Shown here: one piece after another, positions 1-64,000 of the stretch
Numbering within the stretch: position 1 is the stretch's first letter
How the letters are laid out: every line of letters starts with the position of its first letter
Assembly (NCBI GenBank): GCA_965200375.1
Contig: OZ241353.1
Coordinates: 1,153,797-1,217,796 of the forward strand
Length of the DNA stretch: 64,000 nt
Origin: Candidatus Azotimanducaceae bacterium
GTDB lineage: Bacteria > Pseudomonadota > Gammaproteobacteria > Pseudomonadales > Azotimanducaceae
Direction of reading: 5' to 3'
The notes under the pieces: generated by a model
The model's input: the letters and a program-made list of their open reading frames with translations, nothing else
Databases searched by the model: none
Told to the model about the DNA's origin: nothing
Made by a program: the position numbers and the translations under genes

Positions 1-1125
1 GTAGAACAGCAGGAAGATCGTCATGAAGTCGCCGGGGGACATCTCGCCGGCGATGATCTTGTCGGACACCAGCACCACCATGTAGAGCGCTGTTGCCACC
101 ATGACCGCCAGCACCAGCACCAGGAGCAGAATGCCAGCCGCCAGGGAGAACCGTTCGCGCAGGAACGATTCGCTGCTGCGGGCGGCGAAACGCTCCGTTT
201 CCTGCCTCATGCCGCCGAGGCTCTGCACGGCGTGGACGTTGTCCATGGTCTCTTCCATGGCATTGGTGGTGGCCGCGCCGGCGGCGCGCTTGCGCTGATT
301 GACTCGGCGCAGCAGCGCGGACGCCGGAAAAGTGATGAGCAGGCTGGCGGGAAAGGCGCTCCAGGCGATCCACATCAGCTGCGGCGCCACGTCGGCGAAG
401 GAATAGGTGACGACGGAGAGATTGGCGGCGACGCCCACAACCACGAACAACGGGCGCCATGTGAGCCAGTAGCAGATGTCCGGCAGGGCCGGCGCGTCGT
501 ACAGCACCCGGTAGATGGAGTCGCCGATGCGCTGATCGTCCAGCGTCGTCATCGGCAGCCGCGTCAGGCGGCGAAACAGCCGCGTGCGCAACGCGTTGGC
601 CAGGCGCTGCGTCAGGCGCACCTGAACCATGTACTCGGCGACGCCCAGGAGGCCCCCGCCCTCGCTTTCGCCGGCGCTGATGCGGTTCTCGCCCTGGGTG
701 GCGGCATCGGCGCCTTCGAACATCTGCACCGCCATGCCGCCAGCCCGGGCGCCTACGAGAATCAGCAGCAAGGCGTACAGCCCGGTGAAGAACAGCATGA
801 TCTGCATCGGCGCCATGCCGTCGATGACGGCGACGATGGGGTCCATGAACGGCGGAAAGCGCACGCCGGTGCCGTGCAGCGGCTGCCCGAGCAGCACATT
901 GTCGGTGACGATCTTGGTCGCCCAGGGCAGCAGCAGCATGGGCAGCATCACGCCCAGGCCCAGGAGGACCTTGGCGGCGAGCAGGCCCTTGGCCTCCCCG
1001 AGCAGGCGCAGACTGCGCCGGGCGATGGCGATGGTCTGCGCGGTGGTGAGGTCCGTACGGGTGTCGAGGCGGTCGTCGTAGCGGCCCCGTTCTTCCGCCG
1101 GCGGTGCCAGAGCGGCTTCGCTCAT
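1..1125 (-). CDS. ABC exporter permease/ATPase, 5' part only (runs off window start)
   Basis: Absent from the ORF track because it has no stop in the window. The minus-strand frame opens at ATG 1125 (ATGA overlap with the stop of the upstream ABC gene) and reads MSEAALAPPAEERGRYDDRL... It is still open at position 1 (...KIIAGEMSPGDFMTIFLLFY), which looks like exporter TMD sequence. Confidence 0.6.
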   Translation of the reverse strand, partial: MSEAALAPPAEERGRYDDRLDTRTDLTTAQTIAIARRSLRLLGEAKGLLAAKVLLGLGVMLPMLLLPWATKIVTDNVLLGQPLHGTGVRFPPFMDPIVAVIDGMAPMQIMLFFTGLYALLLILVGARAGGMAVQMFEGADAATQGENRISAGESEGGGLLGVAEYMVQVRLTQRLANALRTRLFRRLTRLPMTTLDDQRIGDSIYRVLYDAPALPDICYWLTWRPLFVVVGVAANLSVVTYSFADVAPQLMWIAWSAFPASLLITFPASALLRRVNQRKRAAGAATTNAMEETMDNVHAVQSLGGMRQETERFAARSSESFLRERFSLAAGILLLVLVLAVMVATALYMVVLVSDKIIAGEMSPGDFMTIFLLFY

Positions 1126-3158
1126 GCAGCCTCGGCGCCTTGGGTTTCGGCTTCCACGAAGCGGCGGTAGCGGCCTTCCGGGCGCGCCATCAAGTCGTCG
1201 TGGCCGCCGATCTCGACGATGCGCCCCGCTTCCAGAAACGCGATCTGGTCGGCGTTGCGGATGGTGGAGAGGCGATGGGTGACGAGAAACACGATGCGCG
1301 TCCTGGCCCACTGCGCCACGTTCGCCAGCAGCCGCTGTTCGGTTTCGGCGTCCAGAGCGGCGGTGGGTTCGTCGAGAACGAGAATCGGCGTGTCGCGGAG
1401 CACGGCCCGGGCGATGGAGAGACGCTGCCGCTGGCCGGTGGAAAGCTTGCCGCCGCGCTCGCCGAGTTCGGTGCGGTAGCCCTTGGCCATCGGTTCGACG
1501 AACTCGGCGACGCAGGCGATGCGCCCAGCCGCCTCCACGTCCGACAGAGTGGCGTCGGGCGCGCCGTAGCGGACGTTGTCCGCCACCGTGGCGGCGAACA
1601 GCACGTTCTTCTGCAAGGCGATGGCCGTGTTGGCGCGGATGTCGTCGATGCGCAGCTGGCGGATGTCCGTGTCGTTGAACAGCACCGCGCCGCGATCCGG
1701 GTCGTACAGCCGCAGCAGCAGCGACATCAGCGTGGACTTGCCGGAGCCCGTGGCACCGACGATGGCGGTGACGGTGCCAGCGGACGCTTCGAGGTCCACG
1801 CCGTCGAGCACCGGTGCGCCGTCCCCGTAGGCGAAGGCGACGTCCCGGTAGACCACCCGCTGGACTAGGCGCGGAAACGCCCTCGGCCGGGCCACGTCGA
1901 CGACTTCCGGCTCCAGGTCGAGCAGATGGAACGCCCGTTCCAGGCCGATCAGCAGGTCCTGGATCTGGCACCACACGCGCACCAGGCCGAAACCGTGGTA
2001 CGCCGTCTCTTCTATTCTGCCGCGGCCGATGGTGAAGCTGCCGACGTTCCACACCACGAAGCCGACCACGGCCGCAGCGGCAGCGCCAAGGTAGGTCTCG
2101 CGCTCGACGATCACCCAGCCGGCCAGAACGTACTCCGTGCCGACGAGGAGGCCGCCGCCCACCATCATCACCGCGGCGCTCAGGAGCGCCATCTCCAGGC
2201 GCAGGTAGAAGGCGGCGTCGAGGGCGCGGCGGGAGTCGCTGTCGAAACGCTCCAGCATCTGCGACTCGGCGCGATTGGCCTTGACGACCTTCAACGCCGT
2301 GAACACCTCCTGCAGACGCGAAGTGAGGTCGCTGTTGGCTTCGCGGTTGGCGCGCACGCGGCTGCGAATTCGCGGCGTGTACTTGGCGGTGAGCCAGATC
2401 ATGGGCACCGCCGCGGCCATGCACACGAGGGCGATGCGGGGGCTGAAGAAGCCGATGACCACCAGCCCCCAAACCAGGGCGGAGAGCATGATCGCCGGGC
2501 CGATGACGGCTTCCTCCACGAGGTTGACGATCATGGCGCTGTCCTGGTAGATGCGGAACACCGCGTCGCCGACCTTGGCGTGGCTGTGGTACTTCAGCGA
2601 CAGCCGCTCGGCGCGGGCGATCATGGCGACGCGCAGGCGCTGGTTGATCTGGTGGCGGACCCAGGTGCCGTAGTAGGGCAGCGCGCCGATCGCGCTCAGC
2701 GTCAGCAAACTGCCGATCCCCACCCAGACGATCAGGCGATTGCGGACGGTGCGGCGTTGCGCTTGCGTCATCTGCTCCGCTGCCGCGCCTGCTTCGTCCG
2801 CTGCCTCCCCGATTGCCTCCCCTGCTTCCCGGTTCTCCGCCCCGATCTCGGCAGATGCCGCGGCGCCTGCCGCGGCGCCGACGTAGCCCGAGTCCAGATT
2901 CAGCAGCGTCGCCTGCAGCGGTTGCAGCTTCTCGCCGATCAGCACCTTGTTCAGGAGCAGGTCCGTCGCCAGCACCGTAAGGCCGCCGACAAAGAGAGCG
3001 GATACGGCGCCAAGCGCCACCACGGCACCGACGTGCCTCGCTACCGGGCGGATGAACGGCCAGGTGCGGAACACGAGCCGCAAGACCCCGCGGCCGTCGG
3101 CGGCCGGCGCCGGAACGGCCACCGGCGCCAAGGCGGCGCGGAGCTCCCGGACGATCAC
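1122..3158 (-). CDS. ABC transporter, fused permease/ATP-binding protein (MsbA-like exporter)
   Basis: 678-aa ORF. Walker A GATGSGKST, ABC signature LSTGQRQRLSIARA, Walker B ILVLDEPTAALD, and an N-terminal multi-TM region. Confidence 0.9.
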   Translation of the reverse strand: MIVRELRAALAPVAVPAPAADGRGVLRLVFRTWPFIRPVARHVGAVVALGAVSALFVGGLTVLATDLLLNKVLIGEKLQPLQATLLNLDSGYVGAAAGAAASAEIGAENREAGEAIGEAADEAGAAAEQMTQAQRRTVRNRLIVWVGIGSLLTLSAIGALPYYGTWVRHQINQRLRVAMIARAERLSLKYHSHAKVGDAVFRIYQDSAMIVNLVEEAVIGPAIMLSALVWGLVVIGFFSPRIALVCMAAAVPMIWLTAKYTPRIRSRVRANREANSDLTSRLQEVFTALKVVKANRAESQMLERFDSDSRRALDAAFYLRLEMALLSAAVMMVGGGLLVGTEYVLAGWVIVERETYLGAAAAAVVGFVVWNVGSFTIGRGRIEETAYHGFGLVRVWCQIQDLLIGLERAFHLLDLEPEVVDVARPRAFPRLVQRVVYRDVAFAYGDGAPVLDGVDLEASAGTVTAIVGATGSGKSTLMSLLLRLYDPDRGAVLFNDTDIRQLRIDDIRANTAIALQKNVLFAATVADNVRYGAPDATLSDVEAAGRIACVAEFVEPMAKGYRTELGERGGKLSTGQRQRLSIARAVLRDTPILVLDEPTAALDAETEQRLLANVAQWARTRIVFLVTHRLSTIRNADQIAFLEAGRIVEIGGHDDLMARPEGRYRRFVEAETQGAEAA

Positions 3159-3216
3159 GTTCGCCAGGCCGGGTTCGGTGCGTCTCGACCCGCCGCCGGC
3201 AAGCGCCCCCCAGCGC

Positions 3217-4308
3217 CTACTTCTTCCAAGCTGGCTGCGCGAGGCCGAGATGGATCATGGTCTCGCCGGTTGCCCGCAGCGTGTCCTCGATGGAGTGCGT
3301 TGCCAGCCCGAGTTCGGCCCGGGCCTTGGTGCAGTGCGCCCGGGGGCCGTCGTGGATCTTGCCGCCCCGCCGTTCGAGAAACGCCTCCATTTCCGGCGGC
3401 GCGCCGCCGACGTCGATGTCCGGGAACAGGCTCCGAAGATGCGCCTGCAACTCCCAGACGTTCAGCTCGCCGCTCCTGCCGGTGGCCGTGAGCTGGTAGC
3501 GGGAGCTCGGCCGCACGCTGCCGGATTCGGCGATCAGCACATGGGCCTCGGCCACGTCGCGCACGTCGACGATGTTCCACAGCGCCTGCCAGCCCCGCGG
3601 ACAGGGCTTGCCCTCCAACATCCGCGCCAGCGCATGCTGCCAGGAGCCCACCCCTTCCTGGGTCTTCGCCAGCAGCGGGCCGAGCACCACGCAAGGACAT
3701 ACGGACACGGCATCGAAGCGGCCGTCCTCTTCCGCGGCGCGATTCGCCTGCCGCTCCGTGGCCACCTTGGCCATCGCATAGGCGACGCCGCCGTTGCTGT
3801 CGATGTTCTCCTGCCGCCAGTTGGCGTCGTCGTCGCGGTTGTCCGTGGCCCAATCCGCCTCGGTGAACGCGTAGCCGCCCGGCGCCGGATGGCCGATGGC
3901 GGCGAAGGAGCTGGTGTAGACGACGCGCTTGACGGTGCCGGCGCGTTTCACGGAATCGAGCAGATTGCCCGTGCCGGCGACGGCGCCGTCGTACACCTGG
4001 CGCGGGCTGTAGCGCCCGGCGTAGCCGAGCGGCGAGCCGACGTGCAGCACCGCGGCGCAGCCGGCGAAGGGCGCATCGTAGCTGCCCGGCGCGAACAGAT
4101 CCGCGGCGAAGATGTGCAGCCGGCCGGTGCCGCCGGCCATGGCCGCCAATGCCAGGAGATGCGCCGTCTTGTCTGCGCTGCGGTGGTCCGTCACGCAGGC
4201 GTGGACGGCGTAGCCCCGGCGCAGCAGAGCGGCCACGGCGTGGCTGCCGATGTAGCCGGAAGCGCCGGTGACGGCGACCGGGCCGTCGCTTGCGGTCACG
4301 GATGGCAT
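3217..4308 (-). CDS. NAD-dependent epimerase/dehydratase (extended SDR, cinnamoyl/dihydroflavonol reductase-like)
   Basis: N-terminal Rossmann motif VAVTGASGYIGSH; 363 aa, typical for extended SDRs. Confidence 0.8.
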   Translation of the reverse strand: MPSVTASDGPVAVTGASGYIGSHAVAALLRRGYAVHACVTDHRSADKTAHLLALAAMAGGTGRLHIFAADLFAPGSYDAPFAGCAAVLHVGSPLGYAGRYSPRQVYDGAVAGTGNLLDSVKRAGTVKRVVYTSSFAAIGHPAPGGYAFTEADWATDNRDDDANWRQENIDSNGGVAYAMAKVATERQANRAAEEDGRFDAVSVCPCVVLGPLLAKTQEGVGSWQHALARMLEGKPCPRGWQALWNIVDVRDVAEAHVLIAESGSVRPSSRYQLTATGRSGELNVWELQAHLRSLFPDIDVGGAPPEMEAFLERRGGKIHDGPRAHCTKARAELGLATHSIEDTLRATGETMIHLGLAQPAWKK

Positions 4309-4416
4309 GGCATTCTCCTCGATGCGGACGGCGCCCTTAATGGCGTTAGCCTACCAAGAGAGCCGAGGACCTCACAGCTACGGAAACGAGCGAAAACCTC
4401 CTCCCGAAGAGTTCCC

Positions 4417-5781
4417 CTACGGCCACTTTTTCCGCTCATCCCGATCAGGCCCGAGGTCGTCAGGAGCATCCAACCCTGGGCGAATGGCGCGTTGCGCAAG
4501 ACGTCGGCCATCCAAATCGAAACTCTCCACCTTCATCGGCACATCGACTGGCAGGTAGAGCGCGGCCGACGCCACATGATCCGCCTCCATCCGGTCGTAG
4601 GGCACCTCGTCCGACCGATCCGGGTGCCTCGCCTCCACGATGCAGACCTTGGTCTTGCACTCCGGCACATCCACCGCCACGCTTCGTCTGCGCCCCCACA
4701 TGGCCATCCACAGCGGGCGGCCCCGTCGGTACTTTGTGGCCGCCGACAGCACATTTACATCTACGAACTTGGCGTAGCGGCCCACTCGCAGATGGCCGCC
4801 ATCCTCGTCCAACAGCACGACAGGCCCTTCATCCAGCAGTCCGCGCCGCGCCGCTTCGATGCGCAGCGGATGCTCGAAATGCCGGGCACTGCGTTCGCTG
4901 AGGGCCGTCTGATCAACGGTCAGGGGGTCAATGCCCGTCAACTGCCGCAGCACATAGGCCATCGGGAGCCAGGACTTTCGCTTGTGCTCCTGCAAGTGCG
5001 CGTAGCCGCAGTGGACCAGGACCTTGGCATCCGGTTCGGTTTCGAGGACTCTGCTCACGATGTTCCTCGCCTGCCACGAGTCGCGGTTGTTTTGACGTTT
5101 CCGGGCTGCCTCTGGATCCTGGGCCTCCACCGTGATTCTCTGGCTTGGCATCTCTTCGTAGGCAACGATTTCGTACCCCAATTGGATAGCCGACCGGATG
5201 AGCTCTCCGAAGACTACGTCGTTCGTGTAGTAGCCGCTTGCGCCAACCGGATACCTGCGATCGTTGATCGGATCTTCGTAAGACAATGCTTCTAATGCAA
5301 GGTACCGGAACCCCTGCTTCGCAAGCGGATCGAGCAAGGCCATTGTCAGCAACCGGTCGGCCGACACGTGGTGGCGCTCGTTCACCATGACGACTTGATG
5401 GCCCTTCGCCTCGCCGACAATATAGTCCAATGCTGGGAGCGCACTGAAAGCGCCGAAATCCGTCGCGTCCTCTGCCCTTGGTGCCTTCGAGTCGCTTCCG
5501 TCCACATACGACAGCGCGAGAGCATGGTTCCCTACGAAGGATTCCAACTGCGCTCGTGCGTACCGATAGTTGTGCCACCGAGCCGCTCTGCATTCATCCT
5601 CCAGCGAACGAACCTCTCGGAGCGACGTCCAGATTCGTGTGTCGTAGTTCGCCATTGAGAGCCGGTATATCCGGTCGCAAGCCTCCGAACCGTCCTCGGG
5701 GGCCTCGGCGGCCGAAGCACTGGAACACATCGCCAGGAGGCACTTGAAGACCACACCCCTGGTTTTCTTCGGTGGCCTCAT
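4417..5781 (-). CDS. Secreted hypothetical protein, possibly ChaN/Tiki-superfamily
   Basis: 454-aa ORF with balanced composition in a visibly lower-GC stretch and a signal-like N-terminus (CLLAMCSSASAAEA). The VVMVNERHH and VLVHCGYAHL motifs resemble the GxxH/ExH motifs of the Tiki/ChaN fold. Start is uncertain. Confidence 0.45.
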   Translation of the reverse strand: MRPPKKTRGVVFKCLLAMCSSASAAEAPEDGSEACDRIYRLSMANYDTRIWTSLREVRSLEDECRAARWHNYRYARAQLESFVGNHALALSYVDGSDSKAPRAEDATDFGAFSALPALDYIVGEAKGHQVVMVNERHHVSADRLLTMALLDPLAKQGFRYLALEALSYEDPINDRRYPVGASGYYTNDVVFGELIRSAIQLGYEIVAYEEMPSQRITVEAQDPEAARKRQNNRDSWQARNIVSRVLETEPDAKVLVHCGYAHLQEHKRKSWLPMAYVLRQLTGIDPLTVDQTALSERSARHFEHPLRIEAARRGLLDEGPVVLLDEDGGHLRVGRYAKFVDVNVLSAATKYRRGRPLWMAMWGRRRSVAVDVPECKTKVCIVEARHPDRSDEVPYDRMEADHVASAALYLPVDVPMKVESFDLDGRRLAQRAIRPGLDAPDDLGPDRDERKKWP

Positions 5782-5794
5782 GATCGGAGCAACG

Positions 5795-6730
5795 TCAGCG
5801 GCTGTAGTCGGCGTCCCCCTGCTGGCCGCTCTTGCCGACCGAGCCCGCCAAGGCCCGCTGCTTTGGTGCCGAGGCGTACTCGCCGCGGAAGTCGCCGAAG
5901 GGCCCGTCGCGCCACTCCAGCGCCGCCTTCAGGCCGTCTTCGCGCACCCGGCGGCCGAACTCGCTGGCGGCCGGGCGGTGCTTGGAGAGCGCCTCCACGT
6001 CCGTGCCGGACATCAGCCCGGTGCGGATGCCCATGATCTCGTACTGGCGGTTGACGGCGCGCTTGTTGTAGTTCAGCTGGTCGTTGTCGATGTGGCCGAG
6101 GCGCCGGGCGTACTTCGTGGTGAACGCTTCCAGCTCCTCCTTCGGCTTGGCGAAGGTGGCCCAGCCGAACTCCTCCATTTCCTCGCCGCTGAACCAGTCG
6201 CCGGTGTAGGCGAAGGCCCGGGCCTTGCCGGGCTTCAGCAGCCACGGCGCCCACATCATGTCCATGGTGCCCATGGCCCGCACCGGCGGATAGCCGACGC
6301 GGGCGTCGTTCGCCACCATGCGCATGTCGCACATCGACGTGAGCTCCGTGGCGCCGGCCAGGCACCAGCCGTGGACCTGCGCGATCACCGGCTTGGCCAG
6401 CTCCCAGATGAACCAGTGCCCCATCAGCGCGTGGCGCGACCAGTCGTAGTGCTGCGGATGGGTGGAACCGGTGTCCGGCATCCGCGAGCGGGCGCTCACG
6501 TAGTCGCTTTCTTCGTCCGGGTTCGGCGCGAGATCGTAGCCGGCGGAAAACGCCCGCCCGGCCGCCTTCAGGACGATGACGCCGATGGCCGGATCCGCCT
6601 CGGCTTCCTTCATCGCGTCGTACACCTCGCCGCGCAACGCGTGGCTGAGCGCGTTCAGCTTCTCCGGGCGGTTGAGCGTGATGAACGCCAGCCGGTCGTC
6701 GGTGTCGTAGAGGATGTTGTTGTAGGCCAT
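5795..6730 (-). CDS. Enoyl-CoA hydratase/isomerase (crotonase) family protein
   Basis: ITLNRPEKLNALS near the N-terminus, followed by a VIVLKAAGRAFSAGYDL crotonase-type oxyanion-hole segment. Confidence 0.85.
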   Translation of the reverse strand: MAYNNILYDTDDRLAFITLNRPEKLNALSHALRGEVYDAMKEAEADPAIGVIVLKAAGRAFSAGYDLAPNPDEESDYVSARSRMPDTGSTHPQHYDWSRHALMGHWFIWELAKPVIAQVHGWCLAGATELTSMCDMRMVANDARVGYPPVRAMGTMDMMWAPWLLKPGKARAFAYTGDWFSGEEMEEFGWATFAKPKEELEAFTTKYARRLGHIDNDQLNYNKRAVNRQYEIMGIRTGLMSGTDVEALSKHRPAASEFGRRVREDGLKAALEWRDGPFGDFRGEYASAPKQRALAGSVGKSGQQGDADYSR

Positions 6731-6774
6731 CGGTTTGCCTCCCTAACCGTTGTCTTGCTGTTTTCTCTGCCCGC

Positions 6775-7731
6775 TCACAGCGAGCCGAGGAACTTCAGCA
6801 TCGCTTCGTTGGTGCCATCGGGGTTTTCCTGCTGCGTCCAGTGGCCGATGCCGGGGAACGTCACCACCTCGCGCAGGTTCGGGACGACGGCGCGCATGCC
6901 TTCTTCGTAGCGCGGATTGCCCCGCGTCAGGTCGCGGTCGCCGGTGATGAACAGCGCCGGCTGCTCGATGCGCTTGCCTTGGAACGCCCCGGAGAGCGCC
7001 CACGTGCTGTCCAGATTCCGGTACCAGTTCAGCCCGCCGCGAAAGCCGGTGCGCTCGAACTCCGTGGTGAAGTAGTCCAGGTCCGCTTCGGTGAGCCACG
7101 CCGGCAGCTCCTCCGGATCGCGCATCTGATCGAGGAAGCTGGCCGTCTTCGGCAGCCGTCCGGGTCCGCCGGCCGCGTCTCCGGAGGCGGAGTAGAGCAG
7201 CATGCGCAAAGTTCGGCGCACGTCCTTCTGCAGCTCGTGTTCCGCCACGCCGGGGGTCTGGAAGTAGAGGATGTAGTAGAAGTTGTCGCCGGCCCAGGAC
7301 TTCATGCCGGCCGTGGGCGGGTAGGGCTGACGAGCGCTCGCCGGCACGCTGAGGCCGATCACCGCCCGAAAGACGTCCGGCCGCCACAGCGCGGCGTTCC
7401 ACGCCACCGGCGCGCCCCAGTCGTGGCCGGCGACGATGGCGCTGTCGGCGCCAAGGGCCTGCACCAGCCCCACGATGTCGCCGACCAGCTGGAATTGGGT
7501 GTAGGCGCCGACTTCCTTCGGCGCCTCGGTGCGGCCGTAGCCGCGCTGGTCCGGCGCAACGACGCGGTAGCCGGCGGCGGCCAGCGCCGGCAGCTGGTGG
7601 CGCCACGAGTACCAGGATTCCGGGAAGCCGTGGCACAGCACCACCAGAGGTCCGTCGGCGGGACCCGCCTCGGCGACGTGCATCTCGATGCCGTTCGTGG
7701 TCAGGGTGCGGTGGACGATCTCTTGCGACAA
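6775..7731 (-). CDS. Alpha/beta hydrolase, epoxide hydrolase-like
   Basis: VVLCHGFPESWYSWRHQLPALAAAGYRVVAPDQRGYGRTE and nucleophile elbow VAGHDWGA, as in soluble epoxide hydrolases. Confidence 0.85.
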   Translation of the reverse strand: MSQEIVHRTLTTNGIEMHVAEAGPADGPLVVLCHGFPESWYSWRHQLPALAAAGYRVVAPDQRGYGRTEAPKEVGAYTQFQLVGDIVGLVQALGADSAIVAGHDWGAPVAWNAALWRPDVFRAVIGLSVPASARQPYPPTAGMKSWAGDNFYYILYFQTPGVAEHELQKDVRRTLRMLLYSASGDAAGGPGRLPKTASFLDQMRDPEELPAWLTEADLDYFTTEFERTGFRGGLNWYRNLDSTWALSGAFQGKRIEQPALFITGDRDLTRGNPRYEEGMRAVVPNLREVVTFPGIGHWTQQENPDGTNEAMLKFLGSL

Positions 7732-7764
7732 CGCAGCCTCCCTAAGCGTGTGCCGTTTGCGGTC

Positions 7765-10596
7765 TCAAGAACCGAAACGATAGCGGAGCTTGACGACGAA
7801 GAGGTCCACGATGGGTTCGTCGATGGCGTCCAGGAACAGATCGGTGAACCCGCTCTCGGTGCGATCCGGCAGGTTGCCGCCCCGGGTGTACACCACGAAC
7901 AGATCCGAAAGCGGCCCGATCTCCCACCGGTAGCGCACCTGGGCGACCAGGCGGGAGATGGCGAAGTCCTCGTCTTCCAGAGGCACGGCCCGGCGCACCA
8001 GCTCGCCGCCGCCTTCCGGCACCTCGAAGAACTCCCGCTTGCGGGCCTTGATGCCGGCCCACTGGGCCGTCAGCCGCAACTGCTGCTTGGCGGTGAGGAA
8101 CAGGTCCACGGCCAGGCGCGGTTGCAGATCGTAGGCCTGGTAGGTGGTGAAGTCGCCGTCGCCGCGATGCACCAGCCAGCCGTCGCGATCCTTGTAGCGC
8201 AGGTCGAAGTCCACCGAGAAGCGATGCGTGGGCGTGAAGGTGAAGCCGGTGTCGAACAGGTGCGTGGTGCCGCCGAGTTCCTCGCCGTCCACGCCAAGCG
8301 CGAAGGAGATGGAGAGCGGCTTGGCGGAATCCGTGCCGAACTGCATTTGCGCGAAGGTCCGATCCCTTACCCGGAAGGCGCCGTGGCCGCGGCTGTTGAC
8401 ATCGTCCCAGCGGCTCGGGAAGTGGTTCGCCATCAGGCGCAGCTGGGCGTTGTTGCGGAAGGTGAAGCCGATGCCGGCGAAGGCGCCGCTGCGCGTCGTC
8501 AGGCCGCTCGTGTTCTCCTCGTAGCTGGCGAAGAAGCTGGCGCGGATGGCGCGCAGGCGGGATTCCGGGCCCCGGGCGATGTTCCGGAAGATGCCGCAGG
8601 TGGCGCCGATGGCGTCCGTGCGCCGCACGTAGCCGAAGGCGCCGACGTTCAGGTTCTCGTCCAGATAGTCCAGGGAGCAGCGCCCGGAGGTGCCGAGGCC
8701 GAGGGAGTAGGCGATGTCGGTGTAGACGCCGTAGCCGCGCACATCCTCCACCTCGCTGGCGATGAACTGGGTGTCCCACTCCACTCGTCCGCCGGCGGTG
8801 AGCAGATGGGTGTCGACGCCGTGGACGACGGCCTTGTCGAGCCCTTCGTCCACCATCGTGCCCAGGTAGCCGATGCCCTGCCGGCCGCCGCCGCCGCTGC
8901 GTTCGTAGAGCAAGCGGGCGGCGGCGAAGTCCCGCCCGTCGGCGGTGAACACGGCGTCCCGTCCAGCGCGGGCGCCGCGCAGTTCCACCTGGTCCTCGAA
9001 GGCGCCGAGCATGCCGTAGCGCAGGCCGCCGGCGTGGCCCACCACCTTCACCGCGCCGAGCAGGTCCGTGGGGCGGCTGCGTTCCACGTCCGGCACGTCG
9101 AAGTCGTCGGGCACTTCCACGTGCCGCGCCTGGCCGCCGATGCGCCGCGTGTTGAGCAGCGTCGTGGGTTCGCGGAAGAAGGTCTGGGGCGAACGGCGCG
9201 CCCCCTGACCCTGGGGCCCGCTGCCGGAGCCCCGCGGGTTGGCCCGGGGCGAGGTTTCGAACACCTCGTTGCCTTCGAGGAAGAACAGGCGCTTCTCGGG
9301 AAAGTACGTCTCGAAGGCGGTGAGATTGACTACCACGTCGTCGGATTCGACGGCGCCGAAATCCGGGTTCAGCGCCGCGGTGAGCTGCACGCTGGTGGAG
9401 GGCCGCCACACCACGTCCACGCCGCCGTTCACGCCGTGCTCGTCGTGGATGCCGTCGCTGGTGGCGGCGGCGTAGGGGAACACGGCCCACTCCCTGGCCG
9501 GGCGCACGTCGCGCAGCGCCAGCGGTTCGAGGGCGGACATGAAGCGCGGCGACGTGAACGGCAGCACCGGCCAGCTGTAGCGCTCGTCCATGTGCGCCAC
9601 CTTGCGGTTCACCCAGAACCCGAGGGTGCGTTCCGGCCCGCTGCCGGGCATGGACATCATCGCCCAGGGCAGGAACATCTCCACGCTCCAGCCGTCTTCC
9701 GTCTGTGCCGATGCGCCCCGCCAAGGGCCGTCCCACTGGCGGGTGAAGGTGCGCTCGGCGGCCACCTTGCCGTCCGCCAGCGAGCCGCCGAGACTGACGC
9801 TGAACCAGTAGCCGTAGAGGCCCTCGCCGGAGGTGTCGAGGGTGATGCCGTAGGCGTCGCGGTTGATGTACTGGTCCCGGGAGGAGAGGCGGGCCACCAG
9901 GGTGTCCGGCGGCTGCGCCATCTCCGCGGCCACGTACAGCCCCCGGTTGCTGTAGATGAAGCGCGAGGCGGTGGCGTAGGTGGGCGCGGCGAGGGTCTCC
10001 GGCTCCATCACCCGCATGTTGTCGTAGGCTGGCGCTTGCCGCCACGCCGGCTCGTCCACGCGGCCGTCGATGGCTATTTCCGGCTCGTCGATGCGCAAAG
10101 CCACGACCGGCCTCCCGGCCTTTGCCCCGACGGCCGGGGGACCGGGCACCATCGGCGCCGCGCCGGGGCGTTCCCTCGGCGCGGTCTCGGCGACCGCCGT
10201 GCTTTCCGCAGGCTTGGCAGGCGCGGCAATCGGCGCGATGCGCCTCGGTTCGGGGGATGCGGGCGGCGCTGCAACCGTCGCATCCGGCGCCGCGGGGGGC
10301 GGCGCATCGGCGAGAAACCAGGCATCGATGCCCTTGGCCTTGGCGATGCCGATGAGCGCCTTGGCCGCGCCTTCCGGCATGGACGCCGAAACGATGCGGT
10401 GGCGGCCCTCGGAACCCCGGACGAGTGCTGCCGCCAAGCGCAGTTCGGTGGCCAAGACGCCGCCGAGCCGCTGCCGTTCGCGCTCCGCGAGGCCGACGTC
10501 GACGAAGCTGCCGAACACCGCCGCGCCGGTGCGGTGCGCGGTGGCGAACCCCGGCAGCGCCATGCCGATGGCCACCAGGGCAAGCAGCGTGCGCAT
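7765..10596 (-). CDS. Large secreted/outer-membrane-associated protein, CBM9-like/DUF5916-type with a SPOR-like N-terminal segment
   Basis: Signal peptide [20 protein letters not shown] and the segment [26 protein letters not shown] (CBM9/DUF5916-like). The long beta-rich C-terminus ends LRYRFGS. Start was chosen at the internal M of the 956-aa ORF. Confidence 0.7.
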
Positions 10597-10768
10597 GCGC
10601 ACGCTGGCGTCGGGAACGAAGAAAATCAAACGCAATCAACCCGCAGGCGTAATCTGGCATCGTAGCACCCTCGCCGTCGGCGCTGCCAGCCTCGGCACGT
10701 TGGCGCCGGGCGCAGGGCGGCAAGTCGGCATCAACGCAATGGGAGGAGCACGGCATGGGGAAGCGGGC

Positions 10769-10954
10769 ATGAGCGGACAGCAGGCAGGCACCAGAAAGTG
10801 GCAGTGCGCGACCTGCGGCTTCATCTACGACGAGGCCGCCGGGCTGCCGGAGGAAGGCATCGCCGCTGGCACGCGCTGGGAGGACATCCCGGAGGACTGG
10901 GTGTGCCCCGAGTGCGCGACGCCGAAGTCCGACTTCGACATGATGGAGATCTAG
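10769..10954 (+). CDS. Rubredoxin
   Basis: [12 protein letters not shown] ... [14 protein letters not shown] carries two CxxC pairs with classic rubredoxin spacing. It is the C-terminal part of the 294-aa track ORF. An alternative ATG lies at 10739. Confidence 0.85.
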
Positions 10955-10993
10955 GACGCCGGTCCTTTTGGCGAGCGCCCGGCTGGCGCTGCC

Positions 10994-12385
10994 ATGAACG
11001 ACGACCCCTACACCATCCAGCCTGGGCGCACCCGCCTCGCGCCCACGACGCTGCTCGGCCGGCTGAAGAACCTCGGCCCCGGCATCGTGGTATCGGGCTC
11101 CATCGTCGGCTCTGGCGAGATCCTGCTCACCGCTGGACTCGGCGCCGCGGCTGGCTTCGCCCTGCTCTGGTGGGTGCTGATGTCCTGCTGGATCAAGTCC
11201 CTGATCCAGGCGGAGCTCGCCCGCTACGTCATCACCACCGGCGACACCTACCTGCGGGCGCTGAACCGGATGCCCGGCCGCATCAAGGTGCCGGGGCGGG
11301 CGGAAGCCATCTCCTGGCCCATCTGGCTGGGCCTCGTCGGGTTCCTGCCCGGTCTCCTGACCTCCGGCGGCATCATCGGCAGCGCCGGCCAGGCGCTGTC
11401 CATGCTGCTCGCCGCCGGCGGCGCCGAGGTGGGCGGCGTCCTGGCGACTGCACTGGCCGCGGCCATCGTCATGCTGCTGCTGTGGACCGGGCGCTACCTG
11501 CGCCTTGAACGGGTGCTGCTGGCGATGGTGATGTCCTTCAGCTTTCTCACCATCGCATGCGCGCTGCTCATGCAGGGCACGGAGTACCGCGCCACGCTGG
11601 ACGACCTGGCCGCCGGCTTGCAGTTCGATCTGCCGGTGGCGCACCTGGCCCTCGCCATCGGCATGTACGGCGCCACGGGCGTGGCGTCGAGCGAAATCGC
11701 CGCCTACACCTACTGGTGCGTGGAGAAGGGCTATCCGAGCTTCGTCGGCGGAGACCGCAGCGAGCCCGGGTGGGTCGCTCGCGCCAAGGGCTGGACCCGC
11801 GTGGTGCAGCTGGACGTGTGGGCGACCTTGGTGATCCTCACTTGCGCCACCTTGGCGTTCTACTTCCTCGGCGCCGGCGTGCTGCACCGGCTCGGCTTGC
11901 AGCCCGAAGGACAGGAGACGATCGCGGTGCTCGCCAACACCTACACCGAGACGCTGGGGCCGTGGTCCGCGCTGGTGTTCGCCCTCGGCGCCTTCTTCAT
12001 CCTCTTCTCCACCAGCCTCTCCGGCATCGGTGCCGGTTCCCGGGCCTTTCCGGACCTGATGGTGACCTTCGGGTTCATTCCGCGGGGCAACCTCGCGTTG
12101 CGGCAGCGGTGGATCAAGGGCTACATCGTCGCCATGCCCCTGGTCAGCGCCCTCGTCTACTCCCTCTACGAAAGTCCTGTGACGCTGGTGCTGTTCGGCG
12201 CGACCTTCGGTGCCTTCATGCTGCCGGTGCAGGCGTTCGCCACGCTCACGATGCAGCGCCGGCACATGGATCCCAGGGTGCGGCCCCGGCAGTGGGTCAC
12301 CTGGTGCATGACGGGCGTCTTCCTGGCGATGACGGGGCTGTGCGCCTTGTATCTCTACCTGCGGATTCTGCCGGAGCTGGGCTGA
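10994..12385 (+). CDS. Nramp-family divalent metal transporter
   Basis: 463 aa, polytopic. GPGIVVSGSIVGSGEILLTAGLGAAAGFALLWWVL matches the Nramp N-terminal conserved region. Confidence 0.8.
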   Translation: MNDDPYTIQPGRTRLAPTTLLGRLKNLGPGIVVSGSIVGSGEILLTAGLGAAAGFALLWWVLMSCWIKSLIQAELARYVITTGDTYLRALNRMPGRIKVPGRAEAISWPIWLGLVGFLPGLLTSGGIIGSAGQALSMLLAAGGAEVGGVLATALAAAIVMLLLWTGRYLRLERVLLAMVMSFSFLTIACALLMQGTEYRATLDDLAAGLQFDLPVAHLALAIGMYGATGVASSEIAAYTYWCVEKGYPSFVGGDRSEPGWVARAKGWTRVVQLDVWATLVILTCATLAFYFLGAGVLHRLGLQPEGQETIAVLANTYTETLGPWSALVFALGAFFILFSTSLSGIGAGSRAFPDLMVTFGFIPRGNLALRQRWIKGYIVAMPLVSALVYSLYESPVTLVLFGATFGAFMLPVQAFATLTMQRRHMDPRVRPRQWVTWCMTGVFLAMTGLCALYLYLRILPELG

Positions 12386-12406
12386 CCAGCACCGCCGGGG
12401 CGGTTT

Positions 12407-12443
12407 GCCATTTGCCACGTCAATTCGCAAACGGACCACTAGC
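12407..12443 (+). promoter_or_regulatory. Conserved 37-nt 5' motif, copy 1 (upstream of lptG)
   Basis: GCCATTTGCCACGTCAATTCGCAAACGGACCACTAGC ends 17 nt before the lptG ATG. It is about 31/37 identical to 40310-40346. Confidence 0.4.
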
Positions 12444-12459
12444 GGTACTCGGCGGCCCC

Positions 12460-13620
12460 ATGTTCATCGGCACCATGGACCGCTACCTGGCCAGCGCCGT
12501 GCTGAAGGCCACTGGTGCCGTGCTCGCCTGCTTGACAACGCTGGTGACCTTGTTCACCGCCGCCGACGAACTGCGGGACGGCACGCCTGGCTACAACGCC
12601 GGCTTGGCAATGGTGTACGTTCTCTACAGTACGCCGCGGCGCTTGTGCGAGGTGGCACCCTATGGGGTGTTCGTGGGCGCCTTGGTGGGCCTCGGCGCTC
12701 TGGCCGAGCGCCAGGAGATCACCATCCTGCGCGCCGCTGGCGTCTCGGTGCGGCGCTTGTTCGCCAGCGTCGCCGTGCCGTCGCTTGCGCTGCTTCTTGC
12801 CAGCCAGGCCCTCGGCGAGTTCGTGGCGCCCCGGGGCGAAGCTCTGGCCGCCACCATCAAGCTGAAGCTGCTGCGCGGCGTTGGCGGCGGCGCCATCGCC
12901 TCCCAGTACTGGCACCGCGAAGGGAATCTCTACACGAACGTGGACGGCTTCGGGCCGAACGGCGTGCTGCTGGGGGTCCGCCAGTTCCAGCTGGACGAGG
13001 GCCGGCTGCGCCTCAGCCGACAGGCCGCGCGGGCGACCTACCAAGGCGTCGGCAGCGACGGCGGGCGCGACTGGCTGCTGCACGACGTAGCGGAAACTAC
13101 GTTTCCGGCGGCAGCGCGGTTTCCGGTGGAACCGCCAGCCGCTGGGCGTCCGTTCGCCCCCGCCGTGCCCGCCAGCAAGGAGGGCCCCCGCGGCACGGCG
13201 ATCCGTCGCTACGAGACGCTGACATGGCGCACGGCAGCCGATCCGCGGCTGCTCAGCGCCAAAGCGCTGTTCGACCCGGCCAAGCTCTCCTTCGCGGACC
13301 TGCGCTTCCAGATCGACTACCTGGCCGGCGAAGGGCTGGACGCCACCCGCTACCGAGTGTCCTTCTGGCGCAAGGCGCTGGAACCGGCCGCGGTGCTGGG
13401 TCTCGTCCTGCTGGCCTTGGGCTGCATCCTTGGGCCGCTGCGCGAGACGGGCATAGGGGCCCGGCTGGCCGTTGGCGTGGCGACCGGGCTGGCCTACAAG
13501 TACCTGCTGGACCTCCTGGCGCCGATGAGCAGCGTGTTCGGCCTGCCGCCGCTCCTGGGAATGGCGATACCCGTAGCCGCCTGCTGGGCAGCGGGTTGGA
13601 CGCTTGCGCGTCGGTTGTAG
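12460..13620 (+). CDS. lptG: LPS export ABC transporter permease LptG
   Basis: MFIGTMDRYLASAVLKATGAV... then VFVGALVGLGALAERQEITILRAAGVS aligns with the E. coli LptG pattern (LDRYI..., LGxLxxxSELVVMxAxG). It is the C-terminal part of track ORF 11557..13620. An alternative ATG lies at 12475. Confidence 0.85.
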   Translation: MFIGTMDRYLASAVLKATGAVLACLTTLVTLFTAADELRDGTPGYNAGLAMVYVLYSTPRRLCEVAPYGVFVGALVGLGALAERQEITILRAAGVSVRRLFASVAVPSLALLLASQALGEFVAPRGEALAATIKLKLLRGVGGGAIASQYWHREGNLYTNVDGFGPNGVLLGVRQFQLDEGRLRLSRQAARATYQGVGSDGGRDWLLHDVAETTFPAAARFPVEPPAAGRPFAPAVPASKEGPRGTAIRRYETLTWRTAADPRLLSAKALFDPAKLSFADLRFQIDYLAGEGLDATRYRVSFWRKALEPAAVLGLVLLALGCILGPLRETGIGARLAVGVATGLAYKYLLDLLAPMSSVFGLPPLLGMAIPVAACWAAGWTLARRL

Positions 13621-14081
13621 GCGGGCGCGATGCCCGGCACGGGCCGGCGGCTGACCTCAGCTCCGCCGGGACGCGCAAGGTACGCCGCGGCCATCGTGCC
13701 GCTGCCGGGCGCTCCGTCCACTCCAGGCTCCAATAGCCCTTCTTTGGCTGCTCCGCGTCCGCGGGGCTCGGGGCGGCCGCGTCCACCAGCGCCGGCGCCG
13801 GGTCGGCGGCTACGGCAACCACGGGGCAAGGAGGCGGCGGCACGTCGGCGTTCGCGTCGAGCGGCACGTCCACTTCCGCCAGCACGCGGGAGACCCCCGC
13901 CAGCGGCGACAGCTCCTCCGCCACCGCCGGCGAGCGCAGCCGCGACGCCAGCTCGGAGAGCCGCATGGACACCGGCGCCGCAGCCGGACCGGCGGCGTCG
14001 GTTGCGCTGTTCGCCGCATGACTCGCGCAAGTCATCGATTCGCGCCCCAACATCTCCGCAACCCTTGATCTAGAAGCGCTT

Positions 14082-14459
14082 TTACGAAGATGCACGATTT
14101 GTCACAAGGCGTTTGCCATAGGTCGGGCTGCGTCTGGCGACACCGGGCGTTCGCACGGGCGGATTTTCCGGCAGTTTTCTCTCAAGCCAGAACTCGGCCT
14201 GCTCGCGCAGAATGTCCTTGCCGCTGCCGCCGAAAGGCTTGGCGATTCTCTCTGCGCGAACGGCCGCGGAGTTCCTGCCGACAAAGCGCTTGGCGATGTC
14301 CTTTGGATTGCGAACGTGCGGATTGCTTTCGATGTGTTCGCGTATCTTGCCATTGGAGTTGCGCCAGTCGCGTTGCTGCGCCAAAGTTCCACAAGCGGCA
14401 ACCGCGGCCCTAAGCTCGTCTCTGCGAATCCTGCCGCGCAGAACTTCGATTGACGCCAT
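14082..14459 (-). CDS. Hypothetical small protein
   Basis: Internal ATG of the 230-aa ORF gives MASIEVLRGRIRRDELRAAVAACGTLAQQRDW... in a low-GC region with protein-like composition. No recognisable motif and no strong SD. Confidence 0.3.
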   Translation of the reverse strand: MASIEVLRGRIRRDELRAAVAACGTLAQQRDWRNSNGKIREHIESNPHVRNPKDIAKRFVGRNSAAVRAERIAKPFGGSGKDILREQAEFWLERKLPENPPVRTPGVARRSPTYGKRLVTNRASS

Positions 14460-14804
14460 TTTTTCTCGCCAGTTTCTTTTCTTCGCCGCGGCCTGTCGGC
14501 GCGAAAAACTTGCCTGCCTTGAAAGCGCAGAAAGCCGGCCGCGCACCTTTTTTTCAACGTTCAGAGCTAGGCAGAAACTCGCCGCTAGATAGGAAAAGCC
14601 CGCCGCGGCGTCGAAGAAACTTCGTTGTCTCCGCGGCGAGCGTTCGGGTTTGGCTGCCAATCGTTGCGGGCAAGACTTGTGTCGGTTGGAAACCGCGCTG
14701 CCAGTGTGCCTTGAGAGCGCTCTAGGTGGCACTGGCGAAGCAAGCGCTTTCGACTCTAGGCGTCTTGCCTGCAACGCTGGTTTTCTTCGACGAAACGACG
14801 AAAC

Positions 14805-15008
14805 CTAGCAGTTAGGGCGGCCCGACGAAGGCTCGGCCGAGGTGGGCATCCGGTATTCCCCTGCTGTGGAACAAGAAGTAGGGTGCGGTGGAGTAAGTTC
14901 CCAAGTGTCGTTGCTCCACTTGGTGCCGCTCCCAGTGCCGCCGAGAGCGAGTTTCATTAGCCGCGGCGGATTCCAAACCGCCGCTGCTTTCGTCGTCGTT
15001 TCCGCCAT
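14805..15008 (-). CDS. Hypothetical 67-aa protein whose C-terminus overlaps a palindromic repeat
   Basis: The ORF sits directly downstream of the secreted-protein gene on the same strand. Its C-terminal GEYRMPTSAEPSSGRPNC is encoded by repeat copy 1. Confidence 0.25.
   Translation of the reverse strand: MAETTTKAAAVWNPPRLMKLALGGTGSGTKWSNDTWELTPPHPTSCSTAGEYRMPTSAEPSSGRPNC
14831..14847. repeat. GCTCGGCCGAGGTGGGC repeat, copy 1
   Basis: Exact 17-mer containing the perfect 10-bp palindrome CTCGGCCGAG, followed by a CCGG-containing tail. Confidence 0.7.
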
Positions 15009-15029
15009 CGTTGAACCTCCGGCAGTTTT

Positions 15030-15770
15030 CTACTTGAGTTTCGTTATCTTGATCGCGCCAGTGTAGGAAGCCAGCGGTTTTTCGTCGGTAGCGGCGAAGC
15101 CGGTTGGAAACCTATGCTGCATGCGAAAGCGCGTTGGCGCCGTGAACGTGTAGATGCCAAAGCCATCGTTGAGCCTTACAAAAGCACCGCCACTAGTGGT
15201 AGTCATGTACAGCCGAGGACAGACCGCGACGCGGCGCTTGCTGTGGTTGCCATTGCGCTGCCACTTAATGGAAACGCTGCCGTTGCACAACACGTTGTCG
15301 CCGTAGGGTTGCTGCAACTCGAACAGATAGGTGCCAGCCGGCAGCGTCCTGTCCGTGAACTGTCCGTTTGCTGCAACCGTGCCGGCGGGAAAGCCGGCGA
15401 TGGTGCTTTCGCCCACTAGGTAGTAGGCAGCGTTGCTGGCACCGGCAGTAGCTGTTGGCACTGTCATTACCACTGCCATCTGTTGCGCGAACTTCCCGAC
15501 GATGGTTGTGTGGTTGGCAGTGGCAGCGCTTGCGTGAGTGCGTACTTCGGTTGTGAGCGCGTCCACGGCCGTTGCCGTTGCGAGAGTGCCTACCGTGGCC
15601 TCTACCGCGCCAAGACGCCTAACAACATGGTCGATCTTGTTCGCCAATTGGCGCAGCGTCGGCTGGCTGACGCCGCCATCGTCCTTGTCGCTGTCGCCTT
15701 CCGCGGCCATCGCCGAAGGTGCGAGCGCTGCCAAAGCCACCGCTGCGATGGCGAGCATGATGTTTTTCAT
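15030..15770 (-). CDS. Secreted protein of unknown function
   Basis: Internal ATG at 15770 is preceded by GGAGA. Signal peptide MKNIMLAIAAVALAALAPSAMA. The body is Ala/Thr-rich, then beta-rich, ending TGAIKITKLK. Confidence 0.55.
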   Translation of the reverse strand: MKNIMLAIAAVALAALAPSAMAAEGDSDKDDGGVSQPTLRQLANKIDHVVRRLGAVEATVGTLATATAVDALTTEVRTHASAATANHTTIVGKFAQQMAVVMTVPTATAGASNAAYYLVGESTIAGFPAGTVAANGQFTDRTLPAGTYLFELQQPYGDNVLCNGSVSIKWQRNGNHSKRRVAVCPRLYMTTTSGGAFVRLNDGFGIYTFTAPTRFRMQHRFPTGFAATDEKPLASYTGAIKITKLK

Positions 15771-15984
15771 TCGTCTGTCTCCGTGCGTTCCCAAGTTCCA
15801 ATCCGGCCAGTGGCCGGGCCGTGCTTCACTCGAGAACGCACTATGTCCTTCCTGCCTATATGGGCCGTTGCTTGCGCGACCACGGACGGAGCGACCGCCA
15901 ACGGTCTCGCCAACCTTGTTCGATGCGCCCCGGCCCCAGCCGAAGGCTTGAATCCTCCGTCGCGAAACGCGGCTATCCAACCAC

Positions 15985-15998
15985 GGGGGGGGGGGGGG
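15985..15998. repeat. Homopolymeric G14 (C14 on the minus strand) tract
   Basis: Counted directly: ccac + 14 g + tcaaccc. It lies about 215 nt upstream of the minus-strand ATG at 15770. Confidence 0.9.
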
Positions 15999-16233
15999 TC
16001 AACCCTTGTGGCGAAGAAAATCGAACTTTCCGAACTTTCCTTCTGCAATCAATGGCTTGCAGGCGTCTTGCGCCCGGAGAGCGCCCTGGACGCTGCCGGC
16101 AGCCTGGACGCCTTCCGCCGGCGCCATTGGCAGCTGCGTCGTTGATCGCGCGGCGCTTTGCGCGGCCAAGACGCCCGGAACGCGCCCGGATCGCCTGTGG
16201 GCTTGGTTCGAGTTCCTGAACGCCCATTGGCCA

Positions 16234-16250
16234 GCTCGGCCGAGGTGGGC
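16234..16250. repeat. GCTCGGCCGAGGTGGGC repeat, copy 2
   Basis: Exact 17-mer identical to 14831-14847. Confidence 0.7.
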
Positions 16251-16271
16251 ACTCCGGGTTGCCGTCGATGG

Positions 16272-16288
16272 GCTCGGCCGAGGTGGGC
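16272..16288. repeat. GCTCGGCCGAGGTGGGC repeat, copy 3
   Basis: Exact 17-mer, 38 nt after copy 2. A degenerate fourth copy (gcgccgaaggtgggc) lies near 16323-16337. Confidence 0.7.
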
Positions 16289-16422
16289 TGCCGGTAGCTG
16301 CCGACCAGCGAATACGTTACTGGCGCCGAAGGTGGGCAGATGCCCTCGTAGTATCTCAGACTAGTGCCAAAGCCACATCGGAGTGATGGTCCGGATCGGC
16401 GCCCGTGTCGCCAGCCCATCCG

Positions 16423-17514
16423 TCATTGCAGTCGGGTTGGTCCGCTAGCCCGCGGCCGAGCGCTGCGCCGAACCAGCCAAATCGCAAGCAGCAGCGCCAG
16501 GGCGTGAACGCCGAGCACCCCGATATGCGGCGGCAGGATGCCGTCGGCAGCGGCGTCCTGGGCCAGCAGCAGCAGCAGATAGTAGCCGAGGAACAGGCCG
16601 ACTCCCGGCAGCAGGCGGGAGAATCGTCCGGCGCGGGGCCGCGGCCGGGCGGCGCCGACGGCAAGCACAGCGCTGACGAGCGCCATCAGCGGCGGCGCCA
16701 GCCGGCTCTGCAGCTCGGCGGCTTGGCGCGGGTCGCTCGGGGCAAGCTTCGGCGTCGGCGCGGAGCGCACGTCGTCGACGGGAGGCGCGGCGTCTCTCCG
16801 CAACCGCTGCCCCAGGCGTCGGAAACGTACCACGCGGTAGCCGTGGTCGCCGGGCACGCCCTCGTAGCGAACGCCGTCTTCGAGCACCAAAAAACGGCTG
16901 CCCGTGACTGGCGAACGGTGCTGGCTGCCCCGCTCCGCCCACATGGTCATGCTCTCTCGGCCTCGGCGCTCCGCCATGAAGACGCCGCGCAGCGTGTTCG
17001 ACTCTTCGTCCACGGCCTGCACGTAGCTCGCCCGGCCCCGGGAGTGGATCTGGAAGGCGCCCGGAACCACGGCGTCCACCTCGCTGTCCAGGCGCTGGGC
17101 CACGGACAACGCTCGATACGCCCGCCGGGCTTCGGGAGTCGCCACGAAAGAGAGCGCCGCCACCGCCAAGGCCAGCGGCAACGCGACCAAGAGCGCCCAG
17201 CCGAGCACCCGCCCCGGGCTCGCGCCTCCGCCCACCAGCGCCACGTATTCGCGTTCCGCGTGGAGGCGTCCGAAGGCGAGCAGCAGCGCCAGAAACAGCG
17301 CGAAGGGGGCCGTCACCTGCACGAACTCCGGCACCCGCAGCGCTACCAGAAGCCACAGGGTCTCGGCGGCGAAGCGGCCAGCGGCGGCCTGCTGCAGAAA
17401 GCCGAGGAAGCGCCCGCCCAGGCCCACCACCAGCAGCACGGCGAAGACGCCGAGGAACAGCAGTGCCAGCTCCCGGGCGAGATAGCGGAAGGCCACGGGC
17501 ATAAGGACGGCCAT
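16423..17514 (-). CDS. lptF: LPS export ABC transporter permease LptF
   Basis: FRYLARELALLF..., LRVPEFVQVTAPFALFLALLLAFGRLHAEREY parallels E. coli LptF (IRYLVRE..., LGVPEMAQLILPLSLFLGLLMTLGKLYTESE). It is divergent from pepA, as in many proteobacteria. Confidence 0.85.
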   Translation of the reverse strand: MAVLMPVAFRYLARELALLFLGVFAVLLVVGLGGRFLGFLQQAAAGRFAAETLWLLVALRVPEFVQVTAPFALFLALLLAFGRLHAEREYVALVGGGASPGRVLGWALLVALPLALAVAALSFVATPEARRAYRALSVAQRLDSEVDAVVPGAFQIHSRGRASYVQAVDEESNTLRGVFMAERRGRESMTMWAERGSQHRSPVTGSRFLVLEDGVRYEGVPGDHGYRVVRFRRLGQRLRRDAAPPVDDVRSAPTPKLAPSDPRQAAELQSRLAPPLMALVSAVLAVGAARPRPRAGRFSRLLPGVGLFLGYYLLLLLAQDAAADGILPPHIGVLGVHALALLLAIWLVRRSARPRASGPTRLQ

Positions 17515-17565
17515 GCGTGGTTACAATGCGCGGCTCTCGCGGGCTGGGCGATTATGGGGCAGAAC

Positions 17566-19008
17566 ATGAAGTATGCGACCAAGGCCGGCAGCGTCGCCAA
17601 CGTCGCCACGGCCTGTCTCGTCGTACACCGCCGGGCCGCCGAGGCTGTCGCCTCCGCGCTCGGCTGCACCGAGGCCATGCGGCTGGCCCTGGCCGGCACC
17701 GAAAACCGCGTCGGCGCCGTTGCCCGGGTGTTTCGCGCCGAGCGGCCGGGGCGCCTGCTGGTGGTCGGCAGCGGCAAGGCGCCCCCGGCCAAGGCCGACG
17801 CCGAGGCGGCGTTCCGCAAGGACTTGGGCGCCGCGGCGAGGGCCGTCGCCGGCCTCAACGTGGCGGATGCCACCTTGGCAATGGACGGCTTCGAGGCCGG
17901 CGAACGGGACCTCGATTGGCGCATCCGCACGGCGCTCGCCGCCGTCTCCGCCGCCACCTACCGTTTCGACGCCTACAAGTCCAAGCCGCGGCCGGCCAAA
18001 CTGCGCCGAGTCGGCGTGCTGGCGGCGGATCGCGCCACGGTGCGCCGCGCCGTGCGCCTGGCGCAGGCGCTGGACGACGGCCTGGCGTTCGCCAAGGACC
18101 TCGGTAACCAGCCCCCCAACGTCTGCACGCCGGGCTACGTCGCGGATGCCGCCGGGGAACTCGCCAGCCACGGCAAGGTGGCCGTGACGGTGGTGGAAGA
18201 GGCCGAAATGGCCGAACTCGGCATGGGCGCGTTCCTCTCCGTCAGCCAGGGCAGCCAACGCCCGGCCAAGATGGTGGTAGTCGAATACCGGGGCGCCGAG
18301 GGGGCGCCCACCGTGCTGATCGGCAAGGGCATCACCTTCGACACCGGCGGCATCAACCTGAAACCGAGCGCCGGCATGGGCGAGATGAAGTTCGACATGT
18401 GCGGCGCCGCCAGCGTGCTCGGCGCCGCCAAGGCGGCGATTTCCGCGGCCCTGCCGGTGCATCTGATCGCCATCGCCGCGGCGGCGGAGAACATGCCGAG
18501 CGGAGAAGCGTCGCGGCCGAGCGACATCGTCACCACCCTCTCCGGGCAGACCGTGGAGATCCTCAACACCGACGCCGAAGGGCGCCTGGTGCTTTGCGAC
18601 GCGCTCACCTACGCCGAGCGCTTCTCGCCGGCGGCGGTGGTGGACGTCGCCACCTTGACGGGCGCCCAGGTAGTGGCGCTCGGCAGCGCCGCGAGCGCCC
18701 TCTACGCCAACGACGATGGCCTGGCGGCGGCGCTTGCGGCCGCTGGCGAAGCGAGCCACGACAGGCTGTGGCGGATGCCGCTGTGGGACGAATACCAGGA
18801 GCAGCTCAAGAGCGCGTTCGCGGACATGAAGAACATCGGCGGTCGCGCCGCCGGTTCGATCACCGCGGCGTGCTTTCTGTCGCGGTTCGCCAAGGGCTAC
18901 CCCTGGGCGCACCTGGACATCGCCGGCGCCGCGTACCGCAAGGAGCGCTCCACCGGCCGCCCGGTGCCCGCCCTGTTCGAGTACCTGCGCGGCGTCGCGG
19001 AAGCCTGA
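17566..19008 (+). CDS. pepA: Leucyl aminopeptidase (M17)
   Basis: [15 protein letters not shown]17 signature and [18 protein letters not shown]. It is the C-terminal part of track ORF 16405..19008. An alternative ATG lies at 17554. TACAAT at 17522-17527 is a possible -10 box. Confidence 0.9.
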
Positions 19009-19487
19009 TGCGGGTGGATTTCTACATCCTCGCGGACGTGGACGATGTCGCCCGGACGCGCTTCGCCTGTCGTCTGGCGCACCGCGCGGTAGCGGCGGGC
19101 CAGCGGGTCCACATCCGCGCCGAGGAGGTCGTGGCTGGCGAGCTGGACGATCTGCTGTGGGACTATCCGCCGGGCCGCTTTCTGCCCCACGCCCGGGTCG
19201 CCGCCGCCAGCCAGGAGCCGGTGCGAATCGGCGCCGTCGACGAAGCGCCGGCCGAGGCCAACGTGCTGGTGAATCTGGCCGCGGACATTCCGGACTATCT
19301 GCTGGGCCAAGGATCGGCGCGCCCCGCCAAGGCGACGGAACAGCGCGCCGCAACGCCGCCGCCGCGCTTCGAACGCGTGGCCGAGGTGGTGCTTGCCAGG
19401 GATCGGCGGGTCGGACGCGGCAAGTACCGCCGCTATCGCGAGCGGGGCTACGCGCTGTTCCACCACGAGCTCGACGACTGGGAGTAG
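19008..19487 (+). CDS. holC: DNA polymerase III chi subunit
   Basis: [13 protein letters not shown]...LLWDY chi-like N-terminus. ATG overlaps the pepA stop (TGATG). pepA-holC-valS order is conserved synteny. Confidence 0.75.
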
Positions 19488-19507
19488 GCGAGCCTGCGCG
19501 AGCCGCC

Positions 19508-22285
19508 ATGACCATCGCCGGCAGTTTCGATCCGCACGCCATCGAGGGCGACCTGTACGCAAGCTGGGAACGCCAAGGCGCCTTCGCGCCGAGCGGCAAC
19601 GGCGCACCGTACTGCATCGCCATTCCGCCGCCGAACGTCACCGACCGCCTGCACATCGGCCACGCCTTCCAGCACACGCTGATGGACGCGCTGGTGCGCT
19701 ACCAGCGCATGAACGGGCGGCGGACGCTGTGGCAGACGGGCACGGACCACGCCCAGATCGCCACGCAGATGGTGGTGGAGCGGCAGCTTTCGGCCCAGGG
19801 CACCAGCCGCGAGGCATTGGGGCGCGACGGCTTCGTCGCCAAGGTGTGGGACTGGAAGCGCAGCACCGGCGGCAGCATCTCGCGGCAGATCCGGCGCATG
19901 GGCTCCTCCGTGGACTGGTCCCGGGAGCGGTTCACCATGGACGAGGGCTTCTCCCGGGCGGTGGCAGAGGTGTTCGTGCGCCTCTACGAGGACGGCCTCG
20001 TCTACCGTGGCCAGCGGCTGGTGAACTGGGACCCGGCGCTGCAAACCTCCATTTCCGATCTGGAAGTGAACAACGTCGAGGAACAAGGCCACCTGTGGCA
20101 CTTCCGCTATCCGCTCGCGGACGGTGCCCGCACCGCCGACGGCGAGGACCATCTGGTGGTCGCCACCACGCGCCCGGAAACCATGCTCGGCGACACCGCG
20201 GTGGCCGTTCATCCGGCAGACCCGCGCTACGCCGACGTCGTCGGCGCCACGGTGGCGCTGCCGCTGGTCGGACGCCGCATTCCGGTGGTGGCGGACGACT
20301 ATGTGGATCGGCAGTTCGGCTCCGGCTGCGTGAAGTTGACGCCGGCCCACGATTTCAACGACTACGCCCTGGGCGAGCGCCACGGCCTGCCGTTGGTGAA
20401 CGTCTTCCACGCCGACGCCACCGTCAACGACAACGCGCCGGCCGCCTACCGGGGCCTGGATCGATTCGCGGCGCGGCAGCGCGTGGTCGAGGCCATGCGC
20501 GCCGCCGGCCTGCTCGAACGCATCGAACCGCACACGCTGGTGGTGCCGCGGGGGGACCGTTCCGAGGCGGTGGTGGAACCGTGGCTGACGGACCAGTGGT
20601 TCGTGAAGATCGCGCCCCTCGCCGAACCCGCCATCGACGCCGTGCGCCGGGGCGCGGTGGAGTTCGTGCCCAAGCAGTACGAGAACATGTACTTCGCCTG
20701 GATGCGCGACATCCAGGACTGGTGCATCAGCCGCCAGCAGTGGTGGGGGCACCGGATTCCGGCCTGGTACGACGACGCCGGCAACGTCTACGTGGGGCGC
20801 ACCGAAGCGGAGGCCCGGGCCAAGGGCGGCCTGGCGGCGGACGTTCCCCTGCGCCAGGACGACGACGTGCTGGACACCTGGTTCTCCTCCGCGCTGTGGA
20901 CCTTCGGCACCCTCGGCTGGCCGGAGCGAACGCCGGAACTCGCCGCCTACCACCCCACCGATGTGCTGGTCACCGGCTACGACATCATCTTCTTCTGGGT
21001 GGCGCGGATGATCATGATGACGCTGCGCTTCACCGGCGAGGTGCCGTTCCGCAAGGTGTACATCCACGGCATGGTGCGCGACGCCGACGGGGCGAAGATG
21101 TCCAAGACCCGGGGCAACGGCCTGGATCCGATGGACCTCATCGACGGCGTCTCCACCGAGGAACTCGTCGCCAAGCGCACCGCCAACATGACCCAGCCGC
21201 GCATGGCCGAGGCCATCGCGGCCCGCACCCGCCGGGAGTACCCGGACGGCATCCCCGCCTACGGCACCGACGCCCTGCGCTTCACCTTCTGCGCCATGGC
21301 CTCCCAAGGGCGGGATCTGGCCTTCGATCTGAAGCGCATCGCCGGCTACCGCAACTTCTGCAACAAGCTGTGGAACGCCGCCCGGTTCGTGCAGCTGCAT
21401 GCCGCCCCGTGCCCGGAGCAGCGCTCGCCGACCACCCTGGGCCTTGCGGATCGGTGGATCCGCTCGCTGGCCGGCCAGCTCGCCGGGCAGGCCCACGAGG
21501 CGCTGGCCGCCTACCGCTTCGATCTCTACGCCAACGCCGTGTACGAGTTCGCTTGGCACGAATACTGCGACTGGTACCTGGAACTGGCCAAGCCGGTGCT
21601 GTTCGACCAGGCGGCATCCGCCGAACAGGCCCAGGCGGTGCGTTGGACGCTGCTCGAGGTGCTGGAGACGCTGCTGCGCATCGCCCACCCCATCGTGCCT
21701 TTCGTTACCGAGGCGCTGTGGTGCGCCGTCGCCCGGGACGGCAGCGGCGGCATGCTCGTGCAGCAGCCGTTCCCGGCCCCGGACGCTTGGCCGCAGGACG
21801 AAGAGGCGGAGGCCGCGATAGCCTGGCTGAAGGGCGTGGTGACTGCGGTGCGCAACATCCGCGGCGAACTGAACGTGAGCCCCGCCACCGAAGTGGAGTT
21901 GTTGCTCGCCGCCGGCGACGATCGGGACCGAACGCGCCTTGCGACCACCGAGGCCCTGCTTGGCCGCCTCGCCAAGGTGTCCGGCTGGCGCTGGCTGGGC
22001 ACCGGCGAGGAGGCGCCGCCGGCGGCGGTGCAGGTGGTGGACGGCCTGAAGGTGCTGGTGCCGCTGGCCGGCCTAGTGGACGTGGCTGCGGAACGGCAGC
22101 GTCTTGGCAAGGCGATTGACAAGCTGCGCAAGGAACTGGCGCGAACCGAGGCCAAGCTCGCCAACGGCAGCTTTCTGGCCAAGGCCCCGCCGGCGGTGGT
22201 GGCCAAGGAGCAGGCCAAGGGCGAGGCGCTGCGCCAGCGAACCGGCGTACTGCTGGCGGAGCGCAAGCGGCTGGACGCGCTGTAG
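19508..22285 (+). CDS. valS: Valine--tRNA ligase
   Basis: [15 protein letters not shown] (HIGH motif), KMSKTRGN (KMSKS motif) and a C-terminal coiled coil. 925 aa. Confidence 0.95.
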
Positions 22286-22329
22286 GCCGAGCAGCAGGAC
22301 GAACTTCGGACAAACGACCGGAGGCGGAA

Positions 22330-23283
22330 ATGGAAACGCCCATCGGCGACGAACTGCGGGTATTCGCTGGCGGCTCGAACCCGGATCTGGCCGACGAGAT
22401 CTGCGCTTGCCTTGCCATCGAACGCAGCAGCCTGACGACGTCGCGGTTCTCCAACGACAACCTCTCGGTGCAGATCGACGAGAACGTGCGCGAGCGGGAC
22501 GTGTTCGTGCTCCAGGCGCTGACGGAGCCGGCCAGCGACCGCATCGTGGAGCTCCTGATCACGCTCGATGCCCTGCGCAGCGCCTCGGCCCGCCGCATCA
22601 CGGCCGTCGTCCCGTACTTCTCCTATGCCCGGTCGGACAAGAAGGACGCGCCGCGCATCTCCATCGCCGGGCGGCTGATCGCGGACCTCCTGAAAACCGC
22701 CGGCGCCAACCGGGTGCTGACCATGGACCTGCATGCCGAGCAGGTACACGGCTTCTTCAGCATTCCGGTGGACCATCTGACGGCCATTCCCATCGTCGCC
22801 GAACACGTCGCCGAGACCTGCGACATGGCCAACGCCGTGGTGGTGGCCAGCGACGCCGGCGGCGCCAAGCGGGCCGGCAAGTTCGCGACCCTGCTGGGCC
22901 TGCCGCTGGCGATCATCGACAAGCGCCGGGTGAGCGACACCGAAGTGCGCCAGGGGCATGTGGTGGGCGACGTGGTCCGCAAGGACGCCATCGTGTTCGA
23001 GGACGAAATCGCCACCGGCGGCACTTTGGTGGAGACCGCCCGCACCCTCGACGCCGCCGGCGCTGGGCGCGTCTTCGCCGGTGCCACCCACGGCGTGCTG
23101 GTTGGCGAAGCCGTGGCGCGGCTCGAGGACTCGCCCATCGAATCCTTGACGGTGACCAACACCGTGGCCGTGCCGCCGGCCAAGCGCACGGCCAAGATGA
23201 CGGTGCTCTCGGTGGCGCCGCTGATGGCGGAGGCCATCCGTCGCATCCACACCGGCGAGAGCGTGGGGGCGCTGTTCGCCTGA
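22330..23283 (+). CDS. prs: Ribose-phosphate pyrophosphokinase
   Basis: LRVFAGGSNPDLADEIC..., VVVASDAGGAKRA, and DKRR...V.GDV..KDAIVFEDEIATGGTL PRPP-binding loop. Confidence 0.9.
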   Translation: METPIGDELRVFAGGSNPDLADEICACLAIERSSLTTSRFSNDNLSVQIDENVRERDVFVLQALTEPASDRIVELLITLDALRSASARRITAVVPYFSYARSDKKDAPRISIAGRLIADLLKTAGANRVLTMDLHAEQVHGFFSIPVDHLTAIPIVAEHVAETCDMANAVVVASDAGGAKRAGKFATLLGLPLAIIDKRRVSDTEVRQGHVVGDVVRKDAIVFEDEIATGGTLVETARTLDAAGAGRVFAGATHGVLVGEAVARLEDSPIESLTVTNTVAVPPAKRTAKMTVLSVAPLMAEAIRRIHTGESVGALFA

Positions 23284-23521
23284 CGGGCTGGCGGTGCCGC
23301 TTCTTCTTGGGTCTCAAGCGCCGGCGTACCGCGGAACGACGTAGAGGCCTTCCGGTATGACCGGCGGTCCACAGCATCAACCACCTCGAGCAGCCGCTAC
23401 TCTGAGGGGAGCTCTTCCGGTATGCTGGAACTGAGCAAGGAAGGCCGCAAGGAGGCCAGCGTCAGGTGCGAAGGACTGACAGAGAGATCTTGCGGATGCC
23501 GTAGACGTCGCCATCGCTACG

Positions 23522-24424
23522 GTGGCGCAAGAGCAATACAACCGCCTTAGTGAAGGAAGGTCGGTTGAGGAAATTGCCCGGTGCGTCGAGCTCGCCATGA
23601 GCTCGTTGCTCAACCTTGGCCGAGGAATCTCGCCGAAGTACGACGAATGGGATGCTCTTCTCTACCTGACTTGGTATCAGCCTCGCCAAGTCAATTTGGC
23701 ACTGGCGCTTGCTTGGCCCTTTAGGGAGCAACCACAGCCGCTACACATCATCGATCTGGGATGTGGTTCGATGGCGATGGCGATGGCGATCGCGATAGCA
23801 GTAGCGGAGAGCGAATTGTCGGAGGAGGATGTCCACATCGAGCTGCATGGAATCGACCCAAGTGAAGCGATGACAGCCATTGGCTTGCGCCTATGGCGCA
23901 CGTTCTCATCCATTGTTCGAAGTCGCCCTAGGATCAGAATGGCTTGCGAGCGAACTCAAGAGTGGATGGGCACTTGGAGGAGCTTGGAGAAATATTATGA
24001 GTCGGGTCGTGCGCACAAAGGATGGATATATCCAAGCCCTAACTGTTGGCTCCTGGCTGTCCACGCCATTTATGCGTCGAACTGGTCCGATTTGCAAAGC
24101 GCCTTCAGATTGATTCGCAAGCGATCAGACCCGTGTTACGAAGTGGTTACATGCCACACAGTCGGCTACGAGGAGGCCCGTTTAGTAGGTCGATCGGATG
24201 CAAGAGAAAGGCGGCTACTGAAGCAGAGCTTCTACTTCTCCGGCGACCTCTGTCGCACAACATCTTGGCGCCGACAACTGGCGGATCGACTGTTCCCCGC
24301 GGGGATTTCACGCACGCGGACGTCCGTTCCTGTACGGAAACTCCTATATAGACCTGTGCCTTGGAGCACGCCACAGCAAGACGACAGGTGCATCATGTGG
24401 TACTACTCTTGGGAGCCAACATGA
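23522..24424 (+). CDS. Hypothetical protein, possible class I SAM-dependent methyltransferase
   Basis: Lower-GC ORF with a GTG start in the track. HIIDLGCGSMAM resembles SAM-binding motif I. Its stop overlaps the ATG of the next gene (ATGA at 24421). Confidence 0.45.
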   Translation: MAQEQYNRLSEGRSVEEIARCVELAMSSLLNLGRGISPKYDEWDALLYLTWYQPRQVNLALALAWPFREQPQPLHIIDLGCGSMAMAMAIAIAVAESELSEEDVHIELHGIDPSEAMTAIGLRLWRTFSSIVRSRPRIRMACERTQEWMGTWRSLEKYYESGRAHKGWIYPSPNCWLLAVHAIYASNWSDLQSAFRLIRKRSDPCYEVVTCHTVGYEEARLVGRSDARERRLLKQSFYFSGDLCRTTSWRRQLADRLFPAGISRTRTSVPVRKLLYRPVPWSTPQQDDRCIMWYYSWEPT

Positions 24425-25334
24425 CTGTGCCGGTCGAGACGATGTCACTCTTGGAGCTCCCTACCGTCGAGCGTCAAGGCAAACCAGATCGAATTGGTCG
24501 CGTGGCAGTCCAATACACACCGGTACGTGAGCTCCTAACACGAGCGACGGGATTCATGGATGCCTACGACTTCACGCTTAATCCCTACGCTGGCTGTTCC
24601 TTCGGCTGCACCTACTGCTATGCGGCGTTCTTCGCGCACAGTCCAAAGAAGCGCAACAGTTGGGGACAGTGGGTCACAGTGAAGGAGAATGCTATTGAGT
24701 GCCTTCTAAGGGGGCGTCGGCACCTTGATGGGAAGCTGATATACATGAGCAGCGTGACGGACCCCTATCAGCCCATAGAACGGAAGTTGAGGTTGACACG
24801 CGCTATATTGGAAATACTGGCCAGCCACCAGGGGCTGAAGTTGGTCGTTCAGACGCGGAGCCCTGACGTTGTGCAGGACGTGGACCTTTTACGGCGCATC
24901 GTAGCCAATGGTGGGCACGTTCAAGTTAACCTCACAGTGACTACCGATGACGAGGAAATTCGCCGCACCTTCGAGCCGTACTGCCCGAGCAACCGCGTTC
25001 GTCTGGAGGCGGCTACCGATCTGCAGGCGTCAGGTGTCAGAACCTGTGTCACGATGACGCCTTTGCTGCTTGTGCGCGATGCGGCTGGTTCGCGGACAGC
25101 CTCTTGGGTACAGGGGTGGAGCATTTTATCGTGCAACCGTTTCACTTCCAGAGGGGCAAGTTCCTCGCGGGAACGCGTGACGCTGCTCTTGGACTGATGG
25201 CGGGGAAACTTGCGAGCCCGCGAGAGACCTTTCGACAGGCGTATCTGGAACACTACGAACGCGTACGGAATGTTCTGCGCAATCGCCTGCCAAGTCTAGG
25301 GGAGGGAAAGGACGGCTTCCAACCGCCCTTCTAA
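24421..25334 (+). pseudogene. SplB-like radical SAM protein (DNA photolyase-like, COG1533-type), single frameshift near 25083-25086
   Basis: NPYAGCSFGCTYCYA carries the CxxxCxxC cluster, followed by SSVTDPYQPIE. The C-terminal part continues in another frame (ORF 25104..25334: GTGVEHFIVQPFHFQRGKFLAGTRD), and that frame is open back to about 25020. Confidence 0.6.
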
Positions 25335-25901
25335 TTTGACAGACACAGTAGAGTATCGCCAGCGTCGATGCCAGCCGCATGCAGTGTCTCCAGTCCCACT
25401 CGCAGCCAAGGGTGTGCGCCTTGGGTGCGAGTGGTTGGGAGCGTTGCCGGAAGGAGGTGTCGTCGGCGCTGTCGTCGGAGTGCCGGGAGCTGGCGTTGCG
25501 GCTGGCGGCCGGGATCAAAGGCGGCCGAGGAGGCACTGCGGCGGGCGTCGGCCGGTGGCCTGTGGGAAGTGCGACGAGGCGATGCGGCGCCGGTCAAGGC
25601 GAGATCGTTGACCGGGGTACGCGAAGGGAGTATTTGTGGGAAGCGGCAAGGTGCGCCACGGCCGTGGCACGGCACTGTGCGTCCAAGTGGTCGCTGCGGG
25701 TCTGCGGGGCGCTGGAGGCGGGCGGGCGTCGACGAACGTGCTGGCACCACACGGAGACCTGCGAGGAGGCCGGTCGGTGCATCGGCGGCATGAGGCTCAT
25801 GTTCCCCAAACGTCGCTCGCCCCGCAGCCGAAGTTCGCCGAAACGCCGCTCTAACTTGTGTGACAGACGCCTATCGAAGACTGCCCCTAGACCGGCCTTT
25901 G

Positions 25902-27191
25902 TCAACACCTAGGCGCAACGTAGCGTGGAACCACGTAGGGGCCCTCGGGTATGACCGCCACCGCCTTGTCGCCAGCGGCGGCCACGCTGCGGCGCACGGC
26001 GTCCGCCACGGATTCGATGCACTCGACTCCCGCCAAGGCGCGGTCCGCGGCATCCAGATCGCTCTTGAGCTGTATCCGCGCCGCCTGCTGCGCCTTGATC
26101 TGCATCTGGCTCTCCCACTCGTCGATGTCCGCGAGCGGCTTGCCGTGCAGAGATTCGAGGAAGCGCTCCGGGCCCTCGGCCGCCAACCGCTGCTGGCAGG
26201 CGCGATAGGCGTGTGACCCCAGCCCCTCGGCGCAGCCGGCCGCCAGCACCAGCGTGGCGTCTTCCGCCAGGATGTCCAATGGCGTCGCCATGCCCTTCAC
26301 CGCCTGGTAGTAGGTGCGGTCCAGCGGGTCGCCGGCGGCGGAAGTAACCACGGTAGCGAACCGGCGCGGCACCGGCACCGTGAGGTAGTCCTCGGCGAAG
26401 GCCACCGCTTCGAGGTGGCTGGCGACGATCTCCCCGAAGTTGACGAAGGACAGCCGCCGCCACTCGTCGATCACGGTGTTGACGGCGAAGGTCTCCCCCA
26501 GGAGCTTCAGGATCGCCAGCTGTTCTTCGTGCAGAGGATTGCCGGCCAGCCGGCAGGGCGCGACGTTCGGGTGCGCCATGAACTCGGCGTTGTGGAAGGT
26601 GCGGATCGTGTCCGCGTGGGCGATGCCCGGCGCCACTACCTTGCGCCCGCCGGAGTAGCCAGCCATGAAGTGCGGCTCCACTAGCCCGGTGACGATGCGC
26701 ACGTCCGCCTCCACGAACCGCCGGTCCAGCTTCGCCGGCACGCCCCGGCATGGCGTGGCCCCGAGGTCGACGTGGGCGTCGTCGTCCCGGGCATCGTGGT
26801 TGGCCACGCGCACATTGCCAAGCACCCAGGGATCGTCGATCAGCGCCGCCAGCTCCGCCCCTTCATTGGGCCGGTGCAGGCCGGTGGCCACCAGCAGCGT
26901 GACGTTGCCAGCGTCGATGCCAGCCGTAAGCAGCGTTTCCACCAGCGGCCGCAGCAGCAGACTGTTCGGCACCGGCCGAGTGACATCGCACACCAGGATG
27001 CATGCGCTGCGCTTGCCGGCCGCGACGGCCGCCAGCGGCGGCGACCCCACGGGGTGCTCCAAGGCGCCGCGGACCGCGGCGGCGGGGTTCGCGAGCACTG
27101 GCATCGGCGGCTTGGCGACGATGGTGACATCCAGATCGTCGCCGAACTCTACGGGCAGGCGGCCTCGACCGTATAGAAGCTCGACGATCAT
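25902..27191 (-). CDS. LarA-family (DUF2088) nickel-dependent racemase-like protein
   Basis: MIVELLYGRGRLPVEFGDDLDVTIV N-terminus and DUF2088-like body (LVATGLHRP, HFMAGYSGGRK). Start was chosen at the internal M, supported by the duplicated fragment at 28897. Confidence 0.75.
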   Translation of the reverse strand: MIVELLYGRGRLPVEFGDDLDVTIVAKPPMPVLANPAAAVRGALEHPVGSPPLAAVAAGKRSACILVCDVTRPVPNSLLLRPLVETLLTAGIDAGNVTLLVATGLHRPNEGAELAALIDDPWVLGNVRVANHDARDDDAHVDLGATPCRGVPAKLDRRFVEADVRIVTGLVEPHFMAGYSGGRKVVAPGIAHADTIRTFHNAEFMAHPNVAPCRLAGNPLHEEQLAILKLLGETFAVNTVIDEWRRLSFVNFGEIVASHLEAVAFAEDYLTVPVPRRFATVVTSAAGDPLDRTYYQAVKGMATPLDILAEDATLVLAAGCAEGLGSHAYRACQQRLAAEGPERFLESLHGKPLADIDEWESQMQIKAQQAARIQLKSDLDAADRALAGVECIESVADAVRRSVAAAGDKAVAVIPEGPYVVPRYVAPRC

Positions 27192-27329
27192 GACGACCGC
27201 CATGTTAGGATGGCGCGGCCTCGTGGTCGAGGGTACGCTGTCTTGTTCGTCACCACCCAAGGCTCCGGGCCTCGTCAGTTCTCGTCGGCTTCGCGGACCA
27301 GTCGCGTCTCGGCGGCGCTATTCGGTCTG

Positions 27330-28238
27330 ATGATGGCGTATCTCGCCCAGTTCGCGTTAGGTGCGATTCCCAGCGACGGGTTCGATTGGGTGTCATCTTT
27401 TGAAACGCGTGTGTCGCAGTTGCGCCAGGCCGCCGAGCAGGGCGACGCCGATGCCCAAACAGCCCTGGCAACCGAGTACTTTGTCGGGTTGAGCGTTCCC
27501 CAGCACTTCGGCCGAGGTGCGCTCTGGTTCCGCAGGGCCGCCGAGCAGGATCACACGCCTGCCCAATACCTCTTGGGACGGCTGTACCTCAACGGGCGAG
27601 GAGTTCCCCAGGACGATGGCGAGGCCGCGCGCTGGCTCCGCAGGGCCGCCGAGCAGGATCACACGCCTGCCCAATACCTCTTGGGACGGCTGTACCTCAA
27701 CGGGCGAGGAGTTCCCCAGGACGATGGCGAGGCCGCGCGCTGGCTCCGCAGGGCCGCCGAGCAGGACGACCCGGATGCCCAATCCGCCTTGGCAAACGCG
27801 TACTTGGTCGGGCGAGGCGTTGCCAAGGACTACGGCGAGGCCGCGCTCTGGTTCCGCAGGGCCGCCGAGCAGGATGACGCGGATGCCCAGTTCGAGCTAG
27901 GAGTAGCTTACGTCTACGGGCGAGGCGTTCCCCAAGACTACAGCAAGGGCGTGCGCTGGTTCCGCAGGGCCGCCGACCAGGGCCACGCGGATGCCCAAGT
28001 CCTCTTGGGATTGTCGTACCTCAGCGGGCGAGGCGTTGCACAGGACTACGGCGAGGGCGCGCGCTGGCTCCGCAGGGCTGCGGAGCAGGGCCACGCGGAA
28101 GCCCAATATCGACTAGGGATCGTGTACGCCAACGAGGGCGTTCCCGAGGACGACGTTCAAGCCTACGTCTGGTTCAATCTGGCGCACAAGGACACAGAGA
28201 AGCGGGGCTACGCCGCGAGCTACAAGCACGCCACATGA
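27330..28238 (+). CDS. Sel1-repeat (SLR/TPR-like) protein
   Basis: Repeated units of A.W(F/L)RRAAEQ(G/D).. AQ..LG..Y..GRGV.QD, about 7 copies. Start was chosen at ATG 27330 to avoid overlap with larA. Confidence 0.8.
   Translation: MMAYLAQFALGAIPSDGFDWVSSFETRVSQLRQAAEQGDADAQTALATEYFVGLSVPQHFGRGALWFRRAAEQDHTPAQYLLGRLYLNGRGVPQDDGEAARWLRRAAEQDHTPAQYLLGRLYLNGRGVPQDDGEAARWLRRAAEQDDPDAQSALANAYLVGRGVAKDYGEAALWFRRAAEQDDADAQFELGVAYVYGRGVPQDYSKGVRWFRRAADQGHADAQVLLGLSYLSGRGVAQDYGEGARWLRRAAEQGHAEAQYRLGIVYANEGVPEDDVQAYVWFNLAHKDTEKRGYAASYKHAT
27531..27746 (+). repeat. Perfect 108-bp tandem duplication (2 copies) inside the Sel1-repeat gene
   Basis: 27531-27638 is identical base for base to 27639-27746, and the next ~20 nt start a third, diverging copy. 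The duplication is in frame (36 codons, one Sel1 unit). Confidence 0.9.
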
Positions 28239-28469
28239 GTTCGGACCAGATTGCCGAGGCTCAGGACCTCAGTCTGCAGACTGCTGGAAGGATCGCGGAG
28301 ACCGACCAAGAATCGAGACCGATTTCCTCAGCGCGTCTTGCCACGCCGCGCGACGGCGCCTCGGAGGCCGAAGGCCCCGGGCTCCCGTCTGAGGACGCGC
28401 TCTCCACCGATGCCGCGTATAGGATTCCATGAGACTGAGATAGGCGCAAGTCACGCCTTGCGAAGGGCG

Positions 28470-28897
28470 GCTACCCCCAATAGCCAGACAGGCGGCGGAG
28501 TTGCACTTGCGGTTGCGCGCCTGGTCTTCGTCCATCGTCACGTCGAGCCCCAGTGCAGACCGTTCTCGATCGCCCAGTGGGAGCGGACGACGCGACCGAA
28601 GCGCTCGGCCGAGAGTTTGGCGCTGAGCAGATGGCAGCGGGTGTCGATGCTCTCCGCGCCGTCGGCGAGATGCCGTTCGGCGACCACCTTGCCAATGGCC
28701 GAAAGGCCGGGCCAGTCGTGCCGCTCTTGCAGGCAGTCGACGTCCTGGCAGACCGTCGCGGTGCGCCTCTCGTGCCGCCCGTGGCCCTGGCCGACCTGTT
28801 GATGCGACGGCAGTTCCGCCGACTCCGCGGGGTTGTCCAGATCGTCCCCGACGGGCACGGGCAGATGGCCGGAGCCGTAGAGGGACTCGACGATCAT
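28470..28897 (-). mobile_element. Remnant: larA-like N-terminal fragment fused to the C-terminal end of an ISAs1-family transposase (frameshifted, truncated)
   Basis: MIVESLYGSGHLPVPVGDDLD duplicates the larA start. Next come DWPGLSAIGKVV...RSHWAIENGLHW, the HWxIENxLHW hallmark. A shifted frame then reads (V)TMDEDQARNRKCNSAA. Confidence 0.65.
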
Positions 28898-28915
28898 GCA
28901 GGCATGCGATGGAGG

Positions 28916-29926
28916 TCAGCGGCGACGGCCGATCTCTCGCAGCAGTTCGCCACCCGTCGCGCAGCGCACTATCGCCTCGCCCACCTCCATCAAGCGCTGC
29001 GGGTCCGCCTCGGTCGCTATTGCCGCCGCCAGACGATCCGCCGTGGCCGAGTCGAACCGCACCGCCGCCAAGCGGCGCAGCAACTGCCGCTCGTGCTCCA
29101 TGCCCCGCTCGCGGCCCAGGCTGATGCCCTCTTCACGGCCTTGCTCGATGTAGGGCTTCGGCCACTCCGCCACGCGTTGCTCCAAACTCACCGCCATGTC
29201 CTCCAAGTCCAAGTATTCGGACGGCCTCAGTGATCGATCGCCGCCGCCTAGACGCTGCCCCAGAGCCCAGAGCCAGTGCGCGAACGTCCGCCTCAGCTCG
29301 CCTTGGCCGGCACCGCCCAGCCGTGCCGCCAGCCGCCGTGCCGTCCGCGCCAAGTCCGCGGCTGAACGGCTCTGTTCCAGCTGCGCCACCGCCCACGTCA
29401 GCCCGCGCAGCTTGAAGTCTCCCGCCCGCGCCCGCTGTTCGTCAAGGACGAAGTAGCGCTGCGACGGCTGGTACGGCGCCAGCACTGACGGCGGCACGGC
29501 GATCAAGTCGCGCATCTCGGTGGCCGGCCCCCAAGGCGAGTCGCCGTTGTACAGCACCACCGGCAGCACTGGCGGCAGTGCGCCAGGTGCGACGCCGCGG
29601 CGCAGCAGGTCGCCGTAAAGCAGAGCCGTGTACTCCAACACCCGCAGCGCCATGGCCGCGTCGGTTGTGGATTGGAACTCGAGCATTACCAAGACATGCA
29701 GCCAGCCGCCAGCGGCGCCCCGGACGCGCAGCCGCCAAGCCGTGTCGCCACGCCGTTGTTGGAAGACGTCGCCGACGTATTCCGCGGATAGCTTCTCGAG
29801 CGTGCCGTAGTCCGCACCGAGTTCGGCGTCGGCGAACAGGCTGCAGAGCAGGTCCTCCACCATCCGGGGGAAGGCGTAGAGACGCTTGTAGACGGAGTCG
29901 CTGCTGGGCGGTAACGGGTCGTCCAT
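28916..29926 (-). CDS. Rpn-family recombination-promoting nuclease / putative transposase (PD-(D/E)XK, YhgA-like)
   Basis: SDSVYKRLYAFPRMVEDLL..., DTAWRL...HVLVMLEFQSTTDAAMALRVLEY core, and a C-terminal DUF4351-like tail. Start at internal ATG 29926 (MDDPLPP). Confidence 0.7.
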   Translation of the reverse strand: MDDPLPPSSDSVYKRLYAFPRMVEDLLCSLFADAELGADYGTLEKLSAEYVGDVFQQRRGDTAWRLRVRGAAGGWLHVLVMLEFQSTTDAAMALRVLEYTALLYGDLLRRGVAPGALPPVLPVVLYNGDSPWGPATEMRDLIAVPPSVLAPYQPSQRYFVLDEQRARAGDFKLRGLTWAVAQLEQSRSAADLARTARRLAARLGGAGQGELRRTFAHWLWALGQRLGGGDRSLRPSEYLDLEDMAVSLEQRVAEWPKPYIEQGREEGISLGRERGMEHERQLLRRLAAVRFDSATADRLAAAIATEADPQRLMEVGEAIVRCATGGELLREIGRRR

Positions 29927-30080
29927 GGCGAACACGCTAGCGCGCCGCGGCTGGCAGCACGGTGCGCTGTCGCCCCGGAGTGCCGTGGGAAATCGCTGCT
30001 TCGTGGTCCCTGTACTCGCCCCAGTGGGACGTAAGACTTGTCGCACTCCGTCCCGTCGCTGCCGATGTATGCTTGTACAC

Positions 30081-30900
30081 ATGGCCGCGAGCGGATTGAA
30101 CAGGGCGCCCTCGTTGGCGGGGCAACCGAGTTCCGGGGACTTGGAGGCGGCCGGTTACCCGCACGTGCGGCTCGGCAGGGCAAACTTGGTGTGTGCGGAC
30201 TGCACGGACTGGCTGCGCCGCCAAGCGCCCAAATTCCATCCACGCCGTGGTGACCGATCCGCCCTATGGCTTGTTGGAGTACACGCCGAAGGAACAGGCG
30301 AAGCTGCATCGGGGCAAGGGCGGCGTTTGGCGTCTGCCGCCCGCCTTCGATGGCGTTCGCAGGTCGCCAGTGCCGCGCTTCACTGTGCTCACGCCAGCGA
30401 ACCGCGAGCAGGTGGCCGCGTTCTTCCGCGATTGGGCGGCGCTGCTGCTCCCCGTGCTCGTGCCCGGCGCAAACGTGGTGGTGGCGGCCAATCCCCTGCT
30501 CTCCTACTTGGTTGCGGGGGCGCTTGCGGCCGCCGGCTTGGAACGGCGCGGCGAAATCGTCCGCTTGGTGATCACCATGCGCGGCGGCGACCGCCCGAAA
30601 GGCGCCCACGAAGAGTTCGCGGAAGTCAGCGCCATGCCGCGCTCCATGTGGGAGCCATGGCTGGTGTTCCGCAAGCCCCTTGAGGGCAGAGTGCAGGACA
30701 ACCTGCGCAAGTGGCGCTGCGGCGGATTCCGGCGGCCGGCCGAAGATCGCCCCTTCGGCGACGTGATCCGCTCCGCCCCAACCCGCAAGGAGGGGCGAGC
30801 GCTCTCGCCGCACCCGAGCCTGAAGCCGCAGGCGTTTCTGCGCCAGCTCGTGCGCGGTGTGCTGCCGCTCGGCGGGTTGTTGGGCATGGCGGCAATATAG
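30081..30900 (+). pseudogene. DNA N4/N6-methyltransferase (DPPY type), frameshifted near 30228-30233 and 3'-truncated
   Basis: Frame a reads ANLVCADCTDWLRRQAP. Frame b reads NSIHAVVTDPPYGL (motif IV) ... HPSLKPQAFLRQLV. The ORF then stops before any FxGxG SAM motif. The shift occurs in a CCCAAA run. Confidence 0.6.
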
Positions 30901-30908
30901 CACCGTGC
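30885..30908 (+). repeat. 24-bp direct repeat, copy 1 (CATGGCGGCAATATAGCACCGTGC)
   Basis: 23/24 identical to 45152-45175 in the same orientation. It sits exactly at the truncated 3' end of the methyltransferase pseudogene. Confidence 0.8.
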
Positions 30909-30969
30909 GCCTGCTGCCTTGCGAGAGCGCGAGGGCGTTCCTTTCCAGCGTGGCGAAGCGCCTCGCGGC

Positions 30970-32226
30970 TCACCAATCGGCGATCTGCGCCAAGCCGTGG
31001 TTCTCGATCTGGTGCCGAACGACATAGCTGGACACGCCGAACTCGAGCGCTAGGTCGTCCACGTCGTCCAGCGGGATGCGCTCGCTCCGCAGCTCTTTTC
31101 GCAAGGCTTCGGCCGGGGCCAGGAATTCGGCGGCGAATGCCCTCGACTGCGCCTGCCGGTCGGTTGCCAATCCACTCAGAATCGCCGGCCCCTGCGTGGT
31201 ACGGCCCAAGTAGTCGCCAAGGGCCCGGGCAAGGAGGAAACGTCGCGCCGTTTCACGACCGTTCGCAACGGCACATGCGGGGCTTTCCGCTGCGACCAAT
31301 CCTTGGATGCCCTTGGTCGGGGGCTGCATCGTGACGCAGGGAATCGCCTCGGCCCCCGTCTTGGCGAAGTCGTAGCGCAAAGCTCCCGGTTGCAGTAGTG
31401 CGCGGGCAGCGCGGGCCAGATTGTGTCCGCGCCTGTAGGGCTCCTGGGCCGAGGAGCGCTGCAGCTCCCGGCGGAAGGCTCCCCAGTCGCCACTGGCGAA
31501 GCTGTCGACGCGCTCCGTGGCATGCGTCAGCCAGTCGGCCAGCGGTGCCAGGTTCTGTTCGCTTGCTGTTGCCAAGGCGTCCTCGCGAAGGGGCGGAGCG
31601 GCGCGGTTCCAGAAATCGATGATCTGATCAGCCAGATCTTGGGGCATGGCGAAAGGATCCCGGCCAAGCAACGCCGCACCCCTGCAGAACTCGCGCTCGT
31701 CTGCGTCGGCGGCTTGGATGGCGCCCCACTCGTCGCGCAGAGGTGCCGCCGCTGGGTGGTCGTCGGCGAGCCGGTCCAGCACCGCTTCCACGAGATCGCC
31801 GAAAGCCGATTCAAGCGCATCGCGATCAACCTGCGCTTCGCCCTGTTCCGTGAACTCTATGGCGCTGTGGCTAGGCCGATAGCGCAGCCAACGAAGCGAC
31901 ATCTTTTCCGGCGTCGGCGCGATCGTCAGGCTAGGAAGCAGGTAGCCATCGCCGACGCAAGCGAAGTCGTGCGCCTCTGCGAAGTCCGGGCGCGGCGTTC
32001 TGGAATCCCCCACCTCGTGAAAGAGCCGCCACCAGTTGCCCACCAGCCACTGCGCGACGAATCCCAGAGGCGTCACCACGTGATTCCGACAGGAGCGGCT
32101 TCGACGGTCCAGCACGGATGTCACTACCGCGTCCACTTCGATGGTCAGCGCCGCCATCGTGGACTGCGCGAGCGAGTCGGCGGATGGCGCCGCCTCAACC
32201 CAGTCGAAGTGGACGCGAATGGTCAT
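30970..32226 (-). CDS. ImmA/IrrE-family metallopeptidase-domain protein with a large unknown N-terminal domain
   Basis: The C-terminal FAAEFLAPAEALRKEL...LALEFGVSSYVVRHQIENHGL is typical of the ImmA/IrrE (DUF955) tail. No adjacent Xre-type HTH gene was seen. Confidence 0.6.
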   Translation of the reverse strand: MTIRVHFDWVEAAPSADSLAQSTMAALTIEVDAVVTSVLDRRSRSCRNHVVTPLGFVAQWLVGNWWRLFHEVGDSRTPRPDFAEAHDFACVGDGYLLPSLTIAPTPEKMSLRWLRYRPSHSAIEFTEQGEAQVDRDALESAFGDLVEAVLDRLADDHPAAAPLRDEWGAIQAADADEREFCRGAALLGRDPFAMPQDLADQIIDFWNRAAPPLREDALATASEQNLAPLADWLTHATERVDSFASGDWGAFRRELQRSSAQEPYRRGHNLARAARALLQPGALRYDFAKTGAEAIPCVTMQPPTKGIQGLVAAESPACAVANGRETARRFLLARALGDYLGRTTQGPAILSGLATDRQAQSRAFAAEFLAPAEALRKELRSERIPLDDVDDLALEFGVSSYVVRHQIENHGLAQIADW

Positions 32227-32609
32227 TGAAGCCCCCGCACGCGCTGCCTAGGTTGAAGCGGGTAGCCGTGGTATTCGCCAGAACCAAGGGCGCCTTGGCG
32301 AGCCTCGTAGACCGTCATTCCTCACGGTGCCAAACACCGGTGCGGCCAGCAAGGACGCTTGCGCGAAGCCACGCTTCCACACGCGGACGATCCGATGTCA
32401 GTTCCCTTGGGCAATCGTGGCGTCCGGACGTCTTGCGGCCGAACGCCCGGCGGTCGGCCCGGCGGGGTGGTAGGGGCTCCCGCGACACTTCGCCGCCACG
32501 AGCGCAATGTCCACATCGGGAGGCTGTGGCCGAACCGGCCGAGGCTTGGGTTGTTCCGATGGAATGTCGGTTTTCGCACCCAAGTACCTAGGCACCGAAG
32601 CCCGCGTGG

Positions 32610-35600
32610 CTACCGGCGCGTCACGCGCAGATCGAGGTAGAAGTTCCTGCCGAAGTCCTGATGCGCGTCGGCCAGATAGCCGAAGTAGCGGTCCGCCAGC
32701 GGCGCGCGCTCGTCGGTCAGGTTTCTGGCGCCGAAGCGCATGCGCACGTCCGAGCCTCGCCAATCCAGGGAATAGTCCACCGTGGCGTTCAGCGTCGTCA
32801 TCGGTGCCAGCCACCAGCGCAGCCCCGTTTCGTCGGAGCATGGCGTCGTCGACGGCACGTCGTCGCAGTCCAAGGTGAGGGACTCCTGGTACAGCTTGCC
32901 GATGCGCACGCCGGAGAGGCTTGCGGCCAGCGGGCCCTTGGACCAGGCCACCCGCAGATTGTGCTTCTGCTTCTGGTTGCCGTTGCGGTAGATCAGGTCG
33001 TCGAAACCGCGAATCGGAATGCTGGCCGGCAACGCGCCGGCGTCTTGCGCCGCCAAGAGAGCGGCGGCTTGGCCCCCCGGCTCCTGCTCGAAAGTGTCCA
33101 GGAAAGAAGCGGAATACCTGATGCTGAACGTGCCAGCCTCCACTTCGAACCGGTAGGAAAGGCTGGTGTCGAAGCCTCGCAACGTGCGCGTATCCAGGTT
33201 CGCGTAGCGGTCGTTGACGCGAATCACGTCGCCGGCCGGGCAGATTCCTGCGGCCCGGTAGATCGCGGCAACGTCTTCGTCCACCTCGTCGCTGCGCACC
33301 ACGGCCGGATTGGCCTGTAGCGCCGCGCAGTTGCCGCCGCCGTGTTGCAGGCGCAGCAGCGCGTCCAGCGTAGTGTGGTTCTCTTCGCCGAACAGGCCGA
33401 TGGTGTCGGTCTTCTCGATGCTCCAGTAGTCCAGCGTGAAGGTCAGCCCCTTGACGGGTTCGAAGACCACCCCCACGGAAGCGTTGTCGGAGCGCTCCGA
33501 TTCCAGGGCGTCGCTGCCGCGAGCGGTGCGCTGCACCGAATTGCGGCAGTCGAGGATGTCCTGCCCAGGGTCGCCGCCGGCGTTGGCGGCGTAGATGCAG
33601 GCGTAGTCGTTGCGGGTGTTCTGACGTGCCACGATGGTCTCGTTGACGGTCACCAGATTGGGGGCGCGAAACGCTTGGGACCAGGAGGCGCGCAGCAGAA
33701 CCGCGTCGTGGGGCCGCCAGCCGCCCGCGATCTTGCCCACCACGGTGTCGCCCACGTCCGAAAAGCGCTCGTAGCGCACTGCCGCCTGCACGTCGACGTC
33801 TTCCAGCACCGGAATGTGCAGTTCGGCGAACAGAGACGTGACGTTCCGGCTGCCCTTGTTGTCGGGCGTCGGGCTGGAGTTGACCACGTCCGAGACGAAC
33901 GGGAAGGTGTCGCCGTCGAAGTCCGTGAAGGCGATGGTGCCGTCCAGGCGCGGATCCCGGTCGTCTTCGAAGGATTCGCGTCGGAGCTCGGCGCCGGCGG
34001 CGAAGCCCACCGGGCCGGCCGGCAGATTGAACAGCCCGTCACGGTTCAGCTGGAAGTCGACCATGGTGAGGGACATCTCGTTGTTCCGGTAGACGTCCAC
34101 CAGCGCCCGTTCCAAATTGCTGTTCACGCCCTCGGCGAACGGGTTGTAGGCGGCCGGCGTGGCATCCCGCAGCGCCGCCGTCATCAGCGAGTTGGATACC
34201 CGGTTGCGGGTCACGTCTTCGCGGGTTGCCCTGGAGTGGAGCACCGCGGCTTCCCAGTCCCACTCCCCGGCGCTGCCGCGCAGGCCCTGCAGCAGACGGT
34301 AGACGGTACCGCTGTTGTCGACGATGCGGGGCACTTCCGCGTAGCGGTAGTTGTCGACAGTGAGGTCCAGGCCTTCGCAGGGCACGTCTGGAATCACGCT
34401 CTCCGGCAGCCGGTTCGGCGAACCGCAGGGGCCGAACGGGTTGTAGTGGTTCTGGGCGCCGACGCGCAGCCGCACCGAGGAGAAGGAGTACGAGGCGTGG
34501 CGACGCAGATTGGTGTCGGACTGGTAGAGCATGAACTCCGAGAAGCTCTCGATGCCGTTGTCGAAGTCGTGGTTGAGGAACGCGAACAACGTGCGCCGAT
34601 CCAGTTCCGCGGAGACATCGCGAAACCCGTTCAGGTTGTACCGCTCGGTGCCCTGGCCGTCGGGGGCGCCGCAGAGCCGGTCGTTCAGCACCCACTCGCA
34701 GCGCTCGTCGCCGGCGGGGTACACCTCGAACTCGCCGGCGCCGTCGGTCAGGTGGCGCACGCCCGAGCGGCTGGCGTTGGGGAACACGTCGAACTGGCCG
34801 TAGAACGAGTGCGCGCTGGTGTTGCGCAGCCGGGTGTCGCCGTCCCAGGGGGAGCTCTCGTCCACGAAATCCCGCAGGTCCCCCGTGGCCCAGCGCGGAT
34901 CTTCGTCGGCGCGCACCCGGCCCCGGGACTGCCAGCTGCCCATTACGCTCAGGTTGGTGCGGCCGCCGTTGAAGTCCCCGCCCCAGGCGAAGTCCAGGTT
35001 CACCGGCTTGCGATCCAGACGCTCGTACCAGCCGTAGCGGGCCCGAACCCGAAAGCCGCGGTAGTCGCTCTGCAAGACGTGGTTGACGACGCCGGCCACG
35101 GCGTCCGCCCCGTACACCGCGGAAGCGCCGTCCTTCAGCACTTCCACCCGCTCGATGCCGTACACCGGAATGGTGTTCGAGTTGACGGTGTTCACCGGCA
35201 CGAAGCTGCCGCCCACTTCCTCGGTCTGGTAGCTGGCGGCGTTCACCAGACGGCGGCCGTTGACCAGCACCAGGGTGTTGCCGGTGCCGAGGTTGCGCAG
35301 GTTGAAGGCGCCGATGTCGCCCCGGGCCGAGTTCACGCCGCCGCTGATGTTCTCGGCCTCGTTGAAGAAGTTCTGCCCCTGCTCCGGCAGCAGTTCGAGC
35401 AGTTCGTCTCCGGAATCCACGCCGAAGGCGTCGATGTCGTCGGCGCTGAACACCGACACCGGCAGCACGCCGGCGATGTCCGCGCCGCGAATGTGCGTTC
35501 CGGTGACGACGATCTCTTCGATCTCCTCTTGCTGCTCTTCTTGCGGTTGTTCCTGTTGCTCGGCCGTGGAAGGCAAGGCAACGGCGGCCGCTGCGGCCGA

Positions 35601-35627
35601 AGCCGCCAACGCGAGGGGTGCTCTCAT
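32610..35627 (-). CDS. TonB-dependent receptor
   Basis: Signal peptide MRAPLALAASAAAAAVALPSTA and plug region EEIVVTGTHIRG...NLRNLGTGNTLVLVNGRR. About 1000 aa, beta-barrel-like composition. Confidence 0.9.
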   Translation of the reverse strand: MRAPLALAASAAAAAVALPSTAEQQEQPQEEQQEEIEEIVVTGTHIRGADIAGVLPVSVFSADDIDAFGVDSGDELLELLPEQGQNFFNEAENISGGVNSARGDIGAFNLRNLGTGNTLVLVNGRRLVNAASYQTEEVGGSFVPVNTVNSNTIPVYGIERVEVLKDGASAVYGADAVAGVVNHVLQSDYRGFRVRARYGWYERLDRKPVNLDFAWGGDFNGGRTNLSVMGSWQSRGRVRADEDPRWATGDLRDFVDESSPWDGDTRLRNTSAHSFYGQFDVFPNASRSGVRHLTDGAGEFEVYPAGDERCEWVLNDRLCGAPDGQGTERYNLNGFRDVSAELDRRTLFAFLNHDFDNGIESFSEFMLYQSDTNLRRHASYSFSSVRLRVGAQNHYNPFGPCGSPNRLPESVIPDVPCEGLDLTVDNYRYAEVPRIVDNSGTVYRLLQGLRGSAGEWDWEAAVLHSRATREDVTRNRVSNSLMTAALRDATPAAYNPFAEGVNSNLERALVDVYRNNEMSLTMVDFQLNRDGLFNLPAGPVGFAAGAELRRESFEDDRDPRLDGTIAFTDFDGDTFPFVSDVVNSSPTPDNKGSRNVTSLFAELHIPVLEDVDVQAAVRYERFSDVGDTVVGKIAGGWRPHDAVLLRASWSQAFRAPNLVTVNETIVARQNTRNDYACIYAANAGGDPGQDILDCRNSVQRTARGSDALESERSDNASVGVVFEPVKGLTFTLDYWSIEKTDTIGLFGEENHTTLDALLRLQHGGGNCAALQANPAVVRSDEVDEDVAAIYRAAGICPAGDVIRVNDRYANLDTRTLRGFDTSLSYRFEVEAGTFSIRYSASFLDTFEQEPGGQAAALLAAQDAGALPASIPIRGFDDLIYRNGNQKQKHNLRVAWSKGPLAASLSGVRIGKLYQESLTLDCDDVPSTTPCSDETGLRWWLAPMTTLNATVDYSLDWRGSDVRMRFGARNLTDERAPLADRYFGYLADAHQDFGRNFYLDLRVTRR

Positions 35628-35673
35628 GGACTGTTCCTTGGGGCCGCGGGGTTGGCGGCGCATTCGGCGGATC

Positions 35674-38340
35674 CTAGGGGATCCCGCCGCCCGTCGCCAG
35701 CGCCGCGAAGGCTTCGCGCAGCATCGAGCGGGCCCGCCGCAGGGCCGATGCCGTCGCCTCCAGCCACGCCTGGTCGGCGTCCAGCCCGCGCCGGTGGGCG
35801 GCCAGCGAGCGTTCCATCTCGGCGGGCTGCGGCCCCCCGAAGCCCTTGCGCCCGGCGATCAGCGCCGTCGGCTCCATCGCCTGCCGTACTCTGTCGGGCG
35901 CAAGCGGCAGCGGGCCGCCGACGGTATCGGCATATGCGCGCCGCAGTTCGGCGTCGGTCAGCTCCGCGGAGCGCCGGCCCGTGGCGCGGCAGACGTCCAC
36001 CAGCGCCGAAGCGTAGCCGTGCGCGGCCCGGAACGGAACGCCGGCTTCCCGGACCAGCACGTCGGCGACTTCCGTCATCGTCGAATAGCCGCGCCGGATT
36101 TCCTCCAGGGCGCGTTCCGCGTCCAACTCGATGGACTCGATCAGCGCAGCGTACCGGCGATACATCGAGTCGGCTTGGTCGGCGAGGGCCAGCAGCGGGG
36201 CGATTTGCCGGTAGTCGTGCATGCCGGTGTTGGCGTTGTGCGCCAGCAGGATGATCTCCTGCGCCTTGGCGACGGTCGTGCTGGCGGCGCTGCGCAGGCG
36301 GTCGATGGGCCGCGGATTGCGCTTCTGCGGCATGATGCTGCTGCCGCTGGTGGTCACGGCGTCCAGCGCGATCCACGGGCGCGGATCGTGGTACTGGGTA
36401 TGGATGTTCTGGGCGAACTGGCCGACGACGACGGCGGACTGCGCCAGCGCCGCGGCGAACTCCAGCTTGTAGTCCACGGACGCCACCAGGTTCGCATCGA
36501 AGCTGTTCGGAAGCGCCGCCGAGAAGCCGAGCAGTTCCGCCAGCCGATGGCGGTTCAAGGGGAAGCCGGAAGTGCCCAGCGCCGCGGCGCCCAAGGGGCT
36601 CCGGTTGAGGCGCGCGTAGCCTTCTCGCATGCGCTGGAAGTCCCGCTCCAACGCCGCCGAGAAGGCCAGCAGCACATGGCCGAAGGCGGTGGGCTGCGCC
36701 GGTACGCCGTGGGTGTAGGCCGGCACCGGCGCGCCGGCTTCCGCTTGCGCCAGTTCGATCAGCGCCTGCCGCGCCCGCTCCATGCCGCGGGCCGTCCGCA
36801 GCCAGCGCTGCCGGGCCACCATGCGCCGCGCCGTGCCGTGCAGGTCCTGGCGCGAACGGCCCAAGTGGATGTCGGCGGCCTCGACGCCGGCCAGCTCGAT
36901 CAGGCGCTGTTCGATGTCCAGATAGTTGGCCGAGCGCCCGGCGCCCGGCCGCGCCTGCTCCTCTTCGATCCAGTCGAGGGCCCCGGCGATGGCAGCGGCC
37001 CGTCGGGCCGGCAGCAGGCCCTCCTCCGCCAGCATCGCCAGCGACGCCCGGTTGGCGGCCAGCAGGTGGCAGAACTGGTCCGCGCAAGGCGGAACGTCGG
37101 CGTCGACAGCCGCCAGCACGTCCACCAGGGCATCTGCGAAGGCGACCGCGGAACTGCCGATCAGGGCGCGATCCTCCTCGTCGGCCACCTCGAAGGTGAT
37201 AGACGGAACGCCGAAGCGCCGGTGGAAGTAGTTCTTCGCCGTTCCCAGTTCGCGCAGAGGGCGTGGGGCGTTCTCGAAAGCGTACACGCCCTGCCGGTTC
37301 TGGGCGGCTGCAAGCCAGTTGGCCGCGAACTCCGGCGGGCGGGTCGGCGCGTTGGCGTCCTGGGTGTAGAACACGTTGCGCCGGGTGGAGTGGAAGTCCA
37401 GCACCAGGCGGGGCCGCTTCCGCCGCCGTTCCAGCTGCGCCACCAGATCGCGGACCGCCCGCGTCTCCGGCTGGGTGAACGGCCCCCAGTCGCGATTGAG
37501 GTCCGTCTGCCCGGCGTTGTGCCGCCAGTGGCCGTTCGCCACGCCGTCCGGGTTCAGCATCGGCGCCAGCACCAGGCCGTGGCTGTCGAAGAACCGACAG
37601 CGCGGCCCGGGCGCCGGGCACTCCCGCCGTTCGGCTTCCACCAGGTGCTCGGCGAAGCGCAGGAACGCATGGGCGCCGCTCACTTCCGGCGGGTGCTGGC
37701 GGCCCAGCAGCAGCAGGTAGCCGGGCGCTTCGGGTCCGACGTGCATGGCCCAGATCGGCCGCCCTTGCAGCGAGCGGCCGATCTCGAACCACGAGGCCGA
37801 GGCGGACTCGGCGAGGCGCCGGCGCCACTCGTCGTAGAAGGCGACGTTCCAGTTTTCCTGCGCCGAAACGTAGAGCCCGCGCGCATTCGGTCGCAGGCGG
37901 AACACGGCTCCGCCGGCAGCCGCTTCCGCATCCGTGTCGGACAGGCGCTGCCACGACCGGCCGTCGGCACTGACCTTCGGCGGATAGCGGTGTTCGTGCC
38001 CCGCGTAGCGCAGCTGCACGCGCACCTCGCCGGCGTTCGCCCTCAGGGCGCGGACGTGGAAGCCGTACCAGGGACTGGGGTTGATCCGGCCGCCGTCTTC
38101 CGGCGCGACGTCCACCAGCACGGCGCTGGCGTCCAGAACCTCGCAGCCGCTCAAGCGGGCGCCCGGGTAGTCCGCGCGAAGGGCGAACGCGCCGGTGTCG
38201 CACGCATCCGTCTCGCCGCCGAGCGCTGCCAGCGCGGCGAAGCACAGCACCGCCAGCCATGCTGGCCGGGCCGGCCTTGCCGTTCGCGCCAGAGAGCGGC
38301 AAACCGACGGGTTCCTTCGACCTGTTCGCATGAGGTCCAT
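35674..38340 (-). CDS. Fusion protein: signal peptide + M14 zinc carboxypeptidase-like domain + argininosuccinate-lyase-like (fumarate lyase superfamily) domain
   Basis: N-terminal half: GRPIWAMHVG...GRQHPPEVSG...LNPDGVANGHWRHNAGQTDLNRDW (M14). C-terminal half: HLGRSRQDL, YTHGVPAQP, SGSSIMPQKRNP (lyase-1 signature). It is one uninterrupted frame. Start was chosen at MDLMRTGRR. Confidence 0.7.
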   Translation of the reverse strand: MDLMRTGRRNPSVCRSLARTARPARPAWLAVLCFAALAALGGETDACDTGAFALRADYPGARLSGCEVLDASAVLVDVAPEDGGRINPSPWYGFHVRALRANAGEVRVQLRYAGHEHRYPPKVSADGRSWQRLSDTDAEAAAGGAVFRLRPNARGLYVSAQENWNVAFYDEWRRRLAESASASWFEIGRSLQGRPIWAMHVGPEAPGYLLLLGRQHPPEVSGAHAFLRFAEHLVEAERRECPAPGPRCRFFDSHGLVLAPMLNPDGVANGHWRHNAGQTDLNRDWGPFTQPETRAVRDLVAQLERRRKRPRLVLDFHSTRRNVFYTQDANAPTRPPEFAANWLAAAQNRQGVYAFENAPRPLRELGTAKNYFHRRFGVPSITFEVADEEDRALIGSSAVAFADALVDVLAAVDADVPPCADQFCHLLAANRASLAMLAEEGLLPARRAAAIAGALDWIEEEQARPGAGRSANYLDIEQRLIELAGVEAADIHLGRSRQDLHGTARRMVARQRWLRTARGMERARQALIELAQAEAGAPVPAYTHGVPAQPTAFGHVLLAFSAALERDFQRMREGYARLNRSPLGAAALGTSGFPLNRHRLAELLGFSAALPNSFDANLVASVDYKLEFAAALAQSAVVVGQFAQNIHTQYHDPRPWIALDAVTTSGSSIMPQKRNPRPIDRLRSAASTTVAKAQEIILLAHNANTGMHDYRQIAPLLALADQADSMYRRYAALIESIELDAERALEEIRRGYSTMTEVADVLVREAGVPFRAAHGYASALVDVCRATGRRSAELTDAELRRAYADTVGGPLPLAPDRVRQAMEPTALIAGRKGFGGPQPAEMERSLAAHRRGLDADQAWLEATASALRRARSMLREAFAALATGGGIP

Positions 38341-38547
38341 CGTAACGCCCCACGGTCTCCGCCAGTACGCCTTCAGCAGCGCTCCAGGCGGTACTGGCGG
38401 AGCTAGCGAGGCAACGTCTTCACCTGCAAGCCGCGAGCCGTCCGGACAACGCCTTGCCTTGGGTGGCCAGAACCAGTCCTCGCCGCTGGGCCACTGCGAG
38501 GGCTGCCTTACGCACACCTGTATGGTTCATGCTGTAGCGTCTACGCG

Positions 38548-40185
38548 ATGCCGGCCATGCAACACCGCTCGGAAGGGCCGCAACTGCTGCGCCCCCTCGA
38601 ACTCGCCGCCGATGCCCGGGACTGGACCGGCCGATGGCGCGGCGAGGACATCTGGCGGACGCTGCTTGCCGCCCGGGACGGCGACGTTCCGGCGCTGCGG
38701 CGGCTGCTGGATGACGATCCAAGCCTCGTAGACGCTAGCTGGTGGTACACGTCTCCGCTTCACTTCGCGGTGCGGGAAGGGCGCCGGGACGCGGTTCGCC
38801 TGCTGCTCGATGCCGGTGCGGACCCGTTCGGCCAAACCCTCTATGGCCAGGAGACCCTGCTGCAGGTGGCCGAGGACCGGAGTCACCAAGCTGTTGCGGA
38901 GAGCCTGTGTGCGGTGTTGAAGCAGCGAGCGGCCTCCACCGGCGCCAAGCACGCCATTCACGATGCGGTTGGCGCTGGCGATGCGGCGAAGGCCGAGCGT
39001 CTGCTTGCCGGCGACAGGACCTTGGCCAACCGCGGCGACGCCTTCGGCCGCCGGCCGCTGCACTACGCGGTCGAGAGGGGCGATGCGGCGCTGGTGGAAC
39101 TGCTGTTGAGCCACGGGGCGGACGTCGACGCCCCCGGCTTCAGCAGCGACGACCGCCTGGGCGGCTTCGGCTTCCGGCCGGTGGCGCTGGCGCTGTGGCA
39201 CCACGCCTACTGGCAGCAGCGCAACGACTACGCCACCGCGTCGCTGCTGCTCCGGCATGGCGCGGACTACTCGATCACCATCGCCGCGGCGCTCGGCGAC
39301 GAGGCCCGGGTGCGCGAGCTGCTGCGCACCGAGGCGTCCCTCGCCAACGCCGAAGATTCCAGCGGCAAGCGCCCGCTCTCGGCGGCGGCGGAGCGCAACC
39401 ACGGCACCATCGTGGCGCTGCTGCTGGAGGCGGGGGCGGACCCGAACCTGCCGGAAGGCCCCAACTGCCCTCGCGGCTATGCGTTGATGGCCGCCTCGCA
39501 CTTCGGCCATGCGGAGATCGCCGAGCGGCTGCTGGCGGCCGGCGCCGATCCGAACGCGGAGGTCGAGTCCTCGGGAACGCCCACCGGCGCCGCCAAGGAC
39601 GCGGCCATGCGGGCGCTGTTGCTGCGCCACGGCGGCCGGGTGCCGCTGGGGCAGCACTTCTGCGAAGGCAACCTCGACGTCGTCGCCGCGCTGCTGGACG
39701 CCAAGCCGGAGCTCTTCGACCCGATTCGCGCCGCCGAGGGCTTCGCCTACGCGGTGGCCTTTGGCCACGAGGCGCTGCTTCGCCTGATGCTGGCCCGGGA
39801 CCTGCGCGTGCCGCCGGTGGTCACCGTCTGCCAGACGTACCTGTGGCGCAATCACGAGCTCGCACGGCTGCTGCTGGAACACGGCATGGACCCCAACCTG
39901 CCGAACTGGCAGCAGGTTACGCCCCTGCACCACATCGCCAGCCGCGGCGACATCGCTGCGGCGCGGCTGTTCCTGGAGTTCGGGGCCGACGCCGGCGCAG
40001 TGGACGAGGAGTACCGCGCCACGCCCCTCGGCTGGGCCGCCCGCGCCGGACAGGCGGACTTCGCGCGCTTCGCGCTGGCGGCCGGCTTCCCCGCCGCAGC
40101 GCCGGGCATGCCGGACTGGTCCCAAGCGGCAGCATGGGCCGCCCGCCGCGAGCACAGCGACATCGTGGCGCTGCTCGGCGGCTAG
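38548..40185 (+). CDS. Ankyrin-repeat protein
   Basis: Multiple units such as SPLHFAVREGRRDAVRLLLDAGADP, RPLHYAVERGDAALVELLLSHGADVD and TPLHHIASRGDIAAARLFLEFGADA. Confidence 0.85.
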   Translation: MPAMQHRSEGPQLLRPLELAADARDWTGRWRGEDIWRTLLAARDGDVPALRRLLDDDPSLVDASWWYTSPLHFAVREGRRDAVRLLLDAGADPFGQTLYGQETLLQVAEDRSHQAVAESLCAVLKQRAASTGAKHAIHDAVGAGDAAKAERLLAGDRTLANRGDAFGRRPLHYAVERGDAALVELLLSHGADVDAPGFSSDDRLGGFGFRPVALALWHHAYWQQRNDYATASLLLRHGADYSITIAAALGDEARVRELLRTEASLANAEDSSGKRPLSAAAERNHGTIVALLLEAGADPNLPEGPNCPRGYALMAASHFGHAEIAERLLAAGADPNAEVESSGTPTGAAKDAAMRALLLRHGGRVPLGQHFCEGNLDVVAALLDAKPELFDPIRAAEGFAYAVAFGHEALLRLMLARDLRVPPVVTVCQTYLWRNHELARLLLEHGMDPNLPNWQQVTPLHHIASRGDIAAARLFLEFGADAGAVDEEYRATPLGWAARAGQADFARFALAAGFPAAAPGMPDWSQAAAWAARREHSDIVALLGG

Positions 40186-40309
40186 TGTGCCGCTTCCAAA
40201 ATGACGTGTGTTCCAGCGGGCGGGTTTCGTCGCAGGGCCGGGATGCCGGCGGCCTTGCGGGGCGGCACATCCTCAAGCAGCGCACGACGAGGCGACGGCG
40301 GACGAACGT

Positions 40310-40346
40310 GCCATTTGCCATGTCGATTCGGAATCGAACCACTAGC
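40310..40346 (+). promoter_or_regulatory. Conserved 37-nt 5' motif, copy 2 (upstream of the CorC/HlyC-family gene)
   Basis: GCCATTTGCCATGTCGATTCGGAATCGAACCACTAGC, same orientation as copy 1 at 12407-12443. Confidence 0.4.
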
Positions 40347-40447
40347 CGATCGAAATCGCGGTTGAGACAGCCACGTGCGCCACCGCCGCCGCGCTTGTGC
40401 CAAACTCGCCGCCAAGCTAGCGCTACAAGGGAGAGCCGTGCTCCGCC

Positions 40448-41764
40448 GTGTTGGCCGCGACTGGTCGGCGGCGGCTGCAATCCGTGAACGAGCTATCCAC
40501 CGGCATCCTGCTCGTGGCGACCTTCGTCATGATCCTGCTGTCGGCCTTCTTTTCCGGTTCCGAGACCGCGATGATGGCGCTCAACCGCTATCGTCTGCGG
40601 CATCGGGTGAGCGCCGGGCACCGCGGGGCGCGCAAGACGGATCGGCTGTTGCAGCGCCCGGACCGGCTGCTCGGCGTCATCCTGCTCGGCAACAACCTGG
40701 TGATCTTCGTGGCCGCGTCGTCGGCGACTCTGATCGCCACGCGCTGGTTCGGCGAGACCGCGGCGGCGCTGGTGACGCCGCTGGTGCTCACGCCGCTGGT
40801 GCTGGTGTTCGCCGAGGTGACGCCGAAGACGGTGGGGGCGCGGCGTCCGGAGCTCCTCGCCTATCCCTCGGCCTACATCCTGCAGCCGCTGTTGAAGGCC
40901 TGCCATCCGCTGGTGGCGGTCATCAACGCCATCGGCAACTTCCTCGCGGCGCCGATGATCGGCCGTGCCGAGGCCGAATCCGAGGATCTGTCGCCGGAGG
41001 AACTGCGCACGGTGGTGCGGGACCGCACAGCGCTGCCCCGGGAACGGCAGACCATGCTGCTGCGCATTCTGGACATGGAAGGGGTGACCATCGACGACAT
41101 CATGGTGCCCCGGGCGGAAGTGGCGGGCATCGACCTCGAGGCGGACGACGCGGACATCGTGGACGCCATTCGCGAGTCCCCGTACACGCGCCTGCCGATA
41201 TATCGGGAACACATCAACGCCGTGGAGGGGGTGCTGCATCTGCGCCGGGCGGCGCGCTTCCTCGGCCAGGCCACCTTCGCCAAGGCGGATCTGGTGCAGG
41301 AAGCCGAGGAACCCTACTTCGTCCCGGAAGGCACGCCGCTGCACACCCAGCTGCTGAGCTTCCAAAAGCGCCGGGCGCGGGTGGCGCTGGTGGTGGACGA
41401 GTACGGCGACGTGCAGGGGCTGGTGACGCTGGAGGACATCCTCGAGGAGATCGTCGGCGAGTTCACCACCGACGTGGCGGACGAACTGCCGGAGGTGCAT
41501 CGCCAGGACGACGGCAGCTACATCGTCGAGGGCAAGGCGCTGCTGCGGGACGTGAACCGGGCCCTCGGCTGGCGGCTGCCGAGCGCCGGCCCGCGGACGC
41601 TGAACGGTCTGGTCGTGGAACACCTGGAGTTCATCCCGGACGCCAACGTGGGACTGCGCATCGGCCGCTACCAGCTGGAGACGCTGCAGATCGCGGACAA
41701 CGTGGTGCGCAGCGTCAAGGTGCGGGAGCTGCCTGCCCCGCCCGTTGTCGACGACGACGCCTGA
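40448..41764 (+). CDS. CNNM/HlyC/CorC-family transporter (DUF21 + CBS pair + CorC_HlyC)
   Basis: LLSAFFSGSETAMMALNRYRLRH (DUF21), a CBS-pair region (IMVPRAEV..., ALVVDEYGDVQGLVTLEDILEEIVGE) and a CorC C-terminal domain. GTG start in the track; true start is uncertain. Confidence 0.85.
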   Translation: MLAATGRRRLQSVNELSTGILLVATFVMILLSAFFSGSETAMMALNRYRLRHRVSAGHRGARKTDRLLQRPDRLLGVILLGNNLVIFVAASSATLIATRWFGETAAALVTPLVLTPLVLVFAEVTPKTVGARRPELLAYPSAYILQPLLKACHPLVAVINAIGNFLAAPMIGRAEAESEDLSPEELRTVVRDRTALPRERQTMLLRILDMEGVTIDDIMVPRAEVAGIDLEADDADIVDAIRESPYTRLPIYREHINAVEGVLHLRRAARFLGQATFAKADLVQEAEEPYFVPEGTPLHTQLLSFQKRRARVALVVDEYGDVQGLVTLEDILEEIVGEFTTDVADELPEVHRQDDGSYIVEGKALLRDVNRALGWRLPSAGPRTLNGLVVEHLEFIPDANVGLRIGRYQLETLQIADNVVRSVKVRELPAPPVVDDDA

Positions 41765-42107
41765 GCGCGCGAGGCAGGAAGGCGTAGAGGACCGCGTTGA
41801 CGAGCAGCACCGCGGCGCCCAGGGCCACGCCGACGCCGGGGCTCAGGACGCCCGGGTTCGCAAGTTCCGGATAGAGAACCGGCAGCAGCAGCCGGGCCAG
41901 GAACCCGCGCTCCGGCCGCGAAGGGTCCGCCGCGAACTCCAACTCGGTGAGCGGGCAAGGCAGCTGCCAGATCGCCACCGCGGCGCCCCACGCCACCGCT
42001 GGCAGGTGCAGCCAGGCCAGCCGAGGCCAGCGCAGCACCAGCAGGGCGCCGCCCGCCACGAAGACGACGAACAGAAAGTGGGCGAGGACGACCGCCTCGG
42101 CCAGCAC
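41715..42107 (-). CDS. DUF2784-like small membrane protein
   Basis: VVLAHFLFVVFVAGGALLVLRWPRLAWLHLPAVAWGAAVAIWQLPCPLTELE. 130 aa. Its 3' end overlaps the convergent CorC gene by about 50 nt. Confidence 0.55.
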   Translation of the reverse strand: MLAEAVVLAHFLFVVFVAGGALLVLRWPRLAWLHLPAVAWGAAVAIWQLPCPLTELEFAADPSRPERGFLARLLLPVLYPELANPGVLSPGVGVALGAAVLLVNAVLYAFLPRALRRRRRQRAGQAAPAP

Positions 42108-42129
42108 GACGGGCCGGCGCCGACCGGGC

Positions 42130-43917
42130 CTACCGTGGCCTGGTCCAGCGCCGGTTCACGGCCGCCACGATGGCGTTCAGGGACGCCGTGACCGTGTTGC
42201 GGCTCATGCCGATGCCGAAGCAGGTGCCAGCGGCCTGGCCCTCGCTCGCACTCCCGCCGGCGTCGCCCACGGCACCGGCGTCGCCTACGGCGACGATGCA
42301 GATGGCGCGGGCGTCCTTCCCCGCCCCCAGCGCCCGTTCGTGGTAGTCGACGATGTTGAGCGGTTCGTTCAGCGTCGTCACCATGCCGTTCACGAAGGCC
42401 TCGATGGGGCCGGAGCCTTCGCCAGCCACCATCACCTGGCCGTCCGGAACGTCCAGCTTGGCGGTGCAGTACTGGGCGCCGTCGTCGCCCCGCCCAAGGT
42501 CGTAGTGGACCAGCCGGTAGGGACCGCCGTCCACCTGGTACTCGGCTTTCAGCGCGGCCATGATCTCCTCCGGCCGCACTTCGCGCCCCTGCCGCTCGGT
42601 GAGCGCCTGCACCACCTTGGAGAACTCCACCAGCATGGCCCGGGGCAGCGAGATGCCGAAGTGTTCCTCGAGCACGAAGCCGACGCCGCCCTTGCCGGAC
42701 TGGCTGTTCACGCGCACCGTCTCCTTGTAGGAGGAACCCACGTCGGCCGGGTCGATAGGCAGGTACGGCACCTCCCAGTGGCTGCGGTCCACCCGCGCCA
42801 TGCCCTTCTTGATGGCGTCCTGGTGGGAGCCCGAGAAGGCCGTGAACACCAGGTCGCCAGCGTAGGGGTGGCGTTCGTGTACCGGCAGCTTGTTGATGGC
42901 CTCCACCGTCTCGCGGATGCGCGGCATGTCGCGGAAATCCAGTTCCGGGTCGACGCCCTGGGAGAACAGGTTCATCGCCACCGTCACCAGGTCGCAGTTG
43001 CCGGTGCGTTCGCCGTTGCCGAACAGCGTGCCCTCCACCCGTTCGGCGCCGGCCATCAGCGCCAGCTCGGTGGCGGCGACGCCGGTGCCGCGGTCGTTGT
43101 GGGTGTGCAGGCTCACCACGATGCGCTCGCGTCCCGGAAAGTGGCGGCCGAACCACTCGATCTGATCCGCGTAGACGTTCGGCGTCGCCATCTCCACCGT
43201 GGACGGCAGGTTGACGATGATCGGCGCCGCGCCGGTCGCGCCCCACTCGTCCGCCACCGCGGCGCACACGTCCACGGCGAAATCGAGCTCCGTGCCGGTG
43301 AAGCTCTCCGGCGAGTACTCGAACTCGAGGCTGGTGCCGGCCAGCCGCCGCACCGCGGCTTTCACCAGCGCCGTGCCCTGCACCGCCAGATCCACGATGC
43401 CGCTGCGGTCCATGTTGAACACCACCCGGCGCTGCAGCTCCGAGGTGGAGTTGTAGAGATGGAAGATGGCCTTGGGCGCGCCGTCGAGAGCTTCCACCGT
43501 GCGGTCGATCAGCTCCGGCCGGGCTTGGCAGAGCACCTGGATGGTGACGTTCGGCGGCACCATGCCGCGTTCGACGATGCCGCGGATGAAATCGAAGTCC
43601 GGCTGCGACGCCGCGGGAAAGCCCACTTCGATCTCCAGGAAGCCCACCTCCAGCAGCAACTCGTAGAGGCGCAGCTTTTCGTCCACGGTCATGGGATCGA
43701 CGAGGGCCTGGTTGCCGTCCCGCAGATCGACGCTGCACCAGCGCGGCGCCGCGGTGAGGGTTCTGTTCGGCCACTGGCGATCGGCCAGCGCCACCGGTTG
43801 GAAGGGCTGGTACTTGGCGAAGGGCATCGCGCCCTTGCGGCTGCCGGCAGGCGCCGAGCTGCCGGCAACCGGGTCGCGGGCAGCGGCCCGCGGGTGCTGC
43901 GCGTTCATGGCACACAT
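42130..43917 (-). CDS. leuA: 2-isopropylmalate synthase (long form)
   Basis: RWCSVDLRDGNQALVDPM, LHTHNDRGTGVAATELALMAGAERVEGTLFGNGERTGN, and a C-terminal LeuA dimerisation/regulatory region. Start is at 43917 or 43908. Confidence 0.9.
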   Translation of the reverse strand: MCAMNAQHPRAAARDPVAGSSAPAGSRKGAMPFAKYQPFQPVALADRQWPNRTLTAAPRWCSVDLRDGNQALVDPMTVDEKLRLYELLLEVGFLEIEVGFPAASQPDFDFIRGIVERGMVPPNVTIQVLCQARPELIDRTVEALDGAPKAIFHLYNSTSELQRRVVFNMDRSGIVDLAVQGTALVKAAVRRLAGTSLEFEYSPESFTGTELDFAVDVCAAVADEWGATGAAPIIVNLPSTVEMATPNVYADQIEWFGRHFPGRERIVVSLHTHNDRGTGVAATELALMAGAERVEGTLFGNGERTGNCDLVTVAMNLFSQGVDPELDFRDMPRIRETVEAINKLPVHERHPYAGDLVFTAFSGSHQDAIKKGMARVDRSHWEVPYLPIDPADVGSSYKETVRVNSQSGKGGVGFVLEEHFGISLPRAMLVEFSKVVQALTERQGREVRPEEIMAALKAEYQVDGGPYRLVHYDLGRGDDGAQYCTAKLDVPDGQVMVAGEGSGPIEAFVNGMVTTLNEPLNIVDYHERALGAGKDARAICIVAVGDAGAVGDAGGSASEGQAAGTCFGIGMSRNTVTASLNAIVAAVNRRWTRPR

Positions 43918-44278
43918 CGTTTGGGTCCCCTTGCGATGCAGGACTTGGGAAGACGACTGGCTAGCTGGGCCTGTGGTTGAGTCGTGCCGGCTAGGCCGGC
44001 AGCAGCGGGGGCAGATTCGTAGCGGTGCGCGGGCACGGCCGTGGGGCGCGGGCCGACATGGCGGCCGGCGGCTCGCCGAGCGCGGCAACGATGCGATGGG
44101 CAGGAACCACGGGCGTGGGACCTCGCGCTGAGTGGACGCTAGGGCGGACTATAGCGCAAAAACGGAGGCCAGCGAGCAACTCCTAGCGAGGTTGCGCCTC
44201 GGGCCAGTCGGGGCTTGCAATCATGTTCCGACGCCACGCAGCATCCAAACTCGGCTCGTTCGAGAAAGTTCTCGCCTG

Positions 44279-45154
44279 TCAAGCAGGCCAGCGCCGCGTC
44301 GGACGCGGCTCGGCCGCCACCGCGGTCACGCCGAAGGCTTCGGGCGCCCGCCGCACGGCCGCGAAGCCGGCGCGGTGCAGGCGCCCCATCACGCCCGCGG
44401 TAGCGCGCGCCGTGGCGCGGCTGGCGGGATCGCCGACGTAGTGGAACAGCCGTCCGCCCGGCCGCAGCACGCGCCGCAGTTCGCGGTAGAAGCCCAGCCC
44501 GTAGAGTTCGCCGGCGAGCTGCGCCGTCGGCGGATCGTGCAGCACCGTTGCGAACTCGCCATCGGCGAAGTTCCGCACCAGCTCCGCCACGTCGCCCGTT
44601 TCGAGCCGCACTTTGGCGTTGCCGAAGAGCTCCCGGGACCAGGGATTGCGCCGCGCCAGAGCGATGGCAGCCGGGTCCACCTCGACGGTGACCACCGAGG
44701 CGCAGGTCCGGGCCAGGGCGATGGCCGTGTAGCCGAGGCCGGTGGCGGTGTCGAGGGCGCGCCCGCGGGGGCGGCGCAGGGCGCGCACCTTGGCCCGGGT
44801 GTCGGCCATCGGCGTGGCGCCGCACATGCGGTGCATGGCGAAGCCTGCCACCACGGTGGTCGGGGCGTCCGACGTGGGCAGGAGGGTCCGCACCCAGCCG
44901 GTGGTCTCGGAGAAGACCCGCATCGGCGCCAAACCAGCGGGCGTCGCCTCGAAGCACTTGCCCGGTTGCTCGGCAACGCGGGCCAACGCCTCTTTGGACA
45001 GCCGCAGGCCGCCGGCGGTGGCGCCGGCCGCGGTCAGCGCCACGGTGCTGGCGGAGAGGCCGAGGTCCAGACTCGCCTCCACTTCCCGCTCTCCGGTGGC
45101 GATGCCGGCCAGCAGCCGAGCCGCTACGGCGCTGGTCAGGATCGGCGCGGTCAT
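44279..45154 (-). CDS. Class I SAM-dependent methyltransferase
   Basis: RALDTATGLGYTAIALAR (motif I-like), VTVEVDP, VLHDPPT...LRPGGRLFHY. Start at internal ATG 45154 (MTAPILTS) of the 435-aa track ORF. Confidence 0.65.
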   Translation of the reverse strand: MTAPILTSAVAARLLAGIATGEREVEASLDLGLSASTVALTAAGATAGGLRLSKEALARVAEQPGKCFEATPAGLAPMRVFSETTGWVRTLLPTSDAPTTVVAGFAMHRMCGATPMADTRAKVRALRRPRGRALDTATGLGYTAIALARTCASVVTVEVDPAAIALARRNPWSRELFGNAKVRLETGDVAELVRNFADGEFATVLHDPPTAQLAGELYGLGFYRELRRVLRPGGRLFHYVGDPASRATARATAGVMGRLHRAGFAAVRRAPEAFGVTAVAAEPRPTRRWPA

Positions 45155-45175
45155 GGCGGCAATGTAGCACCGTGC
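45152..45175 (+). repeat. 24-bp direct repeat, copy 2 (CATGGCGGCAATGTAGCACCGTGC)
   Basis: It covers the start codon (CAT on the + strand) and the TACATT -10-like box of the minus-strand methyltransferase gene. 23/24 identical to 30885-30908. Confidence 0.8.
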
Positions 45176-45284
45176 CGGCGCAGCGCCGGCGGCCGGCGTT
45201 GCGCCGGCGGCCGGCGCGGCGTTGCGCCGGCTTGTAGTACGCTCACCCGCACTAGGGGAAGGCCGTGGGGCCCGGAGGCGCAGA

Positions 45285-46142
45285 GTGGGCGGAAGGGCTG
45301 AGGAAACCGGGGGGCGCACATGGACCCGGCCGGCGCGGGTGCTGGCCGCGGCTGGGCTGGCCGCGGCGCTGGCGCTGGCGACGGCCTGTTCCCAGGCGCC
45401 GGCGCCAACGCCGCAAGCCGAGGTGCCGCGCACGCCCGAGGGCGATCCGGACTTCAACGGCATCTGGCAGGCGCTGGGCGCCGCGCACTGGGATCTGGAA
45501 GACCATGCGGCGCGGCCGGGACCGGCGCCGGCCCTCGGCGCCCTCGGCGCCATTCCCGCCGGGCGCAGCGTGGTGGCCGGGGGCAAGATTCCCTACCAGG
45601 ACTGGGCGTTGCCGGTACGGGCCGAGAACCGCGCCGCGTGGGTGGAACGGGACCCGGCCGTGAAGTGCTACATGCCGGGCATCCCCCGTGCCACCTACAT
45701 GCCGTTTCCGTTCCAGTTCGTGCAGTCCAAGGACGCCATCCTGGCCGCCTACGAGTTCACGAGTTCGAGCCGCGTCATCCACCTGAACCGCCCCGGAACC
45801 GAAGCCGAGCTGCCAAGCTGGATGGGCTACTCCCTCGGCCGCTTCGAGGGCGACGCGCTGGTGGTGGAGGTCACGGCGCAGGTGCCGGACACCTGGTTCG
45901 ACAGCGCCGGGAACTTCCACGGCGAGGGGTTGAAGGTGACCGAGCGCTACAGCCATCGAGACGCCAACACGCTGCTTTACGAGGCCACGATCGAGGACGC
46001 CGAAGTGTTCGCCGCGCCGTGGACGATCCGGCTTCCCCTCTACCGCCGCAGGGAGCCGGGAGCGCAGATCATGGAATACAAGTGCATCGAGTTCGCCGAA
46101 GAGGCCACCTACGGGCACCTGTATCCGGACCAGGCCGAGTAG
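45285..46142 (+). CDS. Putative lipoprotein of unknown function (paralog of the next gene)
   Basis: GTG 45285 lies 6 nt after GGAGG. Lipobox LALATAC. The C-terminal core GDALVVEVTAQVPDTWFD...LKVTERYSHRDANTLLYEATIED...MEYKCIEFAEE is shared with the next ORF. Confidence 0.55.
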   Translation: MGGRAEETGGRTWTRPARVLAAAGLAAALALATACSQAPAPTPQAEVPRTPEGDPDFNGIWQALGAAHWDLEDHAARPGPAPALGALGAIPAGRSVVAGGKIPYQDWALPVRAENRAAWVERDPAVKCYMPGIPRATYMPFPFQFVQSKDAILAAYEFTSSSRVIHLNRPGTEAELPSWMGYSLGRFEGDALVVEVTAQVPDTWFDSAGNFHGEGLKVTERYSHRDANTLLYEATIEDAEVFAAPWTIRLPLYRRREPGAQIMEYKCIEFAEEATYGHLYPDQAE

Positions 46143-46191
46143 ACGTCTCGGGATGCCCCGCAACAGAACAGTGATGCAACGAGGAGCCGCC

Positions 46192-47310
46192 ATGTTCGAG
46201 TCCCCGCGTTTGCCGCAGCAACCGTTGTTCGCGCTCGCCGCCGCCTGCGCCGCCATCGCCGCGGCGCCGGCGGCCCTTGCCGCCGAGGACCCGGCCGCAG
46301 CGCTCCCCATGAAGACCGCCTGGGGCGTGCCGGACCTGCAGGGCACCTGGGATTTCCGCACCGCCACGCCCATGAACCGGCCGGAGCAGTTCAAGGACCG
46401 GGAGTTCCTCACCGAGGAGGAAATCGCCGCTTGGGAGAAGCGCGTTGCCGAAGGCCACCAGAGCGCCCTCGAACGCTCCGCCGCGGACGAACCGAGCCAA
46501 GGCGATGTGGACGTAGGCTACGACTTCATCTTCATCGACGTGGGCACGACGGTCAGCGGCACCCGGCGCACGTCGCTGATCGTGGACCCGCCGAACGGAC
46601 GCATGCCCTCCCACACGCCCTATGCGTTGATGCGGATGGCCGAGAACCGGGAGAAGTGGGAACGCCGGCCGCGCACGCCCGCGGACCGGCCGCCGGCCAC
46701 GCGCTGCCTAGTGGGCTTCAACTCCGGGCCGCCGATGAGCTCCGGCGCCTACAACAACATCATGCGCGTGTTCCAGTCGCCTGGCTACGTTGCCATTCTC
46801 AACGAGATGGTGAACGACCACCGCATCATTCCCACGGACGGCAGCCCGCATCCGCCAGACCACGTGCGGCTATGGAAGGGCGACTCCCGGGGCCGCTGGG
46901 AAGGCGACACGCTGGTCGTGGAGACGTCCAACTTCACGCCGCACACGAGCTTCTCCGGTTCCGGCCCCAACATGGTGCTGACCGAGCGCTTCACCCGCCA
47001 GGACGGCGACACCCTGCGCTACGAGTACACGGTGGACGACCTGGAGTCCTTCGAGGCCGCCTGGTCCACGGTGCAGGACATGCGCCGCACCGACGATCAG
47101 ATCTACGAGTACGCCTGCCACGAGGGCAACCGCGCCATGCACCTGATGCTCGCCGGCGCCCGCAGGGAAGAGGCGGAAGGCGAGGAGGACAAGAAAGGCT
47201 GGCTGCCCTCCTGGTATCGCGGCTTGCCGAAGAAGGCGGACCTGCTGGCCGCGGCCGCCGATAGCGCCGGCGCCGACGAGGGCGAAGAGGCTGGCCAGGA
47301 GGGCGAGTAG
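46192..47310 (+). CDS. Secreted protein of unknown function (paralog of the previous gene), acidic C-terminal tail
   Basis: ATG 46192 lies after GAGGAG. Signal peptide FALAAACAAIAAAPAALA. GDTLVVETSNFTPHTSF...LTERFTRQDGDTLRYEYTVDD...YEYACHEGNRAM parallels the upstream gene. Confidence 0.6.
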   Translation: MFESPRLPQQPLFALAAACAAIAAAPAALAAEDPAAALPMKTAWGVPDLQGTWDFRTATPMNRPEQFKDREFLTEEEIAAWEKRVAEGHQSALERSAADEPSQGDVDVGYDFIFIDVGTTVSGTRRTSLIVDPPNGRMPSHTPYALMRMAENREKWERRPRTPADRPPATRCLVGFNSGPPMSSGAYNNIMRVFQSPGYVAILNEMVNDHRIIPTDGSPHPPDHVRLWKGDSRGRWEGDTLVVETSNFTPHTSFSGSGPNMVLTERFTRQDGDTLRYEYTVDDLESFEAAWSTVQDMRRTDDQIYEYACHEGNRAMHLMLAGARREEAEGEEDKKGWLPSWYRGLPKKADLLAAAADSAGADEGEEAGQEGE

Positions 47311-47365
47311 GCCGCTGCTCCGCGCCCTCTAGCTGGCGGCGCTCCCGGCGCGCAGGACGGCGGGA

Positions 47366-47845
47366 CTACTCCGGCAGCTTGTCGTCTTCCGGCCGGGCCC
47401 GCTCCGTGGGATCCGCGCCGTCTCGGGGGGCGCCGGTGCCCGAGGAGCCCATGAAAAACTTGCGTCCGTCGGGGAAGGTGATGTCGCGCCCGCTGCCGGA
47501 GCAGATGGGGGTGCAGTTGCGATCCTTGCTCTGGTAGCCGCGCACCACCACTTCCGTTCCCGGCAGCAGGAGCTTGCGCGTCATCCCCCGCCGCATCAGC
47601 GTGTTGGGCGTGCCGGCCTCCAGCTGCCAGACTTCCGTGCTGCCGTCTTCCTTCCGATGCACGACGTGGACCCAGGCGTGGGGGTTGATCCAGTCCACCT
47701 GGACGATCCGCCCCTGCAGGCGGATCGGCAGTTCCGCGTCGAACTCGGCGGAAAAGGCGTGGTGCGCCTGGCTCGGGGCGGCGGCTAGGACCATGCCCAG
47801 CGCCGCGACGGCCAGACGAGAGGGCGCCCGGATGCGAGTGTTCAT
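47366..47845 (-). CDS. DUF6152-like periplasmic protein
   Basis: Signal peptide followed by AHHAFSAEFD...GRIVQVDWINPHAWVHV. 159 aa. Confidence 0.55.
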   Translation of the reverse strand: MNTRIRAPSRLAVAALGMVLAAAPSQAHHAFSAEFDAELPIRLQGRIVQVDWINPHAWVHVVHRKEDGSTEVWQLEAGTPNTLMRRGMTRKLLLPGTEVVVRGYQSKDRNCTPICSGSGRDITFPDGRKFFMGSSGTGAPRDGADPTERARPEDDKLPE

Positions 47846-47968
47846 GTGTCCTCTCGTGAGATCCCTGCTGTGAGGCGCATCCTAACGCCGCTGGCAGGCC
47901 TGCTGCCACCGCATGGCCGGCGTCCGCGTGGCTGGCACGGCGGCACAGGGTTCCGATCGGTGCCGCGC

Positions 47969-49192
47969 CTACAGCAACTGCGAGAGCAGCGTCCGCGCGG
48001 GGACCACGAGCGGCGGGCCGGGGCGGGCGAAGCAGTCGGCGTCCACGTAGTCCGCTTCCATCGTCGCCTGGAAGGCGAACGGCGCGTCCAGCGCGCGCTG
48101 GAAGTGGGCCAGTGCCGGGCTTGGCGAGACATCCGCGCGCTTCGCTTCCACCAGGAACCAAGGGCGACCGTCCCGCACGACGACGAAGTCCACCTCGCGC
48201 TTCTCCTTGTCGCGCAGATAGCCGAGCTCGAACGCGCCGAGCCCCAAGTCGTTCCAGCCATCGACCGCCTTGCGCAGATGGCAGGCGACGAAGGTCTCCG
48301 CGCGCTGGCCGACGTCCTGGACGGTCGCCCAATCTCCGAGATACCACTTGGGCTCCTTGCGCAGCGACCGAGCGACGTTGCGATGCCAGGGCCGAAGCAG
48401 GAATCCCACATGCAGGTCGCACAGCGTCGCCACCCATCGGCGGGCGGTGTCCACGGCCACCCGCGCCTGATTGGCCAGACGGCCGTACACCAGCTGTTGG
48501 CCGGACTGCGCGGCCAGCATGGCCGCCACCATTTCCAGCTGGCCAAGCTGCTGTACGTTGGTGAGGTCGCGCACATCCTCGCGCAGCAACTGCTCCTGGC
48601 GCAGCGAACGCCAGCGCCGGCTGAAGCGGGCGTCGCGGCGCAGGAACGGCTCCGGAAAGCCGCCGTGCAGCCACAACGCCGCCCAGTTCTCGGCGTCGAT
48701 TCGCCGCGGCTCGCCGACGATGCCGGCGGCGTCCGGCAGGCGCGGCGCAAGCGCTTCGGCGGTCGAGAAGGGGTGCATCCGGTAGCGGAAGTAGCGCCCC
48801 ATCAAGCTGTCGCCGCCGCGCCGGTAGACGTCCAGCCGACTGCTGCCGGTGAGGGCGATGCGCAGCTTGTCGCCGTGGGTGTCGAACAGGCCCTTGAGGA
48901 ACTGCTTCCAGCGCGGAAACTTGTGCAGCTCCTCGAACAGCACCAGTGGCGGCTTCTCCCGAAGCCGGTCGAGGCGAAGGGCGTCGACCAGCCGCGCCGG
49001 GCCGGCCAGCACCAGGTCGCGGCCGTCCAGGTCGTCCCAGTTGACGTAGGCGTCCGCCAGTTGGCGGCAGGTCGTAGTCTTGCCAACCTGGCGCGGCCCG
49101 CTTACGAAGGCCATCTGTCGGTTGCCGGCGTAGTGTTCGGCAAGCAGCGCGTGGTACAGGCGGGGCGTGGACGTGGCGACCATTATCTTCAT
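47969..49192 (-). CDS. AAA-family ATPase with DUF4143-like C-terminus
   Basis: FVSGPRQVGKTT Walker A, LVLFEELHKFPRWKQFLK, and C-terminal REVDFVVVRDGRPWFLVEAK. Start at internal ATG 49192 (MKIMVAT). Confidence 0.75.
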   Translation of the reverse strand: MKIMVATSTPRLYHALLAEHYAGNRQMAFVSGPRQVGKTTTCRQLADAYVNWDDLDGRDLVLAGPARLVDALRLDRLREKPPLVLFEELHKFPRWKQFLKGLFDTHGDKLRIALTGSSRLDVYRRGGDSLMGRYFRYRMHPFSTAEALAPRLPDAAGIVGEPRRIDAENWAALWLHGGFPEPFLRRDARFSRRWRSLRQEQLLREDVRDLTNVQQLGQLEMVAAMLAAQSGQQLVYGRLANQARVAVDTARRWVATLCDLHVGFLLRPWHRNVARSLRKEPKWYLGDWATVQDVGQRAETFVACHLRKAVDGWNDLGLGAFELGYLRDKEKREVDFVVVRDGRPWFLVEAKRADVSPSPALAHFQRALDAPFAFQATMEADYVDADCFARPGPPLVVPARTLLSQLL

Positions 49193-49316
49193 GGTCGCAG
49201 AATGGTCAAGACCAAAATACGATTCGCCGTCGCTTGGTCGAGTGCTTGGCGCCGCCGGGCGGCCGCGTAGGGCGGCAGTACAATGGGCCGCACTGACACC
49301 GTTGAGGGAGCGGGCC

Positions 49317-50417
49317 ATGCGCTTCATGCAATCGAAGGCTTGGGCGGCGCTGCCCGTGCTGGGGCTGGGCCTTGCTGCCTGCGGCCCCACCGCCGGCCCC
49401 GCCGACGATGGCGCTGGCGACGGCGCACCGGCGGCGCAGCCCGCCGCAAGCGGCGACTTCGCCACCGACACGCACAGTTTCGAGCAGGTCGCCGACGGCG
49501 TCTACTTCGCGCGCTACACGGTGCCGGCGTTCAACAGCAACTCGCTGGTGATCGTCGGCGACGAAGACGTCATCGTCGTCGATTCTCACATCACGCCGGC
49601 CACCGCCCGCGCGCTGCTCGCCTCCATCCGCACGGTCACGGACAATCCCGTGAGCGTGGTAGTGAATACTCACTTTCACTACGACCACGCGCACGGCAAC
49701 CAAGCGTTTCCCGGCGCCCGGATAATCGGCCACGCCTTCACCCGCCAGAAGACGGCGACGGCGCCGCTCGAAGAGAAGACGTTCCAGGACCACCTCGCCC
49801 GCACCACCGTCGGCGTCGAACGCTTGCAGGCGGCGCTGGAAGCCGCCGAGACGGAGGAGGACCGGCAGCAGGCCGAGAGCCGCCTCGCCTCCGCCAGGGC
49901 CCAGCTGGCGAACCTTGAGGAGGTGGCGCCGGTGCCGCCGAACATAACCCTCGACGAGCGCATCGTCCTCTACCGGGGCGAGCGGGAGATCCAGCTGCTG
50001 TTCTGCGGGCGCGCCCATACCGGCGGCGACGTGGTGGTCTTCCTGCCCGACGAACGACTGGTGTTCACCGGCGACATGATGCTCGGCGGCCCGTCCTGGC
50101 TTGGCGACGGCTACGTGGACGAGTGGCCGGCAACCTTGGAGAGGCTCAAGGCGTTGGAGTTCGACCTGGTGCTGCCCGGCCACGGTCCCAAGTTCGCGGA
50201 CCGGGCGCTGATCGACCACGTGCAGGACTTCTATCGGGCGCTGTGGACCCAAGTGGCGGATCTGCGGGGCCAGGGCAAGTCCGTGGGGGAAGCCGCCGCC
50301 GCGGTGGACCTGCGGAATTTCGAGGACCGGCTGCCGGGCCGGCGCCTGGGCTTCGACCCGCAGGCCGTGGCGCGCATCTACGAGCGGATGGCGGAGATCG
50401 AGTCCAGCAGCGCCTAG
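49317..50417 (+). CDS. MBL-fold metallo-hydrolase (exported)
   Basis: VVNTHFHYDHAHGN (HxHxDH motif), lipoprotein-like signal LGLGLAAC, GAGGGAG SD before ATG 49317, and TACAAT at 49279-49284. Confidence 0.8.
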   Translation: MRFMQSKAWAALPVLGLGLAACGPTAGPADDGAGDGAPAAQPAASGDFATDTHSFEQVADGVYFARYTVPAFNSNSLVIVGDEDVIVVDSHITPATARALLASIRTVTDNPVSVVVNTHFHYDHAHGNQAFPGARIIGHAFTRQKTATAPLEEKTFQDHLARTTVGVERLQAALEAAETEEDRQQAESRLASARAQLANLEEVAPVPPNITLDERIVLYRGEREIQLLFCGRAHTGGDVVVFLPDERLVFTGDMMLGGPSWLGDGYVDEWPATLERLKALEFDLVLPGHGPKFADRALIDHVQDFYRALWTQVADLRGQGKSVGEAAAAVDLRNFEDRLPGRRLGFDPQAVARIYERMAEIESSSA

Positions 50418-50430
50418 CACGGCGCCGGGT

Positions 50431-51288
50431 TTAGCCCCTAGCGCCCCGCTTGCCGGTGCGCAGCCGCAGGGCGAAGGCGAGGGCGCCGTCCTTGCCGCTC
50501 ACCTTGATGCGCTTCAGGGCGTGGGCCTCCGCCGCCAGATCCCTGCTGATGCCGGGATCCGTGGTGACCGCCCAGCGATAGCCAGCGGCGGCCACGGTTT
50601 CCGCATCCGCCCGGCCGTAGATGCCGAAGGGATACGCGAAGGAAACGACGGGCGTGTCGAACCCGCCCTCGAGTTCGGCCTTGCCCTCGGCGATCTCGCG
50701 CCGCCGGTCGGCCGCATCCAGACTCGGCAGCAGCGCATGGGTCCGCGTGTGGGCGCCCAGTTCCCAGACGCCGGACGCCAGCATGGCGCGGACGTCGGCA
50801 TCGGCGAGCTTGGCCTCGCGGCCGAGTTCGCCGTCGGCGTGGCGGGGGTTCTTTGCCGTCGACCAGTCGCGCCAGCGGTCCGCCACCAGGAACAGCGTCG
50901 CCTTGGCGCCGTACTTCACGAGCAGCGGATGCGCGGCGAGGAAGTTGTCCCGATAGCCGTCGTCGAATGTCAGGGCCACTGTCTTTCCGCCCTGCTCTCT
51001 GCCGTTCCCTCCCTTCTCTCCGGCGTCCTTCGACAACGCCGACAGCTCGGACAGGAAGACGAAACGCCAGCCGTGGGCGACCAGGTAGCGCAGCTGGCGC
51101 TCGAACGCCGCGGGGTGGACGCGCAGCTTGTTGAACCGGCCCCCCGGCAGGGCGGGGGCCACCATGTGGTACATGAGGATGCGCGGATGGCGGTACGGCA
51201 CGGTTCGCCGCCACCAGGCGAACCGCCAGCAGAATGCCGCGAAGACGATGCCAGCGGCGAAGAGCGCCCAGCCGGCGAAGCCGCTCAC
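50431..51288 (-). CDS. Polysaccharide deacetylase (NodB-type), membrane anchored
   Basis: VALTFDDGYRDN, GAHTRTHALL, FAYPFG NodB motifs. GTG start 51288 overlaps the stop of the upstream glycosyltransferase (GTGA). Only the C-terminal third of the 864-aa track ORF is credible. Confidence 0.75.
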   Translation of the reverse strand: MSGFAGWALFAAGIVFAAFCWRFAWWRRTVPYRHPRILMYHMVAPALPGGRFNKLRVHPAAFERQLRYLVAHGWRFVFLSELSALSKDAGEKGGNGREQGGKTVALTFDDGYRDNFLAAHPLLVKYGAKATLFLVADRWRDWSTAKNPRHADGELGREAKLADADVRAMLASGVWELGAHTRTHALLPSLDAADRRREIAEGKAELEGGFDTPVVSFAYPFGIYGRADAETVAAAGYRWAVTTDPGISRDLAAEAHALKRIKVSGKDGALAFALRLRTGKRGARG

Positions 51289-52454
51289 GCCTGTGCCCGG
51301 GCCAGCTCCGCGTACAGCGCCAGCGTCTCGGCGCACATTCGCGCCCGGTCGAAGGAGTGTTCCCGCACCGCCCGGCGGGCGCCTGCTTCGTCGGCCAACA
51401 CTGCGGCGAGCCCGGTCGCGGCGGCGCTCGGGTCGTTGGCCGCAACGCGTCCCTCCGGGAACACCTGCGCCAGCACTTCGCCGACGCCGCCGTGGTCGTA
51501 GCCAACCACCGGCGTACCGAGGGACAGCGCCTCCAAGGTCGTGCGCCCGAAGGACTCCGGGTGCGTGGAGAGGGAGACGACCACGCTGGAGACGGCCATG
51601 ATCTCGCGGACGTCCTCCCGGTGGCCAGCGAAGGTCAGCCACGGCGCCCGGCGGGCCAGCTCGGCGGCGTAGCGCCGGTGCTGGCCGGCGGCGCCGCCGA
51701 CCACCAGCCCGGCGACGTCCGGAAACCGCCGCCGCACGCTTTCCAGCGCATCGATGAAGTGGTGGTGGCCCTTGAGCCGCGTGATCCGTCCGGGCAACGT
51801 CGCCAGGCGCTTGCCAACTAGCTGGGGATGCCGCTGCCGCCACGCCTCCAGCCAGCGGCGGCCGGGCCGGTAGCTCTTGTGGAAGCGCGCCTTGTCCACG
51901 CCCCGGTAGATGAGCGCCAGCCGCTCCGGCGGCGTGCGCGGATAGTGATCGCGCACGTAGCGGCGTACCGTCTCGGACACCGCGACGACCCGTTCGCCCT
52001 TCGCCATCACGCCGCTGTAGGCGTTCACGGAATAGAGCCCATGTACCGTGGTGACGAACCGGGGCCGAGCGGACCGGGGCATGCGCCGCCAAGCGAGATA
52101 GCAGATCCACGCCGGCAGGCGGGACCGGGCGTGCAGGATGGCGGGCCGTTCGGCGGCCAGATAGCGCCGCAGCCGGGCCACTTGCAGCAGCGTCGCCGGA
52201 TGCTTGCGGCCCAGGGGCCACTCCAAGTGGCGGCTGCCGCCCCGCTGCAGCACCGCCACCAGTCTGCCGCCGCCCGAGAGCACAGTGGATTCGTGCCCCG
52301 CCTCCACCAGTGCCTGCGCCACCTCGAGGGTGCCGCGTTCCACGCCGCCGCCGTGCAGCGCCGGCAGCACTTGCACCACCCGCAAGCGCCCGCCGCTCCC
52401 GCCACTGCGGGAGGAGCGCGAGAGCGCCGAGAGGCGTTCGACCGACTGCGCCAT
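51285..52454 (-). CDS. Glycosyltransferase family 4
   Basis: LRVVQVLPALHGGGVERGTLEVAQAL N-terminus, SLSTHPESFGRTTLEALSLGTPVVG (EX7E region). Start 52454 (MAQSV) or 52463. Confidence 0.85.
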   Translation of the reverse strand: MAQSVERLSALSRSSRSGGSGGRLRVVQVLPALHGGGVERGTLEVAQALVEAGHESTVLSGGGRLVAVLQRGGSRHLEWPLGRKHPATLLQVARLRRYLAAERPAILHARSRLPAWICYLAWRRMPRSARPRFVTTVHGLYSVNAYSGVMAKGERVVAVSETVRRYVRDHYPRTPPERLALIYRGVDKARFHKSYRPGRRWLEAWRQRHPQLVGKRLATLPGRITRLKGHHHFIDALESVRRRFPDVAGLVVGGAAGQHRRYAAELARRAPWLTFAGHREDVREIMAVSSVVVSLSTHPESFGRTTLEALSLGTPVVGYDHGGVGEVLAQVFPEGRVAANDPSAAATGLAAVLADEAGARRAVREHSFDRARMCAETLALYAELARAQA

Positions 52455-52757
52455 CGGGCGCATTGTAGTGGCCGGGCAGGAACCATCGCTGGCGCCCGGA
52501 TGGCCTCCGGGTTGGCTCTAGGTCTCGGTGCCTTCCACAAGCCGCTCGGAGTGACAGGGCGCCATTTGGGATGCTCCGGGATGTCGCACGCGGCGTTCCG
52601 TCCTTGCCGCTTGTCGTACTCGATTGGGAGGAGTTGCTGTGTGCCAAGTTCCATGGCTGCTTCGTGCCCATCCGCTGGAACATACGCACTTGCACGGCAG
52701 CGACGCTAGCTGCAATCTGCCGTCTGCACACGTTCAACGAGGGCGGGTAAGGGCTGC

Positions 52758-54362
52758 ATGACTTCGCAAGTGCTGATCTCCTGGGTTGCGGTGAATAACG
52801 ACCCCTTTGAAGAGAAGCGGCCGAATGTACCGGGGCCGACGCTGACCTTGCTGTTCGACAAGAACTCGCCGCACAAGGGCGACGTTGGCGACGTTGTGCT
52901 TCTGCATCGGCAAGCCGAGCCGGACAGCAAGGAGCAGCAAGCCGTCGCAAAGACGAAGCAGGAGATCGGGCGCAGAGAGAAGGACATCGGCTTGCACTGT
53001 GTTCCTTGGTGCGGCGACGATCCAACCGATCACCGGGCGATCTTCGAGTTTCTGCGCCGAGAACTGCCGCAGCTGAGGCGGCGTTTCGTCGGACGCGAAC
53101 TCGTCATCCACATCAGCCCTGGAACGCCTTCGATGCAGACGATCTGGGTGCTGATGGGCGAGACGGGCTTCATCGGGCCTCCCTTTGTCTTGGTCAAGTC
53201 CTATCGCAGCAAGGACAGACGCGGGCGACCACCGGTGGTGCCGGTGAAGCTCGACATCGAGACGTTCTACAAGGCGTACATATCGGCTCGGCCTCGCCGC
53301 GTGGCATCCGAGGAACAACGCGTTCTGTGGGATCCGACGCACTTCCGTACCGACCGGATGAAGCAGCTATTTGCCGAGGCGCGCCGTTTTGCGGCACTCA
53401 ATGTGCCGGTGCTGCTGCTGGGCGAGCGAGGCACGGGGAAGACGACGCTGGCCAGCTGGATCAGACTCCACAGCCCGTTCCGTCGTGAAGACCAAGACGC
53501 TAGCTGGCCAGCCGTCGCCTGCGGCCAATACAGCCCGGAGACCATGCGCTCCGAGCTGTTCGGCCACCGCAAGGGAGCGTTCACGGGCGCAACCCAAGAC
53601 AATGACGGTCTGATCCATGCCGCCGATGGCGACACGCTGTTCCTTGACGAAGTGGGCGATATCAGCCGCGACCTGCAGCGGCTGCTCATCAGGGCAGTCG
53701 AGGAGAAGGAATACGTCCCACTTGGCGCCATCAAGCCGCAGCGAAGCGACTTCCGTCTCTTGACGGCAACCAACATCAACGCAGACGAACTCCACGATCG
53801 GCTCGATCCGGACTTCCTTGACCGCATAAGTCTTCTCCAGCTGCGCTTGCCACCGCTGCGAGAGGTTCGAGAGGAGTTGCCTTGGCTCTGGCAAGAGACC
53901 TACCGAGAGGCCGCTCGTCGCTCGGGCGTCGTCGAATCCGTCGCGCAACTGAACGCGGACTGCGAGGCGCAGGTCGTCCCGGCGCTCATGGGCCATCCAC
54001 TCCCGGGCAACATGCGCGACTTGCTCAAAGTCGCCTACCGATTGCTCGCCGCGCTTGGCGATCCGCATGAGCCCTTGGCCGGACCCGAAGCCGTTCACTA
54101 CGCGCTCGCTGATTTGGACGACCAGTCGGCTAGCACGAGCAGCGTCTCCGCGGCTGTGGCGCGTGCCTTCGCCGACGCCCGAGACCTTGATGCGGCCTTC
54201 GACGGTTGCGGTGGGGCACTCCCCACCAAGACCGTGGAAGCCGATCTGAGACGGTTCATGGGTACTGAACTGCGCAGGATCGCCAGCGAAAGGGGCTTGT
54301 CCGATGACAATGTAGCCGACACGTCGGGCAGGACATTGCGGAACTGGGCGCTAAGGAGGTAA
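52758..54362 (+). CDS. RtcR-like sigma-54-dependent transcriptional activator (CARF-like N-domain + bEBP AAA+ + C-terminal HTH)
   Basis: N-terminal LVIHISPGTPSMQTIWVLM resembles E. coli RtcR YLIHITTGTHVAQICWFLL. Walker A LLLGERGTGKTT. GAFTGA loop in HRKGAFTGATQD. Walker B TLFLDEVGD. C-terminal ...DTSGRTLRNW is Fis-like. Confidence 0.75.
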   Translation: MTSQVLISWVAVNNDPFEEKRPNVPGPTLTLLFDKNSPHKGDVGDVVLLHRQAEPDSKEQQAVAKTKQEIGRREKDIGLHCVPWCGDDPTDHRAIFEFLRRELPQLRRRFVGRELVIHISPGTPSMQTIWVLMGETGFIGPPFVLVKSYRSKDRRGRPPVVPVKLDIETFYKAYISARPRRVASEEQRVLWDPTHFRTDRMKQLFAEARRFAALNVPVLLLGERGTGKTTLASWIRLHSPFRREDQDASWPAVACGQYSPETMRSELFGHRKGAFTGATQDNDGLIHAADGDTLFLDEVGDISRDLQRLLIRAVEEKEYVPLGAIKPQRSDFRLLTATNINADELHDRLDPDFLDRISLLQLRLPPLREVREELPWLWQETYREAARRSGVVESVAQLNADCEAQVVPALMGHPLPGNMRDLLKVAYRLLAALGDPHEPLAGPEAVHYALADLDDQSASTSSVSAAVARAFADARDLDAAFDGCGGALPTKTVEADLRRFMGTELRRIASERGLSDDNVADTSGRTLRNWALRR

Positions 54363-54500
54363 CTTCTTGCCGGCCGACGGAAGTATATTTCCGAGTGCCG
54401 TGGTGTCGTAGGGGTCGCTCTTGCGCTCTCGCGGCGATGTACACGAAAATACCTATTATAAACAATGTGTTATAAGAACACTGGGTGCGCGATCCGACGT

Positions 54501-54516
54501 TGGCACAGGATTTGCT
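54501..54516 (+). promoter_or_regulatory. Sigma-54 (-24/-12) promoter
   Basis: TGGCACAGGATTTGCT fits TGGCAC-N5-TTGCW, with GG and GC exactly 12 nt apart. It lies 139 nt after the bEBP stop and 36 nt before the ATG at 54552. GAGGA SD at 54539-54543. Confidence 0.65.
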
Positions 54517-54551
54517 CCATCCCACGCGAGCCACTTCCGAGGATCGCTCTG

Positions 54552-54896
54552 ATGGAACCGCAAACGTGCGACACGCACATACTGACGAACCATGCCTTAA
54601 TGCGCATGAGCGCAAGGTACATTCCCGCTGGTGCCGTCGAAGCAGCTTTGCTCCACGGCCGCACCTTTCATGTTCGTGGTGCCGAGATCCACGTCATAGG
54701 CCGCAAAGAGGTGCTGTGGCATAGGAAGAACGGCATTGACCTAGCCGACTACGAAGGCACGCAGGTCGTCTGCGACCCGGATGGCACGGTGGTCGTCACC
54801 GCGTACAAGAACCGCGACTTCCGCGGCTTGCGCCCGCACGGTCGCAGAATGGAGCGGGCCCGCCGCAGAAAACGCGCCGTCGGCGTAGGCAACTGA
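54552..54896 (+). CDS. DUF4258-like protein (BECR-fold RNase toxin-like)
   Basis: THILTNHALMRMSARYIPAGAVEAAL ... VVVTAYKN fits the DUF4258 pattern (HAxxRMxxRxI ... hhTVY). Basic C-terminal tail. Internal ATG of track ORF 54465..54896. Confidence 0.5.
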   Translation: MEPQTCDTHILTNHALMRMSARYIPAGAVEAALLHGRTFHVRGAEIHVIGRKEVLWHRKNGIDLADYEGTQVVCDPDGTVVVTAYKNRDFRGLRPHGRRMERARRRKRAVGVGN

Positions 54897-54911
54897 AGAG
54901 GAGATCAGTTC

Positions 54912-55574
54912 ATGGCCACACTCAAGGAGTTCACCGTCGCGTCCGCTCGTCCGCTGCCCGTCGTCCTCATGGCGGACGTGAGCGGAAGCATGGCCGCCGA
55001 CGGCAAGATCGCCGCGCTCAACTCGGCCGTTGCCGAGATGCAAGCGGCCTTCGCCGAGGAGGACGACGCCCAAGCGGAAATCCACATGGCCGTCGTAACC
55101 TTCGGCGGCACGGCAGCACTGCATCAGCCGCTGACCCCCGCTTCGCAAGTGCAGTGGACGAACATGGAAGCGAACGGCATGACGCCGATGGGCGCGGCGC
55201 TCGACATCGTCACGGACTTGATCGAAGACCGCGAGCGAGTGCCGAGCCGCGCCTACCGGCCCACGGTGGTACTCATCAGCGACGGCTTGCCGAACGACGA
55301 GTGGCAAGGGCCTCTCAAGCGCTTCCACGACTCCGAGCGTGCCGCCAAAGCGCAGCGTTTCGCCCTTGGCATCGGCGCCGACGCGGACCACGACGTGCTG
55401 CGTGCGTTCCTGGGCGACCCGGAAGGCCGCGTGTTCGAGGCGCACGAGGCGCGGGAAGTGCGCAAGTTCTTCCGCTGGGTGACGATGAGCGTCACCGCTC
55501 GTTCGCGCAGCGGCCAGCCCAACCAGGCGGTGGACGTGGATCCGCCGGACTTGGACGATTTCGGCGAGTTCTAG
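54912..55574 (+). CDS. vWA-domain protein (TerY-like)
   Basis: MIDAS motif LMADVSGSM, GMTPMGAAL, VVLISDGLPND. GAGGAG SD before the ATG. Confidence 0.8.
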   Translation: MATLKEFTVASARPLPVVLMADVSGSMAADGKIAALNSAVAEMQAAFAEEDDAQAEIHMAVVTFGGTAALHQPLTPASQVQWTNMEANGMTPMGAALDIVTDLIEDRERVPSRAYRPTVVLISDGLPNDEWQGPLKRFHDSERAAKAQRFALGIGADADHDVLRAFLGDPEGRVFEAHEAREVRKFFRWVTMSVTARSRSGQPNQAVDVDPPDLDDFGEF

Positions 55575-55595
55575 ACGGCGAGAGCTAGGCACCTC

Positions 55596-56312
55596 GTGAC
55601 CCAAACCGTTCAGATGTACGGCGCATCCGTTCGCGGCCCGCGCAACCGCCGCGACGGGCGAGCCAACCAAGATGCCTGGGTGAAGGCATCCGGCACGTTC
55701 GGGCATCTGATCGGCGTCTGCGATGGTGTAGGTTCCTGTCCCAACGCTCATGTGGGTGCCCGCACGGCTTGTCGCGCCTTGCGTCAGGCGGCGAGCCACT
55801 GGCCTGGCGGTTCCGCCTCCCCGAAACACCTCGTGCGCCTGGTCGAGATACTGTGGCGTCTCGGGCTCGAAGACCAGGACGCAACCGAGTGCGCCTGCAC
55901 CTGCATGTTTGCGTTGCGGTCGGCCGATGGCAGGCTGCTGCTGGCAGGCATCGGCGATGGCCTTGCTATGATTCGTGAGGAGGGCGAACTGGCAACTTTC
56001 GGCGGCAGGGGATCGGGCGTCTTCGGCAACGACACGTTGGCGTTGGGAGCGCCCCACAGGATCGACGATTGGTGGATCGCTGCCCGCGCACCGAGTAGCG
56101 GCAAGGCTGTCGTGCTTGCCACCGACGGCGTGGCGGACGACCTCGAAAACGACCGCAGAGGAGCATTCGTGGACTGGATGTGTGGGGAAGTCGGCGAGCT
56201 TGCTCCCGCCGCCCGCTGGCACCGCCTGCGTCGCGAACTGGGGCAGTGGCCCGTCCCCAATCATGTGGACGACAAGACGATTGCGGCGATGGTGGAGGTG
56301 GAGAGAGCATGA
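55596..56312 (+). CDS. PP2C-family protein phosphatase
   Basis: GASVRGPRNRRDGRANQDAW, IGVCDGVGS, VLATDGVADDL match PP2C metal-binding motifs. GTG start in the track; ATG alternative at 55614. Confidence 0.75.
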   Translation: MTQTVQMYGASVRGPRNRRDGRANQDAWVKASGTFGHLIGVCDGVGSCPNAHVGARTACRALRQAASHWPGGSASPKHLVRLVEILWRLGLEDQDATECACTCMFALRSADGRLLLAGIGDGLAMIREEGELATFGGRGSGVFGNDTLALGAPHRIDDWWIAARAPSSGKAVVLATDGVADDLENDRRGAFVDWMCGEVGELAPAARWHRLRRELGQWPVPNHVDDKTIAAMVEVERA

Positions 56313-57706
56313 CGCGCCCGCGGCACGTCACTTCGATTCACGGAATCCGCTACCGGCTAGGCAGCGAGCTGGGGCGAGGCGGTCAGGGCGCCGTCTTCGC
56401 AGTCGAGGGCGAGCGCTTGGCCGTCAAACTGCTCCACGGCCACTCCACGCACCTGCGGGAGCGTCTTCGCGACCAGCTGGCCATGGTGGCAAGACTGCCG
56501 CTTGAAGGACTGGCGGTAGCACGCCCACTAGATCAGCTGCGCCCACCGCATGTGGGCTACGTGATGGAGTTGTTCATCGGCATGGCACCGTTGCGTTCCT
56601 TGCTGCGACCGCCGAAGGGCGTTGACAGCGTGGCGCAGTGGTACATCGATGGCGGCGGCCTTGGTCGACGGTTGAGGTTGCTGGCGCACATTGCCCAAGC
56701 GATTTCGGCGCTGCATGGACGCGCACTGGTCTACACCGACCTGTCGCCGCACAACGTCTTCGTATCGGAGAGCACGAGCGACTGCGAGGTGCGGCTCATC
56801 GACGTCGACAATCTGCATGCGGCGACTGCGATTGGGCGAAGCGTGTACACGCCACGCTACGGGGCACCGGAAGTCGTGCGACAGGTTGGCTTGCCAAGCA
56901 CGCTGGCGGATGCGCACGCTTTCGCCGTGCTCGCCTTCGAGACGCTCGCCCTCGCGCACCCCCTGCTCGGCGACGACGTCCGAGACGGCGAACCGGCACT
57001 GGAGGAACGGGCGCTAGCCGGCGAGTTGCCATGGATCGACGCACAGGACAACGATGGCAACCGATCGAGCGACGGCATCCCGCGAGAGCTGGTGCTGTCG
57101 CCGGTTTTGCAGAACGACTTCCAGACCACTTTCGGGCGCGGTCTGTCGAATCCCGACGAGCGGCCGGGCATGGCTACTTGGGCTGAACACCTGCACAGGG
57201 CGGCGGACCGAACGATCATCTGTCCGTCTTGCGGAGGGAGCTACTTCGTCAACCGGGACGCCTGCCCTTGGTGTGACGCGGCGCGTCCCGACTGCATTGT
57301 GGCGAGGGCGACGCTTTGGGATCCTTGTCGCCGGCGCAGAACTGCAACTGGCGGTGTCGAGGCAGGCGCTGGTCTGGTCGCCAACGGCAATAGCAAGGAA
57401 CGAGTCTTGGACCAAGTCGTGATCTCGGAGCGCCGCCCGTTCAAGCTAACCGAGCGCATCACGCACGGCGCATCGGGCAACACGTCGATGCTGCGGGTCG
57501 AGTTCGCACGAGGACGCATCATCTTGGCGCGGGTCGGCGAAGTTCCCATGCGCCTCGTCTCCGAGAGCGGCAAGGGCGATCGCAACCTAGACCAGCCGGT
57601 GGATGTGCCCATTGCCAATCGCAGCGTGGACGGGCGCATCCATTTCGGGCTGAACGATCAGCTCCATCGCGTCATCCGCTTCGACTTGCACAAGGGCACC
57701 GCATGA
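56309..57706 (+). CDS. Ser/Thr protein kinase with zinc ribbon and uncharacterised C-terminal domain
   Basis: LGRGGQGAVFAV...LAVKLL (G-loop and VAIK-type Lys), YTDLSPHNVFV (HRD-like catalytic loop), LIDVDN (DFG-equivalent), YGAPEV. CPSCGG...CPWC ribbon. ATGA overlap with the PP2C stop. Confidence 0.8.
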   Translation: MTRPRHVTSIHGIRYRLGSELGRGGQGAVFAVEGERLAVKLLHGHSTHLRERLRDQLAMVARLPLEGLAVARPLDQLRPPHVGYVMELFIGMAPLRSLLRPPKGVDSVAQWYIDGGGLGRRLRLLAHIAQAISALHGRALVYTDLSPHNVFVSESTSDCEVRLIDVDNLHAATAIGRSVYTPRYGAPEVVRQVGLPSTLADAHAFAVLAFETLALAHPLLGDDVRDGEPALEERALAGELPWIDAQDNDGNRSSDGIPRELVLSPVLQNDFQTTFGRGLSNPDERPGMATWAEHLHRAADRTIICPSCGGSYFVNRDACPWCDAARPDCIVARATLWDPCRRRRTATGGVEAGAGLVANGNSKERVLDQVVISERRPFKLTERITHGASGNTSMLRVEFARGRIILARVGEVPMRLVSESGKGDRNLDQPVDVPIANRSVDGRIHFGLNDQLHRVIRFDLHKGTA

Positions 57707-60700
57707 ACGTCAGCGACGTGATCCATGGCCGCATCTCCAGCGCAGACCTGCGTCGTGCCAATGGTGAGCCGTTTCCGGCGAGCTTGCAAGCCAAGTCCGA
57801 GGTCGCTGTCGAACAATCGTCAAGTGGCGAGGCGGTGCTCATCATCGGGAGTGACCGGTGGGAAGTCGAAGGCGTTGGCAGCACCCACTCGAGCTTGTTG
57901 CGAGAGGTTGCACGGCGAGGGCTGCCGCGGCTCGCATGGCTCGCGCAAACGTCGCCGAAGCGCGGTCCGGCACAGAGCGTTCTCGTTCAGTTCCACGAGT
58001 TTTCTTTGTCCCTGAACATCCCGGAATCGATGGAGATCGGCGTCGATGACAGGACGGTGGACGACATGCGGCGGCGGCTTCGCCGCCAAATCTCCGTGCT
58101 AGACGCGGCCCGGTGGCTCGCCGAACACATGCTGCTGCCGCCCCGCAAGGAAGGCGGGCCAACCAGAGCGCTGCTGTCCGGCGCCCCCGTTGGCGAACGC
58201 ACCGCCTTTCGCCTCCACAGCAACGGTTTCGCCATCGATGTGCAACGCACCGACGACGACCGCCTCGTGATCAACCGGGTCGTCGAGTCGCGACGGCAGA
58301 TGGAAGGCAGCGACGCCCGTCCGATCTACTTGGTTGCCGCCAACATCCAGTTCCGCGACGCCAGCGCAGCAGGAGCGTTCCGCGGCGCAGCGCAGATCGA
58401 GCTCGATCAGATACTCGCTCAAGCGGACAGCTACCTTGGGTTCTGGCAGGCCTACAACAACAAGGAACGGCAGATCGTCCTGGACAAGGCGCGGCAGTTC
58501 GGTTGGACGAAATACGCGAAGCGCAGCCGCACTGAGGATGGTTCCTGGCGCTTCGACATCAGCGTGAACAAAGACCAGCTTGCAGACCTGTGGCCACGGC
58601 TGAAAGCGCTCGAGGATGAGCAAATCGAAGCGGGGGCGGAAGTGCCGCACGCAATTGAAGGTGCCGACGACACAGCCCTCGCCAGCGGCAATCGCCGTCC
58701 GTTCATCGGCGAACTGGCCCGACAAACCCAGAACCCGCCACAGATCTTCATTCGTCCCCAAGAGCGCCATGAAGACCGCGAGCCACCCAAAGAAGGCTAT
58801 CTCTTCGTCGCCCTTGGCGGCGACGAAGTGCGCGTCAAACGCCGCAAGGACGCTTGGGAGAAGGTCGTCAAGACCGAGAACCCGATGCCGCAGCTTGGCT
58901 TGCTTCTCGAAGGGCAGCCAGTGCCCGAAGCGCGGCGTCGCACGCTGCAACCAATGACCCGTGCGGTGCGCGACGTGTTCGACAGTCCCAGCGACCGACA
59001 GCGCAGTGCGCTCGACGTGGCTTTGAACACTCCGGACATCGCGCTGATTCAGGGGCCGCCCGGCACGGGCAAGACGCGCATCATCGCGGCGCTGCAGGCG
59101 CGTCTCGCCGAGCGGGACGAAGGTGTCAGCGAGAACGGCCTGGCCGGCAACACGCTGCTCACCAGCTACCAGCACGACGCGGTGGAGAACGCCGCCGCGG
59201 CAACCCGCGTGATGGGCCTGCCGGCCGTCAAGGTCGGCTATCGCGCCGGCACCGAGGAGGCCCGTGATGGCGTGGAAATCTGGGCGACCGAAGCTGCCGA
59301 AGCCGTTCGAGCCGCTCGCGCGTCCAATCCCGCCGAAGTCGGCGTCCACGCCGCGCTGGGCAAGGTTCGCGAGGTCGGCGTGGCATTCCTGCAGGCACCG
59401 GCGGAAAAAGAGACGCCAGCGGCCGTGCTCGCGCAAGTGTCAGAGCTTGCCAGCCCGTGGCTGCCGGGCAGGTTGGCGGATGAATTGATGCGCTTGCGAA
59501 CCGAAGTGTCTACCCCGCTCCGGCCCGCCTTGGGCGACGAGAACACAGCCCGTGCCATCAAAGCGGTCCGTGCTCTGCGCACGGAAGCCATCGAGTTCGA
59601 CGACGACGGCCCGCGGAACGCATTCCTGGCGTTACGGCGACTGCGCAGGCTCGAAGGATTCGCAATCGAAGAGGCCGAGGTCGAAGCGCTCGAACGCGCC
59701 GGGGAACCCGGTAGACCGCCAACCGAAGACCTGCTGATGGCATTGCGGGCTGCGAAGGACGCCCTCCTTGATCGTTTGCAGCCGCCCAAGGTCAACGCAG
59801 TCAACCCGCGGCACGCGGACGCCGATGCGATGATCGTCCGCGTCATCGACGATTTAACCGCCAGAGCGAAGGAATCCGCCCCCGGCGTCGACATCGCGGT
59901 GGACGACTGGCTTGCCACTCTGGAACAAGACCCGGACGGCACTCGCGACGCGGTTCGCCACTACTCAATGGTGCTCGCGGCAACCTGTCAACAGGCTGTG
60001 AGCCGCCCGATGGCCGCCGCCAAGCACGGCGAGGACACGGTCTTCCGCACCGTCATCGTGGACGAGGCGGCGCGTGCCAACCCGCTCGACTTGCTCATCC
60101 CCATGACGCTCGCCGAGCGACGGATCGTCCTCGTCGGCGACCACCGGCAACTGCCGCACCTGCTTGAGCCGGACATCGAACGCGAGCTGCAACAGTCCGC
60201 CGAGGATGCCGAGGACATACAGGAAGAGATGCGCTCCGCGCTGCGCCTCAGTTTGTTCGGGAAGCTGTTCACCGAGCTTCGCCAGCGCGAGAGGCGCGAC
60301 GGTGTTCAACGCACGGTCACGCTCAACCGCCAATACCGCATGCATCCGCGACTTGGGTTGTTCGTGAGCGCCCAGTTCTACGAACCGTACGGCGAAGGGT
60401 TCGAGTCTGGGCGCAGCGAGGAAGAGTTCGCGCACGAGGTCTCGATCGGCAAGGGCGGTTCGCAGGTCAGTCTTGCGGGGAAAGTGGCGGCATGGGTGGA
60501 CGTACCGGTTCGCCAAGGCGAGGAGGGTCGCGGACGGAGCGGACGGAGCAAACGGCGCGACGTGGAAGCAAGACGCATCGCCGATGAAGCGTACATGGTG
60601 ATCAATGCACACCCGGATCTCAGCGTAGGCGTCGTCACCTTCTACATGGCCCAGCGCGACGAAATACTCTCCTCGATGACTGAACAGGGACTGACGGAGC

Positions 60701-61059
60701 GCACTGCCGAAGGCGCCATCAGCGTCCGCGAAAAATGGCGGTTGACGGCCGATGGCCGCGAGCGGCTGCGCGTCGGAACCGTGGACTCGTTCCAAGGCAA
60801 GGAGTTCGACGTGGTGTTTCTCTCCTTGACCCGCTCGAACCGCGTCCAAGGCGACAACGAAGTGGCGCGGCGGCGGCGCTACGGCTTCCTGCTGCTCGAG
60901 AACCGCCTCTGCGTGGCAATGAGCCGACAGCAACGCTTGCTGGTGGTTGTAGGAGATGCAGCGATGGCTACAGGTGTCGAAGCCGAATCTGCCGTGCCGG
61001 CCTTGACCGCATTCTTGGAACTCTGCAAGGGGTCGCATGGGCATGTCCTTCGGGCCTGA
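57703..61059 (+). CDS. Superfamily 1 helicase, Upf1/DNA2-like (AAA_11/AAA_12-type) with ~440-aa unknown N-terminal region
   Basis: LIQGPPGTGKTR (motif I), VIVDEAARANP (II), VLVGDHRQLPH (III), LNRQYRMHP, TVDSFQGKEFDVVFLSL, VAMSRQQRLLVVVGD. ATGA overlap with the kinase stop. Confidence 0.85.
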   Translation: MNVSDVIHGRISSADLRRANGEPFPASLQAKSEVAVEQSSSGEAVLIIGSDRWEVEGVGSTHSSLLREVARRGLPRLAWLAQTSPKRGPAQSVLVQFHEFSLSLNIPESMEIGVDDRTVDDMRRRLRRQISVLDAARWLAEHMLLPPRKEGGPTRALLSGAPVGERTAFRLHSNGFAIDVQRTDDDRLVINRVVESRRQMEGSDARPIYLVAANIQFRDASAAGAFRGAAQIELDQILAQADSYLGFWQAYNNKERQIVLDKARQFGWTKYAKRSRTEDGSWRFDISVNKDQLADLWPRLKALEDEQIEAGAEVPHAIEGADDTALASGNRRPFIGELARQTQNPPQIFIRPQERHEDREPPKEGYLFVALGGDEVRVKRRKDAWEKVVKTENPMPQLGLLLEGQPVPEARRRTLQPMTRAVRDVFDSPSDRQRSALDVALNTPDIALIQGPPGTGKTRIIAALQARLAERDEGVSENGLAGNTLLTSYQHDAVENAAAATRVMGLPAVKVGYRAGTEEARDGVEIWATEAAEAVRAARASNPAEVGVHAALGKVREVGVAFLQAPAEKETPAAVLAQVSELASPWLPGRLADELMRLRTEVSTPLRPALGDENTARAIKAVRALRTEAIEFDDDGPRNAFLALRRLRRLEGFAIEEAEVEALERAGEPGRPPTEDLLMALRAAKDALLDRLQPPKVNAVNPRHADADAMIVRVIDDLTARAKESAPGVDIAVDDWLATLEQDPDGTRDAVRHYSMVLAATCQQAVSRPMAAAKHGEDTVFRTVIVDEAARANPLDLLIPMTLAERRIVLVGDHRQLPHLLEPDIERELQQSAEDAEDIQEEMRSALRLSLFGKLFTELRQRERRDGVQRTVTLNRQYRMHPRLGLFVSAQFYEPYGEGFESGRSEEEFAHEVSIGKGGSQVSLAGKVAAWVDVPVRQGEEGRGRSGRSKRRDVEARRIADEAYMVINAHPDLSVGVVTFYMAQRDEILSSMTEQGLTERTAEGAISVREKWRLTADGRERLRVGTVDSFQGKEFDVVFLSLTRSNRVQGDNEVARRRRYGFLLLENRLCVAMSRQQRLLVVVGDAAMATGVEAESAVPALTAFLELCKGSHGHVLRA

Positions 61060-62599
61060 AACGCCGCTGCTCCTGTACGGTCTCCGTCCCCACGCGGACC
61101 CAGGCGGACGCAACGATCGCGTGTGGCTGGGCTGGCCCGCATGGGCGTTCCGCGTCGTCGCACCGGAGTTCCGAAGCAGACGCTTGAACGCATTGCAGAA
61201 GGCAGTGCTGGGCGTCTTGCGGGCAAGCCGCCTCACCGAGGCCGCGCTCGGCAAGCGCCTGGGCATTCATCGCGAGCTGGCCGCCGTTGTGGTTGCGGAC
61301 TTGCAGGGGCAGCAGCGAGTCGACAAGGATTGGAAGGTCACGCGGGACGGCATCCGGCTCCTTGAAGCCGAGGCAGCTGAATCGGCCAAGTTGGTGCCCG
61401 CGTGGATGTTCCGCGATGCGTTGAGCGGAGACCTGTTGCCATTCGCCGCCCCCACTCTGGAACACGCCCGAACCGTACCGAACGAGGAAGGCTCTCCCGT
61501 GCTCGACCTTGGCTCGACCGGGAGCCCGTGGCAGCAGAGGCCGTGGACGCTGCGGGCACCACGAGACGCGTTTCCGGAGATGCCCGTGCCTGCCGAAATC
61601 CTCAAGGCGGCGCGGCAAAGCCAGCGATCTCACAGACTTTGGCAGCAGGTTGGCACGCACAAAGACGACGATCTCGATGAACCGAACGTCGAGACCGGTC
61701 AACTCGACCGTCTGACGAGCATCGAGGAAGAACCGCGGCCGGTCTATCTGGTGACGTTCCTCTACACCCCCAGAGGCGAAGAATCGGACGGCGATTGGCA
61801 CGTCTGCGAGTTCTTTGGGCGTGGTCATGATCCGTCGCTGCGACCGAGCGTCATCAAGGCTGCGAAGAGCGACCAGAATCTAGCCCGGCTACTGGACCGC
61901 CGACTCTTCACGTTTACGCGGCACGGCGATCTGGAAGGGTTCCAAACGGCCACCAAGGAGCGCGAACAGCGGGCACGCCGGCTGCTTGCACGCGTTCTCA
62001 CCATTGGCATCGAAAACTACAGCGCCGTCGCCACGCCACTACGGGAGACGCTCGACGCCTACTTGGAATGGCGCGACGTGGGAGACGTCGGGGCCGCTAG
62101 GCTTCGTCGCCATGTGCTGATGGAGTGTCGGCGGACGTTGGAGGCCCTGTTCACCGCCGTCGCCCGCTCCCATCCTATCGGAAGCGTAGCCGATCTGCTG
62201 TCGCACGAAGATCGGGCGCTCAACGAGACGACGCTGCGGGGCGCGGCGAAGGAACTGGGGTTGAGTTCGTTGCCCAATGCTCTTGGCCGCGTCTCCCGAG
62301 GGCAAGTCCGCGCGGTCAGCGACTACACCGATGGCTGGCGCCTGCGCCCACTGGTGGCGGCAATCCTGTTGCGGGCCCGTGGTGACGCCAAGCACCCCTT
62401 GGCGCTCGCCGCCAAAGACGCACCCAACATCCTTGAGCGTGTCGAACGGGTGGCAAAGCATGGTGGGAAAGCTGCGCACGAGGACCGCGGAGTGGATGGC
62501 GCACCTCTGGAACAGGTTGTCCAAGACACGCTAGACGTCTCGGGGCTGCTCCTTGGACTCCCCACACGAAAACTTGAGGAACTGACGACCGATGCCTAA
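61037..62599 (+). CDS. Hypothetical protein, possible N-terminal winged-helix domain
   Basis: 520-aa ORF overlapping the helicase 3' end by 23 nt. LQKAVLGVLRASRLTEAALGKRLGIHRELAAVVVADLQGQQRVDKDWKVTRDG looks like MarR/wHTH. The remainder is unassigned. Confidence 0.6.
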   Translation: MGMSFGPETPLLLYGLRPHADPGGRNDRVWLGWPAWAFRVVAPEFRSRRLNALQKAVLGVLRASRLTEAALGKRLGIHRELAAVVVADLQGQQRVDKDWKVTRDGIRLLEAEAAESAKLVPAWMFRDALSGDLLPFAAPTLEHARTVPNEEGSPVLDLGSTGSPWQQRPWTLRAPRDAFPEMPVPAEILKAARQSQRSHRLWQQVGTHKDDDLDEPNVETGQLDRLTSIEEEPRPVYLVTFLYTPRGEESDGDWHVCEFFGRGHDPSLRPSVIKAAKSDQNLARLLDRRLFTFTRHGDLEGFQTATKEREQRARRLLARVLTIGIENYSAVATPLRETLDAYLEWRDVGDVGAARLRRHVLMECRRTLEALFTAVARSHPIGSVADLLSHEDRALNETTLRGAAKELGLSSLPNALGRVSRGQVRAVSDYTDGWRLRPLVAAILLRARGDAKHPLALAAKDAPNILERVERVAKHGGKAAHEDRGVDGAPLEQVVQDTLDVSGLLLGLPTRKLEELTTDA

Positions 62600-64000
62600 G
62601 AGCCGCCAGCGTAAGAACAGAAGACAGCGCTCGCCACGTCCGCAGTCGCAGCCGATGGCACAACGTCCTGCCAAGCCAGCCCAATCTCCGACGGCAACGA
62701 AGGCGGAGGTCGAAAAGGCCCATGAAGAGGCCGTCGCCGGCGCGACGGAGTTCGAAATCGCAGCCCTCTCGATCGATCCGAGACCGCCAGAGCTGGACTT
62801 GGACGGCATGTGGAAGGTGGCGCAAGAGGCTCGCGACCTATTCCGCGCCGCGACGCGGCGGCACGAAGTGTTGTCGGAAGAGCTCCAAGCGCAACGAGAT
62901 GATTTCGGCCGGAAATCCCAAGAGCTCGACGAGCGCGCATCCAAGTTGGAGACCGACCGGAAGGACCTGGACGAACGAACCAGCCAGCTAGGCGATCGCG
63001 AGCTCCAGATCCGTGAGCGGGAAGCCGACGCCGAGCACGGCTTCGAGGACAAACGCATCGCGATGCTCGCACAGTACGACGACGTGATCGCCAAGCGACG
63101 CGAGACGTTGGACGAGCGCGAGAACGTACTCAACGAGCGAGAGAACGAACTGGAGCAGAAGGCGCGGCAAGTCGCCCGCCAAGAGCAACAGCTCCAATGG
63201 AGACAAGAGGACATCCAAGAGCAGGAACGCGATCTCGACAGTCGCGTTGAACGCCGGACTGCGGGCAAACAGGAAGAGTACCAGCACCATCTTGAGGCTG
63301 TTGAGGCCGAACGGGATCAAGCGCGAAGAGACCGAGATCAACACGCCGCCGCTTTGCGGGAACGTGAAGAAGCAGATCGCAGATTCGGGCAGCGCACGCC
63401 GGAACAAGTGCTTTCGGAACTCGACCGGCTGAATGTCGAGAACAAGGGACTGCAAGCACAGCTAGCTGCCCGCCCGAATATCGACGCCATTGAACGCCGC
63501 GCGGCTCTCGACCAAGAGCAGCAGTCGTGTCAGGCAGAACGCTTGGATCTGACGCGCCAAGTGTCCGAGTTGAAGCGTCGCCTTGCCCACGCCGACAGCG
63601 ATGCGGGCGAACGGGAAGTGCAGCGGGATCGAATCGCCGCACTGGACTCGCAACGGAAACTCCTGCACAGAGCCCACGAAGAACTGCGTGCCGAGGTGCA
63701 CGAGATCATCAGCCGCGGCGAGTCCCAATCGCGGTTCCCAGAGTGCATCGACATGGACGAAGACGACGAACTGCAACGCGCCGCACAGACCGCCAAGGGT
63801 TTCGGCAGCTTGGAAGAGTTCGCCCACGACGTCCGCCACCGGATCGCCCGAGATGGCCTCTACTACACCGAGGCGGACATCCGCAGCTTCATCGGCGGGT
63901 TGGCGATGGGCAGGCTGACTCTCCTGCAAGGCCTCAGCGGCACCGGCAAGACCAGCCTGCCGATCGCCTTCGCGAAGGCTGTGGGTACGAAAGCGTCGGT
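62592..64000 (+). CDS. Coiled-coil protein ending in a P-loop NTPase domain (McrB/AAA_5-like?), 3' end outside the window
   Basis: Not in the track because it has no stop. I translated it by hand from ATG 62592 (MPKSRQRKNRRQRSP...) and it is open to 64000. About 350 aa are E/R/Q/L-rich heptad-like sequence, then YYTEADIRSFIGGLAMGRLTLLQGLSGTGKTSLPIAFAKAVG (Walker A). Confidence 0.7.
   Translation, partial: MPKSRQRKNRRQRSPRPQSQPMAQRPAKPAQSPTATKAEVEKAHEEAVAGATEFEIAALSIDPRPPELDLDGMWKVAQEARDLFRAATRRHEVLSEELQAQRDDFGRKSQELDERASKLETDRKDLDERTSQLGDRELQIREREADAEHGFEDKRIAMLAQYDDVIAKRRETLDERENVLNERENELEQKARQVARQEQQLQWRQEDIQEQERDLDSRVERRTAGKQEEYQHHLEAVEAERDQARRDRDQHAAALREREEADRRFGQRTPEQVLSELDRLNVENKGLQAQLAARPNIDAIERRAALDQEQQSCQAERLDLTRQVSELKRRLAHADSDAGEREVQRDRIAALDSQRKLLHRAHEELRAEVHEIISRGESQSRFPECIDMDEDDELQRAAQTAKGFGSLEEFAHDVRHRIARDGLYYTEADIRSFIGGLAMGRLTLLQGLSGTGKTSLPIAFAKAVGTKAS

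Follow-up and report, generated by a model that had tools for sequence, protein, structure and literature searches.

The 3′ part of the 64,000-nucleotide window (the whole stretch of DNA analyzed here) raises two questions: whether the gene for a CARF-domain sigma-54 activator and the genes that follow it on the same strand form one inducible defense system, and whether such a system is new. The gene order in this block is rtcR-like, sigma-54 promoter, brnT-like, VWA, PP2C, STK-ZnR, cnuH, cnuE, cnuB and, beyond the window, cnuC (Table 1). The analysis supports the original prediction of a single co-directional, translationally coupled and probably inducible defense operon under a CARF-type sigma-54 activator, as well as its content, namely a toxin-like gene, the TerY-P triad, a UPF1/DNA2-like helicase, a wHTH protein and a coiled-coil McrB-like NTPase. 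The accompanying suggestion that this architecture is undescribed has to be abandoned: the arrangement, including the RtcR homolog and the upstream BrnT-like toxin of the RelE family, appears in the description of RtcR-associated Type II CoCoNuTs by Bell, Sahakyan, Makarova, Wolf and Koonin (eLife 2024; PMC11090510, sections 9 and 11, Figures 6 and 8). Very likely, an anti-phage operon of the RtcR-associated Type II CoCoNuT (coiled-coil nuclease tandem) kind entered a high-GC genome, probably that of a gammaproteobacterium, by horizontal transfer, and the block comprises four-fifths of it, counted from the 5′ end. [quoted passage not shown]

Table 1. Features of the CoCoNuT-like locus at the 3′ end of the window
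Feature	Coordinates	Strand	Description
rtcR-like gene	52758..54362	+	CARF, sigma-54 AAA+, HTH enhancer-binding protein, 534 aa
Candidate upstream activating sequence (UAS)	54367..54393	+	half-sites TTGCCG-N5-CGGAAG-N6-TTCCG
AT-rich IHF-like element	54449..54481	+	between UAS and promoter
Sigma-54 promoter	54501..54516	+	-24 TGGCAC, -12 TTGCT
brnT-like / DUF4258 RelE-superfamily toxin-like gene	54552..54896	+	114 aa; first operon gene
TerY-like VWA protein gene	54912..55574	+	220 aa
PP2C phosphatase gene	55596..56312	+	238 aa
Ser/Thr kinase gene, C-terminal zinc ribbon	56309..57706	+	465 aa
cnuH, UPF1/IGHMBP2-like SF1 helicase	57703..61059	+	1118 aa
cnuE, wHTH + beta-rich linker + all-helical C-terminal domain	61037..62599	+	520 aa
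cnuB 5′ part, open frame to window end	62592..64000	+	469 of about 754 codons

The reading frames from the activator gene through cnuB have the coordinates originally assigned to them, with the same overlaps (4 nt at 56309 and 57703, 23 nt at 61037 and 8 nt at 62592) and the same intergenic gaps of 15 and 21 nt. The block is indeed lower in GC content than the upstream sequence (0.61-0.67 vs 0.69-0.73), and the same holds for GC3 (0.76-0.86 vs 0.87-0.95). The domain assignments of the original prediction were recovered with Pfam, PADLOC and NCBIfam profiles (Sigma54_activat, DUF4258, VWA, PP2C_2, Pkinase and AAA_11/AAA_12, among others).

The activator combines an N-terminal CARF domain, a sigma-54 AAA+ domain with the GAFTGA motif and a C-terminal HTH, the architecture of RtcR-like CARF bacterial enhancer-binding proteins. 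It is covered over its whole length (residues 2-531) by the PADLOC profile RtcR_PspF1--CARF_AAA_HTH (E-value 4.5e-154); the CARF part also matches the Csx1/Csm6 profile of PADLOC (8.4e-6), and the AAA+ part matches Pfam Sigma54_activat (7e-40). The motifs are intact (Walker A GERGTGKT at 222, GAFTGA at 273 and DEVG at 297), and the PDB matches are NifA, NtrC, FleQ and PspF. The top NCBIfam match is RtcR (7e-59, residues 4-431), but its score of 200 bits is below the equivalog cut-off of 650, so the protein is classified as RtcR-like rather than as the regulator of rtcBA; furthermore, the locus contains neither rtcA nor rtcB.

Between the activator gene and the operon lies, as originally proposed, a perfect sigma-54 promoter, TGGCACAGGATTTGCT (TGGCAC-N5-TTGCT), which is the sole match within the 64 kb (0.04 expected from shuffled sequences) and from which transcription is expected to start near 54525-54527. 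[quoted passage not shown] The spacers between rtcR and brnT are otherwise diverged, yet an invariant GGAA...T.CCG block is retained in 6 of 6 rtcR-carrying loci. In the window, the palindrome CGGAAGTATATTTCCG (54378-54393) lies inside the candidate UAS, and the CGGAA/TTCCG repeats could be the sites bound by the activator. The AT-rich element (54449-54481), with AAACAATGTGTTA at 54460-54472, resembles the IHF consensus WATCAANNNNTTR and is a putative IHF-like site; a CA-N5/6-GTT core within an AT-rich patch is conserved in all six rtcR-carrying loci. These six loci thus have a layout in common, in which CGGAA/TTCCG repeats are followed by the AT-rich IHF-like site and then by the -24/-12 element, and this layout is missing from loci that have no rtcR. 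The explicit promoter and the conserved arrangement of the UAS and IHF-like site are new here, whereas Bell et al. only postulate them (PMC11090510).

The activator and promoter might, alternatively, drive a stress or RNA-repair response or the toxin gene only, with the downstream genes expressed constitutively from internal promoters. Among characterized families, the best match of the activator is indeed RtcR, which regulates the RtcBA operon for RNA repair; Bell et al. consider it probable that large loci contain internal promoters independent of RtcR (PMC11090510); and the Obs genes are functional from a plasmid (bioRxiv 10.64898/2026.04.06.716636). Nevertheless, this explanation appears most improbable: neither the window block nor any homologous locus examined has rtcA or rtcB in this operon; within 52300-64000, signals resembling a terminator or a sigma-70 promoter do not exceed chance; the genes from brnT to cnuB are translationally coupled; and, across the homologous loci, rtcR, the sigma-54 promoter and the 5′ end of the operon come and go as a unit. 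Control of the entire operon by the RtcR-like protein is the reading followed below.

The first gene of the operon encodes the BrnT-like protein, and BrnT-like toxins at this position have been described by Bell et al. (PMC11090510). The start of this gene is the ATG at 54552, which is preceded at 8 nt by the Shine-Dalgarno sequence GAGGA; an alternative start at 54465, yielding a 143-aa ORF, was rejected since it would be located upstream of the promoter. The DUF4258 match of the window protein is slightly below the Pfam cut-off (about 3.7e-5, 24.4 vs 25 bits), but all six orthologs, which are 48-91% identical, match this family, with the best E-value of 2.7e-6. No antitoxin gene adjoins the toxin-like gene, and the protein has no sequence match in the PDB.

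The next three genes comprise a complete TerY-P triad, with a VWA protein, a PP2C phosphatase and a Ser/Thr kinase with a C-terminal zinc ribbon encoded in one operon. The VWA protein matches Pfam VWA_2 and VWA (1e-10 to 3e-11) and contains the MIDAS motif DVSGS at residue 22, and the phosphatase matches PP2C_2 (4.3e-29). The kinase (Pkinase, 8.5e-12), in which the zinc ribbon is formed by CPSC at 305 and CPWC at 319, also aligns with the kinase part of the PADLOC MkoA profile (positions 8-222, 1.6e-9).

CnuH contains the Pfam AAA_11 domain, split into two stretches, and AAA_12, and shows highly significant similarity to the NCBIfam IGHMBP2 family (4.9e-33) and to the helicase part of MkoA (488-1087 of 1112, 1.6e-85). 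The 336 residues between Walker A at 451 and Walker B (DEAA) at 787 accommodate the large helical insertion after Walker A in a UPF1-like SF1 helicase that is a feature of Type II. According to Bell et al., Type II CnuH starts with an SmpB-like (SPB) OB-fold and a RelE-like RTL domain (PMC11090510). In the AF2 model of residues 1-430 (mean pLDDT 56), residues 10-100 (pLDDT 73-89) form a beta-barrel that yields weak Foldseek matches to HIRAN (TM about 0.5, E about 0.09) and UPF1/IGHMBP2, all with E above 0.001; SmpB is absent from the top Foldseek matches of this low-confidence N-terminal model. A resemblance of the CnuH N-terminus to HIRAN was also remarked by Bell et al. (PMC11090510).

CnuE has only 26-31% identity to the nearest named or annotated homologs found, a Caballeronia protein and one from a Pseudanabaena plasmid, and no match to Pfam (E<=1) or NCBIfam models. 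Its AF2 model (pLDDT 77.6) has an all-helical C-terminus, and Foldseek identifies a MarR-type wHTH with a probability of 1.0, albeit with an E-value of about 0.15. There is a single Rx4H motif (R448-GDAK-H453); among 27 homologs, H453 is invariant, and an arginine is present at position 446 or 448 in 23 and missing in 4. No profile or Foldseek match to HEPN was obtained for CnuE, but the motif together with the all-helical fold suggests that the C-terminal domain is of the HEPN type. In Type II CnuE, Bell et al. describe an elongated wHTH and, after it, one HEPN domain in which most members conserve RxxxxH (PMC11090510).

The window encodes the long coiled-coil of CnuB, for which positions 38-275 of the profile match only coiled-coil proteins in the PDB, and the Walker A motif GLSGTGKT at 447. 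As originally anticipated, the locus runs on past 64000: in L001, which shares 90.4% DNA identity with the window, the missing part is the rest of cnuB with the NxD motif followed by cnuC, a DUF2357/McrC-like gene with a zinc ribbon. The window CnuB shares 81% identity with residues 1-469 of the 754-aa L001 protein, which matches Pfam AAA_5 (1.8e-5) and PADLOC PDC-M26A (2.4e-38), and GTANHDE, the NxD-E signature, is present in 10 of 10 full-length CnuB orthologs. By comparison with L001, the window locus probably also carries the GTPase core of cnuB and cnuC beyond its end. Thus, partly on the evidence of orthologs, the locus combines a coiled-coil protein with an NxD-type McrB-like GTPase and a DUF2357 gene directly downstream, the defining pair of CoCoNuTs. 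In the orthologous loci, DUF2357 is detected in 5 of 9 CnuC proteins (best E-value 6.1e-6), and a RefSeq “DUF2357 domain-containing protein” encoded in an identically ordered locus on a Pseudanabaena plasmid is a homolog of L001 CnuC (3e-69); McrB and McrC sequences in the PDB were not reached by HMMER. All 9 CnuC orthologs (704-747 aa) share an invariant CPxCG...C...C zinc ribbon, and no intact PD-(D/E)xK motif is visible in their alignment, so that the nuclease fold appears to be inactivated.

Type II differs from Type III-A in that its CnuC has a zinc ribbon and an inactivated PD-(D/E)xK fold but no Hsp70-like domain (PMC11090510). An assignment to Type III-A is highly unlikely, even though TerY-P, CnuH, CnuE and the frequent association with RtcR are common to both types, one of the homologous loci comes from a Myxococcota MAG and Bell et al. 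mention myxococcal Type III-A systems (PMC11090510). The CnuC orthologs retain the CPxCG ribbon, and the families listed for them at E<=1 do not include HSP70. Two small helical domains could fit into the C-terminal 220 residues of CnuE, but the single Rx4H is the C-terminal-most motif and there is no conserved C-terminal RxH. Type II thus remains the assignment of choice.

Comparison of gene neighborhoods shows that the gene order is kept in homologous loci and hence is not a random juxtaposition. The nine-gene order is complete in L001, L003, L006, L007 and L009, recurring in MAGs labeled Gammaproteobacteria, Pseudomonadales and Myxococcota; cores are present in L004, L005, L008, L010, L013 and L014, and the seven- or four-gene core is found in further phyla. 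The named homologous loci come from Gammaproteobacteria, Pseudomonadales, Binatia, Myxococcota, Thiocystis and Caldilineaceae MAGs and a cyanobacterial plasmid.

This conservation bears on the unlikely alternative that the block is a defense island in which a stand-alone TerY-P, a Mokosh-type helicase/effector pair and a McrBC-type Type IV pair are adjacent but independent. TerY-P-like triads can function alone (Gao et al., 2020, as cited in PMC11090510), and the modules are separable: L004 has cnuHEBC but no TerY-P, and rtcR and brnT are absent from several loci. Moreover, PADLOC names the parts separately (MkoA for the kinase and helicase, weakly MkoB for the 520-aa protein and PDC-M26A for CnuB), and a P. 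aeruginosa locus of similar gene order is called Mokosh plus Type IV RM by DefenseFinder. However, the start/stop overlaps span the supposed borders (STK/cnuH, 4 nt; cnuH/cnuE, 23 nt; cnuE/cnuB, 8 nt), and the order is identical in at least 10 loci from distant phyla. The MkoB-type effector of Mokosh is a PLD-family nuclease. Neither of the supposed systems would be complete on its own because CnuE contains no detectable PLD nuclease and the CnuC orthologs apparently contain no intact PD-(D/E)xK. Finally, transposon insertions in obsC and obsG, the third gene and the seventh gene (cnuC) of Obs, both raise phage yield and so weaken defense (bioRxiv 10.64898/2026.04.06.716636).

For a single, integrated Type II CoCoNuT, a mechanism can be proposed that follows Bell et al. 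2024 (PMC11090510) and draws on established knowledge of RtcR in E. coli. In this model, the AAA+ domain of the activator would be kept inactive by the CARF domain until the latter binds a signal of infection or RNA damage, the predicted inducing ligand. Assembled on the CGGAA/TTCCG repeats, which lie about 120 bp upstream, the activator would then remodel the sigma-54 holoenzyme at 54501-54516, giving a single, presumably sigma-54-dependent, long transcript that would encode first the orphan RelE/BrnT-like RNase and then TerY-P and cnuHEBC. CnuH, a putative RNA/ssDNA helicase, would act with CnuE (wHTH and HEPN-like RNase), and CnuB and CnuC would form a McrBC-like GTPase motor, with a nuclease-dead CnuC and coiled-coils joining the other subunits. 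Jointly, the four Cnu proteins might recognize and cut phage or translation-associated RNA, with the VWA/PP2C/kinase triad as a phosphorylation switch; the outcome would be phage restriction or, if induction persists, growth arrest.

Several known systems share parts of this organization. As in the rtcBA sigma-54 regulon of E. coli, a CARF, AAA+, HTH enhancer-binding protein adjoins its presumed target sigma-54 promoter, but it belongs to the PADLOC sub-family RtcR_PspF1 rather than to RtcR proper, and the operon holds defense genes instead of RtcA/RtcB. With Mokosh type I (PADLOC-DB), the similarity extends to the kinase and CnuH, which align with the two halves of the MkoA profile, and to the N-terminus of CnuE, which aligns with MkoB; in contrast to Mokosh, the kinase and the helicase are separate genes, and the VWA protein, PP2C and McrBC-like pair are additional. 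Identity with Mokosh type I was rejected given that CnuE matches only positions 6-133 of 610 in MkoB (4.7e-5), with no match to PLD or another MkoB effector. Canonical McrBC Type IV restriction systems likewise comprise an AAA+ (AAA_5) GTPase and a DUF2357 (McrC N-terminal) partner encoded directly downstream, but their signature is NxxD, not NxD, their DNA-reading domain is replaced here by a coiled-coil of ~420 residues, and the CnuC orthologs lack a visible intact PD-(D/E)xK motif.

The seven-gene core of Obs, from VWA to cnuC, corresponds to the part of the locus from 54912 through the window end plus cnuC. By its description, unlike the locus analyzed here, the Obs construct consists of seven genes in a plasmid vector, apparently without the rtcR-like gene, the sigma-54 promoter and the brnT-like gene; because these seven genes are expressed from a plasmid vector, Obs is silent on RtcR control and on the toxin gene (bioRxiv 10.64898/2026.04.06.716636). 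The closest counterpart is the published Type II CoCoNuT, which the locus, with no architectural difference found, matches point by point, gene for gene and in the same order (PMC11090510). The likeness includes the CARF-ATPase-HTH make-up of the RtcR homolog, the zinc ribbon of the TerY-P kinase, the insertion after Walker A in CnuH, the wHTH and one Rx4H in CnuE, the coiled-coil and NxD(E) GTPase in CnuB, the DUF2357, coiled-coil and zinc ribbon, with no intact nuclease motif visible, in CnuC (as seen in the orthologs), and the overlapping cnuE and cnuB reading frames (PMC11090510). The locus is not a new kind of system because it is a well-preserved copy of the published Type II CoCoNuT, here residing in an uncultured high-GC genome.

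The locus at 52758-64000 is very probably an RtcR-associated Type II CoCoNuT, as indicated by the match between its encoded proteins and the published description of these systems by Bell et al. 2024 (PMC11090510). The original prediction of an inducible system under a CARF-domain activator was largely right with respect to function; the claim that its architecture was undescribed does not stand, given that the arrangement is already published and partly validated. All eight consecutive open reading frames predicted on the + strand are found where they had been placed, together with the 4-nt ATGA overlaps at 56309 and 57703, the overlaps of 23 nt at 61037 and 8 nt at 62592, and the gaps of 15 nt after the second gene and 21 nt after the third one. 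In described CoCoNuTs, reading frames overlap the start of cnuBC (PMC11090510). A sequence scan of the block detected no sigma-70-like promoters or intrinsic terminators above the chance level, and the genes form one coupled operon 3' of a conserved sigma-54 promoter. The block is also lower in GC, as had been noticed (0.61-0.67 compared to 0.69-0.73 upstream), and its third-codon-position GC is 0.76-0.86 vs 0.87-0.95 outside; both drops are compatible with horizontal acquisition. Scans of window positions 1-64000 for tRNA, tmRNA and Rfam families gave no match at the gathering threshold, so that no tRNA integration site was found inside the window.

The product of the rtcR-like gene matches the PADLOC model RtcR_PspF1--CARF_AAA_HTH over its full length (4.5e-154, residues 2-531), and its N-terminus also matches the CARF part of Csx1/Csm6 in PADLOC. 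The Sigma54_activat core (7e-40) retains the Walker A, GAFTGA and Walker B motifs so that, judging from the sequence, both the ATPase and the sigma-54-contacting loop of the activator are intact; the relatives in PDB are NifA, NtrC, FleQ and PspF. RtcR homologues with the CARF-ATPase-HTH architecture are known at the 5' end of CoCoNuT operons (PMC11090510). The best NCBIfam family is RtcR, but the protein reaches 200 bits, far short of the equivalog cut-off of 650, and there is no rtcBA at the locus; accordingly, a true RtcR, the regulator of RtcBA, was rejected and the protein is denoted RtcR-like.

The predicted sigma-54 promoter is confirmed as TGGCACAGGATTTGCT, the single match to TGGCAC-N5-TTGCW in 64 kb (shuffles give 0.04), located in the spacer between the rtcR-like and brnT-like genes. 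The corresponding spacers of the six rtcR-carrying loci, namely the window and five homologous loci, share three blocks amid otherwise diverged sequence (see the table of features); in none of the rtcR-less loci examined is there a -24/-12 match at the corresponding position. Bell et al. 2024 merely postulated 'an upstream activating sequence' (PMC11090510), and the layout of putative enhancer, IHF-like site and sigma-54 promoter, strictly co-occurring with rtcR, provides direct sequence support for this postulate. This conserved layout is the contribution of the present analysis. A sigma-54-like match inside the cnuB coding sequence, TGGCACGCCGATCGC, occurs in two related loci (L007 and L008) and probably reflects chance or coding conservation.

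Downstream of the promoter, a GAGGA Shine-Dalgarno sequence precedes the ATG at 54552, which defines a small gene of 114 codons. The longer, 143-aa open reading frame from 54465 was rejected because it would begin 5' of the promoter; the start at 54552 is preferred because the orthologues align from this position. The 114-aa protein scores 24.4 bits against DUF4258 (cut-off 25), and all six orthologues match this family; a PDB sequence search with this protein yielded nothing useful.

Coordinates of features in the window and in homologous loci
Feature	Locus	Position (strand)	Remarks
rtcR-brnT spacer	window	54363-54551	
CGGAA/TTCCG half-sites, putative activator-binding	window	54367-54393	TTGCCG-N5-CGGAAG-N6-TTCCG, directly 3' of rtcR stop; common to 6 rtcR loci
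AT-rich IHF-like block	window	54449-54481	CA-N5/6-GTT core, resembles IHF site; common to 6 rtcR loci
-24/-12 element	window	54501-54516	TGGCAC-N5-T[TC]GC; common to 6 rtcR loci
2-isopropylmalate synthase gene (LeuA)	window	42130-44088 (-)	
AAA_14 + DUF4143 ATPase gene	window	47969-49471 (-)	
AAA_14 + DUF4143 ATPase gene	L003	1-953 (-)	
AAA_14 + DUF4143 ATPase gene	L005	16641-17711 (-)	
Glycosyltransferase gene	window	51285-52463 (-)	divergent from rtcR
Two defence-like genes	L001	15951-19891 (-)	directly 3' of cnuC
Kinase remnant	L004	6353-6517	just 5' of cnuH
IS66-family transposase and DDE_3 fragment	L005	1497-3531	where rtcR and brnT would be
Sigma-54-like match in cnuB	L007	12714 (+)	
Sigma-54-like match in cnuB	L008	12726 (+)	
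Distant RtcR-like gene	L010	9744-10859 (-)	3' of cnuC, opposite strand
Split cnuH, cnuE, cnuB matches	L012	1-5433	

The following three genes encode the TerY-P triad, which consists of a VWA protein with the DxSxS MIDAS motif, a PP2C_2 phosphatase and a Hanks-type kinase carrying a CPSC...CPWC zinc ribbon; the kinase of the published CoCoNuT triad bears a zinc ribbon (PMC11090510). CnuH (1118 aa) is an IGHMBP2/UPF1-type SF1 helicase with intact helicase motifs, and 336 residues separate its Walker A from its Walker B; the published CnuH is UPF1-like, an SF1 helicase in which a large helical insertion follows Walker A (PMC11090510). The model of the N-terminal part of the window CnuH is poor (pLDDT 56) because the homologues retrieved were fragmentary and numbered only 11, and Foldseek with this model did not reproduce the SmpB-like assignment. 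CnuE (520 aa) has no Pfam or NCBIfam match. Its AlphaFold model (27 homologues, pLDDT 77.6) places a winged helix of the MarR type at about residues 50-116, beta-rich structure in the middle and exclusively helices in the C-terminal third, where the sole Rx4H motif (R448-H453) lies; H453 does not vary, and 23 of the 27 homologues have an arginine at 446 or 448. The published CnuE proteins combine an elongated wHTH with a single HEPN domain in which RxxxxH is conserved in most members (PMC11090510). Foldseek searches with the CnuE model returned no HEPN match and found wHTH alone, with weak E-values.

The last frame in the window encodes a coiled-coil rich in glutamate and arginine, which extends to Walker A (GLSGTGKT) shortly before the end of the window. 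The expected extension of the locus beyond this point is borne out through L001, a metagenomic scaffold that is collinear with window positions 51009-64000 at 90.4% nucleotide identity, upstream glycosyltransferase gene included, and contains a complete cnuB of 754 codons followed, with a 4-nt overlap, by cnuC (704 codons); the remaining 285 or so cnuB codons and cnuC occupy L001 positions 12956-15922. The GTPase core and cnuC of the window genome are thus inferred from a 90%-identical relative. LLDEMNLS and GTANHDE, which constitute the NxD-E variant of the McrB signature, are present in 10 of the 10 full-length CnuB orthologues, whose GTPase motifs are intact, and the L001 protein matches AAA_5 and PADLOC PDC-M26A. 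In CoCoNuTs, CnuB is an McrB-like GTPase with a coiled-coil and belongs to the NxD clade, E being the usual residue after this motif (PMC11090510). Members of the CnuC family have a coiled-coil, and their LYENRV block and CPxCG...C...C zinc ribbon are invariant; five of the nine match DUF2357, the McrC N-terminal domain. CnuC of L001 can be aligned along 667 residues (3e-69) to a protein annotated in RefSeq as 'DUF2357 domain-containing protein', whose gene lies on a Pseudanabaena plasmid in a locus with the identical gene order. PDB sequence searches with CnuC (single sequence and profile) and with the CnuB profile produced few matches, either coiled-coil or insignificant. Type II CnuC, a DUF2357 McrC homologue, retains a zinc ribbon and an inactivated nuclease fold, which in Type III-A are replaced by an Hsp70-like unit and HEAT repeats (PMC11090510). 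Type III-A was rejected because the CnuC orthologues are 704-747 aa long and keep the ribbon; no HSP70 family is among those listed for them at E<=1.

Two opposite-strand genes next to cnuC in L001 are defence-like. The first one encodes an SLFN_AlbA_2/HATPase_c_4 protein that matches the N-terminal part of the PADLOC pAgo model (1.6e-20), and the other encodes a 914-aa SMC_N/AAA_21 ATPase (PADLOC Ppl, 3.7e-29); the next gene is for a lipid A acyltransferase. With the two further defence-like genes, the L001 operon sits in a defence island, and the same downstream genes may also be present past 64000 in the genome of the window. On the opposite side, the glycosyltransferase matches Pfam 'GT4-conflict' (PF20706, 5.7e-13), with generic GT4 models scoring far better; these scores, the host-like GC3 of 0.90 and its conservation next to the island in L001 indicate that it is probably a core gene, as claimed. 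The window carries an ATPase gene with AAA_14 and DUF4143 within a few kb of the CoCoNuT, as do the distant homologous loci L003 and L005; this may be a neighbour that recurs in such islands or a coincidence. Among named relatives of the window LeuA, the nearest are from Pseudomonadales MAGs (82% and 73% identity), and the host is probably an uncultured gammaproteobacterium of high GC content.

Type II CoCoNuTs are common in the phylum of gammaproteobacteria. A scan of genome contigs yielded eight loci. The complete nine-gene order (activator, toxin-like protein, VWA, PP2C, kinase, helicase, 520-aa protein, coiled-coil GTPase and DUF2357 protein) is found in the metagenome contigs L001 and L003 and in MAGs labelled Gammaproteobacteria (L006), Pseudomonadales (L007) and Myxococcota (L009). 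L005 and a Binatia MAG (L008) have the seven-gene core without an activator, and the core is also found in a Caldilineaceae MAG (L013) with a 5' end that is not fully traceable. Gene order, which the original prediction had proposed as its own test, is therefore kept in homologous loci. In L004, a TerY-P kinase remnant (55 residues, 67% identical) precedes the four-gene core cnuHEBC, which shows that the triad was lost secondarily. The regulatory module of L005 has apparently been replaced by insertion sequences. In a Longimicrobiales MAG (L012), the matches to cnuH, cnuE and cnuB are broken up across several frames and cnuC is shortened to 129 codons; this is either a decaying copy or a product of assembly errors. 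A Thiocystis MAG (L010) encodes a more distant RtcR-like protein (33% identical), and no -24/-12 match was found in this locus.

A mechanism can be outlined by combining Bell et al. 2024 with established knowledge of RtcR; taken as a whole, this chain has roughly even chances of being correct. The activator would assemble on the repeats and open the sigma-54 promoter, and the transcript would deliver first the antitoxin-less RelE/BrnT-like RNase, then the TerY-P switch, and then CnuH-CnuE and the CnuB-CnuC motor. CnuH-CnuE would combine a helicase with a HEPN-like RNase, coiled-coils would join it with CnuB-CnuC and other parts, the targets would be phage or translation-associated RNA, and prolonged induction would lead to dormancy. 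A broader joint reading appears unlikely. Under this reading, the rtcR-like gene, the three CGGAA/TTCCG half-sites, the IHF-like site and the -24/-12 element would comprise a portable regulatory cassette, and the CoCoNuT would be a transcription-level analogue of Type III CRISPR signalling. In the accompanying self-amplifying loop, basal cutting of phage or ribosome-bound RNA by the BrnT-like or HEPN RNases would generate cyclic-phosphate RNA ends sensed by the CARF domain, with the orphan toxin expressed first. In addition, the metagenome-dominated clade, whose CnuE shares 26-31% identity with the closest named or annotated homologues that were found, could for that reason turn out to be a distinct subtype.

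Of the Mokosh models in PADLOC, MkoA aligns by one half with the window kinase and by the other with the helicase, and MkoB aligns weakly with the N-terminus of CnuE. A variant of Mokosh type I was rejected because the MkoB effector domain is absent from CnuE; the matches explain automated mislabelling of such loci. A P. aeruginosa locus with the same gene order has been labelled 'Mokosh (no nuclease)', 'Type IV RM (no nuclease)' and RtcR (PMC12191111). Caution in annotation is called for, given that such loci are broken up into Mokosh-like, PDC-M26 or Type IV RM pieces by the PADLOC models used and, in the case of a similar Pseudomonas locus, by DefenseFinder. The construct described for Obs (Obangsin), a Type II CoCoNuT of P. 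aeruginosa, consists of seven genes in a plasmid vector (bioRxiv 10.64898/2026.04.06.716636) and hence says nothing on RtcR control or the toxin gene. Altogether, the locus is not a new system and appears to be a compact example of an RtcR-controlled Type II CoCoNuT, in which rtcR, the promoter and the eight operon genes are contiguous, with no ancillary restriction systems in between. Its sigma-54 promoter is explicit, conserved and readily testable, as are the repeats to which the activator putatively binds. The window locus or L001 could thus serve as a handy template for the predictions on RtcR/sigma-54 control, the ligand and the role of the toxin in CoCoNuTs.

Follow-up and report, generated by a model that had tools for sequence, protein, structure and literature searches.

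The closest described relatives of the locus analysed here are the superoperons in which RtcR homologues head Type II CoCoNuT systems (Bell, Sahakyan, Makarova, Wolf and Koonin, 2024, eLife; PMC11090510). BrnT-like toxins have been noted upstream of RtcR-associated CoCoNuTs, the TerY-P triad is frequent in Type II CoCoNuT but not core to it, an RNase-toxin-like domain has been described in CnuH, and RNA-fragment sensing (RNA-damage gating) was already proposed for the CoCoNuT-linked RtcR homologues (PMC11090510). RtcR-like CARF activators outside rtc loci were noted in 2014 by Makarova et al. (PMC4012209), who predicted that CARF sensing places neighbouring defence genes under sigma-54-dependent control; in contrast to the arrangement described below, that paper stressed association with R-M. 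In RtcR, AAA+ activity is repressed by the CARF domain, which on binding 5' tRNA halves with a 2',3'-cyclic phosphate end triggers oligomerisation (PMC7790460; PMC9650030). In vitro, tRNA fragments by themselves are insufficient to activate the E. coli protein, RtcA and RtcB also being required, and cyclic oligoadenylates are bound weakly and do not activate it (PMC9650030). Experimental work on CoCoNuTs or their RtcR-like regulators was not found in the literature searched; both are so far computational predictions only.

In the window (the whole 64,000-nucleotide stretch of DNA that was analysed), a member of the RtcR_PspF1 family, uncoupled from rtcBA, very probably heads and controls a Type II CoCoNuT as an RNA-damage-gated sigma-54 switch; the gating ligand and the activation of the operon we infer by analogy with RtcR. 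As in the published RtcR-headed superoperons, a CARF-ATPase-HTH regulator, a BrnT-like gene of the RelE family, a TerY-P triad with a kinase-zinc ribbon protein, a UPF1-like CnuH, CnuE and a coiled-coil McrB-like CnuB lie on one strand. The locus differs from them in that the regulator abuts the CoCoNuT directly, with no R-M, Druantia or Shield genes between, in its host, which is not Pseudomonas, and in a CnuE without the HEPN Arg (PMC11090510). The pairing of regulator and CoCoNuT is known from comparative genomics, and the locus is a good new example of it, not a discovery. The coordinates of all features are collected in Table 1.

Table 1. Features of the regulator gene, the intergenic region and the downstream operon (positions in the window).
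Feature	Position	Strand	Description
RtcR-like CARF / sigma-54 AAA+ / C-terminal helical (HTH-like) enhancer-binding protein	52758..54362	+	534 aa, ATG start; PADLOC family RtcR_PspF1
CARF domain	52758..53288	+	residues 1-177, Rossmann-like beta/alpha fold (AF2, Foldseek, invariant columns, hhalign)
Sigma-54 interaction AAA+ domain and lid	53349..54056	+	residues about 198-433
C-terminal helical region	54189..54359	+	residues about 478-534
Putative upstream activator site 1	54357..54372	+	AGGTA-N6-TGCCG; degenerate copy, 3 mismatches
Putative upstream activator site 2	54378..54393	+	CGGAA-GTATAT-TTCCG; exact palindrome, conserved in alignment A1
IHF-like site	54460..54472	+	AAACAATGTGTTA; one mismatch from WATCAANNNNTTR
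Predicted sigma-54 promoter	54501..54515	+	TGGCAC-AGGAT-TTGC; -24 GG 54502-03, -12 GC 54514-15
DUF4258 protein, RelE/BrnT-like	54552..54896	+	114 aa, first operon gene; GAGGA ribosome-binding site 9 nt upstream
TerY-like vWA protein	54912..55574	+	MIDAS motif DVSGS...T...D; Pfam VWA
PP2C-type Ser/Thr phosphatase	55596..56312	+	Pfam PP2C_2, E=4e-29
Ser/Thr kinase	56309..57706	+	C-terminal zinc ribbon CPSCGG...CPWC; Pfam Pkinase; start overlaps PP2C stop
CnuH, UPF1-like SF1 helicase	57703..61059	+	1118 aa; Pfam AAA_11/AAA_12; PADLOC label MkoA, 1.6e-85
CnuE-like protein	61037..62599	+	520 aa; N-terminal wHTH; C-terminal invariant His (H453-P454, H481)
CnuB, partial	62592..64000	+	coiled-coil of ~440 aa, then Walker A GLSGTGKT of McrB-like GTPase; ends at window end

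By sequence comparison, the regulator is a real member of the RtcR-like family of sensor-equipped sigma-54 activators. The PADLOC model 'RtcR_PspF1--CARF_AAA_HTH' (PDLC01994) matches it end to end (512 bits, E=4.5e-154; protein residues 2-531 on profile positions 2-465 of 468), with lower scores for the sister models (RtcR_PspF2 245 bits, RtcR 155 bits), and hhalign gives an unbroken alignment with E. coli RtcR that starts at residue 26, in the CARF domain, and extends across the AAA+ domain (probability 99.9%, E=6.6e-32). An earlier note, made from the letters of the sequence, had described a tripartite RtcR-type layout with a CARF-like segment of the ISPGTPSM type, an intact GAFTGA loop and Walker A and B motifs. 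This layout holds, with a modelled CARF fold, an intact AAA+ domain and a helical C-terminus. The motifs were located as Walker A GERGTGKT (residues 222-229; 53421-53444), GAFTGA (273-278; 53574-53591) and Walker B LFLDEVG (294-300; 53637-53657), the ISPGTPSM segment being residues 119-126 (53112-53135). Pfam Sigma54_activat covers residues 198-362 (E=7e-40), the PDB matches of the AAA+ module are NifA, NtrC, FleQ and PspF, and no other ORF in the window carries GAFTGA. Two hallmarks of a sigma-54 activator (bEBP) are present, namely all three motifs intact and, downstream of the gene, a predicted -24 GG/-12 GC promoter with putative upstream activator sites. These regulator features lie far beyond chance.

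The same comparisons indicate that the protein is not RtcR sensu stricto, as it misses the cut-off of the NCBIfam RtcR equivalog NF038308 (200 bits against 650) and rtcB and rtcA are not adjacent; the Pfam RtcR match (E=0.041) is likewise under its model cut-off. The absence of rtcA and rtcB, already remarked on in the earlier note, was supported by tblastn searches in which the E. coli proteins RtcA and RtcB served as queries: no match in the window was stronger than E=0.3, and in 23 related loci none reached E<=1e-3. Scans of the window for tRNAs and against Rfam were empty. Elsewhere in the window, the only match from the low-GC patches at 14-16 kb and 24-26 kb was to radical-SAM. Compared with RtcR of E. 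coli and Salmonella, the protein shares the tripartite architecture and the motif after beta4 (HISPGTPSMQTIW here, HITTGTHVAQICW in RtcR), whereas sequence identity is 28-32%, the target operon differs and the co-activators RtcA and RtcB are missing.

Searches with the N-terminal 195 aa against Pfam RtcR and Csm6_CARF gave weak matches (E about 0.03-0.04), which alone are no proof of a CARF domain; the assignment required a predicted structure and the comparison of profiles. For residues 1-195, the AF2 model (pLDDT 86.9) has 19 Foldseek matches in the PDB at E<=0.001, all of them CARF-domain proteins; the best is Csm6 6tug (E=5.8e-7, TMq 0.65), and the others include Cam1, Sis0811, Csx1 and Can2. 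On its own, the CARF domain aligns with that of E. coli RtcR by hhalign (probability 84%, E=7e-6) at about 25% identity, and the ligand could therefore differ. Invariant residues of the family follow beta1 (W9, A11, D15 and P16, across 83 sequences), beta3 (W84, D88, P89 and T90) and beta4 (H118, S120, P121, G122, T123, M126 and T128, the first five across 83 sequences). The domain combines a Rossmann-like fold with conserved motifs after strands 1 and 4, which in CARF domains line the ligand pocket. The earlier note had proposed this modelling and comparison with known CARF domains (Csx1 among them), together with a look at pocket conservation, and had made its reading depend on a CARF or Rossmann-like N-terminus; such a fold is what the model gives.

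The beta4 motif ISPGTPSMQT is without the K/R typical of nucleotide-binding CARFs, and this residue is also missing in the RtcR family (PMC4012209). Relative to the CARF effectors of type III CRISPR (Csm6, Csx1, Cam1, Can2 and ring nucleases), the model shares the Rossmann-like CARF and, presumably, the principle of a sensor gating an output; it differs in that the output is a transcription ATPase rather than a nuclease or pore, in a sequence identity of 12-18%, in the absence of the K/R after beta4 and in an operon whose annotated products include no cyclase (Pfam, PADLOC). At the other end of the protein, helices 490-511 and 524-532 are modelled (pLDDT about 86-93). The C-terminus falls within the coverage of the PADLOC CARF_AAA_HTH profile; the hhalign alignment with E. 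coli RtcR ends before it, at residue 430, and no HTH model matched it in the Pfam scan.

Downstream of the regulator gene, a conserved architecture of predicted cis-elements was identified by sequence; this is an addition of the present analysis, the report of Bell et al. (2024) being without promoter or activator sites. The first putative activator site overlaps the regulator stop codon, 21 bp upstream of the second, and putative sites paired at 21-22 bp are present in the related loci L003-L007 and L011. The IHF-like site lies within an AT-rich patch between the putative activator sites and the promoter, and its CA...TT core columns are conserved in alignment A1 (the intergenic regions of the window and 10 related loci). 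The predicted sigma-54 promoter lies about 117 bp beyond the second palindrome and is the single exact match to TGGCAC-N5-TTGC in the whole window, with a predicted transcription start near 54526. All 11 sequences of the alignment share TGGCA and the -12 G, and at least 90% have the -12 C. The strict pattern TGGCA-N6/7-TGC missed most of the related promoters, whose -12 element, once the intergenic regions are read and aligned, commonly takes the form TCGC or TxGC. The combination of sigma-54 promoter, IHF site and upstream activator sites resembles the promoter design of E. coli/Salmonella RtcR (PMC9650030). A sigma-70 scan gave no convincing promoter for the regulator gene itself. The gene rpoN is not within the 64-kb window, and sigma-54 is assumed to be encoded in the host genome.

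The genes that follow are tightly packed, overlapping and on the same strand as the regulator. The earlier note had named a kinase/phosphatase/helicase operon as the apparent target, and Pfam agrees on its components (vWA, PP2C, Ser/Thr kinase and SF1 helicase). The predicted sigma-54 promoter and the conserved gene order favour its role as target; what had gone unrecognised is that these genes, by their domain content, form a Type II CoCoNuT, a predicted anti-phage system, with a TerY-P triad, a UPF1-like CnuH and a CnuB of coiled-coil and McrB-like GTPase. The first gene product matches Pfam DUF4258 at E=3.8e-5, its 24.3 bits falling just under the cut-off of 25, and the gene is kept in this position in 10 loci. 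The triad follows the vWA (with MIDAS), PP2C and kinase order of the TerY-P triad (Gao et al., 2020; Anantharaman et al., 2012; cited in PMC11090510); unlike in the validated stand-alone system, the kinase ends in a zinc ribbon, not an OB-fold, and the triad sits inside a larger operon. The best PDB matches of CnuH are UPF1, NAM7 and SMUBP-2, and a CnuB homologue in L015 has AAA_5 after the coiled-coil (residues 497-651). The 520-aa protein is homologous to proteins at the CnuE position in related loci; it lacks the RxxxxH arginine of HEPN, having a Gly five residues before the invariant H481, and this Arg is retained in CnuE of L004, L005, L007 and L008. No HEPN domain was matched by sequence in CnuE in Pfam or PDB profile searches.

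Full-length homologues of the regulator at >=57% identity number more than 120. The CARF domain alone matches 232 cluster representatives at E<=0.001, and the full-length ones among those listed are about 500-590 aa long, the size of a CARF-AAA-HTH protein. The order of regulator, DUF4258 and vWA genes recurs in 10 loci (L001-L007, L009, L011 and L014), where PP2C, kinase, CnuH, CnuE and CnuB come next up to the point at which the contig ends or similarity is no longer detectable; PP2C is absent in L002 and L007, the contig of L009 stops after PP2C, and L014 has DUF4258 and vWA only. These syntenic loci come from Myxococcota, Latescibacterota, Deferrisomatales, Competibacter, Desulfobulbus and Nitrospiraceae. 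In a search restricted to homologues of proteins encoded in the window, 12 of the 16 related loci with enough flank have CoCoNuT genes within 10 kb. Cargo of an unrelated kind follows the regulator in L008, L010 and L012, and in two metagenome-assembled genomes the cargo is a giant kinase-STAND-GAF protein, a second enhancer-binding protein. The locus was seen in marine and sponge metagenomes, and its host is of high GC.

By analogy with RtcR, dimers of the regulator would bind the palindromes via the C-terminal domain, and the CARF domain would keep the AAA+ domain inactive until a signal arrives. A damage signal on the CARF domain may then allow the ATPase to hexamerise and touch sigma-54 via GAFTGA, with IHF-assisted looping and opening of the promoter. 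[quoted passage not shown] Predicted RNases of the operon (DUF4258, CnuE and the RNase-toxin-like domain described for CnuH in PMC11090510) could add such ends and thereby create a positive feedback, an idea that is weaker for CnuE, as this copy is without the canonical HEPN Arg. Counting against the mechanism are the degenerate first activator site, the missing Pfam HTH match and the lack here of both RtcA and RtcB, on which E. coli RtcR depends (PMC9650030).

This last point bears on an alternative which is considered unlikely, namely that the CARF domain is gated mainly by operon proteins or phosphorylation (through the TerY-P kinase and phosphatase, CnuH or DUF4258), the regulator being part of a feedback circuit and not a free ligand sensor. 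RtcA and RtcB bind the CARF domain of RtcR and are required for its activation (PMC9650030), and the kinase/phosphatase pair is co-conserved with the regulator. Nevertheless, the unrelated cargo behind the same family in three loci and the absence of PP2C from two others mean that a partner-specific mechanism cannot be universal, and the invariant residues at the strand ends occupy the canonical site of the CARF pocket, which fits a pocket for a small ligand or an RNA end.

Improbable, too, is the idea that the CARF domain, with the promoter logic unchanged, senses a cyclic oligonucleotide second messenger (of the cA3, cA4 or cA6 type) produced by another system of the cell, on the model of type III CRISPR or CBASS signalling. 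The top structural matches do bind cA6 and cA4 (Csm6 6tug and Cam1 8t66), but neither a cyclase nor a Cas10-like protein is among the seven annotated operon products (Pfam, PADLOC), and neither appeared as a conserved partner in the related loci, where only homologues of window proteins were searched. The missing K/R of the beta4 motif, shared with the RtcR family (PMC4012209), and the behaviour of E. coli RtcR towards cyclic oligoadenylates (PMC9650030) point the same way.

The possibility that the downstream genes are Mokosh type I (MkoA and MkoB) rather than a CoCoNuT is given very little weight. The SF1/UPF1-like helicase is clearly related to MkoA (the PADLOC match in Table 1), a kinase is present that matches the kinase region of MkoA, and the N-terminus of the 520-aa protein matches MkoB at 4.7e-5. 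However, the kinase has a gene of its own instead of being part of the helicase and carries a zinc ribbon, and only about 120 N-terminal residues of the 520-aa protein (29-149, the wHTH) resemble MkoB, a PLD nuclease being absent. The vWA and PP2C genes upstream and the coiled-coil McrB-like GTPase downstream, all extra to Mokosh, give the published layout of Type II CoCoNuT. The assignment to Mokosh type I was rejected on the lack of a PLD domain (Pfam, 10 homologues) and the different gene set. A Pseudomonas aeruginosa CF040 locus was likewise mislabelled 'Mokosh (no nuclease)' (PMC12191111), the name that PADLOC- or DefenseFinder-style tools give to such genes. Finally, it is scarcely credible that regulator and operon are mere neighbours with the true target elsewhere. 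In favour of this, no sigma-54 promoter was seen directly downstream of the regulator homologue in L013, L015 and L017; against it, the order of the genes and the promoter elements persist across phyla, and the putative activator sites abut the regulator stop codon, facing the operon.

With the RNA-damage-gated sigma-54 switch as the preferred reading, the compact locus, in which enhancer, IHF site and sigma-54 promoter can be read, is a convenient test case. A test could show whether the CARF domain couples RNA-damage signals to the transcription of an immune system, and what turns CoCoNuT on. A broader reading, offered tentatively and with some doubt, is that the RtcR_PspF1 family constitutes a portable alarm for RNA damage, whose cis-module travels with the regulator and makes any cargo inducible by infection. 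This fixed module would consist of a pair of CGGAA-N6-TTCCG sites together with an IHF site and a sigma-54 promoter, and the kinase-STAND-GAF cargo would give a cascade from one bEBP to another. If true, anti-phage immunity would be induced at the level of sigma-54-dependent transcription by RNA ends that the cell itself generates, and a defined pair of promoter and ligand would make CoCoNuT function experimentally tractable.

Judged from sequence, the regulator, an RtcR-like CARF enhancer-binding protein, is predicted to drive the Type II CoCoNuT genes behind it, and together they form a clean and compact new instance of such a pairing. The operon is laid out like the Type II CoCoNuT systems (coiled-coil nuclease tandem) that Bell et al. 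2024 described, in which a TerY-P triad with a zinc-ribbon kinase is joined by CnuH (UPF1-like helicase), CnuE, CnuB (coiled-coil McrB-like GTPase) and CnuC (McrC-like) (PMC11090510). The genes after the promoter are closely packed or overlapping; UPF1, NAM7 and SMUBP-2 are the closest solved relatives of the 1118-aa helicase, the coiled-coil homologue in L015 (one of the related loci from the genome scan, which carry L numbers) carries an AAA_5 (McrB-type) domain, and CnuC would be expected past the window end. The first gene, DUF4258 (RelE/BrnT-like), scores 24.3 bits, slightly below the Pfam cut-off of 25; no antitoxin-sized ORF adjoins it and the gap to the vWA gene is only 15 bp. Around residue 481 of CnuE, Gly replaces the HEPN arginine: the invariant C-terminal His lies in 'GGKAAH', lacking Arg, in the window protein and its closest relatives (L001, L002, L003, L011, L015), while RxxxxH is retained in L004, L005, L007 and L008, and a second invariant motif, His-Pro (H453-P454), is present in all. 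Since the arginine is missing, the predicted HEPN RNase may have changed or lost its activity in these proteins.

Features of the regulator, its promoter region, the downstream operon and the upstream side
Feature	Position	Strand	Remark
DUF6152 protein	47366-47845	-	
AAA_14/DUF4143 ATPase	47969-49471	-	few kb upstream of regulator
Metallo-beta-lactamase-fold protein	49167-50417	+	few kb upstream of regulator
Regulator	52758-54362	+	534 aa
ISPGTPSM	residues 119-126		regulator
Walker A	residues 222-229		regulator; GERGTGKT
GAFTGA	residues 273-278		regulator
Walker B	residues 294-300		regulator; LFLDEVG
Activator site 1 (putative)	54357-54372		degenerate copy, overlaps regulator stop codon, 21 bp upstream of site 2
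Activator site 2 (putative)	54378-54393		exact palindrome CGGAA-GTATAT-TTCCG
IHF-like site (putative)	54460-54472		AAACAATGTGTTA, AT-rich
Sigma-54 promoter (putative)	54501-54515		TGGCAC-AGGAT-TTGC
DUF4258	54552-54896		
vWA	54912-55574		MIDAS motif
PP2C phosphatase	55596-56312		
Ser/Thr kinase	56309-57706		CxxC...CxxC zinc ribbon at end
SF1 helicase (CnuH)	57703-61059		1118 aa
520-aa protein (CnuE)	61037-62599		
Long coiled-coil protein (CnuB)	from 62592		Walker A exactly at window edge

The regulator ORF is real; Pfam Sigma54_activat covers its residues 198-362 (E=7e-40), and the motifs for ATPase function and sigma-54 contact are intact. By three independent tests, its N-terminus belongs to the CARF superfamily, adjacent to RtcR. 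The N-terminal 195 residues are barely detectable with Pfam (RtcR, E=0.041; Csm6_CARF, E=0.033), but the PADLOC model PDLC01994 'RtcR_PspF1--CARF_AAA_HTH' covers the protein over its whole length (512 bits, E=4.5e-154), with its sister models RtcR_PspF2 (245 bits) and RtcR (155 bits) scoring lower. With 83 sequences as input, AlphaFold2 gives residues 1-195 an alternating beta/alpha topology (mean pLDDT 86.9), and all 19 PDB matches of this model at E<=0.001 are CARF-domain proteins, the best being Csm6 6tug (E=5.8e-7, TMq 0.65), along with Cam1, Csm6', Cdn1, Sis0811 and SSO1393; Csx1, Can2, Card1 and Cad1 fall slightly over the cut-off. Alignment of the regulator family to E. coli RtcR by hhalign (probability 99.9%, E=6.6e-32) spans CARF residue 26 through AAA+ residue 430 without a break, and the CARF domain alone reaches 84% (E=7e-6). 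The C-terminal HTH is suggested solely by model helices and the adjoining palindromes. The regulator is not an RtcR orthologue: E. coli RtcR is 28-32% identical to it, and its score with the NCBIfam RtcR equivalog is 200 bits, where the cut-off is 650. Searches by tblastn with E. coli RtcA and RtcB came up empty both in the window, where the best E was 0.3, and in the 23 related loci. The CARF-like fold and the absence of rtcA and rtcB proposed in the earlier note stand, as do the Walker A, GAFTGA, Walker B and ISPGTPSM motifs that it names. On the upstream side, the next gene encodes a GT4 glycosyltransferase in divergent orientation.

Full-length homologues number more than 120 at an identity of at least 57%, and the CARF domain alone retrieves 232 cluster representatives (E<=0.001), among which the full-length matches listed are ~500-590 aa, the size expected of CARF-AAA-HTH. 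Scanning of species-representative genomes yielded 21 loci with close homologues (about 47-66% identical) and two further distant matches in AAA+ only; sources of the close homologues include Myxococcota, Latescibacterota, Deferrisomatales, a Competibacter plasmid, Desulfobulbus, Nitrospiraceae, Spirochaetia, Rhodothermales and others. Ten loci (L001-L007, L009, L011, L014) share the order regulator, DUF4258, vWA, (PP2C), kinase, helicase, 520-aa protein, coiled-coil ATPase, followed to the limit of contig or similarity (the L009 contig stops after PP2C; DUF4258 and vWA alone were detected in L014), and L008 and L015 have the same operon <=10 kb away in a different orientation. The TerY-P triads of L002, L007 and L008 lack PP2C (the vWA-kinase gap in L002 is only 36 bp); thus, the phosphatase seems dispensable. 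Variant cargo was observed in two metagenome-assembled genomes, L008:11958-19464 (Myxococcota) and L010:11952-17549 (Gammaproteobacteria), where variant palindromes (CGGCn-N6-nGCCG) and a TGGCAC promoter come after the RtcR-like regulator, then a small ORF, and then a very large protein of 1661-1680 aa that combines Pkinase, AAA_16 (STAND), TPR, GAF and Sigma54_activat domains; in L008 an AAA_15/AAA_21 ATPase comes next. This layout could be an enhancer-binding-protein-to-enhancer-binding-protein cascade.

[quoted passage not shown] No rpoN gene lies in the window, so a sigma-54 encoded elsewhere in the genome is presupposed. In line with the RNase positive-feedback idea of Bell et al. (PMC11090510), predicted metal-independent RNases, here DUF4258 (BrnT-like) and possibly CnuE, could generate more cyclic-phosphate ends. 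The ligand assignment is extrapolated over ~25% CARF identity to E. coli RtcR, which also requires RtcA and RtcB, whereas both are absent at the window locus. Gating by operon proteins or the kinase/phosphatase pair, plausible as an additional layer, is unlikely, and it is not general because the regulator family heads other cargo too (L008, L010, L012) and some loci lack PP2C. A cyclic oligoadenylate ligand is decidedly improbable: the top structural matches bind cA6 or cA4, but Pfam and PADLOC scans of the operon products show no cyclase, the regulator lacks K/R after beta4 of CARF, and RtcR is unresponsive to cyclic oligoadenylates.

Assignment of the downstream genes to Mokosh was rejected as very improbable: PADLOC assigns the name MkoA to the helicase (E=1.6e-85) and MkoB to the N-terminal part of the 520-aa protein (E=4.7e-5), but the PLD nuclease is absent and the 520-aa homologues have only an N-terminal wHTH in Pfam. 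Such labels on CoCoNuT genes are a systematic mis-annotation by defence-finder tools. A P. aeruginosa CF040 island with the same gene set is tabulated under RtcR, vWA, phosphatase, kinase, 'Mokosh (no nuclease)' and 'Type IV RM (no nuclease)' (PMC12191111), and RtcR-like CARF-AAA-HTH proteins 'not linked to Rtc system' appear already in Makarova et al. 2014 (PMC4012209). The reading in the earlier note, of an RtcR-type regulator without rtcBA whose apparent target is a kinase/phosphatase/helicase operon, is therefore correct yet already published (PMC11090510, PMC4012209); the kind is known through comparative genomics and holds no surprise for specialists.

As for how the Type II CoCoNuT would be driven, the intergenic region 54363-54551 looks like a classic enhancer-dependent promoter with putative elements. 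Its sigma-54 consensus is the sole exact one within 64 kb and is followed by a GAGGA ribosome-binding site and the ATG at 54552; the mechanically called ORF start at 54465 is unlikely to be real because it lies upstream of the promoter. Across eleven aligned intergenic regions, the -24 TGGCA and the -12 G are invariant, the -12 C occurs in at least 90%, the consensus CGGAAnAAnnnTTCCG-n-GACGGAAGATTnATTCCGAA is kept directly past the stop codon, and TTTCAATAnGTTA is conserved between it and the promoter. Palindrome pairs lie 21-22 bp (two helical turns) apart in six loci (L003-L007, L011), and 21 bp apart in the window. Of the available evidence, this cross-phylum conservation of non-coding elements speaks most strongly for action of the regulator on the putative promoter, and it contradicts mere adjacency of regulator and operon, which is scarcely credible.

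The window is high-GC, and runs holding its sequence derive from marine and sponge metagenomes and samples with coded organism names. GC drops from ~0.70-0.73 to ~0.64-0.65 at ~52 kb (regulator start) and stays low until the window end; this ~52000-64000 drop would fit an island gained by horizontal transfer, at whose boundary no tRNA or integrase was seen. Two further low-GC patches (~0.60, against 0.68-0.71 in the rest of the window) lie at 14000-16000 and 24000-26000, where Pfam searches of the ORFs recovered only a radical-SAM protein (24361-25197).

No experimental test of an RtcR-like regulator with CoCoNuT turned up in the literature searched, and the CoCoNuT paper (PMC11090510) does not describe promoter or activator sites. 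What is new here is the putative promoter and activator sites of a CoCoNuT regulator locus; with its promoter elements now defined, the locus offers a tractable test case.

Follow-up and report, generated by a model that had tools for sequence, protein, structure and literature searches.

The operon that begins at 54552 is separated by a 189-bp spacer from a co-directional gene for a putative sigma-54 activator, and the question raised by this locus is from which promoter, and with the help of which upstream sites, the operon is transcribed. The initial annotation had placed a sigma-54 promoter in the spacer, preceded by an AT-rich stretch that was taken for a bending site or for the UAS of the activator. 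We have analysed this spacer in the window, that is the whole stretch of 64,000 nt to which all coordinates refer, together with the corresponding spacers of related loci. What could be observed directly are the sequence elements of the spacer, the conservation and constant spacing of these elements among related loci, and the domains of the encoded proteins. On this basis we consider it very probable that 54357-54551 constitutes an entire sigma-54 promoter region of the enhancer-dependent kind, which would drive an RtcR-associated CoCoNuT operon.

Gene content of the locus

The activator gene and the genes that follow it in the window are listed below.

52758-54362, + strand: activator gene, encoding a 534-aa CARF-AAA+-HTH bEBP, an RtcR homologue (PADLOC, Pfam, NCBIfam)
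54552-54896, + strand: first operon gene, encoding a 114-aa DUF4258 protein, BrnT-like (DUF4258 3.8e-5, 24.3 bits)
54912-55574, + strand: TerY-like vWA protein of the TerY-P triad (Pfam VWA_2, VWA and vWA-TerF-like)
55596-56312, + strand: PP2C phosphatase of the TerY-P triad (PP2C_2, 4e-29)
56309-57706, + strand: Ser/Thr kinase of the TerY-P triad (Pkinase, 1e-11); start codon in an ATGA overlap with the PP2C stop codon
57703-61059, + strand: CnuH, a 1118-aa UPF1-like SF1 helicase (AAA_11, AAA_12; MkoA 1.6e-85; IGHMBP2-family)
61037-62599, + strand: CnuE-like 520-aa protein, in the position of the expected wHTH-HEPN effector (weak MkoB match)
62592-64000, + strand, ending at the window edge: CnuB, with a long N-terminal coiled coil followed by a McrB-type P-loop, GLSGTGKTS

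The best PADLOC model of the activator is RtcR_PspF1--CARF_AAA_HTH (E 4.5e-154), and Pfam recognises Sigma54_activat (7e-40). Its best NCBIfam model is RtcR (NF038308), with a score of 200 bits that falls under the 650-bit equivalog cut-off, and the neighbouring genes are CoCoNuT genes, not rtcBA; the protein was therefore named an RtcR homologue and not RtcR proper. Both Walker motifs are present, and among 17 homologues no variation is seen in the Walker A sequence GERGTGKT or in residues F275-A278 of GAFTGA. The gene adjoining the promoter thus encodes the AAA+ domain with a GAFTGA loop that is looked for in a cognate bEBP. This activator family is large, and its members are well conserved, with 58-100% identity among the best 120 matches.

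All the operon genes lie on the same strand as the activator gene and are tightly packed or overlapping. The core of a CoCoNuT is found in the expected succession (UPF1-like CnuH, then CnuE, then the coiled-coil McrB-type GTPase CnuB), and it is accompanied by the TerY-P triad and by a co-oriented CARF-bEBP gene on the 5' side, in an order that recurs in about 40 loci. Considering both gene content and order, the predicted operon is an RtcR-associated CoCoNuT (Type II / III-A). [quoted passage not shown] Neither Pfam nor NCBIfam gives a match for the 520-aa protein that occupies the CnuE position, and no profile match to HEPN was obtained; an RGDAKH sequence (RxxxxH) can be read in its translation, with RVAKH 25 residues later. 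The CnuB homologues of two related loci, L081 and L082, have 762 and 748 aa respectively, and the L082 copy gives a faint AAA_5 match. CnuC, the McrC homologue that should follow CnuB, would be situated past the window edge. For the first operon gene, the DUF4258 score of 24.3 bits is slightly under the 25-bit cut-off, and 16 of the 16 aligned homologues match this family (best E 9.3e-8); no PDB sequence match was obtained for the 114-aa protein, either with the single sequence or with a profile. We call it BrnT-like because of its DUF4258 assignment and of the naming used by Bell et al. 2024 (PMC11090510).

The GC3 of the cassette (52758-64000) is under that of the flanking housekeeping genes (0.8-0.95), a level reached only by the vWA ORF, and the cassette is placed in unrelated genomic contexts in L081, L082 and L083. 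It therefore looks like an acquired island, and like a mobile defence island. A gene for an AAA_14/DUF4143 ATPase is located close upstream of the cassette both in the window (47969-49501) and in L082. Neither the cassette nor the spacer was found a second time when the window was searched.

The -24/-12 element

Three features define the downstream part of the spacer.

54501-54516, + strand: sigma-54 -24/-12 element TGGCACAGGATTTGCT (GG at 54502-54503, GC at 54514-54515)
54526-54528, + strand: predicted transcription start, placed according to the usual sigma-54 geometry about 12 nt 3' of the -12 C
54539-54543, + strand: Shine-Dalgarno sequence GAGGA, 8 nt ahead of the ATG at 54552

The element TGGCACAGGATTTGCT matches TGGCAC-N5-TTGC at 10 of 10 positions (54501-54515) with an exact GG-to-GC spacing, and is found 139 nt past the stop of the activator gene and 36 nt ahead of the ATG at 54552. 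The motif with its canonical spacing at 54501-54516 of the + strand, as well as the GAGGA followed by the ATG, had been reported in the initial annotation and can be read directly from the sequence. The annotation had also described this element as the only good -24/-12 match of the window and had suggested scoring it with a PSSM, and both points are borne out. Indeed, the zero-mismatch motif occurs as a single copy in the 64-kb window, and with a matrix built from 36 orthologous sites (the window excluded) TGGCACAGGATTTGCT at 54501 ranks first in the window with 21.5 bits, the runner-up reaching 12.0 bits.

Judged from the window alone, a perfect motif is statistically not unusual. By chance 0.25 copies are expected and at least one copy was present in 22 of 100 shuffles; when one mismatch is allowed, 6 occurrences were observed against 6.09 expected. 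The chance that a random perfect match would land on the + strand of the 189-bp spacer is estimated at about 3e-4. The significance of the motif comes therefore from its placement in the spacer and from its conservation in related loci, and not from its count in the window.

With a start near 54527, the predicted leader would have a length of about 25 nt. No sigma-70-like site was found on the + strand of the spacer between activator and operon, and no terminator was found after the activator gene. The operon may also receive transcripts by read-through from the activator gene or from internal promoters. On the minus strand, a sigma-70-like sequence (ACGACA-16-TATACT, 9/12) at 54382-54409 overlaps the proximal palindrome described below and is probably due to chance.

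Conservation of the -24/-12 element in related loci

Related loci were collected in two ways: three by exact protein look-up (L081-L083) and 80 from metagenomes by a CARF-only alignment search. The gene order of the window is shared by about 40 of the collected loci, and the promoter comparison was made on 40 non-redundant spacers located between the activator gene and the next gene. A match of at least 9/10 to TGGCAC-N5-TYGC is present on the coding strand in 32 of these 40 spacers, and of at least 8/10 in 37; on the reverse strand of the same spacers, the corresponding numbers are 0 and 1. The element is situated 73-147 nt past the activator stop and, in the loci where the scan found a start, 19-83 nt ahead of the projected gene start. 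The positions that did not enter the score also agree with the extended sigma-54 consensus, with T before TGG in 68%, G after CAC in 76% and A/T after GC in 89% of the cases. PSSM matches of at least 13 bits are found within 300 nt past the activator stop in 43 of 61 loci and elsewhere amount to 11 in 894 kb scanned, figures which, like the other PSSM and enrichment values, are partly circular because the sites were chosen by consensus and the same sites trained the matrix. The loci with a conserved element have activators of only 46-73% identity and come from metagenomes of many different environments. The recurrence of the element on the same strand in 32 of the 40 related spacers, the fit of the unscored positions and the presence of a GAFTGA-bearing bEBP upstream all speak for the sigma-54 promoter that the initial annotation had proposed.

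Where a more distant activator homologue is not followed by the BrnT-like or vWA genes, promoter and palindrome are both missing downstream, which provides a natural negative control. Thirteen activator homologues with 43-55% identity (L109, L113, L122, L123, L126, L129, L130, L134, L138, L141, L143, L151 and L159) have no BrnT-like or vWA genes after them, no promoter and no palindrome downstream. A few cassette-bearing loci (L121, L109) are without a recognisable -24/-12 element.

Some loci depart from the common arrangement. A subclade composed of L147, L148, L152, L156 and L128 carries TGGCAC-N5-TTGG or TTGA, not TTGC, at the -12 position; its palindromes are located at about -125/-103 rather than at -148/-127, and the right half-site is often TGCCG. 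On sequence, these five loci represent a variant layout of promoter and enhancer. In L117 and L119, a good -24/-12 match is located 5' of the activator gene, on the opposite strand. Finally, the strongest off-target match of the family PSSM in the 894 kb (19 bits) lies on the minus strand of L081 at about 9815, in the vWA-PP2C region, and is probably a chance occurrence.

Tandem palindromes upstream of the promoter

When 37 loci were anchored and aligned on the promoter, a palindrome of the form CGGAA-N6-TTCCG emerged, which is represented twice in the window.

54378-54393, no strand: proximal UAS candidate CGGAAGTATATTTCCG, a perfect CGGAA-N6-TTCCG
54357-54372, no strand: distal, weaker UAS copy AGGTAACTTCTTGCCG, 7/10 to CGGAA-N6-TTCCG

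The palindrome is present with at least 8/10 in 34 of the 37 anchored loci and begins between -128 and -121 in 27 of them, most commonly at -127. Its density is 9.0 per kb, versus 0.57 per kb in the remaining sequence of these loci. In the window, CGGAAGTATATTTCCG is one of only two perfect copies; its first base lies 123 nt ahead of the T of TGGCAC, and it is centred at about -141 from the predicted start. The distal copy AGGTAACTTCTTGCCG starts 21 bp upstream of CGGAAGTATATTTCCG and overlaps the TAA stop of the activator gene. In related loci, too, the main palindrome is repeatedly accompanied by a partner 21-22 bp further upstream (-148 or -147). Both palindromes of the window are inside or beside the region covered by the initial annotation, which had missed them and had looked for the UAS within the AT-rich patch; the candidate UAS is instead the CGGAA-N6-TTCCG at 54378-54393, together with the weaker copy over the stop codon. 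The former is situated, at a near-fixed offset, in the range where a UAS is expected (about 80-150 bp or more upstream).

The position of the palindrome was compared with that of the activator stop codon, which drifts from -73 to -147 while the palindrome holds its distance to the promoter. The palindrome is non-coding in the window and in L081-L083, L089, L096 and L158, and in other loci falls within the variable C-terminal tail of the activator, where it is seen as an 'RK..SE' remnant. This attachment to the promoter despite a wandering stop codon, together with the palindromic symmetry, argues for a constraint at the DNA level. In most of the loci where it is placed in the coding tail, the palindrome keeps one reading frame, so that a protein-level constraint may also act in those loci. 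Conservation is strong in the HTH region of the activator (invariant D521 and W530; R525 and R528 kept in 90% or more), which fits the conserved half-site, and we infer that the RtcR homologue binds the CGGAA-N6-TTCCG sites.

The AT-rich stretch and the candidate bend

Two further features occupy the interval between the palindromes and the promoter.

54445-54481, no strand: AT-rich stretch gaaaatacctattataaacaatgtgttataagaacac, the 5' part of which (54445-54459) is an A/T tract beside the IHF-like core
54460-54472, + strand: IHF-like core AAACAATGTGTTA, 8/9 to WATCAANNNNTTR

The exceptional AT-richness reported near 54440-54480 is confirmed by the composition of the window, since the most AT-rich 40-mer of the 64 kb is found here (30/40, in a window of 67.8% G+C). 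The short repeats that had been pointed out are also present in gaaaatacctattataaacaatgtgttataagaacac as read directly from the sequence, with TTATAA at 54455-54460 and 54470-54475 and GTGTT-N5-AACAC at 54467-54481. In the comparison they were not conserved: over the 37 loci their columns have a low information content, the TT of the IHF core excepted. For this reason neither GTGTT-N5-AACAC nor the TTATAA pair was kept as a UAS candidate.

The centre of the IHF-like core AAACAATGTGTTA is at about -61 from the predicted start; the core is 41 nt upstream of the promoter element and has an A/T tract on its 5' side. Across the 37 promoter-anchored loci, the AT content shows a peak of 0.55-0.62 at -60 to -21, with flanks at about 0.38. 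When matches to WATCAANNNNTTR of at least 7/9 were counted on the + strand over 260 offsets, 17 of 33 fell at -44 to -40. A match of this quality at -44 to -40 is present in 16 of the 37 loci, a count to be read in the light of a pattern that is short, degenerate and set in AT-rich DNA. An IHF-type bend at the AT-rich patch is likely from these comparisons. The initial annotation had left the choice between an IHF bend and a UAS: the bend is favoured by the position-conserved IHF-core match and by the likeness to E. coli rtcBA, and the UAS is not retained.

The window contains only one other strongly AT-rich spot, at 15987-16060 (26/40 at 16014-16053). It includes the single perfect IHF core of the window, AATCAATGGCTTG at 16047-16059, a direct repeat of GAACTTTCC (two copies, at about 16024-16042) and a G11 run at 15987-15999; no -24/-12 element with correct spacing was seen near it. 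This spot edges a 4-kb stretch (12.4-16.4 kb) of ORFs without Pfam match, beside pepA, valS and prs.

RNA structure of the spacer and leader

Predicted RNA structure is not significant for the spacer (z -0.18) or for the window leader (z -0.14), and no Rfam family was found anywhere in the window. For the leaders of the other loci, RNAalifold gave no consensus structure and single-sequence folds mildly beat shuffles (z -1.2 to -1.7). Most related loci are predicted to give a sigma-54 transcript whose 50-60-nt leader includes a GC-rich hairpin (for example L083 10819-10881, L093 2284-2346, L135 1652-1714, L150 1577-1636 and L104 2551-2595), the 5' end of which also pairs with bases between the Shine-Dalgarno sequence and the ATG. 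By eye, changes in these leaders appear compensatory (CCGATGG/CCATCGG, CGGTGGC/GCCACCG, TTCGGTGGT/ACCACCGAA and CTTGGGGGC/GCCCCAAG), which suggests translational control in those loci. The leader of the window is short and without this hairpin.

Proposed mechanism and alternative explanations

We propose that sigma-54 RNA polymerase would sit on TGGCAC-N5-TTGC (54501-54516) as an inactive closed complex, and that the C-terminal HTH of the RtcR homologue would bind the tandem palindromes at 54378-54393 and 54357-54372, located about 140 and 160 bp ahead of the start. The DNA would be looped by IHF, or by a different bending protein, placed on the AT-rich core at 54460-54472. Upon release of the CARF auto-inhibition, the AAA+ ring would touch sigma-54 via GAFTGA, hydrolyse ATP and open the promoter. 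Transcription would then begin near 54527 and would drive the BrnT-like gene, the TerY-P triad, cnuH, cnuE, cnuB and further genes past the window. The closest named relatives of the host LeuA are MAGs of Pseudomonadales, a group that carries rpoN. In this scheme the binder of each site, the start point, the inducing signal and the dependence on rpoN are predictions drawn from sequence.

Other explanations have to be weighed against this scheme. The promoter and the CGGAA palindromes could both be real and the AT patch be something else than an IHF site, namely an intrinsic bend, a site for a different nucleoid protein (Fis, HU or a silencer of acquired DNA of the MvaT/H-NS type) or DNA that melts easily. 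The core is degenerate (8/9 in the window, and at least 7/9 at the conserved offset in 16 of 37 loci only), AT enrichment is commoner across loci than the core match, and the cassette looks horizontally acquired, as judged from its low GC3 and the varied contexts in L081-L083, a kind of DNA that attracts silencers. We nevertheless regard this explanation as unlikely, given that core matches cluster in a 5-nt window (17/33 over 260 offsets), that E. coli rtcBA, the promoter of which has been described with an IHF site, shares both core and offset, and that the patch covers only about 40 bp and is located halfway from the UAS to the promoter, where IHF sites are classically found. That the activator would bind inside the patch, on GTGTT-N5-AACAC or on the TTATAA pair, the patch then being the UAS, seems very improbable to us: the arm columns carry little information over the 37 loci, with the TT of the IHF core as the one exception in that segment, the patch is at about 20-55 bp from the -24 element, too near for a typical looping enhancer, and a far better conserved and phased palindrome is available at about -123 from the T of TGGCAC. 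These observations outweigh the existence of the palindrome at 54467-54481 and of a comparable ATTAG-N5-CTAAT at the equivalent place in L082.

We give hardly any credence to a last explanation, according to which the -24/-12 motif is a chance match and the operon is transcribed either from a sigma-70 promoter or by polymerases reading through from the activator gene. A perfect copy does arise somewhere in 64 kb in 22% of shuffles, and the lack of a detectable terminator after the activator gene makes read-through possible. However, the sequence, strand and position of the element are conserved in many environments although activator identity is only 46-73%, the UAS and bend candidates co-occur with it at fixed distances, it is missing where the cassette is missing, and no sigma-70-like sequence is present on the + strand of the spacer. 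The enhancer-dependent sigma-54 promoter accordingly remains our preferred reading of the spacer.

Implications for CoCoNuT regulation

More generally, and with some reserve as to whether it holds, we suggest that CoCoNuT/TerY-P operons may be silent and switched on only via sigma-54 by a dedicated CARF-sensing activator, with the tandem CGGAA-N6-TTCCG locked about 125 nt from the -24 element, often in the coding tail of the activator, and with an IHF bend. If this were true, CoCoNuT/TerY-P would be an inducible immune operon, and self-amplification would be possible should the BrnT-like or HEPN RNases make 2',3'-cyclic-phosphate RNA ends that are sensed by the CARF domain. The enhancer motif would then mark a regulon over several bacterial lineages and offer a direct way to search for the inducing signal.

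The type of switch is standard, and the promoter itself is an ordinary example of a well-understood class. What is new here are the cis-elements and the fixed geometry for a defence system whose regulation had been inferred from gene order alone. If confirmed, the locus would clearly exemplify an anti-phage operon whose expression is controlled by sigma-54 together with a CARF sensor, and would help to explain how a potentially toxic RNase-based system stays off until needed. The motif allows the regulon to be searched for in genomes, and the model is open to simple experiments.

Comparison with known systems

In IHF-assisted sigma-54 promoters such as nifH, Pu and glnHp2, tandem palindromic enhancers are combined with an IHF bend between them and the -24/-12 element. 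The spacer of the window resembles this class by its palindromes about two helical turns apart, located 100-160 bp upstream, and by the candidate bend in between; it differs by its CGGAA/TTCCG half-site and by the family of its activator.

For the CoCoNuT systems themselves, Bell et al. 2024 (PMC11090510) propose from gene context that the CoCoNuT genes are activated by an RtcR homologue bound to a UAS. The RtcR-associated Type II / III-A CoCoNuTs presented there fit the window in gene content and order, from the RtcR homologue through CnuB/McrB. The passages searched in that article name no promoter, UAS or IHF site for them, 'sigma' appearing twice and 'promoter' once. In the literature searched, no description of a sigma-54 promoter or UAS for CoCoNuT or RtcR-like defence loci was found.

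By analogy, the closest parallel to the proposed mechanism is RtcR at rtcBA. The E. coli rtcBA promoter has been described as containing a UAS together with an IHF site and a -24/-12 element (Kotta-Loizou et al. 2022, PMC9650030), the same three parts for which the window has candidate sites, and RtcR of the E. coli/Salmonella rtcBA system (rsr-rtcBA) has the same CARF-AAA+-HTH architecture as the activator of the window. The spacing is also similar: in E. coli rtcBA, TGGCACGACGGTTGC is preceded by AAACAATGAATTA 40 nt upstream, and the core of the window is 41 nt upstream of its element. Several differences separate the two systems. The activator of the window is only RtcR-like (200 bits against the 650-bit equivalog cut-off, with RtcR_PspF1 as the best PADLOC model), and CGGAA-N6-TTCCG is not seen in the E. 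coli rtcBA spacer. In the window, activator and operon are co-directional and the candidate enhancer is at or over the 3' end of the activator gene, whereas the E. coli genes diverge. Finally, the cargo is a defence operon in the window and RNA repair genes in E. coli rtcBA.
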